Of a stretch of DNA of 64,000 nt, positions 1-64,000 are shown piece after piece. Source of the stretch: Planctomycetota bacterium. Its GTDB lineage: Bacteria; Planctomycetota; Phycisphaerae; UBA1845. The notes under the pieces were generated by a model. It was not told where the DNA came from. It did no database searches and saw only the letters and a program-made list of their open reading frames with translations. The stretch covers positions 10,794 through 74,793 of the forward strand of contig JAUWWQ010000003.1 of assembly GCA_030616775.1 (NCBI GenBank), given 5' to 3'. Made by a program: the position numbers and the translations under genes. Positions within the stretch are counted from its first letter, which is position 1, and each line of letters starts with the position of its first letter.

Positions 1-908
1 TGGGATACGCATCTCCGGTGGTGGCCGGCCGGATGCTCGGCCTGGGCTGGGAACAGATGCAGCATGCCATCGGAATCGCGAGCTGCCGCTGCTTTACCCT
101 TGGCTGTGCCGTGGCGGGCAAGTTGACCATGATGAAGAACACCGTAAGCCCGATGGCCACGCGGGCCGGCGTCGAGGCGGCGCTTCTGGCCCAGAAGGGC
201 TATACCGGTCCGGAGAACGTCATCGACGGTAAAGAGGGGATGGTGCATTGCCTGGGCGAAGCTTGGGACATGAGCCAGCTGACCGACGGGCTCGGCAAGC
301 GGTTCATGATTACCGACTGCGGCATGAAATCCTTTCCCGTCGAAGCATTGATGCATTCGCCTACCTCAGCCACGCTGCACCTTCTTACGGAGCACCGGCT
401 TACGGCGGAAGACGTCAGGGAGGTGTTGATTGAGAGCATCGCCCGCGCGGCGGACATCCTTTCCGATCCGGCCAAGTACGACCCGCAGGGCAAGGAATCC
501 GCGGATCACAGTCTACCTTATTGCATCGCAGCCGCACTGGCTGAAGGCCGCGTGACACCGCTCGAGTTCAAGGAAGACAAGCTCTGGGATAAGCGCCTGC
601 GTTCGCAGATGGCCAAGGTGAAGGTCGTTGCGAACGAAGAGTTTGAGAACGCGTTCCCGGCCAAGCAGTGTGCCCGGGTTACGATCACGACGAGCGACGG
701 CCGGAAGTTGACGCATCAGGTGGACGTGCCCAAGGGCGATCCGCGCGACCCCATGACGACAGACGAGCTTCAGGTCAAGTTCGATGCCCTGGCCGAGCCG
801 ATTATGAGCGAGCAGCGGCGCACCAAACTCCGCGATGCGGTGTTTGCTTTGGACAAACTAGACGAAGTCGGCAAGCTTATGGCACTGACGGTCGTGGATC
901 GAAAGTAA
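1..908 (+). CDS. MmgE/PrpD family protein (2-methylcitrate dehydratase-like), C-terminal part; 5' end lies outside the window
   Basis: The reading frame is open to the window edge. The 296 aa resemble the C-terminal half of PrpD/MmgE proteins (DHSLPYCIAAAL region). It sits directly upstream of citrate-lyase-like genes. Confidence 0.75.
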   Translation, partial: GYASPVVAGRMLGLGWEQMQHAIGIASCRCFTLGCAVAGKLTMMKNTVSPMATRAGVEAALLAQKGYTGPENVIDGKEGMVHCLGEAWDMSQLTDGLGKRFMITDCGMKSFPVEALMHSPTSATLHLLTEHRLTAEDVREVLIESIARAADILSDPAKYDPQGKESADHSLPYCIAAALAEGRVTPLEFKEDKLWDKRLRSQMAKVKVVANEEFENAFPAKQCARVTITTSDGRKLTHQVDVPKGDPRDPMTTDELQVKFDALAEPIMSEQRRTKLRDAVFALDKLDEVGKLMALTVVDRK

Positions 909-913
909 TCCCT

Positions 914-940
914 GAGCCGCGAGCTTTAGCCCGCGCGGAG
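914..940 (+). repeat. 27-nt GC-rich palindromic element, variant copy (GAGCCGCGAGCTTTAGCCCGCGCGGAG)
   Basis: Read directly from the sequence. It differs at 3 of 27 positions from the copy at 58954-58980. Intergenic, just after the PrpD-like stop. Confidence 0.6.
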
Positions 941-1042
941 CGGCGTACGCCGGAAGGTACAGAATACCTATTGGTCCGCACAGCGGACTCTACAAGGTGA
1001 TGCGTGACGGCTGAAAGCTGATGGCTCAAGCCTGAGATTCGG

Positions 1043-2263
1043 ATGACCAGTATGACACAATCGAGGATGCAAACCGCCGAGGCCGGTCGGCGCGGCGAGG
1101 ATGTGCGATCGGACTGTTGGGTGAAGGTGACCCTGACCGGTTCGGGCGGGATCGAGGTCGACTTGAAGAGCAAGGTCAATTCGCTGTACGGTGAATCGAC
1201 TCGCCGACTTGTACGCAGCGAGCTTGACGCCCTGGGCGTTAAGAACGGCAAGATCGAGATCGAGGACGGCGGAGCGTTGCCGTTCGTAATATTGGCTAGG
1301 GTGGAGACGGCCGTAAGGCGCCTCGGCCTTGATGTCGCCGAAGGGTACATTCCCGATTTCGCTCCGGGGACGGAATACGGGACCGAGCGCGACCGATTCA
1401 GACGCTCGCGCCTGTACCTTCCCGGTAATGAGGCGAGGTTCATGCTCAACGCCGGCCTGCACAAACCGGACGGGATCATTCTCGATCTGGAGGACGGCGT
1501 GGCCCCGCCGGAGAAGGACGCCGCACGCCTTGTGGTGCGTAATGCACTGCGGAGCATCAATTTCCACGGGGCAGAGCGGATGGTTCGGATCAATCAGGGT
1601 GAGCGGGGCCTTGAGGATCTGGAATTCGTCGCCCCACACAACCTTCATGTGGTGCTTATCCCCAAGGTGGAAGCGCCCGAGCAGGTCAAGCGCGTCGACC
1701 GGAAAATCCGAGAACTGCTGTCGGCCCGAAAGATCGATCGGCCGGTTTATCTGATGCCCATCGTCGAGAGCGGCCTCGGTGCCATACGGGCATACGAGAT
1801 AGCCAGTGCGACAGACAGTATTGTGGCACTCACGATCGGACTCGAGGATTATACGGCTGACATCGGTGCAGCCAGAACCAAAAAGGGGCGCGAGAGCTTC
1901 TGGGCCCGGTCGCAGGTGGTCAATGCGGCCCGGGCGGCGGGCGTTCAGCCCATCGACACCGTTTTTTCCGACGTGGCTGATATGGAGGGGCTGCGCGACA
2001 GTGTACTTGAAGCTAAAGGACTGGGATTCGACGGTAAGGGTTGCATCCATCCGCGCCAGATCGCCGTCATTCATGAAGCCTTTGCACCCACGGAAGAAGA
2101 ACTCGCCAAGGCCAAACGGATTGTCGAGGCTTTCGAGGATGCGGAGCGTCGCGGCCTCGGCGTCGTCTCTTTGGGCAGCAAGATGATCGATCCACCGGTC
2201 GTGAAGCGGGCGCAGCGGGTTGTTTGGCTGGCTGAGGCGATGCAGCGTGCCACTGCTCTGTGA
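1043..2263 (+). CDS. Fusion of a citrate lyase acyl-carrier (CitD-like) domain to citrate lyase beta / citryl-CoA lyase (CitE, HpcH/HpaI fold)
   Basis: The N-terminal ~95 aa resemble CitD (GSGGIEVDLKSKV..LYGES). The remainder has CitE hallmarks (RSRLYLPGN, ILDLEDGVAP, GFDGKGCIHPRQI). Start choice is uncertain (three in-frame ATG in the first 9 codons). Confidence 0.8.
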   Translation: MTSMTQSRMQTAEAGRRGEDVRSDCWVKVTLTGSGGIEVDLKSKVNSLYGESTRRLVRSELDALGVKNGKIEIEDGGALPFVILARVETAVRRLGLDVAEGYIPDFAPGTEYGTERDRFRRSRLYLPGNEARFMLNAGLHKPDGIILDLEDGVAPPEKDAARLVVRNALRSINFHGAERMVRINQGERGLEDLEFVAPHNLHVVLIPKVEAPEQVKRVDRKIRELLSARKIDRPVYLMPIVESGLGAIRAYEIASATDSIVALTIGLEDYTADIGAARTKKGRESFWARSQVVNAARAAGVQPIDTVFSDVADMEGLRDSVLEAKGLGFDGKGCIHPRQIAVIHEAFAPTEEELAKAKRIVEAFEDAERRGLGVVSLGSKMIDPPVVKRAQRVVWLAEAMQRATAL

Positions 2264-2310
2264 GCAGTGCCTGTCATCCGGCGTGGTGTGCCAGTGCTCT
2301 GTGAGCAGTC
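2247..2310 (+). repeat. Two tandem REP units (41-nt spacing); the first is a perfect 8-bp stem / 3-nt loop hairpin (CACTGCTC TGT GAGCAGTG), the second is degenerate
   Basis: Read directly. Unit 1 (2247-2270) overlaps the last codons and the TGA stop (2261-2263) of the CitD-CitE ORF. Unit 2 (2288-2310) has two stem mismatches. Confidence 0.8.
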
Positions 2311-2331
2311 CCTGTCGCGGGAAATCTACAC

Positions 2332-2940
2332 ATGCGAAGAACCAGCTCGCCAACGACATACACTGCGGTTCTGGGCACATCCAGGAGCGAGCCTGTTCGG
2401 CGAAAGATACGTAAAGCCTTGGACGAGCCGGGCCATGCCCACTTCCTGACATACTCATGCCTTCGGTGTTGGCCGCTGCTGTCGAGCGATCGTATCCGCC
2501 ATTGGGTGGTGGAGGGGATGGAGGAGACACGTCGGAGGCTCGACGTAGCGCTATGGGCATATGTGATCATGCCGGAGCACGTGCACCTTCTTCTATTCCC
2601 GGAATCGGAGTGCCCGATGCGACGGGTACTGGCTGCCCTCAAACGCGGCGTGTCCAAGCGGGCCCGGAGCTATTTGATCGAAACGGGCCAGCATGACTGG
2701 CTCGAACGGCTGACCATCCGGCACCCTTCACGGACGGTTTTCCGATTCTGGCAGCCGGGCGGTGGCTATGATCACAACATTTGGAAGCAGCGCACACTGC
2801 GCGAGGTTGTCGGCTACATTCATGCGAATCCCGTGCGGCGAGGATTGGTCGAGTCGCCGGAGGACTGGTATTGGTCCAGTGCGAGGTTCTGGACGGGTGA
2901 GAAGAGCGTTCCGATTGCGATGGATCCAGTTGATGTGTAA
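2332..2940 (+). CDS. REP-associated tyrosine transposase (RAYT, IS200/IS605 TnpA-like Y1 HUH enzyme)
   Basis: HUH motif in MPEHVHLLLF and a catalytic-Tyr region YIHANPVRRGLV. Size is 202 aa. Flanked by inverted REPs. Confidence 0.85.
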   Translation: MRRTSSPTTYTAVLGTSRSEPVRRKIRKALDEPGHAHFLTYSCLRCWPLLSSDRIRHWVVEGMEETRRRLDVALWAYVIMPEHVHLLLFPESECPMRRVLAALKRGVSKRARSYLIETGQHDWLERLTIRHPSRTVFRFWQPGGGYDHNIWKQRTLREVVGYIHANPVRRGLVESPEDWYWSSARFWTGEKSVPIAMDPVDV

Positions 2941-2987
2941 GATGCTCGTGCGTAAATGGATGGCCGTTCGGCTGCAGATGCACAGAA

Positions 2988-3011
2988 GCACTGCTCACAG
3001 AGCAGTGGCAC
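2988..3011 (-). repeat. REP hairpin, inverted copy (GCACTGCTCACAGAGCAGTGGCAC)
   Basis: Exact reverse complement of 2247-2270. Confidence 0.85.
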
Positions 3012-3040
3012 CCGCGTGGGCTTGCGATATGCTGGCAGAC

Positions 3041-3065
3041 CACGGACTGGTTTTGCCAGTCCGTG
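3041..3065. other. Perfect 10-bp stem hairpin (CACGGACTGG TTTTG CCAGTCCGTG) between the RAYT unit and citF
   Basis: Read directly. No U-tract follows, so its function is unknown. Confidence 0.5.
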
Positions 3066-3113
3066 CCACCCTGATGACAGTATAAAAGTAAGCCCTGGAG
3101 ATAGGAAACCGCA

Positions 3114-4673
3114 ATGGCAGTGAGACTTACCGAAAACGCCCTCGGCCGGATGGTTCCAAGCGAGATCAATGGACACCGGGCGACGCCGTTTGTGGGTGTT
3201 GGCAAGTATCGGCCCGAAGGGAGCAAGACAGCGCCACCTATTCGGAGTTGCGCCAATTATCCTGGAGACGGGAATAAGGTTGTGCCCGATCTGGCGACGG
3301 CGCTGAAAAATGCCGGAGTCCGGGACGGGATGACCATTTCGTCGCATCACCATTTCCGCAATGGCGACAAAACGGCTAACGCGGTGTTTGATGCAGCGGC
3401 TTCGCTGGGGGTGAAGGATTTGCGGTGGTTCCCCAGTGCCTCCTTTCCGTGTCACGCGCCGATCATCGACCATCTGGAAAGCCGAGTGGTTCATCATATC
3501 GAGGGTAGCATGAACGGCCCGTTGGGCGAGTATTGCTCGGTGGGCAAGATGCGCGGGATGGGTGTGCTCCGATCGCATGGCGGGCGCTGGCAGGCGGTAC
3601 AAGACGGCGAGGTGCACATCGACATCGCCGTGATCGCCGCCCCGACCGCGGATCCCTTCGGTAATGCCAACGGGGTGACAGGTCCTTCGGCGTGTGGTCT
3701 GCTGGGCTTCGCCCTGGTCGATTCGATCTACGCCGACCACGTCATCGTGGTAACCGACAACCTGATCGACTTTCCCTGCATCCCCTGGCAAATCCAGGGC
3801 AACAACGTGGATCAGGTGGTAGTGATGGATTCGATCGGCGATCCAGCGAAGATCGTCTCCGGGACGACGGTCCTGACCAAGAGTCCCGATCGACTGCTGA
3901 TTGCCGAATACACCGCCCGATTCATCCGCGACGTGGGGATTATGAAGGATGGATTTTCCTTCCAGGCCGGCGCCGGGGGCACGGCACTGGCGTTTGCCAT
4001 CTTCCTTAAGGAGATGATGAAGGAGGCCGGCGTCAAGGCCCGATTCATTCGCGGCGGGAGCACCAGGTACCTTGTGGAAATGCTCGAGGAGGGGCTGACG
4101 GACTACATTCTCGACGGGCAGACATTCGATCTGGAGGGCGTTCGCTCCATGCGCGAAAACCCTCATCATCAGGACACCAGCCCGTTTACCAGCTACAACT
4201 TTCACGGCAAGGGTTGTTTTGCGTCGATGCTGGACGCCACCATCCTGGGGGCCACCGAGGTGGACGTCGATTTCAATGCCAATGTGGTGACACATTCCGA
4301 CGGGCGGCTGCTGCACGGCATCGGCGGCTGGCAGAACTGTCTGGCCGGCCGTTGCGTGATCTTGCCGATCCCCTCGGTACGCGACCGCATCCCGGTCGTC
4401 GTCGAGCGGGTGACCACGCTTTGTGGACCCGGAGAGCTGATCGACGTTATCATCACCGAGCGGGGCATCGCGATCAATCCGCGGCGCAGTGATCTGATCG
4501 ACGCCGTCAAAGGGTCTGACCTGCCCATTCGTCCGATCCAGGATATCAAGGCCGAGGTCGAGGCTATGTGCGGCGGACCGCCGGCTCCACCAAAGCTCGG
4601 TGACAAGATCGTGGCTGCGGTCAAGTGGGTTGACGGCACGGTAATCGACTGCGTGCGGCAGGTTGAGCAATAA
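3114..4673 (+). CDS. citF: Citrate lyase alpha subunit / citrate CoA-transferase
   Basis: 519 aa with CitF-like sequence throughout (SSHHHFRNGD, IAVIAAPTADPFGNANG, HGIGGWQN). Confidence 0.85.
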   Translation: MAVRLTENALGRMVPSEINGHRATPFVGVGKYRPEGSKTAPPIRSCANYPGDGNKVVPDLATALKNAGVRDGMTISSHHHFRNGDKTANAVFDAAASLGVKDLRWFPSASFPCHAPIIDHLESRVVHHIEGSMNGPLGEYCSVGKMRGMGVLRSHGGRWQAVQDGEVHIDIAVIAAPTADPFGNANGVTGPSACGLLGFALVDSIYADHVIVVTDNLIDFPCIPWQIQGNNVDQVVVMDSIGDPAKIVSGTTVLTKSPDRLLIAEYTARFIRDVGIMKDGFSFQAGAGGTALAFAIFLKEMMKEAGVKARFIRGGSTRYLVEMLEEGLTDYILDGQTFDLEGVRSMRENPHHQDTSPFTSYNFHGKGCFASMLDATILGATEVDVDFNANVVTHSDGRLLHGIGGWQNCLAGRCVILPIPSVRDRIPVVVERVTTLCGPGELIDVIITERGIAINPRRSDLIDAVKGSDLPIRPIQDIKAEVEAMCGGPPAPPKLGDKIVAAVKWVDGTVIDCVRQVEQ

Positions 4674-4703
4674 CGAAAGGGATTCAGGTGGGGGGTATGG
4701 AAG

Positions 4704-5540
4704 ATGCGTTCTCTTTGCTTTGGCTCGTTTGCAGTGCTTCTGGTTTCCACTGCCGCTGCCGGGCCGATCGAGCTGCAGATTGATCCAACTCAGTCCACGG
4801 CCGATGTGGAACTATGTCTCACGATTATTTCCACAGTGTGCGATACCGATACCACTCCCGTGGCTGGGTCCGTGACCGTATCGCTGGATTGCCCGATTGC
4901 GCCGGGCGATATCAGTCTGCATGATTTCGTGTTTCAGCTCGCTGAGAACGTCGAATTGAATCTGAGTTTCGGCATTGGCGACTTCGACAGTATCGGATAT
5001 GACGTCGAGGTAACCTACGCCGATCCCGGCAACCCCCTCCCGCCGGTGGTGGTGACCGACAATGCGTTTGCCTTCACCAATGTCCCTGCGCAGGTAACCG
5101 GGCTTCTGGAATATGAAGCGACCAGGACGGTATGCACCATCTTCGAGTCGCTTGGATACGGGTGCATCAGCGAGATTGATCTTAGCACGATCCTGTTGGA
5201 TCCCCTGGATATGGACGGGACAATCACTATTTCCGGTAATGACGTGACTGTGACGCTTGACACCATCATATCAGGGCCGATCGATCCGAAACGCCCTGAA
5301 ACCGGGGTATTCACCTTAGATGCGACCATGCTGGCCAGAGGTACTGCTGGGCCAGTTTGGCCCGGTGACCTGACCGGTGATGATCGCGTTGATCTTGACG
5401 ACCACGGGCGTTTTGTCGGTTGCCTGGCCGGCCCGGGAACGGCCGCGATCGGCGCGTGCCAATGTGCCGATCTTGACGAAGATGACGACGTCGACCTTGA
5501 AGACTTTGCGGGTTTTCAAGTTGCCTTCGAGGGTTCGTAG
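4704..5540 (+). CDS. Secreted protein with a C-terminal dockerin-like / EF-hand-like Asp-rich repeat
   Basis: N-terminal signal peptide (MRSLCFGSFAVLLVSTAAAG). The C-terminus reads GDLTGDDRVDLDDHGRF...DLDEDDDVDLEDFAGFQVAF. Confidence 0.6.
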   Translation: MRSLCFGSFAVLLVSTAAAGPIELQIDPTQSTADVELCLTIISTVCDTDTTPVAGSVTVSLDCPIAPGDISLHDFVFQLAENVELNLSFGIGDFDSIGYDVEVTYADPGNPLPPVVVTDNAFAFTNVPAQVTGLLEYEATRTVCTIFESLGYGCISEIDLSTILLDPLDMDGTITISGNDVTVTLDTIISGPIDPKRPETGVFTLDATMLARGTAGPVWPGDLTGDDRVDLDDHGRFVGCLAGPGTAAIGACQCADLDEDDDVDLEDFAGFQVAFEGS

Positions 5541-5627
5541 CGTCGTTTTGGTCGAAATGGCACCCGTAGCGGTTGAAGAAGCTGCAATCCGCAATCCCCA
5601 ATCCAGAATCGCCAGTCGAAGCGGTTG

Positions 5628-7157
5628 CTATCCCTTTCCGCGCAGCTTGGCCAACCGTTTCTCAACCAGCCTCACCACGAGGTTGGGGTCGGCTTTGCCA
5701 CCAGAGAGTTTCATGACCTGGCCGCGGAGGAAGCCGGCTGCGGCCTGGGCTTTCTTGGGATTGCCGAGTGCGTCTTGGACGGCCTTGGGGTTGGCGGTAA
5801 AGGCCTGTTCGACCCAGGCTTCGGTGGCGGCTGTGTCGTGGACCTGGACGAGCCCCAGTTCTTGCGCGAGATGGAGCGGTGAGGGAGTGGAGCGTTGGGC
5901 GTCCGCGCGGGCTGAAGCCCGCGGCTCGGCGTGCTGGAGCATGACCTGTGCCAAGCGGTTGGCAGCAGTTTTGTTAATGGTACCGTCAGCGGTCATCCTG
6001 GCCAGCTCGACAATCTGTTCGGGCTCAACGCCGAGGTCCGTTACGTGAACATTTCGATCATTGGCAAGCTTGAGCCAGACATTGACAAACTGTTTGCCGG
6101 CAACGTCAGCAGGTGCGCCGGCTGCAATCACTTTCTCGAGCAGGTCGGCGGTTCCACGATGGTTGACGATTGTGTCAGCATCCCTGGTCGATAAGCCATA
6201 CTCGCTGACCAAGCGCTGACGCCGGGCGATCGGTAGCTCAGGCAGCATCGCGCGAATCTCGTCCAGCATCCCATCAGTAATCTCGACGGGTACCAGATCG
6301 GGATCGGGGAAATAACGGTAGTCCGGGGCGCTCTCTTTGTCTCGTTGATACTCGGTGATGCCCTTCTCGGCGTTCCAGCCCCGGTTTTCGTTTGGCCGCT
6401 TGTCCTGCTGATAGTCGTGATCTTCCGTCCAGGCGGTGAGCTGACGCCGGGCTTCATAGGCGATGGCATCGCGCACGTGCCGGAAGCTGTTGAGGTTCTT
6501 GATTTCGGTGATTGGCGTGCGGTACTCCCGACCGTCGCAGCGGATCGCGATGTTCACGTTGGGCTCGAACCGCATTTGCCCCTTTTGCATGACGCCTTCG
6601 CTGACGCCGAGATAGGTCACCAGCCGTTGCAGCTCGATGCAGAACGCATACGCCTCATCGGCGGACGAGAGGTCCGGCTCGGTGACGATCTCCAGAAGCG
6701 GCGTACCGGCCCGGTTGAGATCGACAAGCGTGCACCCGGGCAGATCGTGAAGGCTCTTGCCGGCGTCCTCCTCGAGGTGGGCGCGGGTTATTCGGACGCG
6801 CTTCATTCGCCCCCGCACGGGAATATCGAAGAATCCGCGGGCGGCCAGCGGCAGATCGTATTGGCTGATCTGGTAGTTTTTCGGGAGGTCGGGATAGTAA
6901 TAGCTCTTCCGGTCCCATTTGGTGTGGCGTGCGATCTTGCAGTTCAGTGCCAGGCCGGTCAAGACCGCATGGGTGAAAGCCTGACGATTGATGACCGGCA
7001 ACGCCCCCGGATGCCCCAGGCAAACCGGGCAGACGCAGGAGTTCGGAGGGGCGTCGTACCTGACGGGGCAGCCGCAGAACATTTTCGTCTTGGTGTTAAG
7101 CTGAACGTGGATTTCCAAGCCGATGATCGTACGGATTGTTAACGTCGGTTCAGGCAT
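5628..7157 (-). CDS. gatB: Asp-tRNA(Asn)/Glu-tRNA(Gln) amidotransferase subunit B
   Basis: 509 aa with GatB motifs (GLEIHVQLNTKTKMFCGC, RFEPNVN, GFLRGQVMK tail). Confidence 0.95.
   Translation of the reverse strand: MPEPTLTIRTIIGLEIHVQLNTKTKMFCGCPVRYDAPPNSCVCPVCLGHPGALPVINRQAFTHAVLTGLALNCKIARHTKWDRKSYYYPDLPKNYQISQYDLPLAARGFFDIPVRGRMKRVRITRAHLEEDAGKSLHDLPGCTLVDLNRAGTPLLEIVTEPDLSSADEAYAFCIELQRLVTYLGVSEGVMQKGQMRFEPNVNIAIRCDGREYRTPITEIKNLNSFRHVRDAIAYEARRQLTAWTEDHDYQQDKRPNENRGWNAEKGITEYQRDKESAPDYRYFPDPDLVPVEITDGMLDEIRAMLPELPIARRQRLVSEYGLSTRDADTIVNHRGTADLLEKVIAAGAPADVAGKQFVNVWLKLANDRNVHVTDLGVEPEQIVELARMTADGTINKTAANRLAQVMLQHAEPRASARADAQRSTPSPLHLAQELGLVQVHDTAATEAWVEQAFTANPKAVQDALGNPKKAQAAAGFLRGQVMKLSGGKADPNLVVRLVEKRLAKLRGKG
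5901..5927 (-). repeat. 27-nt palindromic element copy inside the gatB coding sequence, in frame (EPRASARAD)
   Basis: The reverse complement is 27/27 identical to 58954-58980. Codon phase was checked against the gatB start at 7157. Confidence 0.85.
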
Positions 7158-7167
7158 GGTGCGTATT

Positions 7168-7223
7168 GGCGAATGAAGGATAGCGAATAGCGAACAGCGA
7201 ATGACACAGGGTGAATGCAGAAT
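7168..7223. repeat. 7-nt phased repeat array (AGCGAAT-like, 8 units) immediately upstream of gatB
   Basis: The units read GGCGAAT GAAGGAT AGCGAAT AGCGAAC AGCGAAT GACACAG GGTGAAT GCAGAAT. The array begins 11 nt from the gatB ATG. Confidence 0.6.
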
Positions 7224-7250
7224 TCGCTGTTCTGCGTTTTGATTCTCGGC

Positions 7251-8003
7251 TTACGATCGGCTGGCAATGGCCACTGCCAGAGGATTGACCAGGTTCGGCA
7301 CGACCTTGTCGGTCGCCAGCTCCTCAGCTACATCGAACAGCGTCCCCAGGGCATCGACCAGCGATGGGTGTTCGACACCCCAATACTTGCGGGTGGTAAG
7401 GAAGACGCTGATCGGTTCGCTCTCGAAGGTATCGCTGCGCACCTCAAACGTGGTGGTACGAGACTTCACCTCGACGAAGGCCTGTAGATCGCACTCCGGA
7501 GACATCGCGATGCCGTAATAGGGTTGGGCGTCGATGATGTGTGCGGCCTCGTCGGCGAACAGAAACCCGCTGGCCGCGTGCTCACCGAGCAGTGTCTCCG
7601 CAACCAGCCGGTCGTGGTTCCCGCGGTATTCGAGATCGAACCCGTAGATCAGCTCGAGGTGATCGAAATCAATGTCGCTGAATGACAGGTGATAGGGCGC
7701 CTGGTTGAGGATCAGCTCTCCGAACCGGCGCACATCATCCGTATGGGGAGGCGCGAAGTGGCCGAATCGCAGGCTGCTGGCATCCAGCCTGATCCAGCGA
7801 CGTGACCCGTGCTGGTTGGCCTCCTCCTCCAACACCAGGCAGTCGCCGTCTCGGCGGCGCAACTTCTGCAGGCCCGGATATTCTTTACGAATCCGGTCAA
7901 AGAAATGCAGGACCGTTTCTCGCTCGAGTTTCATTTCAAGCTTGAGGAAGAGCCGAACGCTCACGTAGAAATCGTCACATACCGCGCCGAGGCCATCATT
8001 CAT
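7251..8003 (-). CDS. Hypothetical protein (250 aa), no family recognised with confidence
   Basis: Long ORF with coding-like composition and no signal peptide. Confidence 0.5.
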   Translation of the reverse strand: MNDGLGAVCDDFYVSVRLFLKLEMKLERETVLHFFDRIRKEYPGLQKLRRRDGDCLVLEEEANQHGSRRWIRLDASSLRFGHFAPPHTDDVRRFGELILNQAPYHLSFSDIDFDHLELIYGFDLEYRGNHDRLVAETLLGEHAASGFLFADEAAHIIDAQPYYGIAMSPECDLQAFVEVKSRTTTFEVRSDTFESEPISVFLTTRKYWGVEHPSLVDALGTLFDVAEELATDKVVPNLVNPLAVAIASRS

Positions 8004-8223
8004 GGCGAATCTCTCATTGTTACCGGCCCTGGGGATTCACTACGCTCATTATTAGGCAAAACGCCGATGATTTCAACCCGGAATACGGCACACGAAGCCG
8101 GTCCGGCGGGCGGGCTTGCCAATCTTGTGCAGGTAAGGAATCATACCGAGCCAGGGAAGCTAGTCCGTGGCGACGCGGGCAAGCAAGGGTGTGCCCTGGT
8201 TACCTGCTCATGGAGCCGTCTGA

Positions 8224-8943
8224 ATGCAGCCAATCCGATCGGGAACGACAACGGAACGAATCGTCCGCACCACGCTGCTGATGGTGTTGACTAATGGATT
8301 CGCGATCGCGTTCCTATGGGACGGGTATGTCGGCTACGCTCGAGAGAACGCCGAACAGCTCGTGGGGTCGCTGGGGCCTGAGCCTGATCCGTTCCCCGCC
8401 ATCAGGCCGGAGCTCACATCGACTGAGGCCCGGCGGGTCATACAGGAGATCAGCCCAGGGACCACCGCCGCTGCGGTCAAGGCCCTGTTGGGAGAACCAA
8501 CACTCGATCACGGCGACGATATATACTACCTTGGCCCGGGGGGGCATCTTCGCATTCGCCTGGACCGCGGTCGAGTCACCGGCGTGAAATGGGTCGACGG
8601 GATCCACTCGGAGAGCGAGTTAGCCCACCAACGGTGGATCGGGTACGGGCTCGGCGCTTTGGGAGTGCTGTTCATCCTCCATTTCATCCGCGTAGTGACG
8701 ACGCGTGTGTCGCTTACGGACGAGGGGCTGAAGATCCGAGGCAGGCCCCTGATCCCCTTCGCTGCGATGGATGCGCTTCAGGCTGACAGGTCGGGTAGAA
8801 GCGGGCGCGTCGAGCTTGAGTACTCGCTCGCCGGCCGGAGAAGTCTCCTGAGGCTTGACCAATACGTGGTCAAACATCTGCCCGCCATCGTCGCTGCCAT
8901 CTGTGAGCGAAAGGACTTCACCAACCCTCTCAAAGCCGATTGA
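8224..8943 (+). CDS. Hypothetical membrane protein (two predicted TM segments)
   Basis: Hydrophobic segments LLMVLTNGFAIAFLW and GYGLGALGVLFILHFI. No family recognised. Confidence 0.5.
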   Translation: MQPIRSGTTTERIVRTTLLMVLTNGFAIAFLWDGYVGYARENAEQLVGSLGPEPDPFPAIRPELTSTEARRVIQEISPGTTAAAVKALLGEPTLDHGDDIYYLGPGGHLRIRLDRGRVTGVKWVDGIHSESELAHQRWIGYGLGALGVLFILHFIRVVTTRVSLTDEGLKIRGRPLIPFAAMDALQADRSGRSGRVELEYSLAGRRSLLRLDQYVVKHLPAIVAAICERKDFTNPLKAD

Positions 8944-9478
8944 GCCGTGCAGCTATCGCCTCTGCGATCGCACGCGGTGTGCTGTGGCCTGTGTCGATCA
9001 CCAGGTCGGCGGCTCGTTCATAGAGCGGTGAGCGCTCAGCCAGCAGATGCTCGACTTCCTCCGGGCCGGCCCGGTCGGTCAGCGGCGGCCGATAACCTTT
9101 GCTCGCCTCGTCAGACGCGATCCGCTGCCAGAGCACCTCAGCCGGTGCGGTCAGCCACACCAGCGTCGCCACCTGCCTCAGCATCCGGACGTTATTCTCG
9201 TCCACGATAGCACCGCCTCCGACGGCGATCACAGACGGTGCGTTCGTTGCGGCATATTTGACGGCCTCACGCTCGCGGCTGCGAAAGCCGGTCTCACCTT
9301 CCTCTGCAAAGATGGTTGCAATCGACTTGCCTGCCTGCTCGACGATGAATCCGTCGGTGTCGATGCACTCACCGCCAAGAAGGTCGGCAAGCTCGCGGCC
9401 CACCGCCGACTTGCCGCATCCGCGAAGGCCGATCAGGGCAATTGTTGGTTTCTCGTGATCCGGACCGGGTGCCGTCAT
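8930..9478 (-). CDS. aroK: Shikimate kinase
   Basis: Walker A (GLRGCGKSAVG) and the DTD motif. Its start overlaps the stop of the upstream aroD-aroE fusion by 4 nt. Confidence 0.9.
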   Translation of the reverse strand: MTAPGPDHEKPTIALIGLRGCGKSAVGRELADLLGGECIDTDGFIVEQAGKSIATIFAEEGETGFRSREREAVKYAATNAPSVIAVGGGAIVDENNVRMLRQVATLVWLTAPAEVLWQRIASDEASKGYRPPLTDRAGPEEVEHLLAERSPLYERAADLVIDTGHSTPRAIAEAIAARLNRL

Positions 9479-11034
9479 GGTTGTGTGCTTATCTGCCGCT
9501 CAATCTCCCGGGTAATAAGGTCAGGGGCGTATCGCGTATTGGGCGATGCCGAAGTCCACAGCATGAACTGCATCGCTGCTTGCCGCACAAACATATCCAA
9601 CCCGTTCAAGGTCTCGGCTCCTGCGGCAGCGGCGTCCTTCAGGAGCCTGGTCTCAAGCGGGTTGTAGATCAGATCGAACACCAGGCGGCATCCGGCCAGT
9701 GAATCCGCGGGCATCGGCGAGGCTTCAACGTCAGGCCACATGCCTACGCTCGTGCAATTGACAAGGACGTCGCCGATCCGCTGGGCTCGGTCCTCCCACG
9801 CCGCAGGACTGACGCCGAACTGGTCGCCCAGGCGATGAGTCTTGTCACGCGACCGTCCATAGACAGTCACCTTGCATCCACACATTGACAGACCGTAGAG
9901 CAGGGCCCGGGCTGCACCGCCCGTGCCGAGCACGTCGACAGATACGTCCACGAGATCGCAACGCGTCACACCCAGGGCCCCGGCAACGGAAGACACACCG
10001 GCATAGCAGTCCGTGTTGAATCCTTCCGTCTCTCCTGCGCGGAAGGACAACGTATTGAGTGCGTCAATTCCCCCGGCCATGTGGTCTGCACGATCGCCCA
10101 CCCAGTGCAAGGCCGCCGTCTTGTGTGGGATCGTGACGCTGAAGCCTCCGATATCAAGCCACGGCCGGTCCCGACAGCCGTCAAGAAAACGTCGCAGGCA
10201 GTCGCCTTCGCCGGATACGCTCAACGGGAGATAGACCGCATTGATTCCGGCATCGGCAAACCACCGGTTGAACAGCAGCGGGCTCATCGAGTGAGCGACG
10301 GGATCACCGATCACCCCGAACACCCGCGTCGACGAATCGATCGCGGACCAGCGATAGCGGTGAATCATGTCACCGAGCGTGATCTGGCCTGGGGCGGTGG
10401 CGGATGCAGCCTCGAGCGAACAATACGTCGCGAAGCCGCCGAGCTTCTTGGCCAGCACGCGTGTCCAGAGGCCGTCTTCGCCCATCGCAATGGCGCTCAG
10501 GTTCCGGGCGTGTCTGTGCATTAAGTCCAAGGCGTCAAAGCTGTCGCAAATACGGCCTGCCCGGTAGGCTATCTTGCCGCCGGCAGCGCCGGAGGCGTCG
10601 TGCATTTCCTCAGCAAGTTCGGTCAGGTTGGGCGAAACATCGTTGAAATCATGGGCCGAGAGGATCAGGCGATGACCGGAGGCGCCGGTCTTCGCTGAGG
10701 CCAGTCGTACTTTCTGGCGGATGTTGCTCGATCGTCGCCAATCCGCCAGCTCGAAGTCCACGTACGCATCGGTTCCGCGCGCCACACTCATTAGGAGTGA
10801 AATGCGCTCCATCGTGTTGCCGCGAAAGTGACCGCCCTCGTCCGCACTGCGACAGGTCACGATCCAGGTACGATCCTTATGAGCTCTCAGGTAGGCGGCC
10901 AGCTCCGCAGGATCACCGCTGAAGGTGTCGATCCGGACTTCGACGGCCTCTGTACCTCCCGCCCAGGCTTGCTCGGCGCGCCTGTTCAGCTCCTCTAGAC
11001 TATCGGGGGCGATCGACGTAACCAGGAGCGTCAT
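9475..11034 (-). CDS. Bifunctional type I 3-dehydroquinate dehydratase / shikimate 5-dehydrogenase (AroD-AroE fusion)
   Basis: The N-terminal half has the type I DHQase SAHDF and GKIAY (Schiff-base Lys) regions. The C-terminal half has the AroE motif GVIGDPVAHSMSP. Start chosen at the ATG at 11034, which has GGAG 6 nt upstream. The longer ORF to 11379 has no homology-like N-terminus. Confidence 0.85.
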   Translation of the reverse strand: MTLLVTSIAPDSLEELNRRAEQAWAGGTEAVEVRIDTFSGDPAELAAYLRAHKDRTWIVTCRSADEGGHFRGNTMERISLLMSVARGTDAYVDFELADWRRSSNIRQKVRLASAKTGASGHRLILSAHDFNDVSPNLTELAEEMHDASGAAGGKIAYRAGRICDSFDALDLMHRHARNLSAIAMGEDGLWTRVLAKKLGGFATYCSLEAASATAPGQITLGDMIHRYRWSAIDSSTRVFGVIGDPVAHSMSPLLFNRWFADAGINAVYLPLSVSGEGDCLRRFLDGCRDRPWLDIGGFSVTIPHKTAALHWVGDRADHMAGGIDALNTLSFRAGETEGFNTDCYAGVSSVAGALGVTRCDLVDVSVDVLGTGGAARALLYGLSMCGCKVTVYGRSRDKTHRLGDQFGVSPAAWEDRAQRIGDVLVNCTSVGMWPDVEASPMPADSLAGCRLVFDLIYNPLETRLLKDAAAAGAETLNGLDMFVRQAAMQFMLWTSASPNTRYAPDLITREIERQISTQP

Positions 11035-11323
11035 CCGGGACTCCACACTTGTGGACCTGAAGGGGCATAGTTCCGATGAACTATATCTCAAACCGGCCGG
11101 CCTATACAACTGGGCGTCAAAAGGTTGATTTCTACTTGTGCCGCTCCAGAGAAAGCCCCAGCGGTTTTGACTGCCCGCCCCGCCGCTCCTGTTGACGATC
11201 GTGTCGGGTCGCTGGACCGAGAATCCCTTCTCGGTCCTCTGGCAGATGCCGAGAAAGGATTCTCGGCACAGCGTAATGCCGGGAGGATACCCATGGCCGT
11301 AACCTGCGAGACCGAATGACGCC

Positions 11324-12193
11324 ATGACCAGGCTGTTGGTGCTTAACAAGCTGCGGTGGTATCTGCGGCTGCCGATCAAGTGGGTGATCTTCGCGCTGAC
11401 CGTACTGGCGGTGTGCTTTCCGTACCCCCGTCTGCTGATTCGACACGTTCAGCACTGGCGCGACCCCAACGCGCTGATCGAACCGGACGCGCCGGCCATC
11501 CAGCCGCTTGTGGAAGAGCTTGGACAACAGCTCAGTAACGACCTTGCCCCACACGAAGTCCTGAAACGCGTCGAGCGATACGTCTACAACAAGATCGAAT
11601 ACGAGTGGGATTGGAACACCTGGGGAACGGCTGACTATCTGCCGACCGTGACCGAAGCCATCGAGATGGGCAAGGAGGATTGCGACGGGCAGGCGGTGGT
11701 GGCGGCTTCGCTTCTGCGCCGCTTCGGTTTCCAGGTTCAGCTTGTCACCGACTTTGCACATATGTGGGTCAAGACCGACCGGGGCGAGACCATGGGACCA
11801 GGCAAGAAGAAGGCAATTGTCGCAACGGACCGCGGACTCCGGTTTCAGCTCAGCGGGCTGAAGGAGTTGCCGAAGGCGTTCGCCCACGGCACCGCGGTGT
11901 TTCCACTCGTGCGCGAGGCAATCATTCTAGGCATGCTATGGCTCCTACTGTTGCGTCCCAAAGGGGACATCGTTTTGAGCCTGGTAGGGCTGGCGTGTTT
12001 CACTGGTGCCCTTATTTGCCTGAGAAACGGTGGCCGGGATTACTACCATCCGATCCTGTGGATGCAGCGGGTGGGAATGCTTGCCATTGTCGCGGGGTTT
12101 TTCGTGCTTCTCGTCGGTGCGAGGCGCCATGCAGCGGCCGCTGGAGGTACTTCGGCGCACAGCCCGCCCGATCCCACTTCTGAAAAATCGTAG
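11324..12193 (+). CDS. Transglutaminase-like cysteine-protease-fold membrane protein
   Basis: A GKEDCDGQAVVAASLLR (Cys) ... FAHMWV (His) core, with TM segments at both ends. Confidence 0.6.
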   Translation: MTRLLVLNKLRWYLRLPIKWVIFALTVLAVCFPYPRLLIRHVQHWRDPNALIEPDAPAIQPLVEELGQQLSNDLAPHEVLKRVERYVYNKIEYEWDWNTWGTADYLPTVTEAIEMGKEDCDGQAVVAASLLRRFGFQVQLVTDFAHMWVKTDRGETMGPGKKKAIVATDRGLRFQLSGLKELPKAFAHGTAVFPLVREAIILGMLWLLLLRPKGDIVLSLVGLACFTGALICLRNGGRDYYHPILWMQRVGMLAIVAGFFVLLVGARRHAAAAGGTSAHSPPDPTSEKS

Positions 12194-12306
12194 CAGCCTG
12201 TAAGGACTTGTAGAACTGGCCGATTACCGCTTTCAACCGGTCGATCAGAGGGGTAGCATATCGTTTGGTGAATGAGTATTCGAGTCCTAAATGGAGGACA
12301 CACAGA

Positions 12307-14202
12307 ATGAAAAGGTACGTGCTGAACACAATCATTGCCGTTTCGTTGTCACTGACGCTTACCGCTCCGGCGCCTGCGCAGTTGGACATCCTGCGCAAGC
12401 TGGGCAAGACTATGGAGGGCACCAAGCAGATCGCCCACTTCAAGATCAAAGGCGCGTTGACGGAAACGCCAACCAACTTACCGCCGCTGTTCGGCAGTGA
12501 GCCTCCCTTGTCGCTCAAGACGCTGCTGGAGCGGTTCAAAGAAGCGCGACACGACAACAACGTCGTGGCCGTGGTAATCGACCTTCAACAGGCCGCCCTG
12601 GGCTTCGCCCAGCTACAGGAAATCCACGAGGCTATGCGGAAGTTCGCCGCCGTCGACAAGGAGGTGTACGTTCACGCCGATACCCTGACCACCGGCACCT
12701 ACGCGGCGGCGAGTGGGGCATCGCACATCAGCGTGGTTCCCACGGGTGACATCTGGCTGGTGGGATTATACGGCGAGGCACCGTATCTTCGCGGGACACT
12801 TGACAAGATCGGCGTTGTCCCGGACTTCGAGCAGTGCGGTGATTTCAAGACCGCAGCCGAATCGTTCATGCGGGCCGAACCGTCTGAAGAGTCGAAGAAG
12901 ATGACCGGGTGGCTGCTCGATGGCATCTACGAAGACCTGGTCAAGATAATCGCCGAAAGTAGAGGGTTGTCCGTTGGACAGGTTCGTGAGCTCATCAACA
13001 ACGGCCCGTTTTCGGCCGAGGAAGCGCTCAAGGCTGGGCTGGTCGACTCCGTCAAGCACCGCCAGGATTTTACTGCCGATTTGAAAACCCGCTACGGCGA
13101 GTCCATCAAAGTGGTCACCAACTACGGCAAGCGAGACATGTTCGAGATGCCCAAGGATCCCTTCGCGATCATTCCCTGGTTGATGCAGTTGTTGAACCCG
13201 TCGCCCAAGGTCTACGCCAAACCGAGTGTGGCCATTGTCTATGTGGAAGGCGCGATTATGCCGGGGACGGCTGAGTCGTCTCCGTTCGGCCCGGCAAGCG
13301 GGGCCTACAGCACTTCGATCCGCAAGGCCTTGGATAAGGCCGCAGATGACGATTCCGTCAAAGCCGTCGTGCTGCGGGTCGACTCGCCGGGCGGTTCGGC
13401 CCTGGCATCGGAGATCATCCTGGATGCGACCAAACGCGTCGCGGCCAAGAAACCGCTGATTGTGTCGATGGGTAATGTGGCCGGCAGCGGCGGATATTAC
13501 GTGGCCTGTGGAGCTGAGACGATCTTCGCGGACAGTGGTACGATCACGGCCTCAATCGGCGTAATTGGCGGCAAGCTGGTGACCACCGGTATGTGGGACA
13601 AGCTGGGGGTCAATTGGTATGCCGTTAAGCGCGGTGAGATGGCCGGCATTCTGAGCTCCGCGGAGCCATTCAGTGACGCGGAGCGGGCCAAGATCAGGCA
13701 CTATATGGAGACGGTCTACGAGACGTTCAAGAAGCATGTGACCGATGTCCGCGGCGACCGCCTGGCCAAGCCGATTGACCAGATCGCCGGTGGGCGGGTC
13801 TTTACCGGTGCTCAGGCGCTCGAGCTCGGTTTGGTTGACAAGATCGGCGGCTTTCAGGACGCTGTCAAATTCGCCGGGCAGCGCGCCGAACTGGGCGAGT
13901 ACGAGATCCGTGTGATCCCCGAACCTCTCAACATCTTCGATCTGTTCATGGGGGGACGTGACAAGGATGATGAGTATCTGGGGGTGTCGATTTCGGCCGG
14001 TCTGGCCAGCTGGCGAACGCCTCTAGACCTGGCGGGTCTGCCTCTGTTTCGGGCCATGTTGCCGACGATTGCCAAGGTTGATCCGCTCCGCGCCAAGGCG
14101 ATGCTGCGGGCTCTTCAGCGGATCGAGCTAGTCCATGGCGAAGGCGTCGCCATGATGATGCCGACCGAGTTGGTGATCCGGTTAGACGCCGGAAAGAAAT
14201 AA
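12307..14202 (+). CDS. sppA: Signal peptide peptidase SppA, 67K type (tandem S49 domains)
   Basis: Two ClpP/crotonase-like S49 halves (VVLRVDSPGGSALASE, GNVAGSGGYYVA). Signal peptide present. ATG at 12307 is preceded by GGAGGA. Confidence 0.85.
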   Translation: MKRYVLNTIIAVSLSLTLTAPAPAQLDILRKLGKTMEGTKQIAHFKIKGALTETPTNLPPLFGSEPPLSLKTLLERFKEARHDNNVVAVVIDLQQAALGFAQLQEIHEAMRKFAAVDKEVYVHADTLTTGTYAAASGASHISVVPTGDIWLVGLYGEAPYLRGTLDKIGVVPDFEQCGDFKTAAESFMRAEPSEESKKMTGWLLDGIYEDLVKIIAESRGLSVGQVRELINNGPFSAEEALKAGLVDSVKHRQDFTADLKTRYGESIKVVTNYGKRDMFEMPKDPFAIIPWLMQLLNPSPKVYAKPSVAIVYVEGAIMPGTAESSPFGPASGAYSTSIRKALDKAADDDSVKAVVLRVDSPGGSALASEIILDATKRVAAKKPLIVSMGNVAGSGGYYVACGAETIFADSGTITASIGVIGGKLVTTGMWDKLGVNWYAVKRGEMAGILSSAEPFSDAERAKIRHYMETVYETFKKHVTDVRGDRLAKPIDQIAGGRVFTGAQALELGLVDKIGGFQDAVKFAGQRAELGEYEIRVIPEPLNIFDLFMGGRDKDDEYLGVSISAGLASWRTPLDLAGLPLFRAMLPTIAKVDPLRAKAMLRALQRIELVHGEGVAMMMPTELVIRLDAGKK

Positions 14203-14227
14203 GCCGAACTGAAGGCTCTGAGTGCTG

Positions 14228-14250
14228 CGCGGGCAGGCAGTCTGCCCGTG
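14228..14250. other. GC-rich hairpin between convergent sppA and the DUF4190-like gene (possible bidirectional terminator without a U-tract)
   Basis: The CGGGCAG / CTGCCCG stem can be extended by C-G and G-U pairs, with a 5-nt loop. Confidence 0.35.
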
Positions 14251-14317
14251 CAACGCTCACCCAGTAAACGAATCAGTTTCGTTCCCCCGCGCCCCAGGTT
14301 GTCCGCCAGTGGTCGAA

Positions 14318-14977
14318 TCACTCCAGATCGCGCGGTGAAACGCCGTCGACCTGGATGTCCTGAATCCTGACCCGATAGTCTTCCAGGCCAAAGGCGATCG
14401 TGATATTGGCACGCCCGTTCACAAACTTGCCTTCAAAGCTGAACGCTTTTGCATCGGAGGATGTTGTCGGCCCCGAAGGCGTAGGCTTGCCCACTTCGAC
14501 GAGTTTGCCGTGTTTGACCGCGACTTGCTCCAACCAGCTTCGAATCGCCTCCGTGCTGACAGTTGCATTGAAATCGTCCGACCCGATCTCACGAAGGGCG
14601 AAAATGGCCGCGTCCATCTGGGACGAATTAGCCTCAAAGACCGTGGGGAGGCGCGCAGCAAGAGCCCCGGCGCTGATGCCCAGTAGCACACCCATCAGCA
14701 AAAGGATGGAAAGGGCGCCGGTCACGAGGGAGATTGGGATGGCCGCGACTGCCAGGCCGAGCCCCCGACGCCGCCCGCCTCGCGTGGTTACGACCCCGAT
14801 GATGCCCAAAATCAGCCCCAAGATCGCGGTAATGCCGACGCAGCCCAGCAGAGAAAGCACAAAACCGGAAATCGCCGCCGCGCTCCACGGCGGAGGTCTA
14901 TGAATTGCTGGGGGAACGCCGGCGGGGCTGCCTATGTGGCCACCCGGACTATATGGCGGTTGTTGGAACTGCGTCAT
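14318..14977 (-). CDS. DUF4190-like membrane protein with a Pro-rich N-terminus
   Basis: A Pro-rich N-terminal segment, then two TM helices typical of DUF4190 (ISGFVLSLLGCVGITAILGLILGIIG), then a soluble C-terminal domain. Confidence 0.55.
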   Translation of the reverse strand: MTQFQQPPYSPGGHIGSPAGVPPAIHRPPPWSAAAISGFVLSLLGCVGITAILGLILGIIGVVTTRGGRRRGLGLAVAAIPISLVTGALSILLLMGVLLGISAGALAARLPTVFEANSSQMDAAIFALREIGSDDFNATVSTEAIRSWLEQVAVKHGKLVEVGKPTPSGPTTSSDAKAFSFEGKFVNGRANITIAFGLEDYRVRIQDIQVDGVSPRDLE

Positions 14978-15363
14978 GGCTGACAGCCTCTGAGTGGTTC
15001 AACTGTTTCAAGACCCGGACACGGTGGCGAGAGCGACACAGCCCTCTGGTCTGAGGGTCGAACCACCTCGCACACGCCGCGATGGTACGTTGCGCCACTG
15101 AAACGGTCAACCAGCCAAGTACTCCCCAGATGACGGCTCCCGTGTGCTCACGCTTGACGGGACATCCTGGCCGGCCCTATTATTCCTATAGGGAAGCTAG
15201 TGTGCGCCCCCGCGCGAAGCTGTTGCGCGGCTCGGTTGGCAACAGGACTGTGACTTTCCGGTGAGGCGGGCTGACTCCACAGCCCGGTAGATCGACGTCA
15301 CCGAGACGGCGTGATTTCCGAGATCCACGAAAACACCTGACCTGGTTTCATGGAGCATACCCT

Positions 15364-18300
15364 ATGCGTGGTGCGGTGCGTCTGAAGGTCGGCCTTGGCG
15401 TTCCACTGGTAGTGGCGGGCGTCATGTGGATGGCTGGAGGTCTTGCATCCTGCGGGACCGCCCCTACTCCGTTTGTGGTCCAAGGGCCCGGGCAGTTCGG
15501 TAACGACCCCCCGACGCTAACGATTCTAGAGCCCGCCAGCAACATCACCCGCGGACAGGGCGACCCATTCTTGATCCGTTGGACCGACACGGATCGTGAC
15601 GACAACGCTCAGATCAGCTACTTTCTGCTGAGCACCACGTCGAATGAGCGCATCAGGCTGGTCGAAGGGATCGACGAAAACGACAGAACCGGGCCCGACT
15701 CGTTTACCGTCAGCACGACGCCGATCCTACCGGGATCGTATAACGTGCTCGGTACGATTTACGATGGCGTGAACCCGCTTGTTGAACAGTTTGCCATCGT
15801 TGCCGGGGCGGCGCTGCAACAGCGGGTGGTGGTCACGATCGTCGGACCTGGAGAAGGGCCCCAGACCGTACCGCCGATCATCACAGTCACCGAGCCGACG
15901 TTCAATCTGAGCGTAACCCAGGATGACGAGCTGACGGTGGCGGTCCAGCCCACCCCGCTACCTCCGGACCCCAACAACCCGATCCCATACGACCCCGACA
16001 GCGATGTCACGTTGTACATCCTGTTAGACCTTGACCAAGACCCGAACAATGATGATCCGGCCAATCCCGATGAGTCCGACATTATTGTGCTCCGGGAGAC
16101 GTTGGTTCCAACCGGGGCTTCCGACCCTTACGTCTTTCCTATCCTGATTGATCTTGCCGAGGTCCCGCCGCGCCCAGCCGGTGAGCCTTACTACATCCGG
16201 GCGACGGCGGACGACGGTACAAATCCGCGCGTCCACCAATATGCCGTGGGCACGATCAACGTAGTGCGACTGGCTGCAGGCGAGGTCGACCTATTCGACA
16301 TTGGGCGGACAAGATCCGGTGCCAGGTTCTATGGCTTCAACCCCGGCGCCAATCTCGGATCGACCGTTGCGCATGTCAGTGATTTCGACGCGGACGGCGT
16401 CGATGATTTCATCCTGGTTGCCCAGTTCGGCAACCCGCAGAACGTTGGCCCGGTTGGGGAGGCCTACTTGATCTATGGACGGGATGAGATCCGTTTCGGA
16501 GGGGCGATTTCGGTCAACTCGGTGAGCAACACGATTTCCGGGGTGATATTCCAGGCCCCGCCGGTTCGTACCTCTTTGGAGGTGGTCCCGGATCCTTCGG
16601 CGCGAACCGCCGGTATTGTTCACGTTAGCTTCATACAGGATCTGACTGGTGACGGGCGTCCTGATCTGATGTTCGGGCTTCCCCATGTGCATGGAGCGTA
16701 CGACGCGACGGACTACGACCCTGGAGACGACTTCGGCGATACGTCATTCGGCTGCTACCCTGACCCCTACGTCAACAATTTCTCGGATCAAGACCCGAAC
16801 AGGGACTTCGGATGGTACGCGGGGGGCATGGCTGTCATCGTTAATAGTCAAAACCGCGACAACCAGGCACTAATCAACCCTAACCGCCTTGAGTCCACCA
16901 CAGTAGTGCTCGAACTCGTTGGTCACCCGCTGATTGAAGACAACGCCCTGGATGCGGGCGGTCTGAGTTACACTGGTAACATTACTGTACGTGCTGACAA
17001 CGACGCAGTCGAAGACAGAGGCTCAGACCCGCAAGAACCCGGCCGGATTGCCGGGGCCCGCTTTATTGCCGGAGGGTTCGATTACGTGTTTCAGGATGAG
17101 CCCCCGCGTGAGGGACTGTTCGGACAGACTATCGCCCCGCTTGGTGACCTCAACAGCGATGGGCTGGGTGAAATCGTCATCTCGGCACCGCGCAATGAAC
17201 GCTACCTCGCGGATCTGGAAGCGACGCCCGAACTCCCTTTCAGCCCACACTTTTGGTCCACCATGTTTATCGGTAGCATCGTAGTTCTCCCGGGTGGCAA
17301 CTACAATGTCCAGGACTGGAGAGATGACAACAATGACCTCGGAACCTCGAGGGTCCCACCCCTGGACCACCATTTGTTCCCGCCTTTTGGCAGCTGCTCG
17401 AGCACTCCTCCGGAACCGCGCGGCTATGTCATTCCAACGGACTCGTTCGAGATTTTTGCGGAGGATATCGACGACATGCTGGGCGGCGGGAGATCCGCGG
17501 GTGATTTCAACCAGGACGGGCTAGATGACATCCTCTGTGGTGCGCCGCTTAATGATCGTGGCAGTTCGCTGCCTGACACCGGCGCGATGTATGTCATCTA
17601 CGGCCGCACCACATTCGGAGAGGTCCAGCTTGACAGGGCCGATGACCCGCTGCTGCGTCCGCCCATGCTGCGCGTTCGCGGGCTGAAGATCGGAGATCAG
17701 ATAGGTTGGCGCGTGACCGCCGGTCTCGACGTCAACGGCGACCGAATCGACGACGTGTTCGTTGCTTCGCCGCGAACCGACTTCGGCGATCTGACAAGAT
17801 TGGCGTGCGGAACGGACATAGACGAGGACGGGAGCATCGACCAGAACGATTTTGTCCTGCGGACGTTCAACAATTGTGAGACCAGCTCCGGCGACCACCT
17901 GTACACCGACGAGGCCTGCAAGGCGTTTGATTACGATAACGACGAGGACATCGACGATGATGACCGGTGTGTCTTTTGCTGCCTCTCGGACGATTGCGAA
18001 CCCGATGATAGTTGCGTGTTCGGAGATGACAGCGGCGATTGTTGCGCCAGCCTTGTGGACAACGGGTTCATCGGGATCATCTTCGGCGGTGTGTTTATCG
18101 ACGGTGACCGCGACATCAGGCAACTGGCCACCAGCGAGTTGCCCGGCAGCATCTTTTTCGGGAGCGGGGTCGGCCATCGCGCGGGAATGGACATCAGCTC
18201 GGCGGGGGACTTCAACCAGGACGGTTTCGGGGACATCCTGATCACCGCGCCGGGAGAGGTCCGGGTGGATAGTGCAGGCCGGGAGCGACTCGGTGTCGTC

Positions 18301-18636
18301 TATCTGATCTTCGGTGGGACCCACCTGATCAACACGACGTGGAATCTAAGCGACGTCGGTTCCGGGGAGTTGCCGGGGATTGTCTTCCTGAGCCCCTATG
18401 TCAAGGGTCGTCCCAATGAAGCAGCCCCACGCGCTGTGGCATATATCGGGGACATCAACAACGATGGCTTTGGGGACATCGCCATTGGCAACCCCCAAGC
18501 GGACTTTATCGATCCGAGCTTCCCGCAGGGGCCGGACGCGCCGGGCAGCGACCCAGCCGCCGGCCGGCGTTCGGATGTCGGCGATGTGTACGTGATCTAC
18601 GGCAACAACTACGGCAGCAACCGGGCATTGCCCTGA
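15364..18636 (+). CDS. Large FG-GAP (integrin-alpha-like) repeat lipoprotein
   Basis: Lipobox LASC after a signal peptide. Multiple FG-GAP/Ca-binding repeats (GDFNQDGLDDIL, DVNGDRIDDVFV, GDFNQDGFGDILI, GDINNDGFGDIAIGNP). Confidence 0.8.
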   Translation: MRGAVRLKVGLGVPLVVAGVMWMAGGLASCGTAPTPFVVQGPGQFGNDPPTLTILEPASNITRGQGDPFLIRWTDTDRDDNAQISYFLLSTTSNERIRLVEGIDENDRTGPDSFTVSTTPILPGSYNVLGTIYDGVNPLVEQFAIVAGAALQQRVVVTIVGPGEGPQTVPPIITVTEPTFNLSVTQDDELTVAVQPTPLPPDPNNPIPYDPDSDVTLYILLDLDQDPNNDDPANPDESDIIVLRETLVPTGASDPYVFPILIDLAEVPPRPAGEPYYIRATADDGTNPRVHQYAVGTINVVRLAAGEVDLFDIGRTRSGARFYGFNPGANLGSTVAHVSDFDADGVDDFILVAQFGNPQNVGPVGEAYLIYGRDEIRFGGAISVNSVSNTISGVIFQAPPVRTSLEVVPDPSARTAGIVHVSFIQDLTGDGRPDLMFGLPHVHGAYDATDYDPGDDFGDTSFGCYPDPYVNNFSDQDPNRDFGWYAGGMAVIVNSQNRDNQALINPNRLESTTVVLELVGHPLIEDNALDAGGLSYTGNITVRADNDAVEDRGSDPQEPGRIAGARFIAGGFDYVFQDEPPREGLFGQTIAPLGDLNSDGLGEIVISAPRNERYLADLEATPELPFSPHFWSTMFIGSIVVLPGGNYNVQDWRDDNNDLGTSRVPPLDHHLFPPFGSCSSTPPEPRGYVIPTDSFEIFAEDIDDMLGGGRSAGDFNQDGLDDILCGAPLNDRGSSLPDTGAMYVIYGRTTFGEVQLDRADDPLLRPPMLRVRGLKIGDQIGWRVTAGLDVNGDRIDDVFVASPRTDFGDLTRLACGTDIDEDGSIDQNDFVLRTFNNCETSSGDHLYTDEACKAFDYDNDEDIDDDDRCVFCCLSDDCEPDDSCVFGDDSGDCCASLVDNGFIGIIFGGVFIDGDRDIRQLATSELPGSIFFGSGVGHRAGMDISSAGDFNQDGFGDILITAPGEVRVDSAGRERLGVVYLIFGGTHLINTTWNLSDVGSGELPGIVFLSPYVKGRPNEAAPRAVAYIGDINNDGFGDIAIGNPQADFIDPSFPQGPDAPGSDPAAGRRSDVGDVYVIYGNNYGSNRALP

Positions 18637-18921
18637 TCATGGCGTGGTGTGGGAGGCGAGATAGCACGTAGGGTGTCCGCGTATATGGCCCTGGTTTCGG
18701 TCCAGGGGAGAGTCCCGGGCCCACGTTCGACTCCATCGCCCAACTCGTGCCGAACTGCGAATCTCCAAGCGACGTAGTATGCTCGTCGGACTTGTTGGGG
18801 CGGAGGTGTCGGTTGACCGTCCCGACTGCCTACTATAAGCATTAGATAGCTCCGGCCTGAGTCAGCGGCAAACTCCGCCCTTCAGGCCCGGGCTTGACAC
18901 CGCCTTCAAGGAAAACCGCGA

Positions 18922-27360: not shown

Positions 27361-30300
27361 CTAACCCTCCAACTCAGCCAGATGCTCCGCAAGACTCGTT
27401 CGCTGGACGATCAGGTCGGTCAGCCGCCGGCGCTCGGCCTCGACAACCTCGGGTTTGGCGTTTGCCACGAACTTCGCATTGGCGAGTTTCGCTTCCTTAT
27501 CCGCGATCTGTTTCTTGATGGTTTCGAGGGCTTTGGCTGTTCGGGTGCGCTCGGCATCGTCGTCGCTGATGTCGTGGACGTAGATTCGCAGGTTGTGAAC
27601 GACCATGCTGCCGGCGTTGCGCGGACGCTTTGCGTCCGAGACGACGTTCAGCTCGCCGATGTTGGCCATATGCTGCACGATATGGGCGTGGGTTTTGAAA
27701 GACCTGAGGTGGTCCTTGGGCACCACAATCGTGACCGTGAGCTTCTCTTTAGGCGAAACGCTACAGCTTGCGCGGAGGTCGCGCACACCGCGAGTTGCAT
27801 CCTGCAGCTCCGTAAAGGTCGCAATGATGCTTTCGCTCTCCAGATCGGGATACCCTTCAACGGGTGGGAACGGTGCATGGATCAACCGGCCGTCGGTCTT
27901 CAGGTCGGCAACGCCGGGGAGACCCCGCTTAGGTGCAATGCCGTTCAACTGTTGCCATAGCCGCTCGGTGATGAAGGGTATGGTCGGATGGAACAATCGG
28001 AGAACTTGATCCAGGCAGAAGGCGAGCACCTGCTTGGCGGTAGCACTCTCCCTCTCGCCTCGCTCGGCGCTCATACGTGGCTTGGTCAGCTCGATATACC
28101 AGTCGCAGAGGGAGTCCCAGAAGAAATCCCGCAATTCCTTGACCGATGCGGAGAACTGGTAGTTCCCGATGTACTGATGATAGCGGCGGACGGTCTGCGA
28201 AAGCCGGGCGAGAATCCACCGATCCTCGGGCGGCAGGGCGGCCACATCGAGCGTCTCGCAGGGCGCGCCCTCGAGGTTCATGAATGCGAACCGTGCGGCG
28301 TTCCACAGCTTGTTGCAGAAGTTCCGGCCGATGTCGAACTTTTCGGACGTCTCGCGAGCGAGGCCAAGCTCTTGTTTGAGCGGTTCTTCGGCCCATTGGG
28401 TGGCGAACTCCTTGCCACACTCTCTGTGAGAGCACCTGACGCGAATGCAGTCGGCCGGTTGCAGACCGCGATCAATTTTCTCGCCGCGTGACTTGCGGGC
28501 CTGGGTCTCCGCCTTGAGGGCCACAGCCTGATCGGTGAGCCTGCCGCAATGTGGGCACACATAATCCACGGGCATGCGGATGTCTTGCGTCTCGGTCGTC
28601 ATGTCGGCGAGCGAATACCGCATCGCGTCGGCCCCGTGAGTCTCGATGATGTCCACCGGATCAACGCCGTTGCCCTTGGACTTGCTCATGGTCTCGCCGC
28701 GCCCGTCGAGTATCTTCGGGTGCACGTATACGTGATCGAAAGGAATCTTGCCGATCGCGTACAGCCCGAACATCACCATCCGGGCTACCCAGTTGGTGAT
28801 AATGTCACGCGAGGTCACTAGCACGGTGCCGGGATAGTACTGCTTGAGACTATCGGTCTCCTCCGGCCACCCCTGTGTGCTGAACGGCCATAAGGCGGAA
28901 CTGAACCAGGTGTCAAGAACGTCAGGATCACGCTGCATTCCGGCGCTCTCAATCTTACCCTCAAACTCTGAATGCCCAGAGCTAACACACAAGTAGAGCT
29001 CTAGCCATTCCTCATGATCGTGGTCTTCCCAGATTCTGGTTACGTCCCATGCAAAATCACGTAACTCCTCGCGCAACGTCTGCCCGCTCCATGTGGATGG
29101 GCCAGTGTCGCCAGAAGGTAGGTTGACTAGCCCGATGAACGGCTGGTCCTGGATGGCATCAGTTAGTCTGCGCGCCTTTTGCCAGATGGGTATGCGATGT
29201 CCCCACCAGAGTTGTCGTCCTATGCACCAGTCGCGTTTCTCACCCAGCCAGTCAAGATAGGTCTTGGTATACCGCCTCGGGAAGACTCGAACACGACCAT
29301 CGTGCACGGTGTCCATCGCTGCCTGGGCGAGTCCGGGTGCTCTCGATCCGTCACCGAGCGTGATTGCGCCGCCCTCCATCTTCGTCCCTTCGTCCCTTCG
29401 TCCCTTCGTCCCCTCCTTATCCCCCGTCTGCAGAAACCACTGATCCGACAGATACGGCTCGATGGGGAGCTTGCTGCGATCGCTGTGGCCGATCTCCACC
29501 TCATGGTCTTCGATTTCGTATAACAGCCCGCGGGCCTCCAGGCCGGCGACCACCTTTTCGCGTCCCGCGCCGCTGAACACCAGACCTTCATACTCGCCGC
29601 TGTGCGGGTTGGTGGTACCGTCCGGCTCGATTATCCGGGCGACCTTGCCATCAGCGGCCAGCACGTTGACCATCGGGAGATTGTGGCGCAGGCCGACCTC
29701 GTAGTCGTTCTGATCGTGTGCCGGCGTGATCTTCACACAACCGGTACCGAGCGTCGGATCAGCCCATTCGTCCGCAATCAGTGGAATCTCGCGTTCCACC
29801 AGAGGCAACAACAGCTTCCGCCCGTCGTTGGCCATGTCGCGCAACTGTACGAGCCCTGCCAGGTGCGACTTGCGGAGAGTAGCCAAGGCCTCAAGTTTCG
29901 CTGCCAGCTCGGCGCCCTCCTTGCCTGACCGACTGGAAAGTCGGTCCCGCATCGTCTTGAGCCCAGCCTCCTGCTTTTGGAAGAAGCCTTCCGGATCCGG
30001 GTGGACGGCCACGGCCGTATCACCGAGCATTGTCTCCGGGCGGGTCGTTGCAATGATGACGTGCTTGGGCTCACCCGGCTTCGGATCGATCACCGGATAC
30101 TTGAACTGCCAGAAATGGCCTTTGATGGTTTCGTAATAGACCTCGTCATCAGAGACGGCGGTCTGGAGCTGCGTGTCCCAGTTGACCAACCGTTTCCCGC
30201 GGAAGATCAGCCCGTCTTTGAACAGCTTGAAGAACATGTGCCGGACGGCACGAGCACAGCCCTCGTCCAGCGTGAAGCGCGTACGCTCCCAGTCGCACGA

Positions 30301-30732
30301 GCAGCCCATCAGCTTGAGCTGGCTTATGATCCGCTTCTCATACTCATCCTTCCACTGCCAGATGCGCTTGACCAGTCCCTCGCGGCCCAGATCATGCCGC
30401 GTCTTGCCTTCCGTTTCGTAGATGCGCCGTTCCACGACCGCCTGGGTGGCGATGCCGGCGTGGTCGGTACCGGGTTGCCACAGGGTATTGAATCCGCGCA
30501 TCCGGTGGTAGCGGGTCAGAATGTCCTGCAGGGTGTTGTTGAGGGCGTGGCCCAAGTGCAGGGCCCCGGTGACGTTGGGCAGGGGGATAACGATCGTGAA
30601 GGTGCGCTCGTGCGGGCTGCCGTCCGGAGTTGCACGAAACGCAAAGGACCGCTCCCAGGCTTGGTAGATCTCCGGCTCAACCGCACGCGGATTGTAGACC
30701 TTCTCTAGGACCGGGTTCTCAGGCATATCCAT
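27361..30732 (-). CDS. valS: Valine--tRNA ligase (unusually long, 1123 aa, with several insertions)
   Basis: HIGH-type motif (PNVTGALHLGHA), KMSKS (TMSKSKGN), NFCNKLWNA, and a C-terminal coiled coil. Confidence 0.97.
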   Translation of the reverse strand: MDMPENPVLEKVYNPRAVEPEIYQAWERSFAFRATPDGSPHERTFTIVIPLPNVTGALHLGHALNNTLQDILTRYHRMRGFNTLWQPGTDHAGIATQAVVERRIYETEGKTRHDLGREGLVKRIWQWKDEYEKRIISQLKLMGCSCDWERTRFTLDEGCARAVRHMFFKLFKDGLIFRGKRLVNWDTQLQTAVSDDEVYYETIKGHFWQFKYPVIDPKPGEPKHVIIATTRPETMLGDTAVAVHPDPEGFFQKQEAGLKTMRDRLSSRSGKEGAELAAKLEALATLRKSHLAGLVQLRDMANDGRKLLLPLVEREIPLIADEWADPTLGTGCVKITPAHDQNDYEVGLRHNLPMVNVLAADGKVARIIEPDGTTNPHSGEYEGLVFSGAGREKVVAGLEARGLLYEIEDHEVEIGHSDRSKLPIEPYLSDQWFLQTGDKEGTKGRRDEGTKMEGGAITLGDGSRAPGLAQAAMDTVHDGRVRVFPRRYTKTYLDWLGEKRDWCIGRQLWWGHRIPIWQKARRLTDAIQDQPFIGLVNLPSGDTGPSTWSGQTLREELRDFAWDVTRIWEDHDHEEWLELYLCVSSGHSEFEGKIESAGMQRDPDVLDTWFSSALWPFSTQGWPEETDSLKQYYPGTVLVTSRDIITNWVARMVMFGLYAIGKIPFDHVYVHPKILDGRGETMSKSKGNGVDPVDIIETHGADAMRYSLADMTTETQDIRMPVDYVCPHCGRLTDQAVALKAETQARKSRGEKIDRGLQPADCIRVRCSHRECGKEFATQWAEEPLKQELGLARETSEKFDIGRNFCNKLWNAARFAFMNLEGAPCETLDVAALPPEDRWILARLSQTVRRYHQYIGNYQFSASVKELRDFFWDSLCDWYIELTKPRMSAERGERESATAKQVLAFCLDQVLRLFHPTIPFITERLWQQLNGIAPKRGLPGVADLKTDGRLIHAPFPPVEGYPDLESESIIATFTELQDATRGVRDLRASCSVSPKEKLTVTIVVPKDHLRSFKTHAHIVQHMANIGELNVVSDAKRPRNAGSMVVHNLRIYVHDISDDDAERTRTAKALETIKKQIADKEAKLANAKFVANAKPEVVEAERRRLTDLIVQRTSLAEHLAELEG
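29381..29412. repeat. Perfect 8-bp x4 tandem repeat (TTCGTCCC) inside the valS coding sequence
   Basis: Read directly. On the coding strand it encodes GTKGRRDEGTK within an insertion. Confidence 0.9.
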
Positions 30733-30855
30733 TCTCTGCCCAGGTCACATATCGGCGTACAAACGGAGCGAAGGTAGGGGATAGCCCGGAAAAGTCAATG
30801 TGCGACCGGCTCAGGCGAAGTGGTCACCACCGCCTACCGCAAGTCGAGATGCCGC

Positions 30856-31731
30856 TTACACCTCGACACCTAGTTGCATGGCCGCCGCGTCGGCGGTCTG
30901 GTTGATGAGTGTGGCGATGGTCATCGGGCCTACGCCGCCGGGGACGGGGGTGATCAACGAAGCCGGCTCAATGGCAGCGTCGAAGTCGACGTCGCCGATG
31001 TTGCCTTCGTTGTAACCGGCGTCAATCACTACTGCGCCAAGCTTGATCCAGCCGCCCTGGACGAAGCGAGGCCGGCCGACTGCGGCGATCACTACGTCGG
31101 CGTGCCGCATAATGTTGGGCAGCGATCGAGTGCGTGAGTGGCAGAGCGTGACCGTGGCGTGGGCGTTGATGAGCATCGATGCCATGGGCCGACCGAGGAT
31201 GGGGCTGCGGCCGATCACCACCGCGTGGGCGCCGTCCAGCTCGACGTTGTACTCTGCCAAGAGTTGCATGATGCCGGCCGGGGTACACGAGATGAACGCC
31301 GGCATGCCGAGAACGACCCGGCCGAGAGTGGCAGAGGTGACCCCGTCCACGTCCTTCTCGAGGGGGATCATCTCGAAGGCCGCCCGCCTGTCGATCGGCT
31401 TGGGGACCGGGTGTTGGACCAGGATGCCGTGTACCGATGTGTCGGCGGCGAGCTTCTCGATCTCCGCGACGAGCGCTTCGGTGGTTGTACCGTGGGGTAG
31501 CTCGACGCGCAGGGACTTCATACCGGCCTCTTCGCACCGCTTGCGCTTCATACGGACGTAAGTCGCCGACGAGGGATCGTCCCCCACAAGCACCGTCGCC
31601 AGGGTCGGCGTGACTCCGGTCGCTTTGCGGATCTTTTCGACCTTTGCCGCGGCCGCTTGGCGCACGCGCTTTGCCAGGGTCCGGCCGTCCATCAGCTTGG
31701 CCTTGTTTCTCGTTTCCACGTGAAAAATCAT
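30856..31731 (-). CDS. folD: Bifunctional methylenetetrahydrofolate dehydrogenase / methenyl-THF cyclohydrolase
   Basis: FolD motifs (LATVLVGDDPSSATYVRMK, VVIGRSPILGRPM, PVPGGVGPMT). The start is uncertain: the ATG at 31731 or 31692 fits the homologue length, and the ORF extends to 31893. Confidence 0.9.
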   Translation of the reverse strand: MIFHVETRNKAKLMDGRTLAKRVRQAAAAKVEKIRKATGVTPTLATVLVGDDPSSATYVRMKRKRCEEAGMKSLRVELPHGTTTEALVAEIEKLAADTSVHGILVQHPVPKPIDRRAAFEMIPLEKDVDGVTSATLGRVVLGMPAFISCTPAGIMQLLAEYNVELDGAHAVVIGRSPILGRPMASMLINAHATVTLCHSRTRSLPNIMRHADVVIAAVGRPRFVQGGWIKLGAVVIDAGYNEGNIGDVDFDAAIEPASLITPVPGGVGPMTIATLINQTADAAAMQLGVEV

Positions 31732-31916
31732 ACAAGGATGCGGTGGCGGTGTCACGTCACCCCGGCCGGGACTGACCGCACGATGGCTCTGGCCCGGCCT
31801 CTCCCCCTCGTTTATGATGGTGTCGGTCGAGAGGTAAGGGGCCGCATTGTGGTCGCTGCTTAATCTGAGCTGTGCGCGCTGCGGGCCTAACATAAGTCCC
31901 TTGAGGAGAATTAACC

Positions 31917-32126
31917 ATGAAGCACGGAGCGAGGAACCAGCTAGCCGGCAAAGTGGTCGAGATCAAGCGGGGCACGGTAATGTGTCAGGTCAAGGTCGAG
32001 GTTGCTGCCGGGGCGTCGATGTTTTCAGTCATGACCCTGGATTCACTGGCCGACTTGGGCATTAAGGAAGGCGACAGGGTCAATGTGCTCGTCAAGGCCG
32101 TGAACGTATTGTTGGCCCGGGAGTAA
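31917..32126 (+). CDS. Molybdenum-pterin-binding (Mop/TOBE) domain protein
   Basis: 69 aa. The pattern ARNQLAGKVVEIKRG....V.V......SVMT..S...L.IKEGD.V..LVKA is typical of Mop. Confidence 0.8.
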   Translation: MKHGARNQLAGKVVEIKRGTVMCQVKVEVAAGASMFSVMTLDSLADLGIKEGDRVNVLVKAVNVLLARE

Positions 32127-32132
32127 ACGGCG

Positions 32133-32155
32133 CCTCCCTGCCATCGCACGGGAGG
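32133..32155 (+). terminator. Candidate terminator hairpin after mop (CCTCCC ... GGGAGG followed by TTCTGTT)
   Basis: 6-bp GC stem, 11-nt loop and a weak T-rich tail. Confidence 0.3.
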
Positions 32156-32266
32156 TTCTGTTGAGCCGGCGGCCGTCCCGACCACCCAACCGCGCAAGTG
32201 CGGCTGTGAATCACCACGGAATAGCGAGTCAATATTCGTGAGTTACCAAGTCACAGAGTGCCGGCC

Positions 32267-32301
32267 CTTCGCCATTCGCTATTCCTAATTTGCTATTCTG
32301 T
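32267..32301. repeat. 7-nt phased repeat array (ATTCGCT-like, 5 units) overlapping the stop of the parvulin gene
   Basis: The units read CTTCGCC ATTCGCT ATTCCTA ATTTGCT ATTCTGT. This is the reverse complement of the motif in the array at 7168-7223. Confidence 0.5.
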
Positions 32302-33466
32302 GCATAGCGTCTTCGACGACCGCGGCGTGGAAACGCTCGAGGTTGGGGGGTTCGATTCGGGCCTTGCTGCGGAGCTGGGCGACTTGCTCGACGACGAGGC
32401 GGTTGTAGGACTCGATGAGGACACGCTCTTTGAGCCGTGGTTGAAGGGTTTGAAAGTCCGGCTCGTGGCCGGGGTCGATCTGGTCGCAACGCACCAGAAA
32501 GAATCCATCATCCGTTTCGATGATGTTGCTGACCGAACCTGCGTCCAAGCTGTGTAACGCCTCAACAGCAGGTTCAAATCGTTCGCGTACACTTCCTTTA
32601 GTAACCCAGCCCCAGGATCCGCCTTCATCGGCATGAAGCCCGTCCGAGTAGCGGCGAGCGACCTCGGCGAAGTCGACGCCGCTATCCAGTTCGGCCCGGG
32701 CGGTTTGAATGCGTGAGCGGGCCTGCATACGGGCGCTCTCGAACTGATCACGTGTCGGAGAGCCGGCATCTTTTCCAGCGCGATCGCGCAGGCGGACGTC
32801 AATCAACGACATGCGCCGTCGGGCCGGCCGGCGGAATGAATCGGCATTGGCCTCGAAGGCGGCGAGCAGCTCGGCCCGGGTCGGCTCGGCCACCTTCGGC
32901 TTGACCTCCTGTTCAAGGTAACTGGTAATGATGATCTCACGGCGGACCTTTTCGCGCGCGTCTTTAAGTGTGCGTCCCTGTGACTCCAACTGTCTCTCGT
33001 AGCGCCGTGGAACACCGTCGTGCTCGGTGGTTATTATCTTGCGGATCTGTGCGTCAACGTACGTGTCGACTTTGGCGCTCATCTCAGGTGAGAATCGCAG
33101 AGAGGCCTGCTGATACAAAAGCATTTCCGCAATCTTGTCAGTGATCAACCGGGCCGCTCGACGGTCGAGATAGGTTCGATAATCCTCGGGAGCAAGAGTC
33201 TTGGCTTTGGTCGACAGCTCGTCATGGAGGCCCAGCCAAAGCTCATGTGCCTCGACGGTCTCGGCATTGACGGTAAGGCGACTGACAGCGAAAGTCCCCG
33301 CGGCGTCGTGATAAGCGGGTGAAGGATTCGAGCGTGACTGCGTAGGCGGCGATGTAGTAATGCGATCGGGGTTGGATTGCACCGGGACCATGCACGCTGT
33401 GTTCCAGATGCATAATGCACCTGTGGCCAAGGCGCCCCGCACAATCCGCCGAAGAGAGTCTTTCAC
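32285..33466 (-). CDS. SurA/PpiD-like periplasmic chaperone with a parvulin-type PPIase domain
   Basis: Signal-like N-terminus. Parvulin region FAEVARRYSDG...GGSWGWVTKG...FFLVRC. Confidence 0.75.
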   Translation of the reverse strand: MKDSLRRIVRGALATGALCIWNTACMVPVQSNPDRITTSPPTQSRSNPSPAYHDAAGTFAVSRLTVNAETVEAHELWLGLHDELSTKAKTLAPEDYRTYLDRRAARLITDKIAEMLLYQQASLRFSPEMSAKVDTYVDAQIRKIITTEHDGVPRRYERQLESQGRTLKDAREKVRREIIITSYLEQEVKPKVAEPTRAELLAAFEANADSFRRPARRRMSLIDVRLRDRAGKDAGSPTRDQFESARMQARSRIQTARAELDSGVDFAEVARRYSDGLHADEGGSWGWVTKGSVRERFEPAVEALHSLDAGSVSNIIETDDGFFLVRCDQIDPGHEPDFQTLQPRLKERVLIESYNRLVVEQVAQLRSKARIEPPNLERFHAAVVEDAMHRIAN

Positions 33467-36400
33467 GTCACTGCCTCCACACGTGATCCGGCTCTGACAA
33501 ACATTTGCCGTAATATCGGTAACAGGGTCACCGGTTCAAGACAGTCGGGCGGGAGCCGCAGGTGAATCGTCTTGGGGTCCGGCATACGCACGCTTCCCGG
33601 GGCGTCGGTGAAAAGGGGCTCAGCCGTGGGCAAATCGTCAATCAGGAAGACCACGTCCGGCGGCCTCAGGCTGATCGACTGTATCCCGAAGCGACGCCCG
33701 TACACGCGGATTTCCGCCAGCTCCAGCAGCCGTTGCACCTCCTTGGGGAACGGGCCGAACGCGTCTATCAGGTCCCGCTCGAGCTGGGCCAGATCGGCTT
33801 CGGTCCGACAGGCCACGATCCGGCGGTATATTTCGATCCGTGATCGATCCGCGGTGATATAGTGTGGCGGGATATGGGCGGCCACGTCAAGGTCCACGTG
33901 AACCGGCGGAGGCGTCGGATCGGGTTCACTCTTCAAGCGACAGACGGTCTGTTGGAGTAGGCGGCAGTACATCTCATAGCCAACCGCTGCGATGTGCCCG
34001 CTCTGCTCCCGCCCCAGGAGGTTGCCCGCCCCACGGATTTCCAGATCGCGCATGGCAATCCGGAATCCGGCGCCCAGTTCGCTAAACTCCTCGATCGTCT
34101 TTAGCCGTTTAGCGGCTTTGCTGGTGGGGGGATGATCGGGCGAGAGCAGCAAATAGCAATAGGCTCGATGGCTCGATCGTCCCACACGACCACGGAGCTG
34201 GTGGAGATCGGCCAGTCCGAACCGCTCAGCGCGGTGGATAAAGATCGTGTTGACGGTGGGAATGTCGATACCGCTTTCGATGATAGTGGTGGTCACGAGC
34301 ACGTCGGCCTTGCGGCGCACGAACTGGTGCATGACCGATTCCAGCTCGCCGTCTTTCATTTGGCCGTGGGCGTAGACCACCTTTGCTTCCGGTACGATCT
34401 GACGGATTTTGTCGGTCATGCCCGCGATGGAGCGGACGAAGTTGTGTACGAAGTAGACCTGCCCGTCCCGGTTCAGCTCACGGAGGATGGCGTTGCGGAT
34501 CAGATCCCGATTGAACGGACCCACCTGTGTGGCGATGGCCCGGCGGTCCACGGGCGGTGTCTGCAGCGAGCTGATGTCGCGGACGCCCATAAGTGACATG
34601 TGCAACGTTCGGGGGATCGGTGTGGCGGTCAGCGTCAGTACGTCAACGGTTTCGCGCATGGCTTTCAGTCGCTCCTTGTGCTCCACGCCGAAACGCTGCT
34701 CTTCGTCGATAACCACCAGGCCCAGGTTGGCAATGGATACGTCCTTGCTAAGAAGCCGATGGGTGCCGATGACGATGTCCACCTGCCCCTTCTTGAGCTG
34801 CGCGACAAGCTTCTTTTGCTCGGATGGGCTGCGAAACCGCGACAGGCATCCGACTACGAAGGGGTACTCGGCCATGCGCTCTCGGAACGTGGCGTAATGC
34901 TGCTCGGCCAGCACGGTCGTGGGGACCAGGAGGGCGACCTGCTTCCCATATTCGACAATCTTGAAGGCCGCTCGCATGGCCAGTTCCGTCTTGCCGTAAC
35001 CGACGTCGCCGCAGACCAGGCGATCCATCGGACGCGGTCGCACCAGATCCTCGCGGATATCCTTGGCGACAAGCAACTGATCTTCGGTCTCTTCATAAGG
35101 GAATGCGGCCTCGAACTCGCGCTGCCACTCGGTGTCAGTCGGATAGGGCGTACCGGCCGCCTCATCCCGGATCGCTTGTACGTGGAGGAGCGATTCGGCG
35201 AGCTCCGAGACGGCGTCAGCGACCTGTCGCTTGCTCTTGCTCCAACGTTTGCCGCCGACTTTGGACAGCTCCGGCCGCCGGCCCCCGGCGCCGATGTATT
35301 TTTGCACCAGGTCTATCTGCGAACACGGGACGTAGATCATGGCTTTGTCGGCGAATTCCAGAGCGAGGAATTCTTCCCGCTGACGTGACGTTCCCTTGCG
35401 TATCTTCTTTAGCCCGCGATAGATCGCGATCCCGTGCATCACATGCACGACCAGTTCACCGGGCATAAGATCCAGCCAGGACTCCAGAGGTCGACCGGCA
35501 TGAAGTCGTCGGACGCGCCGTCGCTGCCGATGGCGGTGGAAGATTTCGGAATGCGGGATGACCAGCGTCCCGGTCGCAGTCCACTCGAAACCTCGATGCA
35601 GGACGCCGATGCCGGTGTGAATCGACTCGGCAAGGTCGGGTGCCTGCTCCGAGACCATCTCGATCAGCCGCTGGCGCTCCCCCTCGGCGTCGCAGATCAC
35701 ATGCACCTCATGGTCGCAGGCGACACGGCAGAGCTCCGCGACGGCATCGGTCGCATTACTCTCAAATCGGGACACGGACGTGACACCCATGTCGAACTCG
35801 TCTTCGTCTTTGGCAGTCGCCGATCCGAATGACGACAGATAAAGCTGCGGGAATCGGCCTGTTCGTGCCAGCACCTCGGTCACGTCGTAGATGCGGTCCG
35901 ACGCTCCCAGACGCGCTTGAAGTATTTCGCCCATGGTCTGGATTTCACCCGGCCCATCGAGAATGATCAGGGTGTCAGATGGCAGGTAGGCGGTCAGATC
36001 CGTGACCGCCGCGCTGTCCACCCCTTGATCGCCGGGCAAGGCCACAACGGACAGCGAAGTCAGCGTCTCGATGGAACGCTGAGTGCTGGCATCAAAACGC
36101 CGGATCGATTCAACCTCATCGCCGAAGAACTGAATGCGAACGGGGTCTGTTTCACCCGGCGCGAACAGATCGACAATATCGCCGCGCTGGGCCACATCGC
36201 CGGGCGATTCCACGAGTTCAAGCCGCTGGAAGCCGCGGTTTATGGCCCACGCGACGATCGACTCCGGCGATCGGGCAGCGGGGCAATCCCCGCCTGTGCC
36301 CCTGACAACCTGCAGCGTGTGGTGTCCAAGCGCCTCTGGATCGGGTACGGGCTGCATGAGAGCCTGAATCGGCGCGACAATCAGGGTTGCAGGTGAGCAA

Positions 36401-36759
36401 GCGGTCGGATCTCCGCGCAGGCTAGAGCCTGCGGCTCCCTGAAGACGGCTGCACAGGTGAAGCCGCTCGGCCTCGATCTCACCGCTGGCCGCACCCTCAC
36501 CGGGCAACGTCTCCCAGGCTGGGAACAGCTCGCATGACCGGCCCAGGAAGAGCTCCAGGTCGTCGCGGGCGTCGTCGGCTTGTTCCAGGTGGGCGGTTAT
36601 GTACAGGTGGGTCCGCTTGCGGGCGGCTGCGACCAGAGCGGCCACCATAGGCGCAGACGATCCCCACACGCCCGAAACATGAACCACCCCGGTCGAACCG
36701 GAAAGCCGTTCATTAAGGCGCTTCACCCGAGGATCGGAGGCGATCGATGGGATCACCAT
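33463..36759 (-). CDS. mfd: Transcription-repair coupling factor
   Basis: 1098 aa. UvrB-homology N-terminus, CarD/RID domain, DEAD/H helicase motifs (GDVGYGKTE, VIDEEQRFG), TRG motif and C-terminal D7. Confidence 0.97.
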   Translation of the reverse strand: MVIPSIASDPRVKRLNERLSGSTGVVHVSGVWGSSAPMVAALVAAARKRTHLYITAHLEQADDARDDLELFLGRSCELFPAWETLPGEGAASGEIEAERLHLCSRLQGAAGSSLRGDPTACSPATLIVAPIQALMQPVPDPEALGHHTLQVVRGTGGDCPAARSPESIVAWAINRGFQRLELVESPGDVAQRGDIVDLFAPGETDPVRIQFFGDEVESIRRFDASTQRSIETLTSLSVVALPGDQGVDSAAVTDLTAYLPSDTLIILDGPGEIQTMGEILQARLGASDRIYDVTEVLARTGRFPQLYLSSFGSATAKDEDEFDMGVTSVSRFESNATDAVAELCRVACDHEVHVICDAEGERQRLIEMVSEQAPDLAESIHTGIGVLHRGFEWTATGTLVIPHSEIFHRHRQRRRVRRLHAGRPLESWLDLMPGELVVHVMHGIAIYRGLKKIRKGTSRQREEFLALEFADKAMIYVPCSQIDLVQKYIGAGGRRPELSKVGGKRWSKSKRQVADAVSELAESLLHVQAIRDEAAGTPYPTDTEWQREFEAAFPYEETEDQLLVAKDIREDLVRPRPMDRLVCGDVGYGKTELAMRAAFKIVEYGKQVALLVPTTVLAEQHYATFRERMAEYPFVVGCLSRFRSPSEQKKLVAQLKKGQVDIVIGTHRLLSKDVSIANLGLVVIDEEQRFGVEHKERLKAMRETVDVLTLTATPIPRTLHMSLMGVRDISSLQTPPVDRRAIATQVGPFNRDLIRNAILRELNRDGQVYFVHNFVRSIAGMTDKIRQIVPEAKVVYAHGQMKDGELESVMHQFVRRKADVLVTTTIIESGIDIPTVNTIFIHRAERFGLADLHQLRGRVGRSSHRAYCYLLLSPDHPPTSKAAKRLKTIEEFSELGAGFRIAMRDLEIRGAGNLLGREQSGHIAAVGYEMYCRLLQQTVCRLKSEPDPTPPPVHVDLDVAAHIPPHYITADRSRIEIYRRIVACRTEADLAQLERDLIDAFGPFPKEVQRLLELAEIRVYGRRFGIQSISLRPPDVVFLIDDLPTAEPLFTDAPGSVRMPDPKTIHLRLPPDCLEPVTLLPILRQMFVRAGSRVEAVT
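36411..36437 (-). repeat. 27-nt palindromic element copy inside the mfd coding sequence, in frame (AAGSSLRG)
   Basis: CTCCGCGCAGGCTAGAGCCTGCGGCTC matches the intergenic copy at 60061-60087 at 24/27 positions. Confidence 0.65.
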
Positions 36760-37027
36760 TGCTTGCCGAGTATGATAAGCGTCAATGCAACGAATGTAAA
36801 ACCCGCGCCCTCGGACGGCTTATCCCGTCCCCGCCGGCACCTCGACAACTTCCCACAAATATCGACAGACCAGCGCTGGTATATTGACGAAGGCGCAACT
36901 ATGCTGAAAAGAGTGATCGCCGGAGTCCCGGTCACATCCCCGCGATTACTGCGTCAGGGTGCGACCCCTCGGACGGGGCGACACAGCCGGTCACGAAGAG
37001 CGTTATCGACTCTCGGAGGATCTGATT

Positions 37028-38938
37028 ATGATTCCTTCCGGCCGCTACGCGACCTTTGTTGTCTGTAGTCTGGCTCCATCCCTGGCACTTGCCGGGCCTC
37101 TGCCGGACCGCTTCACACTCGGTCGCTACATCCCCGGGGATGTGTGGTTTTACGTGCACAGCGTGCACAACCCCGAACGGGCCTGGCTCGATGCGGAGTG
37201 GGCGGAAGTCTGGCATGCGCTCAGAGAAAGCGGCATCGATCGCGACATCATGTTCCTCGTTGCGTCGGCGCTGAGTGGCGAGGATCGCGTCCAAACGGAA
37301 GCCACCCTCCAGAAATGGACGGCGCTACTCGAGGCGGTGCGGTGGGGTGACATTTGTGCCAGGGAGTTCGCCTTTGCAGAACGCCTGGCTAAAGGCAGTG
37401 TGGGCCCCGAATATATCGCCCTGATGCGGGGCAGACCGGACACCGCCAAGAGCAACATGGCTGGTCTGGTTTCCATCTTCAAAGAGTTCGCATCCTCGAG
37501 TGAAGACATCCTCCTGAGCGAGCGTGAGTTGGGCGATGTGCACATGTGGTCGATCGGCCCGCGTAGACCCAAGACTCCGGAACTCGTCCCCGGCTTTCAT
37601 CTCTTCCGCAAAGGGGACATCATTGGGATCGGGCTGAGCTTCGGGCGCGAGCCGTTCAGCGACGTGATCCGCTTGATGACCGGGAAGACGGACGGTTCTG
37701 CAGTCGTCGCAGCGCCGCGCTTCATCAAAGCGCTGACCCAGGTCAAGACACCCGAAGACACCGTCATGTTCTTCGACAGCAAGCAGCTATTTCAAGACAT
37801 TGATCAGCTCATGCTGTTTACCGTCGGAGGCACCGAACCGGGCTGCTGTGATGAGGACGATTCCAAGAGGGCCAGCTTGATCAGGAGCATACTGGATCTG
37901 TGCAACCTCTGGGAATACAGCATCGTTAGCATGGAAACGGAGGGAAGGCGAGAACTGACCCACACGGTCGCCCGTATCCAAGAGGGCAAGCAGAAATGCG
38001 CGCTGGCCTGCGCTCTGTTTCAGCGTAGGCCCTTTGAGCGCTTCGATGAGTTCATTCCCGCCGACGCCAGCGGGTTTAACCTTAATGGATTGTTCGATCT
38101 GGAGCAGGTATACAAGCTGGTGATCGACTTTGTCGAACGCGACGTCCCCGATGGGGCTGAATATGTCGGCGAATTGAATGACCTGCTAGCGTCAATAGGG
38201 TTCGATCCGCAGCGCGATCTGTTTAGCTGGTGGAGCGGCGAGATGATCAGCGTCACGCTCCCGCCGCCGGCGGTCACGCAGATGAGCAACTCGGATTGGG
38301 TGCTCATGTTCCGCGTCAAGAACGGTGAACTGGCATCACAGAAGGTCAACGCCGGGATCGATTTCATCAACGGCAAACTTCAGGCTGCCGGACAACCGCT
38401 TATGATATCGCCGGTTCCGGTAAAGGCCGAGGGATTTCGCCAGGTTACGCACCCGTTCATCATGGTGTTCATCCGCCCCGTGATCGGTGTCAAGGACGAG
38501 TGGCTGATCATCGGGTCCTCACCGGCGGCAATCAACAAATGCCTGGACGTCGCCGCGGGCAAAGCCCCTTCGATCCTGCAAAACGAGCGCTTCAGGGAGG
38601 AGGGATTGATACCCAAGGGCCCCGTTTCCGCCGTTTCCTTCAAGGACATGTCTAGAATGGGTGAGGAGATGAGCGAGGTGGTCGGCATACTCGGTATGGG
38701 CATGGGGATGGCAAGCGCATCCCTACCCGACACGCACAAGACGCAAGAGATCAAGGTGGTGCTTCAGAAGCTCTCCCCAATTGTGATGAAGCTCGGGCCC
38801 GTCCTTCAGAAAATCGACTTCTATAGCTCTCAATCCTCTGTAACCACGTTCGATGGACCGCTAATCATGCGGACAGAGAAGGTCGTCACTTACAAGCCCC
38901 CGTTGCCCAAAGAGGCAAAAACCGCCACCACGAAATGA
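37028..38938 (+). CDS. Hypothetical secreted protein (636 aa)
   Basis: The ATG at 37028 is preceded by GGAGGA. Signal peptide present (FVVCSLAPSLALAG). No family assigned with confidence. Confidence 0.55.
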   Translation: MIPSGRYATFVVCSLAPSLALAGPLPDRFTLGRYIPGDVWFYVHSVHNPERAWLDAEWAEVWHALRESGIDRDIMFLVASALSGEDRVQTEATLQKWTALLEAVRWGDICAREFAFAERLAKGSVGPEYIALMRGRPDTAKSNMAGLVSIFKEFASSSEDILLSERELGDVHMWSIGPRRPKTPELVPGFHLFRKGDIIGIGLSFGREPFSDVIRLMTGKTDGSAVVAAPRFIKALTQVKTPEDTVMFFDSKQLFQDIDQLMLFTVGGTEPGCCDEDDSKRASLIRSILDLCNLWEYSIVSMETEGRRELTHTVARIQEGKQKCALACALFQRRPFERFDEFIPADASGFNLNGLFDLEQVYKLVIDFVERDVPDGAEYVGELNDLLASIGFDPQRDLFSWWSGEMISVTLPPPAVTQMSNSDWVLMFRVKNGELASQKVNAGIDFINGKLQAAGQPLMISPVPVKAEGFRQVTHPFIMVFIRPVIGVKDEWLIIGSSPAAINKCLDVAAGKAPSILQNERFREEGLIPKGPVSAVSFKDMSRMGEEMSEVVGILGMGMGMASASLPDTHKTQEIKVVLQKLSPIVMKLGPVLQKIDFYSSQSSVTTFDGPLIMRTEKVVTYKPPLPKEAKTATTK

Positions 38939-38962
38939 TGGCCGTGCCGCTGCCCGTCTGGA

Positions 38963-40180
38963 TTACGTTGCGGGGCTCTCTCTGAAGGGGATGAGGCGGA
39001 TCAACCGCTCGCCCTGGAGCGACTCGACGCGGATTGCGCGTCGCCCGGCCAAAAGCTCCTCGAGCATCGCGCCGACCGTCCGGCCCCGCCAGCCATTAAG
39101 CAGTTCAACGTCGCCCCGATCCGGCGGGTGCGCTCTTGTACAATGGCCGATCAACTCGCGGATCGATTTCTTGGATGCCGCCAAGCCGTAGGCCATCTCG
39201 TGCTCCAGGCAATAGCCCCGTATGACGGCGGTCGCCAGCGAGATCAGAGCCTGTTCTTTCGGCGTTTCGGTCTCACGCGGCGTCGGTGTGGGCCACCGTT
39301 CACTCGGTATCTTCAAGGCTTTCTCCACGACCCGGCAAAGGGCACGCACGTGCCGATCGCTGAGGTTTATGCCGCGAAGAGCACGGATCTCGTCGAAGGA
39401 GTGCAGTTCGAGCTTGGCGATCTGAACAAGGAGATGGTCCCTGAGCATGGCACGAGCCGGGCGGTTTAGCCCCTTCGCCGCCGCCTCACGCCATTCCAAC
39501 AGTTCTCGTACTACTGCGAGCTGTCGACCTTTCAGCGCCCCCGCCCCCTTGACGCGCAGCAGCTTCTCCTCTTCCGCCTGACGGTAAAGCGAGATATTTT
39601 CGAGTTGGCTGAACTCCTCACGCAGCCAGTCTAACCGATCCCACTTCGACAATCGCTCATGAAGCTTCTGACGCACCGCCAGAAGGTAGCACACGTCTTC
39701 AGCCCCATATTGAATCTGTTCAGGAGCCAGCGGCCTTTTCCGCCAATCGGTCAGGGTTTTCGATTTGTGTAAACTGAAGTGCAGCGTGGCCTGAACCAGT
39801 CTCTGCAGGCTGAGGGGGTAATCGTAGCCGGCAAATCCCGCGGCCATTTGCACATCATAGATCCGGCGTGGCGCCTTACCGGCATGCTGCACGCATAGCC
39901 CCAGGTCCTCCTGACCGGCATGCACCACCGTCTCAACCTGCTCGTCGCAGACAAGCTCCCATACAGGTCTCAGGTCAAGGTCGAGGAACGGGTCGATGAC
40001 CGCGACGGAGGACTCCGTGGCGATCTGGACTAGGCAGACCTCCGGCTCGAAGCGGTCCTCCATTATGAATTCGGTGTCGAACGCAAACCGACCCTGTGCC
40101 CGGCACTCCCCGCAGACCTCTTCGATCTGTGTTTGTCGTTTGATCGTGGTGACGTACGGTGATGGTGGTCTACGACGCAT
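38963..40180 (-). CDS. rnd: Ribonuclease D (DEDDy 3'-5' exonuclease plus HRDC)
   Basis: FAFDTEF, HAGQEDL and YGAEDVCYL exonuclease motifs, with HRDC-like repeats downstream. The ATG at 40180 is preceded by GGAGG. Confidence 0.85.
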   Translation of the reverse strand: MRRRPPSPYVTTIKRQTQIEEVCGECRAQGRFAFDTEFIMEDRFEPEVCLVQIATESSVAVIDPFLDLDLRPVWELVCDEQVETVVHAGQEDLGLCVQHAGKAPRRIYDVQMAAGFAGYDYPLSLQRLVQATLHFSLHKSKTLTDWRKRPLAPEQIQYGAEDVCYLLAVRQKLHERLSKWDRLDWLREEFSQLENISLYRQAEEEKLLRVKGAGALKGRQLAVVRELLEWREAAAKGLNRPARAMLRDHLLVQIAKLELHSFDEIRALRGINLSDRHVRALCRVVEKALKIPSERWPTPTPRETETPKEQALISLATAVIRGYCLEHEMAYGLAASKKSIRELIGHCTRAHPPDRGDVELLNGWRGRTVGAMLEELLAGRRAIRVESLQGERLIRLIPFRESPAT

Positions 40181-40368
40181 TGGAGTAGCCTCCATAGCCC
40201 ATCCCGCTGCTGAGATTGGTTCGAGCGGTCTGCGTGGGCCATACGGGAAGACGCAGCCGGTCCCGGACAGCCTCAATCAATTGCCCAACAGGACAAGTGC
40301 GATACAATAGCGTCCTGGATAAGGTTTTGCCATAGAATCGGGGTTTCTTCACCACCCAGGGACCACCC

Positions 40369-42987
40369 ATGGCTAAAGCACCTGAGGTAACCAACGAGAC
40401 CATCGTCAACCACTCGCTGATCGACGAGATGCAGGATTCATACCTGACCTATTCGATGAGTGTGATCATGTCGCGCGCCCTCCCGGACGTCAGGGACGGG
40501 CTCAAGCCGTCGCAGCGGCGCATCCTGGTAGCCATGAACGACCTGAATCTCGGCCCGCGGGCCCAGACCAAGAAGTGCTCCAAAATCAGCGGTGATACCA
40601 GCGGTAACTATCACCCTCACGGAGATGCGGTCATCTATCCGACACTGGTCCGTCTGGCTCAGCCGTGGAACCTTCGCGAGCCGCTCATCAACGGCCAGGG
40701 CAACTTCGGGTCGATCGACGGCGATCCACCGGCGGCCATGAGGTACACTGAAGCTCGGATGGCCCGCGCCGCCACGGTCATGCTCGAGGACATCGAGCTT
40801 GATACCGTCGACTTCGTTCCGAACTACGATAACTCGCGCCAGGAGCCCACCGTGCTGCCGGCCAGGTTCCCCAACCTGCTGGTCAACGGAGCCACCGGAA
40901 TCGCGGTCGGGATGGCTACGAACCTGCCGCCGCACAATGTCGGTGAGGTGTGCGACGCGCTTCTTAAGCATCTGGACAACCCCGAAGCGACGCTCACGGA
41001 GTTAATGCAGGTTCTGCCTGGTCCCGATTTCCCAACGGGCGGGCAAATCTGCGGCCGCCGTGGCATCGTCGATGCCTATAGCACTGGCCGTGGGAGCATA
41101 ACCCTTCGAGGGCGATGCCACGTTGAGGAAGGGCGTGGCCGCAAGAGCACTATCGTGATCACTGAGATCCCCTATGGCGTGCTGCGCAGCACGATCACGG
41201 AGAAGACCGCCGACGCTGTGCGATCCGGGTCGATCAAGGATGTGGCCGCGGTCAATGACGCCTCCGACCGCAAACACGCGGTCCGGATCGAAATCGACCT
41301 CAAGAGCGGCGCCAACGAAGATGTGATCATGAATCAGCTCTTCGAGTACACGCCGCTGCAGACGAACTACCACATCATGAACATCGCCCTGGTGGATCGC
41401 CAGCCGCGCACGCTGACGCTCAAACAGCTTCTTAGCCTCTACGTTGACCACCGCAAGGAGGTCATCCGGCGACGCACGTCGTTCCTGCTGCGGCGCGCCA
41501 AGCAACGGGCGCACATCCTCGAGGGGTTGATCCTGGCCATCGGTGACATCGACGAGATTATCGAGCTTATCAAGAAGTCTCCCGACCCCGCCGTTGCGAA
41601 AGAAGCGTTAATGGCCCACCCGCTGCGACTCGCCGCCCAGGCAACATTGCGTAGGTTGCTTCCGGAGGCGTTCGTGGAACGCTATTCATCAAGCGAGCAC
41701 CACCTGACCGGTGTCCAGGCGGGTGCAATATTGTCGATGCAACTTCAGCGGCTGACCGGCTTGGAGATCGAGAAACTCGCCGGCGACTACTCCAAGCTCG
41801 TCGATGAAATCGAGGGGTACGAAGTCATCCTGCGCGACGAGAATCGCGTGTTGGACATCATCCGCGAAGACCTCCACGACATGAAACAGAAGTTCACCGG
41901 CAAGCGGCGCACCGAGATCGTCGAGGCGGTCGGTGAATTCCGGATGGAGGAGTTGATCCCCGACGAGCAGGTCGTGGTAACCATATCGCGGCAGGGGTAC
42001 ATCAAGCGCACCGACATCGACTCCTACCGAAGGCAGGGACGCGGCGGCAAGGGGATACGCGGCAGTGCTCCCAAAGAGGGTGATTTCCTGGAGCATCTGT
42101 TTGTCGTCTCCACCCACGACTTTCTGCTTTTCTTCACCGATCGGGGTCGCGTCTACTGGGCTCGGGTCTACGACCTTCCGGTCATGAGCCGGACGTCGCG
42201 GGGCCGGTCAATAGCCAACCTCTTGCGAATGCAACCCAACGAGTCGCATCGGGCGGTGCTTCCGGTCAGACAATTCGAAGAGTCTTACGTTTTCTTCGCC
42301 ACCAAGAAGGGCACGGTGAAAAAGACGCCCATGGCAGCATTTAGCCGACCTCGACCCAGCGGCATTATCGCCATCACGCTTGATCTGGACGATTCCCTTA
42401 TCAACGTTGAGCGGACCACGGGTGACAATCAGATCGTCCTGGGGACGCACAACGGCATGGCCGTTCGCTTCCAGGAAAGCGACGTTCGCGCCATGGGGCG
42501 CAGTGCCCGTGGTGTCAGAGGGATGACGCTTAATGGTGAGGACTCAGTTGTCTCGATGGTGGCGACAAAACCCGGCGATTCGCTGCTGACCGTCTGTGAA
42601 AACGGTTTTGGCAAGCGAACCGGCATCGAGGAGTACCGCAAGACTCGCCGCGGCGGCAAGGGGGTCATCAACATCAAGGTGACCCAGCGCAACGGCTACG
42701 TTGTAGCCATTCAAGCGGTCGGCGACGACGACGAACTGATGATGATTACTGCCAACGGGATGATGCTGCGAACCGATCTGCAAGCTGTTCGGGCGATCGG
42801 GCGGGCGACCCAGGGTGTCCGGCTAATCCGGCTCGCTCAAGGGGATCGGGTGGTCGCGGTGGCGAAGATCGCGCCGGAAGACGAGGAGTCAGGGCCGAAC
42901 GGCAGTGTCAGTGAGGCTGGGAATGGCCCGGAAGACGCAGCCTCCCAGGGCGCTGAGGCATCAGATACGGAGGCTACCGGGGAATAG
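40369..42987 (+). CDS. gyrA: DNA gyrase subunit A
   Basis: SRALPDVRDGLKPSQRRIL, the active-site region AAMRYTE, and C-terminal beta-pinwheel repeats. Confidence 0.97.
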   Translation: MAKAPEVTNETIVNHSLIDEMQDSYLTYSMSVIMSRALPDVRDGLKPSQRRILVAMNDLNLGPRAQTKKCSKISGDTSGNYHPHGDAVIYPTLVRLAQPWNLREPLINGQGNFGSIDGDPPAAMRYTEARMARAATVMLEDIELDTVDFVPNYDNSRQEPTVLPARFPNLLVNGATGIAVGMATNLPPHNVGEVCDALLKHLDNPEATLTELMQVLPGPDFPTGGQICGRRGIVDAYSTGRGSITLRGRCHVEEGRGRKSTIVITEIPYGVLRSTITEKTADAVRSGSIKDVAAVNDASDRKHAVRIEIDLKSGANEDVIMNQLFEYTPLQTNYHIMNIALVDRQPRTLTLKQLLSLYVDHRKEVIRRRTSFLLRRAKQRAHILEGLILAIGDIDEIIELIKKSPDPAVAKEALMAHPLRLAAQATLRRLLPEAFVERYSSSEHHLTGVQAGAILSMQLQRLTGLEIEKLAGDYSKLVDEIEGYEVILRDENRVLDIIREDLHDMKQKFTGKRRTEIVEAVGEFRMEELIPDEQVVVTISRQGYIKRTDIDSYRRQGRGGKGIRGSAPKEGDFLEHLFVVSTHDFLLFFTDRGRVYWARVYDLPVMSRTSRGRSIANLLRMQPNESHRAVLPVRQFEESYVFFATKKGTVKKTPMAAFSRPRPSGIIAITLDLDDSLINVERTTGDNQIVLGTHNGMAVRFQESDVRAMGRSARGVRGMTLNGEDSVVSMVATKPGDSLLTVCENGFGKRTGIEEYRKTRRGGKGVINIKVTQRNGYVVAIQAVGDDDELMMITANGMMLRTDLQAVRAIGRATQGVRLIRLAQGDRVVAVAKIAPEDEESGPNGSVSEAGNGPEDAASQGAEASDTEATGE

Positions 42988-43196
42988 ACGGCGTGGAGTC
43001 TACTGGGCGCCTTGATGCACCCAAAGGCAGTCGTATCGGGTATACCTTAATGACCGCACCTGAAGCCGCGGCGGTTCCGAAAACCTGGGCGAAATCGGTG
43101 TTTGCCGGGTTTTTCCATTGGCAGACGCACTCGGAGGCCGAATAATAGCGGTATGAGGATAGGCAACGCCCGATGTATTGGCGACTCTAAGGGGTG

Positions 43197-43769
43197 ATGA
43201 TGACAAGGCGTAATCTGTGGTTGACGGTGTCGGTGACGGCCATAACGGCATTGGCGTCAGGCCCATCGGCAAGCGCCCAGGCAATCCTGGACGGGCGAAC
43301 GGCGTTTGAAAACTATGACCTGGCCCAAGGCAACCCGCCCGGGAACATGGTTTCCAACGGTTTTGCCCGTGCCCAGGCGTCAGCCGATGGGGCTCTCGCC
43401 CAAGTCCTGGCACCGGAGATTACCGAGACGGAGTCGACATCGATCCGCGCCCAATTCCTTGTCACGGCAATCGAAACCGTCTTTGATCAGCTCGAGCGGA
43501 CGCTTTTGTTCCTGGCCAATCGCTGGCTTGCCCGCGCCGGCTTAGCCCCGCTCCTTCCGACCGATCTGTTCTTCCCGTCCACAGACTCCGGCAGCGGTGA
43601 TGGCGCTGACGACGGCCTGGACATCGGTGACTTGATCGACCAGATCGACGGCGACACGGCTCCGCCCGGCTCGGACTCAACCGATTCGACAGACTCAGGC
43701 GACTCCTCCGATACTGATTCAACGGATGACAACGGCGGCCGCCGCCCCGGCAGAACCGGCCGCGGTTAG
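43197..43769 (+). CDS. Secreted hypothetical protein with an acidic Asp/Ser/Thr-rich tail
   Basis: Signal peptide (LWLTVSVTAITALASGPSASAQA). The tail reads DSTDSTDSGDSSDTDSTDD. Confidence 0.5.
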   Translation: MMTRRNLWLTVSVTAITALASGPSASAQAILDGRTAFENYDLAQGNPPGNMVSNGFARAQASADGALAQVLAPEITETESTSIRAQFLVTAIETVFDQLERTLLFLANRWLARAGLAPLLPTDLFFPSTDSGSGDGADDGLDIGDLIDQIDGDTAPPGSDSTDSTDSGDSSDTDSTDDNGGRRPGRTGRG

Positions 43770-43801
43770 GCACCCCCACCCCCGCCACCGGGTTCGCAGG
43801 C

Positions 43802-44869
43802 TCACGCCGCCGAAGCTGGTCTCCGGCGCAGTATGATTGATCCCGCCACTAACACGAGCACCGTCATCACAACAAGGCCCCATTCGGAGACGGCGGGGAT
43901 GAGCGGACGGACTTCGGCGACACGGAACCCAAGGTTGTTGTTCTCGTTCGTCGGGGTGAGGCTGCTGCGGCCCGCCGCGAGCAGGAGGACATGGCTGTAG
44001 TAGAACGACCCGCCGCGGATAACACGATTCGAATCGTAAAGCACCGCTTCGTTCCATTCCCACACGTTCCCGCCCTGGTCGTATGTAGCGTACGCGCTGT
44101 CGGAAGGCTTCTCATTATATGCGCCAACCTCGGTCCTGTAGTGCGTGGGATCGACGTAGCCGCCGCTGTTGTAGTTCGCCGACCCGTTCGTCATGTCCGT
44201 ACCGGGCGGCGCCTCCGCTGTCGGTGCCGTGTCCGATTGCGTCGGGTAATCGTAGTAGTTGCCGGTCACGCCGTCGTTTAGGTGATACGCCGCCTTGTAC
44301 CACTCGTCCTCCGAGGGAATCACCCACGTGGCGTCCGGCCCACGCACCACCGCCAGTAGCACGGCATCGCTCATCGCGCCGTTGAGGAAGTAGGATCCGT
44401 CTTCCGTTGTGATTAGGTCCTGTGCCCCGGTCGGTTGGCCGTTATGCAGCCAGTTGGCGAACCGAGCCGCGTCGCCCCAGGACACGTAGTTCACCGGACG
44501 ATCCGTCCACTCCGCACCCGCCACGTAGCTGTAATGGGGCGACGAGCCGGTGCGTTCGATCTTGCAGCCGTAGACGTCGCTCCACATGCCCGTGTTGTAC
44601 AAGCCGTACGTGTCCTCGTCCGCCACGGCGTTGAGAAACTCCGTGTACTGCCCGGCGGTTACCTCGAACGTACCAATGTTGTAGACGTAGTCCACCGCCC
44701 CGCAGATGCGGTCGGGCCCCCACCCGTCCGGCTCACTGCCGCCTGAATTCTCCCCGGCGTTGCCCGGGTTGCCGACGGTCACGGTGTCAATGACTACCTC
44801 CGCCCGCGCGCCGGAGACGCAGGCCAACACCACTGCTGCCATTGCCGCAAATCTTGCCACGCTATTCAT
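43802..44869 (-). CDS. SUMF1/FGE-sulfatase-domain protein with an IPTL-CTERM sorting signal
   Basis: FGE-type motifs (YNIGTFEVTAGQYTEFLNAV, VSWGDAARFANW, RVIRGGSF). The C-terminus IPAVSEWGLVVMTVLVLVAGSIILRRR matches the IPTL-CTERM pattern. Confidence 0.8.
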   Translation of the reverse strand: MNSVARFAAMAAVVLACVSGARAEVVIDTVTVGNPGNAGENSGGSEPDGWGPDRICGAVDYVYNIGTFEVTAGQYTEFLNAVADEDTYGLYNTGMWSDVYGCKIERTGSSPHYSYVAGAEWTDRPVNYVSWGDAARFANWLHNGQPTGAQDLITTEDGSYFLNGAMSDAVLLAVVRGPDATWVIPSEDEWYKAAYHLNDGVTGNYYDYPTQSDTAPTAEAPPGTDMTNGSANYNSGGYVDPTHYRTEVGAYNEKPSDSAYATYDQGGNVWEWNEAVLYDSNRVIRGGSFYYSHVLLLAAGRSSLTPTNENNNLGFRVAEVRPLIPAVSEWGLVVMTVLVLVAGSIILRRRPASAA

Positions 44870-45160
44870 CGCCGTACCCTCCTTTGAGGGAAATCAAGAA
44901 CCCATCACTCCCAGGTTGCCCCTCGTTCGTCCCCAGAAGCGTACGTTGGGCATGCCTTCATCAGCCAAATTGCGTGGGGGAAGATACTTCCCCCCCATTG
45001 CCTACCATGAGCCATCATTCTAACCCGATCGCTGGCCGTGCACCAATAGCCGGATTCCGGACCGCCTGCCCAGCGGTGCATCCCGAAAAAGGTGGCAGAA
45101 GCTCACCGGGTGACATGGACAAGCGGTAGCTTGCCTGTGCAAACCGCTCTCACGGGCAAA

Positions 45161-45178
45161 TCCCGACGTACGTCGGGA
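45161..45178. promoter_or_regulatory. Perfect 18-bp palindrome TCCCGACGTACGTCGGGA, candidate operator in a divergent promoter region
   Basis: Read directly. It lies 29 nt upstream of a -35 box and 85 nt upstream of the regulator ATG. Confidence 0.4.
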
Positions 45179-45206
45179 CCCGTGCCACTCCGCCCGTCAG
45201 GTGCGC

Positions 45207-45235
45207 TTGACAGGAGATAAGGGCACGCCTATCAT
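45207..45235 (+). promoter_or_regulatory. Sigma70-like promoter: TTGACA, 17-nt spacer, TATCAT
   Basis: Consensus -35 and a near-consensus -10. Followed by AAAGGA (45251-45256) and the ATG at 45263. Confidence 0.5.
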
Positions 45236-45262
45236 TTTCAGAACGTTTTGAAAGGACTGCGC

Positions 45263-45808
45263 ATGCCTGAAACGCCTGTCGAAGCAGCTAAGAGCTTGTA
45301 CATCCGACGTTGGGGGGAGATGGCAGCCAGTTGGGGCATCAGCCGGACAATGGCCGAGATCCACGCCCTGCTCTATCTGGCCAGCGAGCCATTGTGCACC
45401 GACGACGTGATGGAGCAGCTCGCCGTATCCCGCGGTAGTGCCAGCATGAACCTGCGCGAACTGGTTAACTGGGGCCTGATCCGCCGCATCCACCGCCGCG
45501 GCGACCGGAAAGAGTACTTCGACGCCGAAAGAGATGTCTGGCAGATGTTTGACACCATTGTGCGCGAGCGGCGTCGCCGGGAGGTGCAGCCGATCGTTGA
45601 GACCATCGAGCGGTGTCTCAAAATGATCGGCGAGGGGAAGCGTGGTCTCCGCGGCCAGGCTGGGAAGAACGCCGAGGCTTATAAGCGGCGCTTCACGGAC
45701 ATTCTCGATTTCTGTGAGATCATGAATACACTGTTCAACCTCATGAGCAAGACGGGCCGGAGTGGACTCAAGCCGCTGGCGGCAACGCTGGGCAAGCTGG
45801 CCGGGTAG
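45263..45808 (+). CDS. GbsR/MarR-family winged-helix transcriptional regulator
   Basis: WGISRTMAEIHALLYL....L..DD.ME.L.VSRGSASMNLRELV.WGL is typical of GbsR-like regulators. Confidence 0.75.
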   Translation: MPETPVEAAKSLYIRRWGEMAASWGISRTMAEIHALLYLASEPLCTDDVMEQLAVSRGSASMNLRELVNWGLIRRIHRRGDRKEYFDAERDVWQMFDTIVRERRRREVQPIVETIERCLKMIGEGKRGLRGQAGKNAEAYKRRFTDILDFCEIMNTLFNLMSKTGRSGLKPLAATLGKLAG

Positions 45809-46031
45809 CCGCGGTGTGCTTTCACCAGTGAGGCACGGTCCGGAAGAAACAGCGTGGGCACGGGGGCGCCGAACGCGGCCTGGGACCGAAACGGCCCTTG
45901 GAGGCTCCGAAACGGGGTCTTCCGGTCGGATTTGGCTAAATATTACCCCGGCCTGCCCGAATCCCAGATTGAATGATCCCGTGGGCCGATGTCGTGGCTC
46001 CGGGGAGACATAAGTTCGACGGAGTCTGATC

Positions 46032-46631
46032 ATGACTGGCCAAACTCGAATGTCACCGTTGACGGCCCTTTTCATCGGTCTCTTTGGCGTCGGAGCCGTG
46101 GGGATCGCCTCCGGGACACTGGTGGTGTTGTATGGAATGCGGATTATCGACACCAGGGCGGGTGAGGTGCTGGGGTTCGCCGACAGCACCATCAGCCAAA
46201 CGCTCGATGGGTTGCCTGCGATGCTTGATTCGCTTCCGAAGGCAGTGCAGGAGCTACTTGGCGATCGAAGTGCACCGGAGTATGTCGCTAACCTCGATGT
46301 TGATGTCGACTTCGTGGTTGATGAGCGATCGAAAGGTCTCCGCCCGGTTCTTACGATCACCAACAACGGTAGCGAGGTCGTTTCATTCCTGGCCGTTCGG
46401 GTGGCGGCCCTGAATAGCCGGAGGCTGCCGATCCGGGAGTGGACCGAGGTTGTTGCCACCCCGATTGCTCTGGAGGACGGCGACTGGCGTGGGAAGCTCT
46501 ATCCCGGCAGCACGCGCTATGCTGTGGTATCGTCGGGCTGTCGCACTGTCCCGGCGGATAGGGCTGAGCAGGTCATCGGTGCGGTCGAGATCTCCGACAT
46601 TCGGATCTGGCAGCCCTCCGAGGGACTGTAA
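46032..46631 (+). CDS. Hypothetical single-pass membrane protein
   Basis: N-terminal TM segment (LTALFIGLFGVGAVGIASGTLVVLYG). Probably co-transcribed with the regulator. Confidence 0.5.
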   Translation: MTGQTRMSPLTALFIGLFGVGAVGIASGTLVVLYGMRIIDTRAGEVLGFADSTISQTLDGLPAMLDSLPKAVQELLGDRSAPEYVANLDVDVDFVVDERSKGLRPVLTITNNGSEVVSFLAVRVAALNSRRLPIREWTEVVATPIALEDGDWRGKLYPGSTRYAVVSSGCRTVPADRAEQVIGAVEISDIRIWQPSEGL

Positions 46632-46683
46632 TCCGGGTCTCGGCCAGCCACGATCGTAAAACGGAGGGCGGGACCGCTGCTTG

Positions 46684-46724
46684 CCGCGCGACGCTGGCAC
46701 CCCCAGCGAAACGCGGTTTTCTTT
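46684..46724 (+). terminator. Candidate intrinsic terminator (nested stems CCGCG..CGCTGG-CACCC-CCAGCG..CGCGG followed by TTTTCTTT)
   Basis: Read directly. It starts 53 nt after the stop at 46631. Confidence 0.5.
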
Positions 46725-46841
46725 GCGCGGGCCCGATTCGCTCACCTGAATAAGTTTTGACAATTGCCAGCCACGTCCAAAGCGTTTACATTCCCAGCCT
46801 AGTTGGAGATTTTGACTCCAAGAAACCCCAGGAGATCGATT

Positions 46842-48665
46842 ATGGAGCACAACAGATACGAGCGAAGGTTATGGACCGTCGCGGTGGGGCTTTTACTTGT
46901 TGTAGCCAGTTGGCCGGCCACCGCAGGGGGAGAGGAGCGGTCACCGACCCCGAAGGGCGTTCAGCCCCGTGAGGTTGTTCTGGAGAACGGGCTTACCATC
47001 CTTCTTGTCGAGCGGCACGAGCAACCCACCGTTGCCTGTGGCCTGTTCTACGACGTGGGTGGAGCCAACGACCCCCAGGGCAAGAGCGGGATTGCCCATA
47101 TGTTCGAGCACATGATGTTCAAGGGCTCGAGGGTCATAGGGACCAGTGACTACAAGGCGGAGCGCTCGTACGTCGAGGCCCAGGACAAGCTTCGGGCGAA
47201 GATGAACACCGAGATGAACAAGATGCGCCTGATGAAGCGCCGCGGCGTGATCGACGACGTGCTCGATCCCAAGCAGTGGACTCCAGACTATGCCGCAATG
47301 AAGAAGCAGTATGATGAACTCGTCGAAGCCGAGCGGACCTACATCAAGAACAACGAGTTCTTCAACCTCTACACGACCAACGGCGGTGCCCGGCTTAACG
47401 CCGGCACGATGGAAGACGCGACGATGTATTTCGTCCAGCTTCCAGCCAACAAGCTGGAGTTGTTCTTCTGGATGGAGTCCGACCGAATGGTCAACGGGAT
47501 TATGCGTGAGTTCTACGTCGAACGGGACAACGTTCGTGAAGAGCGCCGTCTGGGGGTGGAGAGCACGCCTACCGGCAAGTACAACGAGGCCTTTGACGCC
47601 CTGTTCTGGCAATCGCACCCGTACGGTGTCCCGGTGATCGGCTGGGCGTCGGAAGTGGAGTCCATCACGCGCGATGACGTACGCGACTTTTACAAGATCT
47701 ACTACGCGCCCAACAATGCTCGCATGGTGCTGGTGGGGGACTTCGACTCCGACAAGGCGGTCGAAATGGCCAAGCGGTACTTCGGTCGACTCCCCCGGGG
47801 TGTCAAAGGGCCGCCACCGGTCATTACCGAGGAGCCCAAGCCCGTCGCGGAGCGACGGCTTCATGCCGAGGCCGAGACCAACCCTCGAGTCAGGATGCGC
47901 TACCACACCGCTGCCATCGGCCACACCGACGAAGCGGCTCTTGCTGTGCTGGCTCAGCTACTTTCGGGCAAGACCGGACGCCTCTATAAACGCTTGGTGA
48001 CCAAAGAGGACGCAGCCATCGGTGAGCCGCGGGCGCGCAATCAGGGTCGGAAATATGCCGGCTATTTCGAGGTCAATGTAACCGTCAAGGAAGTCCGAAC
48101 GCCGGAAGAGGTCGAACAGTTTGTTCTCGAAGAAATCGACAAGCTCCGCGACGGCGAGATCACCGACCATGAGCTTCAGAAGGTCAAGAACCAGGTGCTG
48201 GCCTCTTCCGTACGCCGGCTCAAGAGCAACCTGGGGCTCATGTTTCAGCTCGGCCTGTATGATACGTGGTACGACTGGAGCTACATCAACGAAGCACCTG
48301 AGCGGATGCTGAAAGTTACCGCGGACGACGTTCGTCAGGTGGTCAAGGAGTACTTCGATCCCAAAACGCGAACCGTCGCGATCTATCGCACCAAGGTAGG
48401 GGCCCCGAGTGAGGGCGAAGACCCCGAGCTGGCGGCGATACTGGAGAAGCTGTCGCCGCAGCAACGCGATCGAACCAAGGCGATGATCACGCGGATCAGG
48501 GAATCCACCGATCTTGACCGACTCAAACCCATGTTGCAGATAATGGAGCAGGGAGCGTCGTCGGATCAGATCCCCGAAGAGCAGAAGATGATGTTCGAGT
48601 ATGTGCTGAAGGTGCTCAGCGCGCGCGCGGCCGAGCTTGAAGCCGCTGACAAGGAGTCGGATTAA
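46842..48665 (+). CDS. M16 (pitrilysin) family zinc peptidase, catalytic-type subunit
   Basis: Inverted zinc motif HMFEHMMFKG (HxxEH). Signal peptide present. The ATG is preceded by GGAGA. Confidence 0.85.
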   Translation: MEHNRYERRLWTVAVGLLLVVASWPATAGGEERSPTPKGVQPREVVLENGLTILLVERHEQPTVACGLFYDVGGANDPQGKSGIAHMFEHMMFKGSRVIGTSDYKAERSYVEAQDKLRAKMNTEMNKMRLMKRRGVIDDVLDPKQWTPDYAAMKKQYDELVEAERTYIKNNEFFNLYTTNGGARLNAGTMEDATMYFVQLPANKLELFFWMESDRMVNGIMREFYVERDNVREERRLGVESTPTGKYNEAFDALFWQSHPYGVPVIGWASEVESITRDDVRDFYKIYYAPNNARMVLVGDFDSDKAVEMAKRYFGRLPRGVKGPPPVITEEPKPVAERRLHAEAETNPRVRMRYHTAAIGHTDEAALAVLAQLLSGKTGRLYKRLVTKEDAAIGEPRARNQGRKYAGYFEVNVTVKEVRTPEEVEQFVLEEIDKLRDGEITDHELQKVKNQVLASSVRRLKSNLGLMFQLGLYDTWYDWSYINEAPERMLKVTADDVRQVVKEYFDPKTRTVAIYRTKVGAPSEGEDPELAAILEKLSPQQRDRTKAMITRIRESTDLDRLKPMLQIMEQGASSDQIPEEQKMMFEYVLKVLSARAAELEAADKESD

Positions 48666-48666
48666 C

Positions 48667-50148
48667 ATGTGTAAGAGAATCAATCTATGGATTGGAATCG
48701 GATTGGTGGTATGTGCGACGGCCGCGCTGCAGGCGGAGGAACCGCTCCCGGGCCATCCAAAGGATCTTCAGTATGCCCCGCTGGATTTCAAGCTGCCGCC
48801 GGCGTCACAGTTTAGGGAGGTGCTCTCCAACGGCCTGGTGGTTTACATCGCCGAGGACCGCATGCTTCCGACGTTCGACATGACGGTGACGATTCGCACC
48901 GGCTCCGCGGTTGAGCCGCCGGATAAGGTCGGCCTGGCGTCGCTGGCCGGTGAGCAGATGCGCGATGGCGGAACGAAGAACCTCACCCCGGAAGAGCTGG
49001 ACGAACGGGTCGAATTCCTCGCCGCCTCGCTGTACAGCCACATCGGTGAGACGCGCGGGGAGGCTGGGCTCTTTTGCCTGGCCAAGGACATCGATGAGGG
49101 GCTCGGGTTACTCGTCGAAGTGCTTCGCTATCCGCGGTTCGACGGGGAGCGTTTGCGCATGGCCAATGATCGGATGTTGCAGAACGTCAAGCGCCGCAAC
49201 GATTCGACCAGGTCGATTTCCCGGATCGAGTGGGGCTTTCTGATGGACGGGGAGAGCCATTTCGGCAACCGGTACCCGTCCTCAAATACGATCAAAGCGG
49301 TCACACGGGAAGATCTGTTTGCCTTTCACCGCAAATACATCCATCCCGGGAACATGATCCTCGCCGTTGCTGGCGACTTCGACCGAGCGGCGATGCTCAA
49401 GAAGCTCGAGAAGGCCTTCATCGACTGGCCCACCGGCGAGACGGGTCCGCAGAACTTTCCGGCGCCGGACCACACACCCACACCCGGCGTCTACATGATC
49501 CACAAGGAGGACGTCAATCAGGGAAGGGTGACAATCGGGCATAAGGCGATCATGCGCGGCAGCCCTGATGAGTATGCCTTGCGGGTGATGAACGGCATCC
49601 TCGGTGCCTCGGGTTTTCGCTCCCGTTTGGTGGCCAAGGTTCGGTCGGATGAAGGGTTGGCCTACAACACAGGCAGCCGTTTCAACCAGGGTGTCTACTA
49701 CCCCGGCAATTTCCAGTGCTGGTTCCAGAGCAAGAGTAACTCGTGTGCGTATGCCACGAATCTGGTGCTCAACGAGATCAAACGCCTGCGGGATGAGAAG
49801 GTAGGCCAGAAGGACCTCGATGACGCTATCGCCTATTACGTGGAGAGCTTTCCGCAGCGGTTTCCTAGCAGACTGTCTCTTTTGGAGGCCTATGTGGACG
49901 ACGAATACACCGGCCGCGATCCGAATTACTGGCAGAGCTATGTCGACAACCTCAGTGGCGTGACCGTTGATGACGTGCAGCGGGTGGCCAAAAAGTACCT
50001 GCATCCCGACCGGCTTGTGGTTCTGGCCGTCGGTGACGCCGAGGCGATGAAGGCCGGCGGACATGACAAGGCCCCTGAATTGCGTTTCGACGCTTTCGGG
50101 CAGATGAAGCAATTGCCGCTCCGCGACCCCGATACGCTGAGAAGGTAG
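48667..50148 (+). CDS. M16 family peptidase, partner subunit lacking HxxEH
   Basis: M16 fold similarity with no HxxEH motif. It starts 1 nt after the upstream stop. Confidence 0.75.
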   Translation: MCKRINLWIGIGLVVCATAALQAEEPLPGHPKDLQYAPLDFKLPPASQFREVLSNGLVVYIAEDRMLPTFDMTVTIRTGSAVEPPDKVGLASLAGEQMRDGGTKNLTPEELDERVEFLAASLYSHIGETRGEAGLFCLAKDIDEGLGLLVEVLRYPRFDGERLRMANDRMLQNVKRRNDSTRSISRIEWGFLMDGESHFGNRYPSSNTIKAVTREDLFAFHRKYIHPGNMILAVAGDFDRAAMLKKLEKAFIDWPTGETGPQNFPAPDHTPTPGVYMIHKEDVNQGRVTIGHKAIMRGSPDEYALRVMNGILGASGFRSRLVAKVRSDEGLAYNTGSRFNQGVYYPGNFQCWFQSKSNSCAYATNLVLNEIKRLRDEKVGQKDLDDAIAYYVESFPQRFPSRLSLLEAYVDDEYTGRDPNYWQSYVDNLSGVTVDDVQRVAKKYLHPDRLVVLAVGDAEAMKAGGHDKAPELRFDAFGQMKQLPLRDPDTLRR

Positions 50149-50254
50149 CCCCGGGTCGGATGCCGATGTCCGCCCGCTTGAGTCCTTTGGCATTCATAGG
50201 GGCGGCTGAGAAGCCGCACCTGTATGTGCGCCTGCCGCGGGTAGCATACCTGCC

Positions 50255-50854
50255 ATGACTCGATGCCGACCAAGGGCACCGATGCGTTTGCGAGTTGTGG
50301 TTACCCGTCCAGGCCTGGTGAGGTATGGTGTCATTGCATTGTGCTCGGTGGCCGTGGTGCCACCGGTCACAGCGGCGGACAAGCCCAAGGTGACTATCAC
50401 CGGCGGCGCCGACGCCTCCGGGCAACATTACGCTTGGACTGTGACCAACCGACACACCTCCCCGATCGTCTACGTTGAGTTTCCACACTATCACGCCGAT
50501 CTATTCTTCGCCCCGGAGAACTGGTCCACTAAGACAACCGCCCTGGTGAATGTGGGTTACAAGGATGAACCTGGTGTGTGCATCGCAAGAGTCGAGTCGC
50601 CGGCCGCAGGTATACACCTGGGCGGAGCCCTCGACTTTGGCATGCGGATCGCCCCTCTACCAACAAAACGCGGAAAAGGGACTGTGTTGGTTCGATTCGC
50701 GGACGGAACCGAATCCGGTGTCGCCGGAGTGGAGTTACCCCAACCCAGAGGTGTGTGGGACAAGTACGCTTCGCTGATCGGACTCGGCGCAATATTCCTG
50801 CTGTGGATCATATTTCGAGCAAGGCGCTGGGCGAAGGCCCGTCGCACAGCGTAA
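50255..50854 (+). CDS. Hypothetical secreted protein with a C-terminal TM anchor
   Basis: Signal-like N-terminus (alternative ATG at 50282). The C-terminus reads LIGLGAIFLLWIIFRARRW. Confidence 0.45.
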   Translation: MTRCRPRAPMRLRVVVTRPGLVRYGVIALCSVAVVPPVTAADKPKVTITGGADASGQHYAWTVTNRHTSPIVYVEFPHYHADLFFAPENWSTKTTALVNVGYKDEPGVCIARVESPAAGIHLGGALDFGMRIAPLPTKRGKGTVLVRFADGTESGVAGVELPQPRGVWDKYASLIGLGAIFLLWIIFRARRWAKARRTA

Positions 50855-50862
50855 ACCACAAC

Positions 50863-52185
50863 ATGCGTAGTGCATCCAAACGAACCTTATTAGGCGTGCT
50901 CGTGATAGGCGCTTTCGCCCTACGCCTTGCGTTTTGCGCCGGGACGACCGGACTGGGACGGTCTTTGGGGAAGGATTATCGCGAGTACATTGTCGCGGGG
51001 CAGCGTCTGCTCGAACACGGCACCTTGACGAGTCCGTTCATCACCTCAGATTCAACCACGACCCCCTCTGCGCTTCTGCCGCCACTCTACGCAGGGCTGG
51101 TGGCAGCCGTTTACAAGCTTCTAGGAACCGAAACCTTCCTGGCTACGCTTGCACTGCAGGTACTGAATGCCATCGCCACGTCAGTGACCGTCCTATTCGT
51201 CTTCTTGATCGCTCGACGCGTTGGCGGGGTCCGCGCAGCCTGGATAGCCGCTCTTCTCGCAGCGATCAACCCGATGCTCTTGGGGTTTACTACATATATT
51301 TGGGACACCAACGTATTCTGTTTTGGGGTTGTCTTCGGGGTATGGTTGGCGCTCCATGTATCGGACAAGCCGATCGGTTGGCCTGGTTGGCTGGGATTGG
51401 GATTATATCTTGGGGCATTAGCTCTACTGAATCCGGCCCTGACCATAGCCTATCCGTTGCTCGTGCTCTGGCCACTGAGCAAAACGCATGGGTGGAGGTT
51501 TGGAGCGATGCTCGGCCCAATCGGCATGACGGTATGCGGCTGGCTGGTCGCCGTCATGCCTTGGACGGTCCGGAACTACGTTCATTTTGGCGAGCTGATG
51601 TACATCCGCAGCGGCCTCATGCATGAGTTGTGGCTGGGCGTGTGCCCCGAGGCCGATACAAACCCGGCCGCTATCTTCCGACGTCAGTCCCCGCTTCAGG
51701 ACGGTGAGGCGCAGCACAGAATCGCCTCGATTGGCGAGCAGGCGTACATCAAGGAATGCAGCCAGCGCGCCAGGACGGCGATCTCGGCCAACCCGTGGCG
51801 GTTCGCACGGCTGGTAGCGCTGCGTACCACGGACTATTGGGCGGGTACGCTGTTCAGTCATAGGCGTCCTGGTGGCACCGGGTGGCCACAATCGCCGACG
51901 CGTCTCGCAGTCATGCTCTTCTTACAAATCGAAGGATTCGCCATCGTGGTGTGTCTTTTGGCGCGACGGAAGATCAGCCTTGACCTGCGATGGTTGTTGG
52001 CGATCGCCCTTTTGTTCTCACTCGTTTATTGCGTAACGCACGTGCAGTTGCGTTTTCGTGCGCCCATCGAGCCGATTATGGCGGTCCTTGCCGCAGTTTC
52101 TGTCACGGATATGGTCGGTGCGGTGCGTTCCCGCCGGGTTTTGTCGGCAGACACAAGTGCAGTAGATAACGATTACAGCACCTAA
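50863..52185 (+). CDS. Polytopic GT-C-type glycosyltransferase-like protein (ArnT/PMT, GT39-like)
   Basis: More than 9 TM segments with GT39-like topology and sequence feel. The start is taken at the ATG at 50863, because the upstream part of the long ORF overlaps the previous gene. Confidence 0.5.
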   Translation: MRSASKRTLLGVLVIGAFALRLAFCAGTTGLGRSLGKDYREYIVAGQRLLEHGTLTSPFITSDSTTTPSALLPPLYAGLVAAVYKLLGTETFLATLALQVLNAIATSVTVLFVFLIARRVGGVRAAWIAALLAAINPMLLGFTTYIWDTNVFCFGVVFGVWLALHVSDKPIGWPGWLGLGLYLGALALLNPALTIAYPLLVLWPLSKTHGWRFGAMLGPIGMTVCGWLVAVMPWTVRNYVHFGELMYIRSGLMHELWLGVCPEADTNPAAIFRRQSPLQDGEAQHRIASIGEQAYIKECSQRARTAISANPWRFARLVALRTTDYWAGTLFSHRRPGGTGWPQSPTRLAVMLFLQIEGFAIVVCLLARRKISLDLRWLLAIALLFSLVYCVTHVQLRFRAPIEPIMAVLAAVSVTDMVGAVRSRRVLSADTSAVDNDYST

Positions 52186-52298
52186 CGCTCCCGCAACCAG
52201 CGGTACCAGCGCAATCGCCATAGGAGCGCACGTGTACCAGCCCTGGTCCTTACTTGACACTCGAAGATTTCAGTGTACCGTTTATATTGCAGAACGGT

Positions 52299-53420
52299 AT
52301 GGATACGGAAGTAATCAAAACCGACCCCCAGGTCGGCGGGGCCGATGCGGTCCGCCGCGCGGTGGAAGTCCTCACAGGCAGCGGACTAGTCGCCTTTCCG
52401 ACGGAGACGGTGTATGGAGTGGCCGCGCGGGTCGACGATCCCGCAGCGCTGAAGCGCCTCCGAAACGTAAAGTCGCGCACGGCGGACCAAGCTTTTACCG
52501 TGCACGTCGGTTCACCTGGTGAGGCGGTACGCTTCGCCCCGGGGCTTGAAGGACTGGCCTCTCGATTCGTTCGCAAGGCTTGGCCGGGTCCCTTGACGCT
52601 CGTTGTCTCCGTAGAGGATCCGGCAGCGGCGGCGGTTATGTCCGATCTTGATGGTTCAGCCGCTGCGGCGATGTACCATGACGGCACGATTGGGCTCAGG
52701 TGCCCGGACGACCCCTTCGCTGGGGCGTTGCTCCGAGCCGTGGAGGTGCCGGTCGTCGCGGCGAGTGCGAACCGGGCAGGCCGCCCGGCGCCCTGCAGCG
52801 GCGACGACGTGCTAAGGGAACTCGATGGTCAGATTGACCTGTTGGTAGACACCGGTCACACAAAGTACGCGAGACCGTCGACAATTGTGCGGGTGACCGG
52901 GTCGTCGTACGAACTGGTTCGTGAGGGCGTGTACGATGCCGGCCTGGTCAAGCGATTGTCGGTGCTACGCCTGCTGCTGGTGTGCACCGGGAATACCTGC
53001 CGCAGTCCGATGGCGGTTGCACTGGCCAGAGACATGCTGGCTCAGCGGCTTTGCTGCGGCGTTTCGGAGCTGTCGGAACGAGGGGTCGAAGTGCGTTCGG
53101 CCGGCACGGCTGGCGGCTGGGGCGGGGCCTCGCCCAACGCGATGACGGTGATAGAACGGCGGGGACTCGACCTGTCGGGGCATGAGTCGGCCGCCCTGAC
53201 GCCCGAAATGATCCAACAGGCGGATTACATCTTCGCCATGACGCGGTCGCATCGCGACACGATTATCAATATGGTTCCATCGGCCGAAGAGCGCGTTGCC
53301 CTATTGGTCGACGGGCAGGACATTCGTGATCCCATTGGCGGATCTGTGGATGACTATGAGAAGTGCGCACGGATGGCCGAAAAAGGGCTTCAGGCCCGAC
53401 TACAGGAGGTGATCGTATGA
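52299..53420 (+). CDS. Fusion of L-threonylcarbamoyladenylate synthase (Sua5/YwlC/TsaC, YrdC domain) to a low-molecular-weight protein phosphatase
   Basis: YrdC motifs (VAFPTETVYGVAA, SANRAG). The C-terminal domain carries the LMW-PTP P-loop LLLVCTGNTCRSPMA and DPIG. Confidence 0.85.
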   Translation: MDTEVIKTDPQVGGADAVRRAVEVLTGSGLVAFPTETVYGVAARVDDPAALKRLRNVKSRTADQAFTVHVGSPGEAVRFAPGLEGLASRFVRKAWPGPLTLVVSVEDPAAAAVMSDLDGSAAAAMYHDGTIGLRCPDDPFAGALLRAVEVPVVAASANRAGRPAPCSGDDVLRELDGQIDLLVDTGHTKYARPSTIVRVTGSSYELVREGVYDAGLVKRLSVLRLLLVCTGNTCRSPMAVALARDMLAQRLCCGVSELSERGVEVRSAGTAGGWGGASPNAMTVIERRGLDLSGHESAALTPEMIQQADYIFAMTRSHRDTIINMVPSAEERVALLVDGQDIRDPIGGSVDDYEKCARMAEKGLQARLQEVIV

Positions 53421-53875
53421 AGGTAGCTCTGTCCAGCGACCATCGGGGGTTTCATGCCAAGGAGCAAATCAAAGCTTACCTGACCAACGCGGGGCATCAT
53501 GTAGTCGACTTCGGATGCGACGCCCCTGTGAGTTGTGATTACCCCGAGCATGCGCTCACCGGGGCCAAATCGGTTGGCTCCGGGGAGACGGATCGCGGGA
53601 TCTTTTTTTGCGGCACAGGTATCGGGATGTCCATGACGGCCAACAAGGTGGCGGGGATACGTGCCGCGCTGTGTCATGATGAACTGACGGCTGAGATGTC
53701 ACGTCGACATAACGACGCCAATGTCCTCTGCCTGCCCGCCGACCTTCTCGGCGACGAGCTGATCCGCCGTGTGGTGGACGTCTGGCTGCGCACCGAGTTT
53801 GAGGGCGGCCGCCACGAGCACCGACTGAAGATAATCGCCGACTTCGAGAGAAACGGTCAGTGGACCGACAAGTAG
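53417..53875 (+). CDS. rpiB: Ribose-5-phosphate isomerase B
   Basis: RpiB/LacAB motifs (SDHRGF, GIFFCGTGIGMSMTANK, GGRH). ATGA start/stop overlap with the upstream gene. GGAGGT precedes the ATG. Confidence 0.9.
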   Translation: MKVALSSDHRGFHAKEQIKAYLTNAGHHVVDFGCDAPVSCDYPEHALTGAKSVGSGETDRGIFFCGTGIGMSMTANKVAGIRAALCHDELTAEMSRRHNDANVLCLPADLLGDELIRRVVDVWLRTEFEGGRHEHRLKIIADFERNGQWTDK

Positions 53876-54024
53876 AGCCGGTCCCTGGGTTTGTAGCGAT
53901 CCGTACCGGCAAGGATTTCAACAGGCGAGGGCGAGTACCCCAGCGCCTATGCCAACGCCGGCGCGCAGGTCTTACTTGGCAACGAGGGTATGGCAGCAAC
54001 GGCAATCCCGTCGGGCCGTGAAGG

Positions 54025-54711
54025 ATGACGGACACAGCCGGTTACTACGTCGACGGCCTTTCAGCAGAGCGGCTGAGGAAGTGCTACGAAGTAGCGCCAC
54101 CACGGGTGCGCAGGTATCTAGAGGCTGAACTCAGCCACGTTCTGGATCAGATCCGTTCGTCTCATTGTGTGCTGGAGCTAGGGTGCGGCTACGGGCGGAT
54201 TCTGGACAAGCTGGCCACCAAGGCCAGAACGGTTGTGGGGATTGACACCTCGCCGTTGAGTCTAGAGCTTGGTGGAAGCCTGTTGACCCGGTCTCCCAAC
54301 TGTCATCTGGCGGCCATGGACGCTGTCTCTCTGGGCTTCGCCGACGCGGTATTCGACGTGGTTGTCTGCATCCAAAACGGCATATCGGCTTTCAAGGTCG
54401 ACCAGCAGGCGCTCATTAAGGAAAGTGTGCGGGTGACCAAACCGGGCGGGACGGTACTGTTTTCGAGCTACGCGAGCGAGTTTTGGAGCGATCGACTGGA
54501 GTGGTTCAGCCTCCAAGCGCAGCACCGGTTGATCGGGGAAATCGACTGGCAGCAGACTCGCGACGGGGTAATCGTCTGCAAAGACGGGTTCAAAGCCACC
54601 ACGATCGGACCGGACGGGTTTCGGGCCCTGTGCTCCTCGCTGGGGCTCGAACCTCGGATCGAGGTGGTCGACGGTTCGAGTGTCTTTTGCGAGATTGACG
54701 TCAGCTCATAG
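54025..54711 (+). CDS. Class I SAM-dependent methyltransferase
   Basis: Motif I VLELGCGYGR and the post-I residues VVGIDTS. Confidence 0.75.
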   Translation: MTDTAGYYVDGLSAERLRKCYEVAPPRVRRYLEAELSHVLDQIRSSHCVLELGCGYGRILDKLATKARTVVGIDTSPLSLELGGSLLTRSPNCHLAAMDAVSLGFADAVFDVVVCIQNGISAFKVDQQALIKESVRVTKPGGTVLFSSYASEFWSDRLEWFSLQAQHRLIGEIDWQQTRDGVIVCKDGFKATTIGPDGFRALCSSLGLEPRIEVVDGSSVFCEIDVSS

Positions 54712-54864
54712 CCATCCCGTGATTGGAGGTCTTGAGGAAACGAAGGATGAGTGTCCAGCGTTTTCAACCGTGCAGGTGCAATGCTGTTTTATCGGTGGCG
54801 CACGCAAACCCTGAGCGGGGAGGTATGCATTCGTCGCAGGGTAAACCGCGCAGCTCGACACTTG

Positions 54865-55521
54865 CTATGGGATTGGCTTCCTGCGTGTGTAAACGATCTC
54901 CAGAATCCTGAACTCCTTCCCGTCTGCTCCAGGCTCGTGCAGCTCGAGAATATGCTTGTCGTCGTCCACGAACCGGGTGATACCCCGGCTGGGCCTCTTA
55001 GTACCGGTCCACGGGTCGCCATGTTGCCCGACAAACGTGATCAGTTCGCACGAATCTGCACACGTGCCGAAATTGGTCGTGATCGCCGTGTTCATCGTGT
55101 CCACCCACACGGAGGTGTACTTTTTCTCAAAGCTATCGTAGCCGTAGATGGCCAGCCCTTGGAATGGCAGTGCCAGGCTACCGCCGTCGAACTCTTCGAG
55201 CAGGAACCGATTGCCGAGAATCCACTTGCGCCGGCAGGTGCCTTCAGATTCAACAACCGGGGCCTCAGAGTTCATCCGGTACTTGATGGCCAGGTTCCAG
55301 CTACCGGCCATTCTCTCAAGGACCTTGTGGTGCTCACCGGGCATGGCGTATCGAACCCACGTGTCTACCAGGGAGTCGGTATCCGGGCCGGCGTCGGACT
55401 TACCGGCTTTTTCAGGCTCGGGCTTCGCTGGGGACTGGTCATTCTGGGAAACGACCTTATTGGCAGCTAAGGCAGCTACACCGACGAGCGACAGGACATA
55501 CAACAACGTCCGCGGTTTCAT
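54865..55521 (-). CDS. DUF1579-like secreted protein
   Basis: Signal peptide. The GEHHKVLERMAGSWN...WVDTM pattern is typical of DUF1579. Confidence 0.6.
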   Translation of the reverse strand: MKPRTLLYVLSLVGVAALAANKVVSQNDQSPAKPEPEKAGKSDAGPDTDSLVDTWVRYAMPGEHHKVLERMAGSWNLAIKYRMNSEAPVVESEGTCRRKWILGNRFLLEEFDGGSLALPFQGLAIYGYDSFEKKYTSVWVDTMNTAITTNFGTCADSCELITFVGQHGDPWTGTKRPSRGITRFVDDDKHILELHEPGADGKEFRILEIVYTRRKPIP

Positions 55522-56034
55522 AATCCTGGATCCTTTCGCATTCGAGCCGGGCTCACCCCGCGTGGAAGCATAACCGAGTAACAGGCTGTGCCCTAATGGG
55601 AAGACGGGGCGTGTTTCGCACGCCGGCCCCTTCCTCCGTATCCTGCGTTACGCGGGGCGCGCCCTGCTCCCGTGGCCCCACGCTGCTGCACTCGGTTCTT
55701 GCTGCCGACTTCCCTGCGAGGCTGAGCCGGTGGGTACGGCAATTGCTCGGCATATTACCGCAGTACATCCGTGTCCGGATACGGGCGTGGCAATCCTGTT
55801 TATGAGCACGCCGGTCAAGTTGGCACGGACTGGCCTTGCACGCTACTGTACGCGTTGTAGCTGACCCGGAACACCAGGTCGCGGCCCACACATGGGCGAC
55901 GTGAGGCGCGTTGCGGAGATTGACCCGGCTTTCAAGCATGGGCTTCGCAAATGGATCGGAAAGACCGCCCGAGCGGCTTGACTATAGGTGGATTCACACG
56001 GATTGCGGCTCTGAGCGGCCGGAAAGGATAACCG

Positions 56035-57597
56035 ATGGAGGTCACACTCGACGGGAACTCGCTATCGATCGAACAGATTCATTCAGTGGCTCGCCGTGGG
56101 GCCAAGGTGTTGGTGTCCCCGGAAGCCCGGGCGAATGTCCAACGCTCCCGTGACGTTGTCGAGCGATGCGTAGCGGCTGGGACCGCTGTCTATGGCGTTA
56201 CCACCGGCATCGGGGAGTTCGCCCGCATCCGCATCTCGCTCGAGCAATGCGCCGAATTGCAGCGACGAATCGTTTACAGCCACTCAGCGGGCACGGGTGA
56301 TCCGCAGCCCAAAGATGTGGTTCGGGCGGCCATGCTGTGCCGGGCCAACACTCTGGCTAAGGGTTACTCCGGTGTGCGTCTTTGTTTGTTGGACACCGTG
56401 ATCGACATGATCAACAAGGGCGTGGTCCCCTACATCAACGAAAAGGGTTCGTTGGGGACCAGTGGTGACCTCTCGCCGCTTTCGCAATTCGCCGAGGTGG
56501 CCATCGGCGAGGGGCGGGCCTATTACAGGGGCGAACTGATGCCGGGCGGGGAGGCGATGAAGCGGGCCGGCATCAAGCCCACCGATCTGACCTATAAGGA
56601 GGGCCTCGGCCTGATCAACGGCTCGCAGATGATGACCGGCGGGGCGGCACTTTTGATCTATGATGCCGAGCGCATCCTCAAGAACGCCATGATTGCCAGC
56701 GCTATGACACTGGATGCCCTTCGCGCCGTCGCCCGGGCGTTCGATCCGCTGGTTCATCGCGTTCGACCTTTCCCAGGGCAGAATGCGGTAGCCGGCAATC
56801 TGCTACGCCTGATCGCCAACAGCGAGGTGATGGCCCATCGAACGGGGCGCGTTCAGGACGGCTATAGCATTCGTTGCACGCCGCAGATCATGGGTGCATC
56901 GCTTGATACTCTGGAACACGTCCGCAGGATCATCAATATCGAGGTCAACGCCGCAGCGGATAATCCCCTCTTTTTTGGGGAAGAGGACGAATACTTCGCC
57001 GCGGGCAACTTCCACGGGCAGGGGATCGGGATGGTCGTCGACTTTCTATGCATCGCCATGTCGGAGGTGGCCAACCTTTCCGAGCGGCACACCAACCGGT
57101 TACTAAACCCGGTGCTCTCCGGCTTGCCCGACTTTCTTGTGGAAGGTAAAGGGCTCAACTCCGGTCTGATGGTGTCGCAATACACGGCTGCGGCGCTGGT
57201 CTCGGAGAATAAGGTGCTGTCTCATCCCGCCTCGGTTGACTCGATCAGCGTATCGGCTGATCAGGAGGATCATGTCAGCATGGGGCCGATCGCGGTACGC
57301 AAGTGCACCGAGATCCTCAAGAACGTCCGGACGGTGTTGGCGATCGAGATGATGTCGGCCGCGCAGGCGTTCGAGTTCCATGAGGGTCGTCGGCCCGGCA
57401 AGGGAACCGCCACTGCGTACGACCTGATCCGCTCGAAGGTACCCAAGCTGGTGGACGACCGGGTGCTCTACCCGGACATCGAGGACATCCGTCAAATGGT
57501 CGAGGATTGCAGCATCTTAGATGCGGTGGAGAAGGAGATCGGGCCGCTCAACCTGGCCCGCGACATGGAACTACCCCGGCCGAACGTCCCGGCGTAG
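56035..57597 (+). CDS. hutH: Histidine ammonia-lyase family enzyme (MIO-dependent aromatic amino acid lyase/aminomutase family)
   Basis: 520 aa. MIO region GSLGTSGDLSPLS, SH pair in VYSHSAG, and QEDHVSMG. The symbol is tentative because the MIO triad is TSG and no other hut genes are adjacent. Confidence 0.8.
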   Translation: MEVTLDGNSLSIEQIHSVARRGAKVLVSPEARANVQRSRDVVERCVAAGTAVYGVTTGIGEFARIRISLEQCAELQRRIVYSHSAGTGDPQPKDVVRAAMLCRANTLAKGYSGVRLCLLDTVIDMINKGVVPYINEKGSLGTSGDLSPLSQFAEVAIGEGRAYYRGELMPGGEAMKRAGIKPTDLTYKEGLGLINGSQMMTGGAALLIYDAERILKNAMIASAMTLDALRAVARAFDPLVHRVRPFPGQNAVAGNLLRLIANSEVMAHRTGRVQDGYSIRCTPQIMGASLDTLEHVRRIINIEVNAAADNPLFFGEEDEYFAAGNFHGQGIGMVVDFLCIAMSEVANLSERHTNRLLNPVLSGLPDFLVEGKGLNSGLMVSQYTAAALVSENKVLSHPASVDSISVSADQEDHVSMGPIAVRKCTEILKNVRTVLAIEMMSAAQAFEFHEGRRPGKGTATAYDLIRSKVPKLVDDRVLYPDIEDIRQMVEDCSILDAVEKEIGPLNLARDMELPRPNVPA

Positions 57598-57730
57598 GGG
57601 CGGCAGTAGGGCAGAGTCTGGCGCAGCCAGGCTGTGGGCGCGCTTGCCGTCGACAAGTTTCACCAAACCTGGGTGCCATGTTATTGTCGTGGACGTGCCG
57701 GCAATTACCCAGGCGATTTGGACCTTCAAG

Positions 57731-58945
57731 GTGAAAGCAATCGCAGTTGTCGGTGCTGGGACGATGGGGGCGGGGGTTGCACAACTGGCGGCTACGCATG
57801 GCTGCATCGTCTACCTGAATGATATCGATGGCGAGGTGATTCAGCGCGGGATCGACGGCATCGTCGCTCGCCTGGAGCGCTCGGTCGACAAGGGTAGGCT
57901 GAAGCGCCGCGATCGGGATGCCATTTTGGGCCGCATCAAGCCCGCGGACGCAATTTGCGACCTGAGCGACGTCGATCTAGCGGTCGAGGCGGTTGTCGAG
58001 GACCTTGCTGTCAAACAGGAGGTGTTCGCCACGCTCGAAGAGGGCCTTTCGGCGTCGGCTGTCTTGGCCACTAACACCTCGTCCCTATCCATCACCCGGA
58101 TTGCGGAAGCAGTCAAGAACCCATCCCGCGTGGTTGGCATGCATTTTTTCAATCCCGCACCGGTCATGCCGCTTGTAGAGGTCATCGCCGGGCGTGCCAG
58201 TGACGAAGCATCCGTCGATTTCGCGTGCAAAGTGGCGGAAGGTTGGGGTAAGGTCCCTGTGCGGGCAAAGGACACGCCGGGGTTCATCGTGAACCGTGTG
58301 GCCCGCGGCTTCTATCTGGAGGCGCTTCGACTCCGCAGCGAGGGTGTGGCCGGTGTTGATGAAATCGACGCGGTGATGCGCACGCACGGCAAATTCAAGA
58401 TGGGGCCGTTCGAGCTGATGGACCTGATCGGTCTCGACGTGAACCTGGCGGTCAGCACATCGATCTGGGAGCAAACGGGCAAGCCTGCTCGGTTCAGGGT
58501 GCACGAGATGCAACAGCAGCTCGTCGACCAGGGTCATCTGGGCCGCAAGTCGGGTCGAGGTTTTTACCTGCATGACGGCGAGACGCCCCTGCCGGCCGTT
58601 GCAGTTGATCGGCGCAGCTACGAGCTTTCACCGCTGCTCTCCGATGCCATGTTGGCGTTTTCGGCCAGGGCCGGGGCCGCACAGACATCCAGCACCGAGC
58701 GGTACGTTTTCTGCCGGATTCTCAGTGCGGTCATCAACGAAGCCGGTTTGCTCTTTTCGGACAACGTAGCCACTCGCAAGGATATCGACATCGCCATGGT
58801 CAAGGGCGCCAATTACCCGAAGGGTCCGCTGGCCTGGGCGGATGACATCGGCCATCGCACGGTGCGCGGCCTGCTCAAAGGCTTGAACAGCACCGTGTCC
58901 GACGGGCGTTATGAGCCGGCCCCGCTGTTTGCCGACGCACAGTGA
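57731..58945 (+). CDS. 3-hydroxyacyl-CoA / 3-hydroxybutyryl-CoA dehydrogenase (PaaH-like, extended C-terminus)
   Basis: Rossmann motif IAVVGAGTMGAGVA and NTSSLSI, with duplicated C-terminal helical domains. The GTG start at 57731 is a guess; the ORF is open from 57521. Confidence 0.8.
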   Translation: MKAIAVVGAGTMGAGVAQLAATHGCIVYLNDIDGEVIQRGIDGIVARLERSVDKGRLKRRDRDAILGRIKPADAICDLSDVDLAVEAVVEDLAVKQEVFATLEEGLSASAVLATNTSSLSITRIAEAVKNPSRVVGMHFFNPAPVMPLVEVIAGRASDEASVDFACKVAEGWGKVPVRAKDTPGFIVNRVARGFYLEALRLRSEGVAGVDEIDAVMRTHGKFKMGPFELMDLIGLDVNLAVSTSIWEQTGKPARFRVHEMQQQLVDQGHLGRKSGRGFYLHDGETPLPAVAVDRRSYELSPLLSDAMLAFSARAGAAQTSSTERYVFCRILSAVINEAGLLFSDNVATRKDIDIAMVKGANYPKGPLAWADDIGHRTVRGLLKGLNSTVSDGRYEPAPLFADAQ

Positions 58946-58953
58946 CTCCCCCG

Positions 58954-58980
58954 AGCCGCGGGCTTCAGCCCGCGCGGACA
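58954..58980 (+). repeat. 27-nt palindromic element, reference copy GAGCCGCGGGCTTCAGCCCGCGCGGAC
   Basis: 7-bp stem CGCGGGC/GCCCGCG with loop TTCA. It starts 9 nt after the dehydrogenase stop. Confidence 0.85.
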
Positions 58981-59111
58981 TACGGCGGTACACGGTGGCG
59001 GGTGGAGCGAGGTGACACTCCTCACATGGGGTCTGGGAGTGTCGAACGGTTACTGATCCTAGTAAGATAAGTCGCTGAATACTCAGCGGTCCGAGACGTG
59101 GAGAGGCGACA

Positions 59112-59846
59112 ATGCCGCAGAATGAAACGGCGCCGGAGCATCCTGACGGCGACACGACCAGCATCTTACGCAGAACCGTTCAGTCCGTTGTGGCTGGGAT
59201 GTCAGGGCTCGCGTCATCAGACCGAAAGGAGGTCATCCTCTCGGTCGGACGTGTGTTCCAAGCGATGGTCGCGGGTAAGTTCTTGTCCCAGCTGGAGAGA
59301 GAGTGGGAGGACCTCCGCAGGAAGGGGCGGATCAAGGACGACTATGATAGCACGTCGCAGAGCAGGGCTTGTCTAAGCGACTTGCTTCGCTATTTGGACT
59401 CGGAGGTTCCCGACGAAAAGCGCCTTGATCTACTGAAGAAGATCTTTCTCGTTGCGGCGACAGAAGAGGTCTCTGATCGAGAAAGCCATCTCCCACAACA
59501 ATTCATGCAGATCTGCCGAAACCTCTCCACCGGGGAGATCCTCGTCCTGGTGACCACGTACGCGGTTGCGGACCAGAAGGACTACAAGTCTAGTGCACCC
59601 AACGAAGCCCAGACGTGGTTGCGTCTGATCGGCGACAGGTCTGGTCTGAAGCACGAGGAACTCGTGGAGCTTCACGAACAATCACTCATGGAGAAACATC
59701 TGCTCACGCGGCGCTTCTACGGCGACCGCAGCGGTGTATCGCTCGGTAAGCATTTTCGCCTGAGCAATCTTGGATACGAGCTGTGCAGGTTTCTCGCCCA
59801 TTACGACAAGGAAACGGAGTCGGCCGCCCAGCCATCGGATGGGTGA
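59112..59846 (+). CDS. Abi-alpha (DUF4393)-like protein, possible abortive-infection/defence gene
   Basis: The helical pattern LLRYLDSEVPDEKRLDLLKKIFLVAATEE...QQFMQICRNLSTGEILVL resembles, from memory, the Abi_alpha core (leDdeLqelwAnLLasa...iLkqLsp.eA.iL). Not verifiable without a search. Confidence 0.4.
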   Translation: MPQNETAPEHPDGDTTSILRRTVQSVVAGMSGLASSDRKEVILSVGRVFQAMVAGKFLSQLEREWEDLRRKGRIKDDYDSTSQSRACLSDLLRYLDSEVPDEKRLDLLKKIFLVAATEEVSDRESHLPQQFMQICRNLSTGEILVLVTTYAVADQKDYKSSAPNEAQTWLRLIGDRSGLKHEELVELHEQSLMEKHLLTRRFYGDRSGVSLGKHFRLSNLGYELCRFLAHYDKETESAAQPSDG

Positions 59847-60060
59847 CCGCGCAAACGCGTGGATGCACGAACTAACATCCCGCCACGAACGTTGTATGAG
59901 TTACTCAAAGCAAGACAGGGTTGCGCCCCCGCGACCTAGACGTGTGTGCAAGATGTGGGTGAGGTGGAGCCCACCGTATGACTATGCTGTCCGTCGGTGA
60001 ATAACCCAAATTCCAGTTAAAATCCGCGGTTTCACCGTCGGACGCAGTTGAAATGTGGGG

Positions 60061-60087
60061 GTCCGCGCAGGCTGAAGCCTGCGGCTC
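60061..60087 (-). repeat. 27-nt palindromic element, inverted copy with a compensatory stem change (GTCCGCGCAGGCTGAAGCCTGCGGCTC)
   Basis: Relative to 58954-58980, one G-C pair becomes A-T through changes on both arms. Confidence 0.85.
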
Positions 60088-60215
60088 AGGGCGGCGCGTA
60101 GTGGTGAATTATAGCTGGACTCGCCATAACCCCCCGTGAGCGTCGCAGACGGTTGAAGACTCACAGGTCCGCCTTGACGGCGGACCCATGCCACCCGACG
60201 CGTGAAGAACGACCT

Positions 60216-62336
60216 ATGAACATCCGATCCGCCCGGGCAAACTGTGTTGAGCTTGTGACGCTTGGTGCTATTCTGCTGCTCTTTGCGGTGGTTTCTGTAG
60301 TCGGCATCACGTGGGGTTTGCCGAGTCGGACAATCGACAAGTATCTCTTCGGCGATGATCCGCCGTGGCCGGGGGAGAAGATCTATCGGCTGGCCGGGGC
60401 CGCGGAGAAGTTCTCGCCCGATCGCGGGGCCGATGTCGATGCCGATCCGCTGGATAGATCAGGGGACGACCCCGTCCTGCTGACTGAGACCGAAGAGGAC
60501 ATTGCCAAGATCTATCTTCGCTATCGGCTGTACACCTATCAGCCTGACGAGATGATCACGATGATGGCCCTGGCGGGGATGAAGCCACGCAGGCTTGAAC
60601 TCGACCCCAGGCTCTATCAGTACGGCGGCCTGTTCATTTACCCGGTGGGGGCGCTGATCGGGGCGTGTGGTTCTGTCGGCTTGATCGACGTGCGCAGCGA
60701 CATCGTCTACTACCTCGACAACCCGGATGAGTTCGGCAAGTTCTACATGGTCGCCCGGGCATACTCGGCCGTTTGGGGACTCGTTGGTGTGGTGATCGTC
60801 TTTGCCATCGCCAGACGATTGAGCGGCCTGCGAGCCGGGCTCCTTGCGGGGCTGTTGTTTACGCTCATGCCGGTTGTCGTCTGCATGGCCCACGAGGGCA
60901 AGCCGCACCTGCCCGGGGCGGTCCTTATGCTGACGGCCGTGCTGTTCGCAATGCGGTATCTCGATTATGCCACCTCGCGCAACTGGTGGCTGATGTGCAT
61001 CTGTTGCGGGGCGGCGCTGGGGATGGTGTTGTCGTCCTGGCCGATCTTTGTGTTGATTCCGTTGATCGCATGGCTGGAAACACGAGGCACGAAGGGCGGC
61101 ACCCCGCGCGGAGTCACAAACGCTGAGCAATCGCCACTCCCGCACGTTAGTCCGCGTGGGCTCCCGATAGATCGGGATTCCATTCCGCCCGCGGCTCGGA
61201 ACGGAAACGCAGGCGTCCTTGGCGTTGGGATCAAGCGAACCGTCGGTGGGGTCGTCATCGGGGCGCTCGTGTACTCTATCACGAACCCGTACATCTTGAT
61301 TAACGCGTTCGTCAATCGCGAGGTGCTGAGCAGCAATTTCGGCAACTCGCTGGCCATGTACGAGATTTCCCGGATCGGCGAGGGATTTATTCGCGTGCTC
61401 GAATTGACCGTCGAGGGTGCGACACTGCCGATAGTGGCTCTCGGGGCAGTTGCACTTTTCGTTTCGTGTCTCCGAATGGGTGGCGCGGGTAAACGTAGCT
61501 TGGACGTGGTTGGTGGTTACGCAAACCGGGGCGAGCAGGTTGACGATCGGCATACCGGCGCTTCGCTTGGGCTCGGCACCCGGCATGACACCCGGTATGA
61601 CACCCGAAAGAAAAACGCGTTGATCATTCCACTGGTGGTTCCTGCGGCCGTGCTCTTCCTGCAGTTCGTGCTGATCGGTGCCGGCAAGCCGGCCGAATAT
61701 GGCCGGTTCGGCGTCTTCACCAACACAGCTCTGGCGATCGGCACCGCCTGCCTCCTGGCCCACCGCTGGACGAAACTGCGCGAGATCGTCAACTGGGTCC
61801 CGGCGATATTCGTTCTAATCTGGGTTGCGGGCTTTGGGGCCGCCTACCTGCGCAACTTCTACATCGATTCCACGGGGCAAAACTCCCGGACCTTGCTGGC
61901 GGAAGAGACCACTTGGTTGGAGCTTCGTGATGCCGTGGATTCCAATCTGACGGATTCTGCTGGACTAGCGCCCATCACGGTTCAAAGCGAGCCCGCGCCG
62001 TACTGCTTCCCTCCCCTAGATTTCCGGAAGACCGTTGTGCTTCTCGTGAAGCAACCCGAACCGCCGGCAACCGCGACTTGCAGGCGCCTGTTCCTCCGAA
62101 CGCTTGATCGGCGGACCGGGGCAAGGAGCGGCACATGCCAGGATGATCCGTTCGCCCGGTGCATAAGCAGGTTTGAACGTCCCGAAGCAGAGGCATGGTC
62201 GGACCCAATCGACACACCGATAAGTTGGGCCAATAAGCCTTTCGAGGTCTTGAGCTACGTCACAGTCTACTACGGTAACGAATCCCCCTCACGAATGCAG
62301 GAACCTCCAGAACGCGGGCGGACGCAGCAGCCCTGA
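60216..62336 (+). CDS. Large polytopic membrane protein, GT-C glycosyltransferase-like (ArnT/PMT-like), with low-complexity insertions
   Basis: Many TM segments and an early DE-containing loop (YQPDEMI). Start taken at the ATG at 60216. Confidence 0.45.
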   Translation: MNIRSARANCVELVTLGAILLLFAVVSVVGITWGLPSRTIDKYLFGDDPPWPGEKIYRLAGAAEKFSPDRGADVDADPLDRSGDDPVLLTETEEDIAKIYLRYRLYTYQPDEMITMMALAGMKPRRLELDPRLYQYGGLFIYPVGALIGACGSVGLIDVRSDIVYYLDNPDEFGKFYMVARAYSAVWGLVGVVIVFAIARRLSGLRAGLLAGLLFTLMPVVVCMAHEGKPHLPGAVLMLTAVLFAMRYLDYATSRNWWLMCICCGAALGMVLSSWPIFVLIPLIAWLETRGTKGGTPRGVTNAEQSPLPHVSPRGLPIDRDSIPPAARNGNAGVLGVGIKRTVGGVVIGALVYSITNPYILINAFVNREVLSSNFGNSLAMYEISRIGEGFIRVLELTVEGATLPIVALGAVALFVSCLRMGGAGKRSLDVVGGYANRGEQVDDRHTGASLGLGTRHDTRYDTRKKNALIIPLVVPAAVLFLQFVLIGAGKPAEYGRFGVFTNTALAIGTACLLAHRWTKLREIVNWVPAIFVLIWVAGFGAAYLRNFYIDSTGQNSRTLLAEETTWLELRDAVDSNLTDSAGLAPITVQSEPAPYCFPPLDFRKTVVLLVKQPEPPATATCRRLFLRTLDRRTGARSGTCQDDPFARCISRFERPEAEAWSDPIDTPISWANKPFEVLSYVTVYYGNESPSRMQEPPERGRTQQP
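61150..61197 (-). repeat. Split/expanded copy of the palindromic element inside the glycosyltransferase-like ORF, in frame (SPRGL...PAAR)
   Basis: GTCCGCGTGGGC, then a 25-nt insert containing its own hairpin CCCGAT-AG-ATCGGG, then GCCCGCGGCTC. Confidence 0.55.
61577..61612 (+). repeat. 12-bp tandem repeat (CACCCGGCATGA / CACCCGGTATGA / CACCCGAAAGAA) in coding sequence
   Basis: Read directly. It encodes TRHD-TRYD-TRKK. Confidence 0.7.
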
Positions 62337-62431
62337 CGGTCAAGACACGCAGTCTTGACCAGGTGCCGATGAGCACATAACCTGCCAACCTCGTTTCAGG
62401 TGCAAGCAGGACCCTGATCAGGAGAATATCA

Positions 62432-62788
62432 ATGCCTAACCCATTGTGCCATTTTGAGTTGATGACGGATGAGCCCGAGAAGTGCAAGGCCTTTTACGGG
62501 GCTGTGTTTGATTGGAAATTCGACGATGCCTCGATGCCGGGGTATACGCTGATTAACGCCGGGGCGGAGCCCAGCGGCGGTGTATTTCCCAGGCCGCCGG
62601 AGGTGCCGGGCGTCTGCATGAACGTCTACTTCCGAGTCCAGGATATCGACGAGACACTGAACAAGGTTACGGAACATGGCGGGCAGGTCCTGGTCCCGAA
62701 AACCGCGATCCCCAACGTCGGACACTTTGCCATGTTCGCCGACCCGGAGGCCATCCCGATCGGGATCTTGCAGGCAACAAGCCAGTAA
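62432..62788 (+). CDS. VOC (glyoxalase/bleomycin-resistance) family protein
   Basis: 118 aa. The pattern HFELMTDEPEKCKAFYGAVFDWKF...GHFAMFADPEA is typical of VOC proteins. Confidence 0.8.
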   Translation: MPNPLCHFELMTDEPEKCKAFYGAVFDWKFDDASMPGYTLINAGAEPSGGVFPRPPEVPGVCMNVYFRVQDIDETLNKVTEHGGQVLVPKTAIPNVGHFAMFADPEAIPIGILQATSQ

Positions 62789-62861
62789 AGTCGGCCAGAC
62801 GCTGCCAACTGGTTTCAGCCGATAACTAACAGACTCAAACTGACCGATATCTCGCTCCCAA

Positions 62862-62887
62862 GGCGCAGACTTGAAGTCTGCGCGGAC
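62862..62887 (+). repeat. Palindromic element variant (GGCGCAGACTTGAAGTCTGCGCGGAC) with two compensatory stem pairs
   Basis: It shares the CGC...GCGCGGAC frame with the reference copy. The stem GGGC/GCCC is replaced by AGAC/GTCT. Confidence 0.7.
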
Positions 62888-62923
62888 TGCCAATTGCTAT
62901 TGACGCTGATTCGGAGAACGCGA

Positions 62924-62950
62924 CGCCAGGCGGGCTTTAAGCCCGCGGCT
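62924..62950 (-). repeat. Palindromic element variant in inverted orientation (CGCCAGGCGGGCTTTAAGCCCGCGGCTT)
   Basis: It forms an inverted pair with 62862-62887, 36 nt away. Confidence 0.65.
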
Positions 62951-63083
62951 TAAGGGTCTGCGGTCAATCGCAACGAACAAATCGGTGGTTTGAGTAACAG
63001 ACGGTTTACACCAACGCTCGTGTGTGAATAGAATAACAGACGGACCAGAGTGCCGATAAAGGGGGTTACTTGCAGGCGTCGAA

Positions 63084-64000
63084 ATGGGGTTCAGCGTGAG
63101 AAATCATATTCTCAGCCTGCTGCCGGTAGGCCCGGGGGTTGTTCGGCTACAGATCCGGCGATGGTACATCGGTCACACCTTGCGGATCGTCGCATCCGCA
63201 ACATCCGTAGCACTTTCCATCAGCATCGCATCGAGCGCGGTGGCCAAGCCACGTAATCTGCACGGCCATAAGGTTGTCAGGGTAACTGTGGCGAATAAGG
63301 CAGAGCTGGCCGCCCTGCGGGAGATGGAGGCCGCCAGTCGCGACATCGAGATTTGGTCGGAAGGTATTGGCGGACCCACCATCGATGTACGTGTGTCACC
63401 AAAGCAAAAGCGTGCGTTGGACCGCTCCGGGTTCCGCTACGAGGTGCTGATCGAAGACCTCCAGGCGAAATACGATGAGCTGTATTCCGCACCCGCAGGG
63501 GCAGGATTCTTCGATGCCTATCGCACATATGCCGAGCACGTTGCATTTATGAATGATCTCGTAGCGACCTATCCGGACCTGGCGACTATGGTCAACCTGG
63601 GAGAGTCGTGGAACGGACGTATTCTGTGGGCGATTCATATTACCGGCCCGGGTGGTGACAAACCCGGCGTCATGTACCACGGAGGCCAGCACGGCAACGA
63701 AATCATGGGGCCCTGCGTGGTGGCTTATCTGGCCCAGCAGCTTCTTGCCAACTACAACAGTGATCCTGTTACCGCAGCACTGGTCGACAACATGGAGTGG
63801 TTTCTGCTCCCGATCATGAACCCTGACGGGTATGAAGCCGGAAGCCGCTATAACGACCACGGGGTTGACTTGAATCGCAACTGGGGCGGGCCGGGTACCG
63901 GCGCAAGTGCGTTTTCGGAGCCTGAGACGGTAGCAATGCGTGATTTCTTCCTATCCCATCCCAACGTTCAGGCCCATGTTGATCTACACTCCTACGGTTA
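63084..64000 (+). CDS. M14 zinc carboxypeptidase with N-terminal propeptide; 3' end lies outside the window
   Basis: Translated by hand and not listed in the supplied ORF track (presumably because the ORF runs off the 3' end of the window without a stop). Signal-like N-terminus, a propeptide-like segment, then HGGQHGNE (HxxE zinc site), MNPDGY, VDLNRNW and VDLHSYG. Confidence 0.85.
   Translation, partial: MGFSVRNHILSLLPVGPGVVRLQIRRWYIGHTLRIVASATSVALSISIASSAVAKPRNLHGHKVVRVTVANKAELAALREMEAASRDIEIWSEGIGGPTIDVRVSPKQKRALDRSGFRYEVLIEDLQAKYDELYSAPAGAGFFDAYRTYAEHVAFMNDLVATYPDLATMVNLGESWNGRILWAIHITGPGGDKPGVMYHGGQHGNEIMGPCVVAYLAQQLLANYNSDPVTAALVDNMEWFLLPIMNPDGYEAGSRYNDHGVDLNRNWGGPGTGASAFSEPETVAMRDFFLSHPNVQAHVDLHSYG

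Follow-up and report, generated by a model that had tools for sequence, protein, structure and literature searches.

A repetitive extragenic palindrome of Phycisphaerae read in frame in the GatB linker, and the Y1 transposase clade that is its likely mobiliser

In this study, we examined a 27-nt palindromic sequence that lies within gatB in a 64,000-nucleotide stretch of planctomycetote DNA (hereafter, the window), and relate it to a family of dispersed hairpins and to a clade of transposases found beside them. The gatB sequence is, very probably, a copy of a Phycisphaerae repetitive extragenic palindrome (REP) that was most likely spread by a Y1 transposase and landed in frame in the GatB linker, leaving the gene unbroken. 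The earlier note on this DNA had proposed a mobile or recombining hairpin that colonised an open reading frame without breaking it. Our findings bear this out: the family is dispersed, its copies are found between genes as well as in frame in housekeeping genes, and in related loci they flank a Y1 transposase. The kind of event, in-frame insertion of a hairpin, is known; a literature search for this repeat family or for the peptide EPRASARAD encoded by the gatB copy returned no specific description, which is not proof of absence. The most interesting aspect of our data is the transposase of the related loci, which is itself nested within other genes.

Within the window, the 27-mer GAGCCGCGGGCTTCAGCCCGCGCGGAC is present exactly in two places, one in gatB and one between genes, and in diverged form in three (starting at 914, 36411 and 60061), giving five copies in total, all of them singletons (Table 1). 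The identity of the exact pair reaches 29/29 (arms 5901-5929 and 58951-58979), as had been reported for the repeat with its flanking bases; the 27/27 match was reported correctly too, with the second copy placed one base off, at 58954-58980 in place of 58953-58979. Four matches at up to three mismatches are seen in the window as against 0.00 in 100 dinucleotide-preserving shuffles, in agreement with the earlier view that an identical 29-mer is not chance. In the copy at 60061, the substitutions G>A and C>T fall on opposite sides of one stem pair, and the copy in mfd coincides with a six-residue expansion relative to M. smegmatis Mfd. A G+C-rich palindrome formed by chance, or an artefact of assembly, might be suspected in a genome of 60% G+C that was assembled from a metagenome, but the shuffles expect no matches, and independent assemblies (ENA, NCBI and JGI) have the same element at this site of gatB. 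This explanation, whose probability we regard as negligible, is already refuted.

Table 1. Positions of the REP copies and of their host genes, counted from the first letter of the window
Feature	Position	Strand	Remarks
gatB, intact, 509 aa	5628..7157	-	GatB_N and GatB_Yqey (Pfam)
Linker expansion of 14 codons (42 nt) relative to the usual 8-residue GatB linker	5886..5927 (approximate)	-	boundaries within a few codons
In-frame REP copy of gatB, with the consensus sequence of the family	5901..5927	-	codons 411-419, EPRASARAD
Exact intergenic REP copy	58953..58979	+	8 nt past the stop of a 3-hydroxyacyl-CoA dehydrogenase ORF (57521..58945), co-oriented
Diverged REP copy with three mismatches and a broken stem pair	914..940	+	6 nt past the stop of a PrpD-like ORF ending at 908
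REP copy with compensatory stem change, GCAGGC...GCCTGC	60061..60087	-	intergenic, upstream of ORF 60153..62336
Diverged REP copy inside mfd, 5 mismatches, stem intact as GCAGGC/GCCTGC	36411..36437	-	other frame, AAGSSLRG
mfd (transcription-repair coupling factor)	33463..36759	-	second copy-bearing host gene of the window

Aligned copies of the family are conserved over a unit of about 35 nt, and their flanks are unrelated. The unit consists of a constant 5′ end, (C)AGC-GAGCC, a G+C-rich stem of 7 bp, a TTCA loop and a constant 3′ end, GCGCGGAC(G). When one genome per species was scanned, the exact 27-mer turned up at no fewer than 115 loci in approximately 37 Phycisphaerae/Planctomycetota assemblies, the latter figure being a count of accession prefixes among the matches listed; all titled matches among those listed are MAGs of Phycisphaerae, Phycisphaerales or Planctomycetota. 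The 115 loci listed and the window together hold 209 copies at up to five mismatches, a census that is biased because the loci were picked for containing an exact 27-mer. Across 103 distinct variants the stem clearly covaries: 94.6% of cells are paired, six of the seven pairs have changed on both sides, and double-change cells number 53 as against 8.9 in shuffles, none of 500 shuffles reaching as high. In the same loci, copies less than 250 nt apart are convergent (+-) or tandem, never divergent (-+). An upstream gene could be assigned to 165 non-coding copies, of which 82 are located no more than 100 nt past its stop codon (59 in the sense of the gene, 23 opposite), coding and non-coding being told apart by a crude heuristic based on GC3.

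By its anatomy and distribution, then, the 27-mer repeat is a REP, as these elements have been summarised by others (Di Nocera et al. 2013, PMC3733652). A MITE was considered and rejected, as the aligned copies have nothing conserved outside the hairpin and show neither terminal inverted repeats nor flanking direct repeats or target duplications. As with the REP/REPIN-RAYT systems, or REPtrons, of Escherichia, Pseudomonas and Stenotrophomonas, the element is a short imperfect palindrome with constant unpaired ends, it is copy-dense, its copies are mostly intergenic and near the 3′ ends of genes, and its inverted dimers have one preferred orientation. The ends themselves differ, being GAGCC and GCGCGGAC(G) in the 27-mer family and GTAG in REPtrons. 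A comparison may also be drawn with the CGTC-tagged REPs, which are described as having a terminal CGTC, a stem of 8-9 bp that starts with complementary A/T pairs, a loop of 4-5 nt and head-to-head dimers (PMC3733652). On the reverse strand the unit of the 27-mer begins with GTC, and in only 42% of copies does a C stand before it. Its loop has 4 nt and its dimers are arranged tag to tag; its stem of 7 bp consists of G/C pairs alone and lacks the A/T start.

The gene that carries the copy is intact. GatB_N and GatB_Yqey are matched over their full lengths (355 and 94 bits), and the protein aligns with Thermotoga GatB (3AL0_B) at E = 2.8e-117. An exact database record of the window's GatB (P0001) was not found; its cluster mate P0159 (CP070827.1) stood in for it. 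We confirmed that the 27-mer is read in phase, at residues 411-419, as EPRASARAD, which had been noticed from the sequence. The linker that contains it has 22 residues in the window, whereas of 120 homologues about 100 have a linker of 8 residues and about 21 one of 19-47, and approximately 14 residues (about 410-423) are an insertion with respect to the solved GatB structures 3AL0_B and 3H0L_B. This agrees with the earlier note, which gave the linker of Bacillus GatB as about a dozen residues shorter. In an AlphaFold2 model (mean pLDDT 86, pTM 0.81), residues 414-420 have a pLDDT below 50 and form a coil between helices 396-409 and 427-433, from which the element is predicted to sit in the flexible linker that leads from the helical domain to the C-terminal YqeY-like tail domain. 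A decaying paralogue, which had been named as a possible objection, is not what we see: the gene is intact and conserved, its domains are full-length and the model is confident.

To what extent the insertion is shared can be read from a neighbour-joining tree of GatB with the linker masked, a distance-based tree that carries no support values. The window's protein falls into a clade with P0002-P0009 and P0020, in which the linker is expanded in P0002-P0006, P0008 and P0020, and unexpanded in P0007 (8 residues) and P0009 (11 residues). Linkers derived from the element are also found in P0030, P0042 and P0055, the sisters of which have linkers of 8 residues, and this argues for independent gains at the same GatB linker. 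So the pattern points to one shared insertion in the window's clade plus at least two or three independent gains. The question of lineage specificity raised in the earlier note is thereby answered in part: the 8-residue linker without the insert is indeed the rule, but the insert occurs beyond this genome, being shared by its clade and gained independently elsewhere. That it is common to most of the window's clade also fits a single old insertion kept unchanged by selection, as opposed to recent mobility. It had further been argued that EPRASARAD in orthologues from genomes otherwise free of the repeat would count against a mobile element; genomes with an EPRASARAD-bearing GatB carry the repeat elsewhere too, an example being the assembly of P0003 (JBARRC01), which is also the source of loci L024, L029, L034 and L040.

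At the DNA level, the consensus is found with 0-2 changes in the window, P0003, P0004, P0005, P0020 and P0030. Among gatB orthologues, codons for the same residue are identical in 6-9 of 6-9 cases inside the element as against 46-58% gene-wide; the synonymous sites of the element are nearly invariant, those of the gene as a whole near saturation. Further, translation of a compensatory stem variant, CAG...TGC, yields the variant peptide EPQASACA. Taken with the retained codons, this suggests that the constraint on the gatB element acts on its nucleotides and not on the peptide. Among complete genomes the closest, the Phycisphaerales MAG CP070827.1 (gatB 89.6% identical in nucleotides, gene order syntenic), has the same arms in its gatB with 25 nt in place of the TTCA loop, a gain of 21 nt that remains in frame: EPRAEWNLDLSGARAD. 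In our sample this long-loop form was seen in gatB orthologues only (P0002 and P0020), and we therefore rejected it as a dispersed subfamily. P0020 has a long-loop copy followed by a canonical one, and recombination between the arms of a tandem pair of this sort would leave either loop form.

Conservation of this kind could mean that the gatB copy is not merely tolerated, and is kept for a job as nucleic acid, for example as an mRNA hairpin by which the message is stabilised or translation is slowed between two domains. Such a role would account for synonymous sites that are almost invariant where orthologues are otherwise near saturation, for the covarying stem, and for the clustering of intergenic copies past stop codons, mostly in the sense orientation; it also agrees with the view of many REPs as RNA elements (PMC3733652). 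Nevertheless, most GatB orthologues have no insert, P0007 of the same clade among them, and stem mismatches of the G.T and A.C types are about equally frequent (12 and 16), which gives no indication that wobble pairs are tolerated on one transcribed strand and led us to reject a strand-specific RNA constraint. Likewise, no T-run was found behind the copies inspected in the window, a scan of the whole window with Rfam returned no family at gathering score, and the fold energies of the hairpins are unremarkable for this G+C content, no better than those of shuffles (z about -0.5 to -0.9). The missing T-runs and ordinary fold energies also led us to reject an intrinsic terminator; the latter count against the preferred REP reading as well. 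We consider it decidedly unlikely that the gatB copy is kept for such a job.

The copy in gatB is one of at least 28 among the 209 that lie in frame within long coding frames or recognisable proteins, as judged by the GC3 heuristic. Named by eye from the translations, the hosts are IleS (two loci), AlaS (two loci, at the same site), ValS, NuoL, PurL, HypF, an ABC transporter, GatB and Mfd, as well as a UvrA-like protein of 2100 aa that has seven copies, in-frame dimers among them. Eighteen of the 28 are read as EPRASARAD, five as SARAEARGS, three as PRGLKPAA and two as AAGFSPRG; the fifth open frame is not used, and the sixth reading frame of the element contains TGA. Most of a bacterial genome is coding DNA. 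With a coding share of only about 13% of copies, intragenic copies are thus strongly depleted, which is most naturally read as the work of selection, sparing those inserts that are in frame and hydrophilic and lie in permissive loops.

The preponderance of one frame (18/28) and the recurrence of its peptide across many proteins might equally be expected if EPRASARAD were a motif selected at the protein level, such as a binding or modification site. Against such selection, most copies are non-coding, four reading frames on both strands are in use, and codons are conserved, not residues alone. In addition, the R-to-Q and R-to-C replacements of EPQASACA are the two sides of a single compensatory stem change, and the host sites are disordered loops in unrelated proteins. 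We therefore hold a selected peptide motif to be highly improbable. A protein database search with a 42-aa triple repeat of the peptide returned nothing at E <= 10.

To discern how the family may have spread, it is important to consider the transposases found beside it. At locus L081, a ValS frame holds a Y1_Tnp segment with an element copy (+) on one side and an exact copy (-) on the other. This Y1 domain scores 29.7 bits with Pfam Y1_Tnp (cut-off 23) and, unlike REPtron transposases, stays below the cut-off of the RAYT model NCBIfam NF047646 (36.4 bits against 80). Its database homologues, about 40% identical, stand alone and are named RayT by JGI, and the conserved motifs are TTYGTWLPGD, NHxH, WWTxSGS and YV..Q. 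A metagenome scan with the L081 Y1 yielded 79 loci. In all 13 of its closest relatives (L123-L135; 48-67% identity), + copies lie 30-130 nt upstream and - copies 20-75 nt downstream; the stems of these flanking copies covary, with GAGCC, TTCA and GCGCGGA constant, and one of these loci (L131) has the exact 27-mer on either side of the Y1. A Y1/HUH gene bracketed by inverted copies, here in L123-L135 and L081, is the layout of a REPtron, and because it holds for 13 of 13 relatives we name the Y1 clade of L081 as the likely mobiliser of the 27-mer family.

It may be asked whether a transposase is required at all, since hairpins could spread and stay uniform by recombination, gene conversion or replication slippage, the association with Y1 being incidental. 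Tandem arrays with periods of 36, 42 and 45 nt are indeed present among the loci, and the exchange of TTCA for 25 nt in the gatB of CP070827.1 is most simply explained by recombination between the arms of a tandem pair, as exemplified by P0020. However, the placement of all 13 closest Y1 relatives between inverted copies at fixed short distances is the defining layout of a REPtron, and recombination alone leaves new insertions at unrelated loci unexplained. Spread without a transposase appears to us rather unlikely.

With spread by a Y1 transposase as the preferred reading, the REP would most likely move as single-stranded DNA that is cut and rejoined by a dedicated RAYT-type Y1 (HUH) tyrosine transposase, which would recognise the hairpin and its unpaired ends; we infer both transposition of this kind and the enzyme that would act in the source genome. 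One copy, or an ancestral tandem pair, would have landed in the DNA for the flexible linker of GatB. The insert has a length that is a multiple of three, a frame without stop and a hydrophilic, probably disorder-prone peptide, and it appears to lie in a surface linker, properties by which the essential gatB would have survived and the insert been inherited. Since selection would remove most intragenic insertions, those that survive would be concentrated in tolerant loops of long housekeeping proteins, with a preference for the EPRASARAD frame. The identity of the gatB copy with the consensus may have been kept up by recent replacement by, or recombination with, other copies, or by constraint at the nucleotide level.

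The mobiliser has a further peculiarity, in that its reading frame is not always its own. Nineteen of the 79 loci, which make up all those with at least 44% identity to the Y1 of L081, have hundreds of open codons on either side of the Y1 in its frame. A further 52 hold more distant homologues that stand alone as ORFs, and eight loci could not be classified. Pfam analysis of six nested frames named ValS, PurH and MmeI-like restriction-modification enzymes as hosts, each split by the Y1. ValS is the host in at least 11 loci including L081, as judged by the conserved flanks, with the insert at one fixed site between ...SDQWFVKT and GLAQAA.... The same arrangement is found in independently called proteins, namely a complete ValRS of 1477 aa including its C-terminal arm with a nested Y1_Tnp (P0227), a PurH of 814 aa (P0233) and an MmeI-like protein of 1311 aa (P0212), the latter two also with a nested Y1. 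Across nine ValS loci, the inserts are 47-62% identical in most pairs and 89% in the closest, which is comparable to the downstream ValS at 54-70%, and the HUH and Tyr motifs are retained in the inserts.

These sequences may mean that the mobilising Y1, in which it would differ from the free-standing genes of REPtrons, has no gene to itself and lives on as a domain inserted in frame into host genes that are essential or long (valS, purH and MmeI-like genes), bracketed by its own REPs. The result would be a REPtron sheltered in an essential gene, intein-like but without splicing, and we are evenly divided as to whether this is so. If true, a sheltered REPtron would explain why the hairpins of the family are so readily found in frame in housekeeping proteins such as GatB. 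No description of a Y1 or RAYT nested in an essential gene was found in the literature available to us, which does not prove that it is undescribed. The Y1 nested in valS may offer a natural system in which to study how REP-RAYT pairs persist, and whether a transposase domain borne by an essential enzyme is active.

For the REPs themselves, residence within genes has precedent. Units, dimers and arrays have been described inside known proteins, in uvrA, DNA repair genes and tRNA synthetases, with numbers highest in Opitutus terrae (Verrucomicrobia, of the same PVC superphylum) and Rickettsia conorii (PMC3733652). The hosts of the 27-mer belong to the same classes, with UvrA, aminoacyl-tRNA synthetases and repair factors among them, whereas its sequence family and host taxon are others than those described there. 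A strong preference for one reading frame, and orthologues (GatB, AlaS) in which one linker has been used repeatedly, are seen for the 27-mer, and we found no statement on either in the portions of PMC3733652 available to us.

The earlier note had likened the element to Rickettsia palindromic elements, a likeness that holds for its behaviour and not for its family. Those elements are found in frame in many unrelated and even essential genes, to which they add a peptide without destroying the protein (PMC10969869). Their classic families, however, measure about 100-150 bp and are confined to Rickettsia, with no transposase named in the parts of that source at our disposal, compared with a unit of about 35 nt, a Phycisphaerae host and a Y1 clade for the 27-mer; we rejected its assignment to the Rickettsia elements, with which it has the in-frame behaviour alone in common.

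On the side of the enzyme, the nearest comparison is with class 3 TnpA-Y1, which are found mainly in Planctomycetes and have hairpins on their flanks, at times in high copy number, in an arrangement described as REPtron-like (Quentin et al. 2018, PMC6006769). The Y1 of the 27-mer has similar motifs (NHxH, WWT, YV..Q), but the Y...Q spacing differs in most members of its clade, and the CnGA foot described for class 3 has no obvious match to GAGCC. Nesting within genes is seen for the Y1 of the 27-mer, and no mention of it for class 3 was found in the available portions of that paper.

For the annotation of Phycisphaerae proteins, EPRASARAD, or SARAEARGS on the other strand, can be taken as a 9-residue "ghost" peptide that marks segments derived from the REP, which should be taken neither for a functional motif nor for alignment signal. 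More generally, the same linkers between domains in essential proteins (GatB, AlaS) would have been lengthened time and again by one mobile hairpin, which may provide a concrete route from selfish DNA to longer linkers and loops.

Within the 64-kb window, no homologue of the Y1 clade associated with the 27-mer was found, a point against the preferred reading. The ORF at 59112-59846, situated between the inverted copies at 58953 and 60061, was considered as a transposase and rejected: it has no match in Pfam, NCBIfam or PADLOC and no visible HUH motif. The window does contain a RAYT, encoded at 2332..2940 (NCBIfam NF047646, 90.2 bits, cut-off 80). It too was rejected as the mobiliser, for a tblastn search with it gave no match in the 115 REP loci listed, leaving no homologue near the 27-mer there, and it has another REP of its own, being bracketed by the different hairpin GTGCCACTGCTCTGTGAGCAGTGC at 2247 and 2288 (+) and, inverted, at 2988.

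The REP in gatB is accompanied in the window by a second copy inside a coding sequence, a diverged member of the same family within mfd, which is read in frame as AAGSSLRG at a position where Mfd is six residues longer than its M. smegmatis counterpart. Thus, two of the five window copies are intragenic. Multi-copy inserts occur in other genomes. A UvrA-like ORF of 2100 aa (locus L026, QZJT01000032.1, about 2490-4400) carries seven in-frame REP copies in two groups, each tandem-plus-inverted, encoding the peptide SEPRASARAES ... SARAEARGS. In AlaS of two different genomes (loci L021 and L034), REP-derived inserts, one with two copies and the other with four, occupy the identical site between Y.GTLP and DV.YRV and include tandem 45-nt units and one inverted REP copy. 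The AlaS site is a second case of a recurrently used linker.

Within gatB itself, the element also occurs in a long-loop form. In CP070827.1, the closest complete genome, 25 nt holding a small nested, TCGATCTATCGGGA-like hairpin stand in place of the TTCA loop, a net gain of 21 nt that keeps the frame. The GatB orthologue P0002 has this form as well, and in P0020 it adjoins a canonical copy; among the loci sampled, none was seen outside gatB. Directly after the REP in the gatB linker of P0003 (locus L117) lies a different hairpin, GGCACCGGTTTTCAACCGGTGGAG, translated GTGFQPVE, and P0004 and P0006 carry another insertion of 15-20 residues in the GatB helical domain (alignment A2, columns 434-455). 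Further hairpin families may expand GatB loops as well.

REP copies, transposase genes and domains, and other features (coordinates are those of the window unless a locus is named)
Feature	Position	Context	Remarks
Long-loop gatB REP	L202 11231-11277; also L116, L120	CP070827.1 gatB (L202)	
Diverged REP copy	36411-36437	within mfd 33463..36759, minus strand	5 mismatches, stem kept
Nested Y1 domains	L081 4778-5442; L123-L139, L143-L144	proteins P0212, P0227, P0233	IS200-like/RAYT-like
ORF, 244 aa	59112-59846	between inverted REP copies 58953(+) and 60061(-)	
RAYT gene	2332..2940		NCBIfam REP_Tyr_transpos, 90 bits
Hairpin GTGCCACTGCTCTGTGAGCAGTGC	2247, 2288; 2988-3011	bracketing RAYT gene	direct copies; inverted copy

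Y1 transposase domains are themselves nested in frame in valS, purH and MmeI-like restriction-modification genes, at one common site of valS in at least 11 loci. Inverted copies of the gatB-type REP bracket those in valS and purH. The nested domains retain the HUH and Tyr motifs and are about as conserved as the adjoining ValS sequence. The window ORF lying between inverted REP copies has a slightly lower G+C content (54-58% vs about 61%); it had no match in Pfam, NCBIfam or PADLOC and cannot be recognised as a transposase.

Separate from the REP studied in gatB, a second REPtron lies at 2247-3011, with copies of a hairpin of its own, GTGCCACTGCTCTGTGAGCAGTGC, on either side of the RAYT gene. 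A citE-like ORF (1043..2263) takes its final codons (ATAL) and TGA stop from the first of these copies. At the syntenic position, CP070827.1 has an ORF of 198 aa adjoined by a single degenerate copy of this hairpin (L202 15222).

Follow-up and report, generated by a model that had tools for sequence, protein, structure and literature searches.

The segment of mfd described here is best read, at a probability of roughly 65%, as a small hairpin repeat, inserted in frame and since inherited vertically, whose family populates the genomes of Phycisphaerae. This reading is based on directly observed features: the identity, copy number, anatomy, covariation and placement of the copies, a decayed copy in an orthologue, an empty site in gatB, and the use of several reading frames. 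The window, which is the whole 64-kb stretch of DNA that was analysed, carries mfd on the minus strand (33463..36759), encoding a transcription-repair coupling factor of 1098 aa with the full domain set and a frame that is intact across the element. The Pfam domains UvrB_inter, CarD_TRCF_RID, DEAD, Helicase_C and TRCF were above cut-off in the Mfd ORF, and the fold of its AlphaFold model agrees with the solved Mfd structures 6AC6 and 2EYQ.

The 26-nt core of the repeat in mfd (TCCGCGCAGGCTAGAGCCTGCGGCTC) was located at 36412..36437, plus strand, by sequence matching to the family, and consists of a left stem (36416-36422), the loop TAGA (36423-36426) and a right stem (36427-36433). With one flanking base beyond the core, the segment at 36411-36437 reads CTCCGCGCAGGCTAGAGCCTGCGGCTC. 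The initial annotation regarded this segment as a second intragenic, in-frame copy of a palindromic element, matching the intergenic copy at 60061-60087 (GTCCGCGCAGGCTGAAGCCTGCGGCTC) at 24 of 27 positions. The sequence match and the intact ORF agree with the former claim, and direct comparison reproduced the latter figure, the three mismatches being the first base and two bases of the loop. The nine minus-strand codons through the copy (36412..36438), GGA GCC GCA GGC TCT AGC CTG CGC GGA, specify G108-G116 (GAAGSSLRG; context ...LQGAAGSSLRGDPTACSP...), which includes the AAGSSLRG reported at the outset, and from the continuity of the ORF we infer that they are translated as nine extra residues. 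The reading frames of the mfd copy and of the gatB copy (EPRASARAD) are one base out of phase, as had been noted, and the suggestion that the element tolerates several frames holds across the clade, where all five of its stop-free frames are occupied in real genes. The count of one stop-containing frame in six is correct for the family consensus (VRAG-stop-SPRL) and incorrect for the mfd copy, which has two such frames because of the CTAG at its loop.

The insertion lies in the linker of the UvrB-homology module, in the N-terminal region to which it had been assigned. This linker (residues 107-125, QGAAGSSLRGDPTACSPAT; 36385..36441, minus strand) extends from the helix ...ERLHLCSRL to the strand LIVAPIQALMQPVP. 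It is 19 residues long here, compared with 6 in E. coli, 6-14 in most planctomycetes and about 80 in one orthologue (P0007). The shorter linker that the initial annotation gave for E. coli Mfd is real, at about 6 residues (...LSTLYQL-PTMQRG-VLIVPV). The condition named there as refuting, conservation of the segment as protein in distant orthologues, does not hold. Among aligned Mfd orthologues the linkers were hypervariable in length, between 6 and about 80 residues, and their sequences were not conserved. In the AlphaFold model the segment is placed at the end of a helix, entering the lowest-confidence loop of the domain (pLDDT 53 at residues 111-120 and <50 at 118-121, with coil at 115-125).

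An orthologue with 83% amino acid identity, L113, has a decayed copy at the same mfd codons, with 20 of 27 bases identical in register. Because these codons are occupied in both genes, the mfd insertion is, on this comparison, real and inherited, not recent. The palindrome in L113 is broken, and the element has diverged at about the neutral rate (identity at 4-fold sites, 0.70). Among relatives with approximately 60% identity, no remnants of the element were found in the Mfd linkers of L200, L201, L202 and L115, and the linker of L114 contained a marginal element-like match that was equalled by 4 of 65 control windows.

The 22-nt core CCGCGCAGGCTNNAGCCTGCGG matched the mfd and 60061-60087 copies with no mismatches and three further sites with ≤3 mismatches, giving five copies in the window versus 0.00 expected from 100 dinucleotide-preserving shuffles; such a search favours the ascertainment of intact copies. 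Three of the five are intergenic. The copy at 914..939 (minus strand), in which one stem pair is broken, lies about 6-9 nt past the stop codon of ORF 18-908(+), and that at 58953..58978 (minus strand), which has the consensus sequence, lies about 8-10 nt past the stop codon of ORF 57521-58945(+), placing the start of two of the three no more than about 10 nt from a stop codon. The third, at 60062..60087 (plus strand) between ORFs 59112-59846(+) and 60153-62336(+), belongs, like the mfd copy, to an A:T stem subfamily. No T-run follows the hairpins at 914..939 and 58953..58978, and no Rfam family matched anywhere in the window at gathering thresholds. Literature searches returned no matches for the DNA core and its peptides and nothing relevant for palindromic repeats of Phycisphaerae; the repeat family is so far undescribed.

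The family consensus, (G)TCCGCGC(G/A)GGCT(G/A)AAGCC(C/T)GCGGCTC(G), spans 26-28 nt. Exact 26-mers were found in more than 112 contig stretches, which represent at least 32 species-level genomes, nearly all of them Phycisphaerae or Planctomycetota, and hundreds of copies are present in public genomes. The family has sharp boundaries, with information content dropping off outside positions -5 to +26 and unconserved flanking DNA. The 7-bp stem, CGCGGGC/GCCCGCG, is G/C throughout at its base and encloses a 4-nt loop, T(G/A)AA. The loop and the unpaired flanks (5' TCCG and 3' GCTC) are constant, the 5' foot (G)TCCG being conserved at 85% for T, 94% for C, and 100% for both the second C and the G. 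The G at position -1 is present in only 48% of copies and position -2 is unconserved (tag consensus nGTC-CG), and neither a GTAG nor a GTGG foot occurs on either strand of the element consensus.

Stem cells were paired in 93% of cases, versus 24-40% when the partner was slid, and double compensatory changes were observed at six of the seven stem pairs, as in CGAAC/GTTCG, CGGCC/GGCCG and CCGGC/GCCGG. The stability of the hairpin is not unusual for its composition (z of -0.6 to -1.9); since thermodynamic support is weak, the hairpin structure rests on the covariation, which also indicates that what is conserved is the structure, as opposed to a duplex of fixed sequence. Pairs of copies within 150 nt were arranged head-to-head in 29 cases, in tandem in 31 and tail-to-tail in none, with head-to-head gaps quantised at 0-3 and 35-37 nt and a tandem period of mostly 42 nt.

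According to a crude gene caller, 88 of 211 copies (42%) were inside predicted genes and 57% between genes. Small palindromic repeats are normally seen as extragenic; in this class-wide Planctomycetota family, about four in ten copies are intragenic. Intergenic copies were flanked by unidirectional gene pairs in 52 cases, convergent pairs in 25 and divergent pairs in seven, reflecting a preference for the 3' side of genes, and the distance from the upstream stop codon to the copy was ≤30 nt in 23 of 121. Intragenic copies were oriented 45:43, without bias. The host genes encode mainly large housekeeping proteins and include mfd, gatB, uvrA, alaS, other tRNA synthetases and heptosyltransferases. 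One UvrA ORF contains seven copies in both orientations, and UvrA loops were colonised in six genomes in different frames. A bias to DNA-repair genes is not claimed: uvrA accounts for 6 of 54 hosts, yet alaS, tRNA synthetases and heptosyltransferases also recur, and these are counts without a background control.

The near-absence of stop-containing frames was considered as an adaptation to translation and rejected. In composition-matched shuffles of the 26-mer, which has 81% G+C, 66% had no stop frame and 27% had one; the scarcity of stops is expected from base composition and is therefore not evidence of selection for translatability.

The copy in gatB (5902..5927, plus strand) matches the family consensus at 26 of 26 positions. 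The gene (5628..7157, minus strand) encodes a protein of 509 aa with the domains GatB_N and GatB_Yqey, and its codons through the copy (5901-5927, minus strand), GAG CCG CGG GCT TCA GCC CGC GCG GAC, specify EPRASARAD at residues 411-419. About 30 orthologues have an empty site, R-x-E|SP, relative to which gatB of the window carries an insertion of 42 nt (14 codons, PRASARADAQRSTP; 5883..5924, minus strand). On this alignment the gatB case is a true insertion, and the length added is 42 nt, not just the 26-28-nt core; neither a target-site duplication nor an exact insertion boundary could be defined from this single clean empty site. Another orthologue, L117, has a decayed copy that shares 22 of 27 bases with the window copy although 4-fold sites between the two genes are saturated (0.44). 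The consensus-perfect gatB copy counts against a purely neutral passenger, which would not persist intact so long.

Copies occur alone, in head-to-head doublets or in short tandem arrays, either 3' of genes or within them, with the upper stem free to change while paired and the flanks held constant. We propose that the hairpin forms in single-stranded DNA and is copied by a trans-acting, structure-specific HUH/Y1 (RAYT-like) enzyme or an equivalent. Intragenic copies would be the survivors of selection, in which the frame is kept, the single stop frame is avoided and the host loop tolerates extra residues. Survival only in frame and in tolerant loops would explain the presence of the mfd copy in a length-variable linker and its translation as GAAGSSLRG, the nine-residue peptide itself probably being a neutral passenger that contributes nothing to Mfd function.

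A RAYT gene is present in the window at 2332-2940 (NF047646, 90.2 bits). Although an obvious candidate mobiliser, it was rejected as the cognate enzyme because another hairpin, GTGCC-ACTGCTC...GAGCAGT, brackets this gene and about 80 relatives and is their cognate repeat; the mfd-type element is sparse around them, with 9 copies in 276 kb. The search for HUH-Y1 enzymes was conducted by phmmer with E. coli RayT and the window RAYT, and with motif regular expressions that included class 3 signatures. No HUH-Y1 ORF was found in the approximately 750 kb surrounding over 200 copies from other genomes, a sample in which only about two RAYT-flanking copies are expected, and the window and all fetched loci lacked a class 3-type ORF (NHVH...YV..EQ). 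Neither the window nor these 750 kb contained a cognate transposase bracketed by the element, which offers a compact, sequence-defined system for the study of REP-like spread without an evident cognate RAYT. The neighbouring REPtron, with its different hairpin, allows two hairpin systems to be compared side by side within a single genome.

A more far-reaching possibility, which we regard as doubtful, is that the element is actively kept at consensus in essential genes (gatB, uvrA and mfd) across lineages with saturated synonymous sites by a Phycisphaerae-wide, non-RAYT system. Such a system might employ a novel nuclease or recombinase with structure specificity, or a copy-correction process (homing or gene conversion) acting on the 26-nt hairpin, and it would result in systematic remodelling of protein loops.

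It is also possible, if rather unlikely, that the element serves the host as a functional signal, in DNA or in RNA, for protein binding, mRNA decay or processing, replication or supercoiling, with copies, including intragenic ones, selected or homogenised. Comparable roles have been proposed for REP/BIME. The retention of an identical 26-mer in at least 32 species, the invariant flanks and loop around a co-varying stem, the 26/26 match of the gatB copy and the 22 of 27 bases that it shares with L117 despite saturated 4-fold sites, and the proximity of intergenic copies to stop codons in the window and elsewhere would all be consistent with a signal. However, the mfd copy diverges from that of L113 at about the neutral rate and its palindrome is broken there, close orthologues differ in the presence of copies in both the gatB and mfd comparisons, and the lack of orientation bias among intragenic copies argues against a role at the RNA level there. 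The hairpins also lack a T-run and an Rfam match, and the apparent intactness of the window copies is favoured by ascertainment.

Molecular drive by a DNA-uptake-like sequence, in which biased uptake and recombination fix a motif wherever it is tolerated, genome-maintenance genes included, is very improbable. The DUS of Neisseria and the USS of Pasteurellaceae are short, conserved family- or class-wide, and often intragenic in tolerated frames; they are fixed duplex sequences built by substitution, and a bias to genome-maintenance genes has been reported. The repeat resembles them as a short sequence conserved clade-wide and frequent in genes in several frames, with mfd and the uvrA genes of six genomes among its hosts. 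In contrast to them, it is a structure-constrained hairpin with a co-varying stem, it adds length (+42 nt in gatB) and is not built by substitution, and its doublets (head-to-head only) and tandem arrays are unlike DUS; nor are repair genes singled out, the hosts being for the most part large housekeeping proteins (AlaRS, tRNA synthetases, heptosyltransferases).

Selection at the protein level for a recurring linker peptide, with DNA similarity as a secondary effect, might be suggested by GAAGSSLRGD, which is common to Mfd of the window and UvrA of L019, and by EPRASARA(D/E), which recurs in many proteins, but it is effectively refuted, since the peptides read from five frames and both orientations are unrelated, over half of all copies lie between genes, block boundaries lie at the nucleotide level and the stem co-varies. 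A chance palindrome or assembly artefact, to which the abundance of short palindromes in G+C-rich DNA and the unexceptional hairpin energy might point, is refuted by the five copies found where none were expected, by the homologous copy at the same mfd codons on an independent metagenome contig and by the hundreds of copies in public genomes.

The inherited hairpin insertion remains the preferred reading, and among known systems the element behaves, by analogy, like REP/REPIN and like the RPEs of Rickettsia. RPEs were reportedly described by Ogata and colleagues in 2000 as palindromic repeats lying in frame in many unrelated protein-coding genes. They measure about 100-150 bp, add 30-50 residues, are confined to Rickettsia, and are translated, being tolerated because they lie in surface regions and are compatible with several frames. 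The repeat shares with them in-frame, read-through insertion at tolerant sites of unrelated ORFs (mfd, gatB, uvrA, alaS and others), and differs in its size of 26-28 nt (9-14 residues) and in its free-living Planctomycetota hosts. RPEs are discussed in PMC3733652. By adding 9-14 residues, or arrays, to loops of essential proteins (Mfd, GatB, UvrA and AlaRS), the copies provide a natural map of insertion-tolerant protein loops, and annotators and structure predictors should be aware of repeat-derived low-complexity segments in these MAGs.

REP/REPIN elements with RAYT (TnpA_REP) transposases include E. coli REP/BIME and Pseudomonas REPINs (Nunvar 2010; Bertels & Rainey 2011; Ton-Hoang 2012; surveyed in PMC3733652 and PMC6006769). 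Their likeness to the present family includes a hairpin of 20-40 nt, a constant unpaired foot, high-copy dispersal, compensatory stem changes, doublets that are mostly head-to-head, a tendency to lie on the 3' side of genes and long persistence at orthologous sites. The REP foot, however, is GT[AG]G and not (G)TCCG; no RAYT was found flanked by this element, the neighbouring RAYT having another cognate hairpin; REPs are extragenic bar few exceptions, whereas about 42% of copies here are intragenic; and REPs are usually species- or genus-specific, whereas one consensus extends here across a class-level clade. Class 3 HUH-Y1 enzymes of Planctomycetes and Acidobacteria are associated with high-copy, atypical hairpins with a 5' CnGA foot (Quentin et al. 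2018, PMC6006769). They occur in the same phylum, with REP-like hairpins whose foot is not GTAG, and are a candidate kind of mobiliser, but the 5' foot here reads TCCG on one strand and GAGC on the other and is not CnGA; on the reverse strand CGGA occurs, though solely on the 3' side of the stem.

The CGTC-tagged REP super-family (Di Nocera, De Gregorio & Rocco 2013, PMC3733652) was reported from Proteobacteria, Chlorobi, Bacteroidetes, Spirochaetes and Thermotogae, not from Phycisphaerae. It likewise comprises small tagged hairpins with loops of 4-5 nt, dominant head-to-head and rare tail-to-tail dimers, no associated transposase gene and intragenic units on record. Its stem of 8-9 bp opens with complementary A/T pairs and its tail is CCA, whereas the 7-bp stem of the present element opens with CGC and its tail is GCTC(G). 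The tag of that super-family, CGTC (or TGTC/CCTC), is partly resembled by the nGTC of the element, in which the -1 G is the variable base, and the gatB copy in the window reads CGTC at the tag position.

Direct sequence comparison showed that positions 36411-36437 (CTCCGCGCAGGCTAGAGCCTGCGGCTC) are identical at 24/27 positions to the intergenic copy at 60061-60087 (GTCCGCGCAGGCTGAAGCCTGCGGCTC). A search of the window with the 22-nt core of the element, allowing ≤3 mismatches, identified five copies, at 917-938 (-), 5903-5924 (+), 36413-36434 (+), 58956-58977 (-) and 60063-60084 (+), compared with none expected from 100 dinucleotide-preserving shuffles. The second lies within gatB (5628-7157, minus strand), and the third within a 1098-aa ORF (33463-36759, minus strand) that Pfam identified as a complete Mfd (UvrB_inter, CarD_TRCF_RID, DEAD, Helicase_C and TRCF). 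On the coding strand the mfd copy reads GGA GCC GCA GGC TCT AGC CTG CGC GGA (G108-G116) and the gatB copy GAG CCG CGG GCT TCA GCC CGC GCG GAC (EPRASARAD); relative to their host genes the two copies share a strand, with the phase shifted by one base. The interpretation in the initial annotation, a second in-frame copy of the element translated in a frame different from that used in gatB, is supported, and its particulars (sequence, match, host ORF and frames) were all borne out.

In an alignment of the Mfd N-terminal module with 21 relatives, the element was located at the start of a linker between a conserved helix (...AERLRLCxxL) and a conserved strand ((I/V)IV(A/T)PIQALMQPVP). Many planctomycete Mfds have 6-8 residues here, the 57-62% relatives 11-14, the window Mfd and its 83% relative P0001 both 19, and another relative, P0007, ~80; no sequence conservation was found in the linker across the alignment. 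In solved structures it has ~11-13 residues in mycobacteria and ~6 in E. coli (PTMQRG; 2B2N/2EYQ), which agrees with the shorter E. coli linker given in the initial annotation. This linker is in general a hot spot for changes in length. An AlphaFold model of residues 1-244 (mean pLDDT 85; TM 0.6-0.7 against 6AC6 and 2EYQ) placed a helix at 92-114, coil at 115-125 and a strand at 126-130, with the lowest confidence of the domain at residues 111-121. Because the linker is unconserved in the relatives and model confidence is lowest at this point, the opposing explanation, that the segment is a protein feature conserved in distant Mfd orthologues, fails. The ~80-residue insertion of P0007, at the same linker, contains tandem GTRSPE/GTRNPE repeats. 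In a further relative (P0003, contig L201), one ORF continues from the N-terminal half of Mfd into DegT/DnrJ aminotransferase sequence; either a rearranged gene or chimeric assembly of that MAG may account for this.

L113, the contig from which P0001 derives, carries GATCCACAGGCTTTGGCAAGTGCGGAG at the same codons as GAGCCGCAGGCTCTAGCCTGCGCGGAG in the window, and the insertion is real, since it is present in two independent assemblies. The two copies are 20/27 identical, the palindrome of the L113 copy is degraded, and the flanking codons are ~90% identical; as four-fold sites of the two mfd genes are 70% identical, the element region has diverged at a roughly neutral rate. The ~60% relatives showed no significant trace of the element in the linker region, which, together with the shared codon position in L113, indicates that the insertion is older than the divergence between the lineages of the window and of L113.

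For gatB, the comparison with an empty site is clean. The empty site reads ...R-x-E|SP... in ~30 orthologues, and the window gatB is longer by 14 residues (PRASARADAQRSTP; 42 nt, 5883-5924), of which a decayed version is found in one other contig (L117) and a rearranged version in a second (L118), the site being empty in a third (L119). The window copy matches the family consensus at 26/26 positions and shares 22/27 bases with that of L117, while four-fold sites are 44% identical (saturated). Survival of a perfect 26-mer over this distance is not expected of a neutral passenger, with the caveat that intact copies in the window are favoured by ascertainment. Possible explanations are that the hairpin is under selection, that other copies have converted this one, or that the element inserted again at this site. 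The mfd copy displayed no excess conservation of this kind.

When one genome per species was scanned with TCCGCGCRGGCTNNAGCCYGCGGCTC, at least 112 contig stretches matched, and the 80 matches listed came from at least 32 assemblies labeled almost exclusively as Phycisphaerae, Phycisphaerales or Planctomycetota. One listed match came from outside Planctomycetota, an exact 26-mer in a closed Bipolaricaulota MAG chromosome (CP070725.1; L037, 452-477), which could reflect horizontal transfer, misbinning or chance. Alignment of 209 copies gave the conserved block G.R.(G)TCCGCGC(G/A)GGCT(G/A)AAGCC(C/T)GCGGCTC(G), with sharp boundaries and zero information in the flanks beyond. The predicted fold has a 7-bp stem and a 4-nt loop, and its energy is not exceptional for DNA so rich in G+C. 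Covariation in the stem is nevertheless clear. Positions 7/18 hold G:C in 151 copies and A:T in 38, with few mixed, and the 79 distinct variants showed double compensatory changes at 6/7 stem pairs; 93% of stem pairs were intact, whereas sliding the partner gave 24-40%. Foot, tail and loop hardly vary, and the sequence anatomy is that of a protein-recognised hairpin.

The statement that only one of the six frames contains a stop holds for the family consensus, and composition alone predicts as much. The proposed tolerance of several frames was confirmed by 30 copies that a stricter coding test identified as confidently translated, which were spread over all five stop-free frames: EPRASARA(D/E), the gatB type (16 copies), SARAEARGS (5), PRGLKPAA (4), the RAAGFSPRG type used in mfd (4) and SRGLQPAR (1). 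In six genomes, copies occupy a common set of two or three variable loops of UvrA, in differing frames; in one of these UvrAs (L019) the encoded peptide is GAAGSSLRGD, the same as in the window Mfd. A 2091-aa UvrA-like ORF (L064, 263-6538, minus strand) contains seven in-frame copies in both orientations; it apparently joins two UvrA units within one reading frame. Other recurrent hosts include AlaRS, class I tRNA synthetases and heptosyltransferases.

Gene prediction with a crude GC3-based caller placed 88 of 211 copies inside genes (orientation 45:43) and the intergenic copies mostly between unidirectional (52) or convergent (25) gene pairs, with few between divergent ones (7). The intergenic window copies 914-939 and 58953-58978 start ~10 nt or less past the stop codon of the upstream gene and share one orientation with respect to that gene; no T-run was found after either, and they may act as REP-like structures at mRNA 3' ends and not as intrinsic terminators. 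Among neighbouring copies within 150 nt there were 29 head-to-head pairs, in which the TCCG ends face each other (gaps of 0-3 or 35-37 nt), and 31 tandem pairs, most with a 42-nt period, but no tail-to-tail pairs. Tandem arrays of this period (L020 2444-2595, L059 3086-3195, L081 6357-6466 and L024 1875-1942) consist of the 26-nt repeat and a ~16-nt spacer, the spacers being alike within an array and unlike between loci. Their likeness to a mini-CRISPR is superficial, as they are explained by tandem duplication of the element with ~16 flanking nt. The insertion in gatB is likewise 42 nt long.

With its tagged hairpin, its head-to-head doublets, its preference for intergenic sites 3' of genes and its persistence at orthologous positions, the element is organised like REPs/REPINs, of which intragenic examples are on record (PMC3733652), and a RAYT was therefore searched for. 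The window encodes one at 2332-2940 (plus strand; NCBIfam REP_Tyr_transpos, 90.2 bits, cut-off 80; motifs EHVH, WQ and YIHANP), but it is unlikely to serve the element, since it is bracketed by a different hairpin, GTGCC-ACTGCTC-TGT-GAGCAGT-G (2251-2269, 2292-2310 and, inverted, 2989-3007). The same bracket surrounds eighty metagenomic relatives (L120-L199), its stems co-varying with the enzyme; at their loci the density of the element is low, with 9 copies in 276 kb compared with 5 in the 64 kb of the window. Elsewhere in the window the RAYT hairpin has a single 3-mismatch match (7576-7594), and its exact pattern was absent from the other loci searched. The segment 2251-3007 constitutes a complete REPtron.

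No HUH-Y1 ORF, including those of the class 3 type (PMC6006769), was found in ~750 kb around copies in other genomes, a sample too small to be decisive, as no more than about two RAYT-flanking copies would be expected in it. The element differs from REPs in having no GT[AG]G foot and no cognate RAYT found, both defining REP features. The CGTC class of REPs is likewise without a known enzyme (PMC3733652). The element does not fit the stem and tail definition of that class. Its behaviour inside genes resembles that of Rickettsia RPEs, which are far longer. No match to the element or its peptides was found in the searchable literature.

The candidate type of enzyme is most likely a structure-specific, trans-acting one that would copy the hairpin in single-stranded DNA, and selection would then remove intragenic insertions that break the frame, add the loop TGA/TAA or fall outside a tolerant loop. 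We file the element with the small tagged palindromic repeats that have intragenic copies, among which its class-wide conservation and ~40% intragenic share are unusual.

Follow-up and report, generated by a model that had tools for sequence, protein, structure and literature searches.

To our knowledge, REP and REPIN sequences and their RAYT enzymes have been studied almost entirely in Gammaproteobacteria. A different kind of dispersed palindrome, the Rickettsia palindromic element (RPE), is 100-150 bp long, and we know of no transposase for it. The E. coli enzyme TnpA-REP requires a hairpin together with a 5' GTAG foot and cuts at CT (Messing et al. 2012, PMC3479197), and it is the only one for which cleavage and rejoining of REP single-stranded DNA have been shown (PMC3479197). 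For the GTAG/CGTC superfamilies, Di Nocera et al. (2013, PMC3733652) reported REPs in frame within genes for tRNA synthetases and DNA repair. The class 3 HuH-Y1 proteins are described, in the portion of the survey drawn on here, as a small group, mainly of Planctomycetes, in which the N-terminus is extended and conserved (Quentin et al. 2018, BMC Genomics 19:475, PMC6006769). The same portion, a brief description that covers few genomes, gives them a Y...Q signature and a 5' foot, CnGA, placed on atypical, weak and mismatched structures. Their motifs begin CnGAGCCGCG, as in Legionella (CCGAGCCGCGACCGTAAGGGAGCGGA), Planctomyces limnophilus (ACGAGCCGGAAGCG...) and Solibacter (CAGAGCCGCGACCGT...), and the accompanying table has motif starts CCGAGCCGCG, CAGAGCCGCG and ACGAGCCGG (PMC6006769).

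The element considered here was recognised in a 64-kb stretch of DNA, called the window below (64,000 nucleotides in all). Its core, CCGCGCGGGCTGAAGCCCGCGGCTC, combines a stem of 7 bp with a tetraloop and a GGCTC tag that is conserved and reads GAGCC on the opposite strand. With the tag placed last the repeat reads (GT)CCG-CGCGGGC-TGAA-GCCCGCG-GCTC, and with the tag first it reads nGAGC-CGCGGGC-TTCA-GCCCGCG-CGG. It is 25-27 nt long, with a stem of 7 bp and a loop of 4 nt, and folds as single-stranded DNA at -11 to -13 kcal/mol; five of its six reading frames are open. A degenerate 26-mer, TCCGCGCRGGCTNNAGCCYGCGGCTC, with up to 3 mismatches allowed, finds 5 copies in the window against 0.01 expected from shuffles. 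A covariance model (R1), trained on 70 copies from the window and other genomes, brings the total to 9 copies in 64 kb (Table 1). The 26-mer and the model between them recovered all eight copies claimed in the original prediction, and the ninth is the decayed copy at 15202, which R1 detects with filters off. In the long-loop copy, the loop has been swapped for TCCCGATAGATCGGGATTCCATTCC, a 25-nt nested hairpin. Rfam at gathering thresholds gave 0 matches across the whole window. A tenth copy lies just past the window end, where the Logan contig L210, which is 100% identical to the last 2.8 kb of the window and reaches 4.8 kb beyond, stops inside the copy.

Table 1. Copies of the repeat in the 64-kb window, with the search that found them.
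Position	Strand	Copy	Context	Bits	Search
914..939	-	REP copy, one G.T wobble in stem	6 nt 3' of stop, MmgE/PrpD-family gene (18..908)	45.6	26-mer
5902..5927	+	Consensus REP copy	In frame in gatB (5628..7157, - strand); encodes EPRASARAD, aa 411-419		26-mer
15202..15242	+	Decayed REP copy, flanks retained, stem broken	Divergent intergenic region ahead of gene 15364..18636	22.6-22.7	
36412..36437	+	REP copy, A-T variant of stem pair 4	In frame in mfd/TRCF (33463..36759, - strand); aa 108-116		26-mer
58953..58978	-	Consensus REP copy	8 nt 3' of stop, 3-hydroxyacyl-CoA dehydrogenase gene (57521..58945)	55.3	26-mer
60062..60087	+	REP copy, A-T variant	Between co-directional genes 59112..59846 and 60153..62336	50.7	26-mer
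61150..61197	+	Long-loop REP variant, stem base and GGCTC tag kept	In frame in PMT_2-type ORF 60153..62336	23.2	R1, default filters, at 61144-61206(+)
62862..62887	-	Left half of REPIN-like doublet; stem GCAGAC/GTCTGC, loop +1 base, tag degraded		36.3	R1, filters off, at 62851-62893(-)
62926..62952	+	Right half of doublet; consensus stem, loop TTTAA, inner flank diverged		33.6	R1, filters off, at 62918-62960(+)

The hairpin is under structural constraint. In an alignment of 103 hits (A3), 98% of the stem cells are paired and 4 of the 7 pairs have changed on both sides, and the observed covariation values were reached by 0 of 500 shuffles. Since A3 was fitted to the covariance model, and many of its copies were fetched with a pattern that fixes much of the stem, the count was redone on 62 copies from outside that pattern. 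Here 397 of 434 stem cells are Watson-Crick, against 353 +/- 3.8 when the arms are shuffled, and 25 of the 30 cells changed on both sides are again Watson-Crick. The covariation first seen in the window therefore holds as more copies are aligned. Stem variants include GCAGGC/GCCTGC, GCATGC/GCATGC, GCGAAC/GTTCGC, GCGGAC/GTCCGC and GCGGCC/GGCCGC, together with the window's own GCAGAC/GTCTGC; the last of these does consist of two compensatory pairs with GCGCGGAC retained, as had been claimed for the copy at 62862.

Searching a species-representative genome collection with a foot-less core pattern gives at least 118 eight-kb loci that carry the element, from at least about 60 MAG assemblies (a count of accession prefixes). 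The loci listed are nearly all labelled Phycisphaerae, Phycisphaerales or Planctomycetota, and the scan beyond the window that had been proposed thus finds the element to be widespread. Across the loci listed and the window, R1 makes 194 hits in 833 kb, a density biased upward by the choice of loci, each of which was selected because it holds a copy. In these loci the 25-nt core hardly varies, nor does the GGCTC tag. Conserved single-stranded flanks had been predicted and a conserved flank is real, but across genomes it is the 3' GGCTC and not the 5' GT of GTCCGCGC, which is seen in the window and is not conserved. Among the matches listed, GGCTAC, a GTAG foot on the opposite strand, occurs only in the non-Phycisphaerae relatives L020, L046, L113 and L116, which are a few Gemmataceae and MAGs labelled deltaproteobacteria.

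Copies also occur in close pairs. There are 43 pairs less than 300 nt apart in the loci listed and the window, with 33 in the order -+, 6 ++, 3 -- and 1 +-. As 33 of the 43 are in the -,+ order, the GAGCC...GGCTC feet face outward, and the layout of the doublets is that of a REPIN or BIME. Two length classes of spacer are seen, 2-8 nt and 35-44 nt, without conservation of the spacer sequence. The inverted pair in the window, which had been called BIME-like, has the same layout with outward-facing tags; its spacing is 36 nt by the boundaries originally given and 40 nt by the core boundaries used here, which places it in the longer class. The two halves of this doublet have diverged and so each folds alone, while a tight doublet at locus L063 forms one long hairpin (-32 kcal/mol, z = -6.2). 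Another locus, L059, holds four tandem copies with a 42-nt period.

The enzyme that moves the element, for which the original prediction could offer no candidate, is probably identifiable from sequences in related genomes. At locus L102, from a Phycisphaerales MAG, an ORF at 4657..5187 encodes a protein of 176 aa with the motif THVHLV and a conserved Tyr. The ORF is bracketed by the element with feet outward, a REP on the - strand standing 13 nt before the ATG and one on the + strand 30 nt after the stop. Its homologues in P0241 (72% identity), P0243 (65%) and P0244 (57%) have the same bracketing, with R1 scores of 37-52 bits. In P0241, the called gene start has been extended by the element. 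The bracketed genes in L102, L203-205, L206 and L207 represent four distinct homologues with 57-100% identity, and the association with a transposase that was to be looked for is thus present as an HUH-Y1 (RAYT-like) gene between two outward-facing copies in four genomes other than that of the window. In a more distant homologue (46% identity), the bracketing hairpins share the AGAGCC foot, the TTCA loop and the GCGGAC flank and have the stem GGGCCC instead, a pattern that looks like co-evolution.

Assignment of this clade to the HUH-Y1 enzymes comes from several comparisons. As a single sequence, the L102 protein matches Pfam Y1_Tnp weakly (E = 0.0019, below the curated threshold), and proteins of its type fall below both NCBIfam thresholds, IS200 and RAYT, with 18 bits in the RAYT model against a cut-off of 80. 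Homologues of L102 in databases are named RayT by JGI, many of them with PF01797. A profile of the clade matches the IS200/IS605 TnpA 2f4f (E = 4e-10), and also 2xm3 and 2a6m, as well as the E. coli TnpA-REP 4er8 (E = 0.008). Within the clade His97, His99 and Tyr157 are invariant, and an N-terminal LLTWTTYGTWLPGDERGFV block is conserved. The four closest REP-flanked enzymes have YVxxH (YxxxH) and homologues at 35-43% identity have YVxxQ (YxxxQ). The window has no candidate L102-type gene, nor does it have the neighbours of the candidate seen elsewhere (ABC-2 permease, rpoN, Aminotran_4 and mnhG); the window's own organism presumably carries such an enzyme at another place in its genome.

Canonical RAYTs give one further clue to how repeat and enzyme may be matched. 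A search for RAYT homologues by tblastn, phmmer and a two-sequence HMM across the at least 118 loci listed and the window returned only L046, from a Desulfobaccales-labelled MAG. Weak matches of ORFs in L022 and L080 to RAYT were false, one being ScpB and the other having no Pfam match. The L046 protein is a class-2 RAYT (NCBIfam, 82 bits) with 13% identity to the L102-type protein, and its gene has the same hairpin on either side, in the -,+ order and with a GTAG foot. Since the same hairpin here has a GTAG foot and goes with another enzyme, it seems to be the foot and not the hairpin that matches enzyme to repeat. The homologues of this RAYT are of Desulfobaccales type and did not lead to Phycisphaerae.

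We take the element to be a REP/REPIN family of Phycisphaerae that is copied by an HUH-Y1 enzyme of the RAYT/TnpA-REP kind, and put the probability of this reading at about 0.85. The family exists both as single copies and as inverted REPIN doublets with feet outward, and would be copied, at present or in the recent past, by a single-stranded DNA HUH-tyrosine (Y1) enzyme, for which the clade of L102:4657-5187 is the best candidate. This enzyme would bind the folded hairpin and foot on single-stranded DNA and would cut and rejoin nearby. Copies would then persist where they do little harm, that is, just 3' of genes, between convergent genes, and in frame within surface loops of large proteins. 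We infer the catalysis; no insertion polymorphism was seen between close strains, and we infer mobility only from copy number, from the presence of both filled and empty sites in the gatB of distant species, and by analogy.

A large share of the copies is found inside genes. It had been overlooked that three of the eight copies first reported in the window are in frame inside protein-coding genes, which Pfam identifies as gatB, mfd and a glycosyltransferase ORF with a PMT_2 domain (Table 1). Mfd structures from mycobacteria can be aligned to either side of the mfd copy, with a gap where the residues are REP-coded. The long-loop variant recurs at L101:4385-4447 inside an unrelated membrane-protein ORF; the PMT and Mfd proteins of the window have no homologues in the loci, and the L101 copy is therefore an independent case. 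By crude gene calls, 46 of 188 copies, about a quarter, lie inside ORFs, and several of the hosts are confirmed by Pfam domains on both sides: IleRS (twice), ValRS and AlaRS (both with doublets) and UvrA (twice). The tandem array of L059 is in frame in a gene for an FG-GAP/ASPIC protein. All five stop-free frames are used, giving the peptides EPRASARA, SRGLQPAR, AAGFSPRG, PRGLKPAA and SARAEARGS. The in-frame copies are predicted to be translated in these proteins.

The gatB copy can be followed across species. The window GatB is closest to Phycisphaerae MAG proteins. Typical GatB homologues (about 495 aa) have 0 residues between 'MLxRxE' and 'SPxxLAEELGL', while about ten homologues have an insert there, EPRASARAD, EPRASACAD, EPQASACA or EPHALACAD, and these peptides are direct translations of the repeat and its compensatory variants. 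The GatB of P0006 has a decayed repeat-derived peptide. In the AlphaFold2 model of the window GatB (mean pLDDT 85), the only segment below 50 is residues 413-422, predicted as a coil between two helices that coincides with the REP-coded peptide. When the empty site of P0007 is compared at the DNA level with the filled sites of the window, P0003, P0004, P0005, P0008 and P0042, neither a target-site duplication nor any terminal inverted repeat other than the hairpin is seen. The insert-bearing GatBs form three separate clades in a neighbour-joining tree. Their history may be that of an old insertion with losses, of repeated insertion at a hot spot, or of conversion from other copies. In P0003, a copy of another REP family stands immediately beside the element, and in P0004 there is one at a second site; because these two genes also hold the other family, gatB loops have been colonised repeatedly.

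The same gene provides an argument for the main alternative, in which the element is a site in cis selected by the host and used by a host factor, with the link to a transposase secondary. Candidates for such a factor would be a REP-binding protein, a nucleoid or replication factor, or the reader of an uptake-signal-like self marker. In E. coli, gyrase, IHF and Pol I are all REP-binding proteins. Third codon positions of gatB have 37-58% identity between the window and five other insert-bearing genes, and the remaining 18 nt of the insert keep 10 of 18, yet the 27-nt core has 26, 26, 25 and 23 nt identical to the window in P0003, P0004, P0005 and P0008 (85-96%). Changes in the core are compensatory, with one stem pair being G-C in the window, A-T in P0008 and P0042, and the intermediate G.T in P0004. 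The near-identity of the core, across lineages that are saturated at synonymous sites, exceeds what is predicted for a purely neutral selfish repeat, and the near-invariance of the 25-nt core over at least about 60 species-level MAGs also favours a host site. However, no host factor was identified, there is no strand or orientation bias (72 v 64 after gene 3' ends, and mixed in the window), and decayed copies are present (15202, the pair 62862/62924, and the peptide of P0006). The conservation could equally come from repeated re-insertion at a hot spot or from gene conversion by other copies. The insert-bearing GatBs fall in three clades. We regard a host-selected site as unlikely, and it is an explanation that can coexist with REP identity. 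Somewhat more credible, if still doubtful, is the broader suggestion that the hairpin is actively maintained and not just tolerated inside essential genes, either by a host-level function in DNA or mRNA or by a Y1 enzyme that continually homogenises the copies or re-installs them at fixed sites.

It could also be supposed that the element is moved by the RAYT of the window itself (2332..2940), despite the different hairpins that adjoin it. That protein is a bona fide RAYT, with 90.2 bits in the NCBIfam model REP_Tyr_transpos against a cut-off of 80. Its own hairpins, GTGCC-ACTGCTC-TGTG-AGCAGT-GCC, are arranged in a vaguely similar manner, with a GTGCC foot and a stem of 7-8 bp, and the gatB of P0003 holds both REP types side by side. 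In the window, however, these hairpins are found only beside that RAYT. For its relatives, 80 metagenome loci were fetched and the flanks of roughly 46 examined, and these have mostly GTGTGCCA- or GGTGGCA-footed hairpins whose stems differ between loci, while R1 has only 7 clear hits in the 80 loci, few and scattered. The same foot type is tabulated for the subclass 2.2 RAYTs of Planctomyces brasiliensis. The relatives thus go with a different REP and another enzyme clade is bracketed by the element, and the window RAYT was rejected as its enzyme. That RAYT appears from these flanks to serve a different REP family, as the original prediction had guessed when it called the element unrelated to the REP beside the RAYT, and we consider it very improbable that it moves the element.

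Placement of the copies bears on a role at the RNA level, whether as an intrinsic terminator, a stabiliser of mRNA 3' ends or a small structured RNA. Intergenic copies, by crude gene calls over the loci listed and the window, lie between co-directional genes in 74 cases, convergent genes in 31 and divergent genes in 8, a placement that is REP-like. A stop codon is 40 nt or less away in 46 of 136 gene-end contexts, the copies at 914 and 58953 being examples in the window. These positions and the stability of the hairpin, which was calculated as DNA, would suit an RNA function, as would the stabilisation of mRNA by E. coli REPs that is noted in the portion of the survey used here (PMC6006769). 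On the other side, no T-run follows the hairpin and 0 copies in 57000-64000 were called terminator-like, copies are oriented at random with respect to the upstream gene, about a quarter of the copies are in ORFs, and Rfam is blank. G.T and A.C single changes are equally frequent on either strand. The strand bias relative to transcription that the original prediction had proposed to look for was thus not seen, and of its wording, a structured DNA or RNA element, what stands is a dispersed hairpin family with stem covariation. An RNA element is not favoured because copies occur in both orientations with respect to transcription and none in 57000-64000 looks like an intrinsic terminator, and we give this explanation slightly less weight even than the window RAYT. 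A MITE moved by a DDE transposase, or the remnant of a CRISPR-like or tandem array, can be set aside as hardly credible, as the resemblance of the doublets to short inverted-repeat elements and the four tandem copies of L059 have to be weighed against a 27-nt unit far below MITE size, the lack of target-site duplication or extra terminal inverted repeats at gatB, doublet spacers that are not conserved, the lack of any associated DDE transposase, and an L059 array that is without spacers and in frame in its gene.

A REP/REPIN family of this kind matters for several reasons. It is an abundant example from Phycisphaerae with a strong hairpin, a non-GTAG foot, defined doublets and a candidate enzyme bracketed in four genomes, and these features together make the recognition rule (foot plus stem) directly testable. 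Among the papers searched, none links Phycisphaera to REP or RAYT. For annotation, EPRASARA, PRGLKPAA, SARAEARGS, AAGFSPRG and SRGLQPAR are recurrent peptide footprints in the proteins of these MAGs, and the element breaks short-read assemblies, as the end of contig L210 in a copy illustrates. If the copies are indeed maintained, a partnership of REP and enzyme would shape GatB, Mfd, aminoacyl-tRNA synthetases and UvrA across a whole bacterial class. If the nucleotide conservation of intragenic copies reflects selection, it would bear on whether hosts have in REPs a parasite or a partner, which is still an open question.

Compared with the REP/BIME of E. coli and the REPIN-RAYT system of Pseudomonas (PMC3479197; Bertels and Rainey 2011, PMC3116915), the element is likewise a short palindrome, imperfect and with a conserved foot on the 5' side of its stem. 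All of them occur in large numbers at dispersed sites and as inverted doublets, and in all of them the gene for the enzyme, an HUH-Y1 protein related to IS200/IS605 TnpA, stands between REPs of its own family (a REPtron). The element differs in its host phylum, in an enzyme that fails the curated RAYT model, in a much higher intragenic share, and in its foot, which is GAGC and not GT[AG]G, so that it lies outside the canonical GTAG definition of class 2 RAYT repeats. Like the intragenic REPs already described (PMC3733652) and the RPEs of Rickettsia, it forms in-frame palindromes in genes that stay functional. Its tag is not that of the described intragenic REPs, and unlike them and the RPEs it occupies the same gatB site in three GatB clades, with a second REP family adjoining. 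The GTAG REP of L046 and of the Gemmataceae L020 and L113 has an identical hairpin and loop (GCAGGC-TNAA-GCCTGC within CCGCGC...GCGG) and, in L046, the same -,+ bracketing of a RAYT, but the foot is GTAGCC (GGCTAC) where the element has GAGCC (GGCTC), and the RAYT is canonical.

The closest known system is class 3, which the element and its candidate enzyme resemble by the published description and motifs. The start of the element, nGAGCCGCGGGC, shares its first 8-10 bases with the published motifs. Both belong mainly to Planctomycetes and have hairpins on the two sides of the gene, with many further copies dispersed elsewhere, and in both the N-terminus of the enzyme is extended and conserved; the more distant homologues of the L102 clade have YxxxQ. 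Against the portion of the class 3 account used here, the stem of the element, 7 bp of perfectly paired GC under a tetraloop, is neither weak nor mismatched, the C of CnGA is found in about a third of its copies (5/7 window copies), and the four closest enzymes are YxxxH where class 3 is described with Y...Q. Phycisphaerae examples, doublet geometry and intragenic copies are not mentioned in that portion. Taken together, this is a known kind of system, represented by a new and well-defined family in an under-studied class, with an intragenic part that is unusually large and conserved.

The GAGCC-footed element also exists in altered forms. In the long-loop variant, the loop is replaced by TCCCGAYARRTCGGGATTYCATTCC, a hairpin in its own right, while the base of the stem and the tag are retained, and this form is found in two unrelated genomes, that of the window and that of L101, where we judge from the sequence that the host ORF is CtaA/COX15-like. 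Copies at two other loci (L013 and L050) carry loop insertions unlike TCCCGAYARRTCGGGATTYCATTCC. At L059:2437-2604, the element is repeated four times in direct tandem with a period of 42 nt, in frame within a gene for an FG-GAP/ASPIC protein, and is translated as a 14-residue tandem peptide repeat, SARAKARGSxGDGx. Within the window, GTCCGCACAGCGGAC at 976-990 and the 914-939 copy are 37 nt apart, the usual doublet spacing, and both ends of GTCCGCACAGCGGAC resemble those of the element; it may be an internally deleted partner of that copy.

In addition to the GAGCC-type copies, gatB hosts in-frame copies of the window's other REP family, with a GTGTGGCA / GGGTGGCA foot. A single GatB homologue, P0081, has a 32-residue insert, IKPNADNQAIAEGRTHQSLAPLGRGQGEGLPP, in its catalytic domain (alignment A1 columns 161-192), possibly left behind by a further family of repeats. 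Gene callers can be misled by REP copies in these MAGs, as at L203:838-888, where the called start of the gene for P0241, a homologue of the candidate HUH-Y1 enzyme, extends through the upstream REP and yields a spurious N-terminus, MCVSDNEPRASARAVS.

Coordinates of variant and related REP features
Feature	Position	Context
Long-loop variant of element	window 61150-61197	in frame, loop of PMT_2-type membrane-protein ORF
Long-loop variant of element	L101:4385-4447	in frame, loop of membrane-protein ORF
Other-family REP in gatB (P0003)	L199:5222-5330	directly adjoins GAGCC-type copy; peptide VCGTGFQPVEHH
Other-family REP in gatB (P0004)	L211	second site, separate loop; SPEARPEQSEGRAQAAGLGRYAV
GTAG-footed hairpin	L046:7283-7835	
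GTAG-footed hairpin	L020:6956-7031	
GTAG-footed hairpin	L113:693-774	
GTAG-footed hairpin	L116:6431-6472	
RAYT	window 2332..2940	NCBIfam REP_Tyr_transpos, 90 bits
GTGCC-footed hairpins	window 2247, 2288, 2989	bracket the RAYT

At 11210-11273 the window also has a strong inverted repeat, unrelated to the REP, in which 25-nt arms with 88% complementarity enclose a 14-nt loop. It sits close to where two divergent ORFs, 9475..11379(-) and 11324..12193(+), overlap at their starts.

Gemmataceae and MAGs with a deltaproteobacteria label share the element's hairpin but bear a GTAG foot (GGCTAC) on it, and at L046 such hairpins bracket a canonical class-2 RAYT; the shared hairpin may stem from common ancestry, transfer or convergence. 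Separate from the GAGCC element, the window holds a second REP-RAYT unit at 2247-3011, and no further sites for its GTGCC-footed hairpins were found in the 64 kb beyond those around the RAYT. Among relatives of this RAYT (80 fetched from metagenomes, flanks examined for approximately 46), hairpins with a GTGTGCCA/GGTGGCA foot are present in most flanks examined, with stems that vary from locus to locus. The same foot is given for Planctomyces brasiliensis in Table S1 of Quentin 2018 (PMC6006769).
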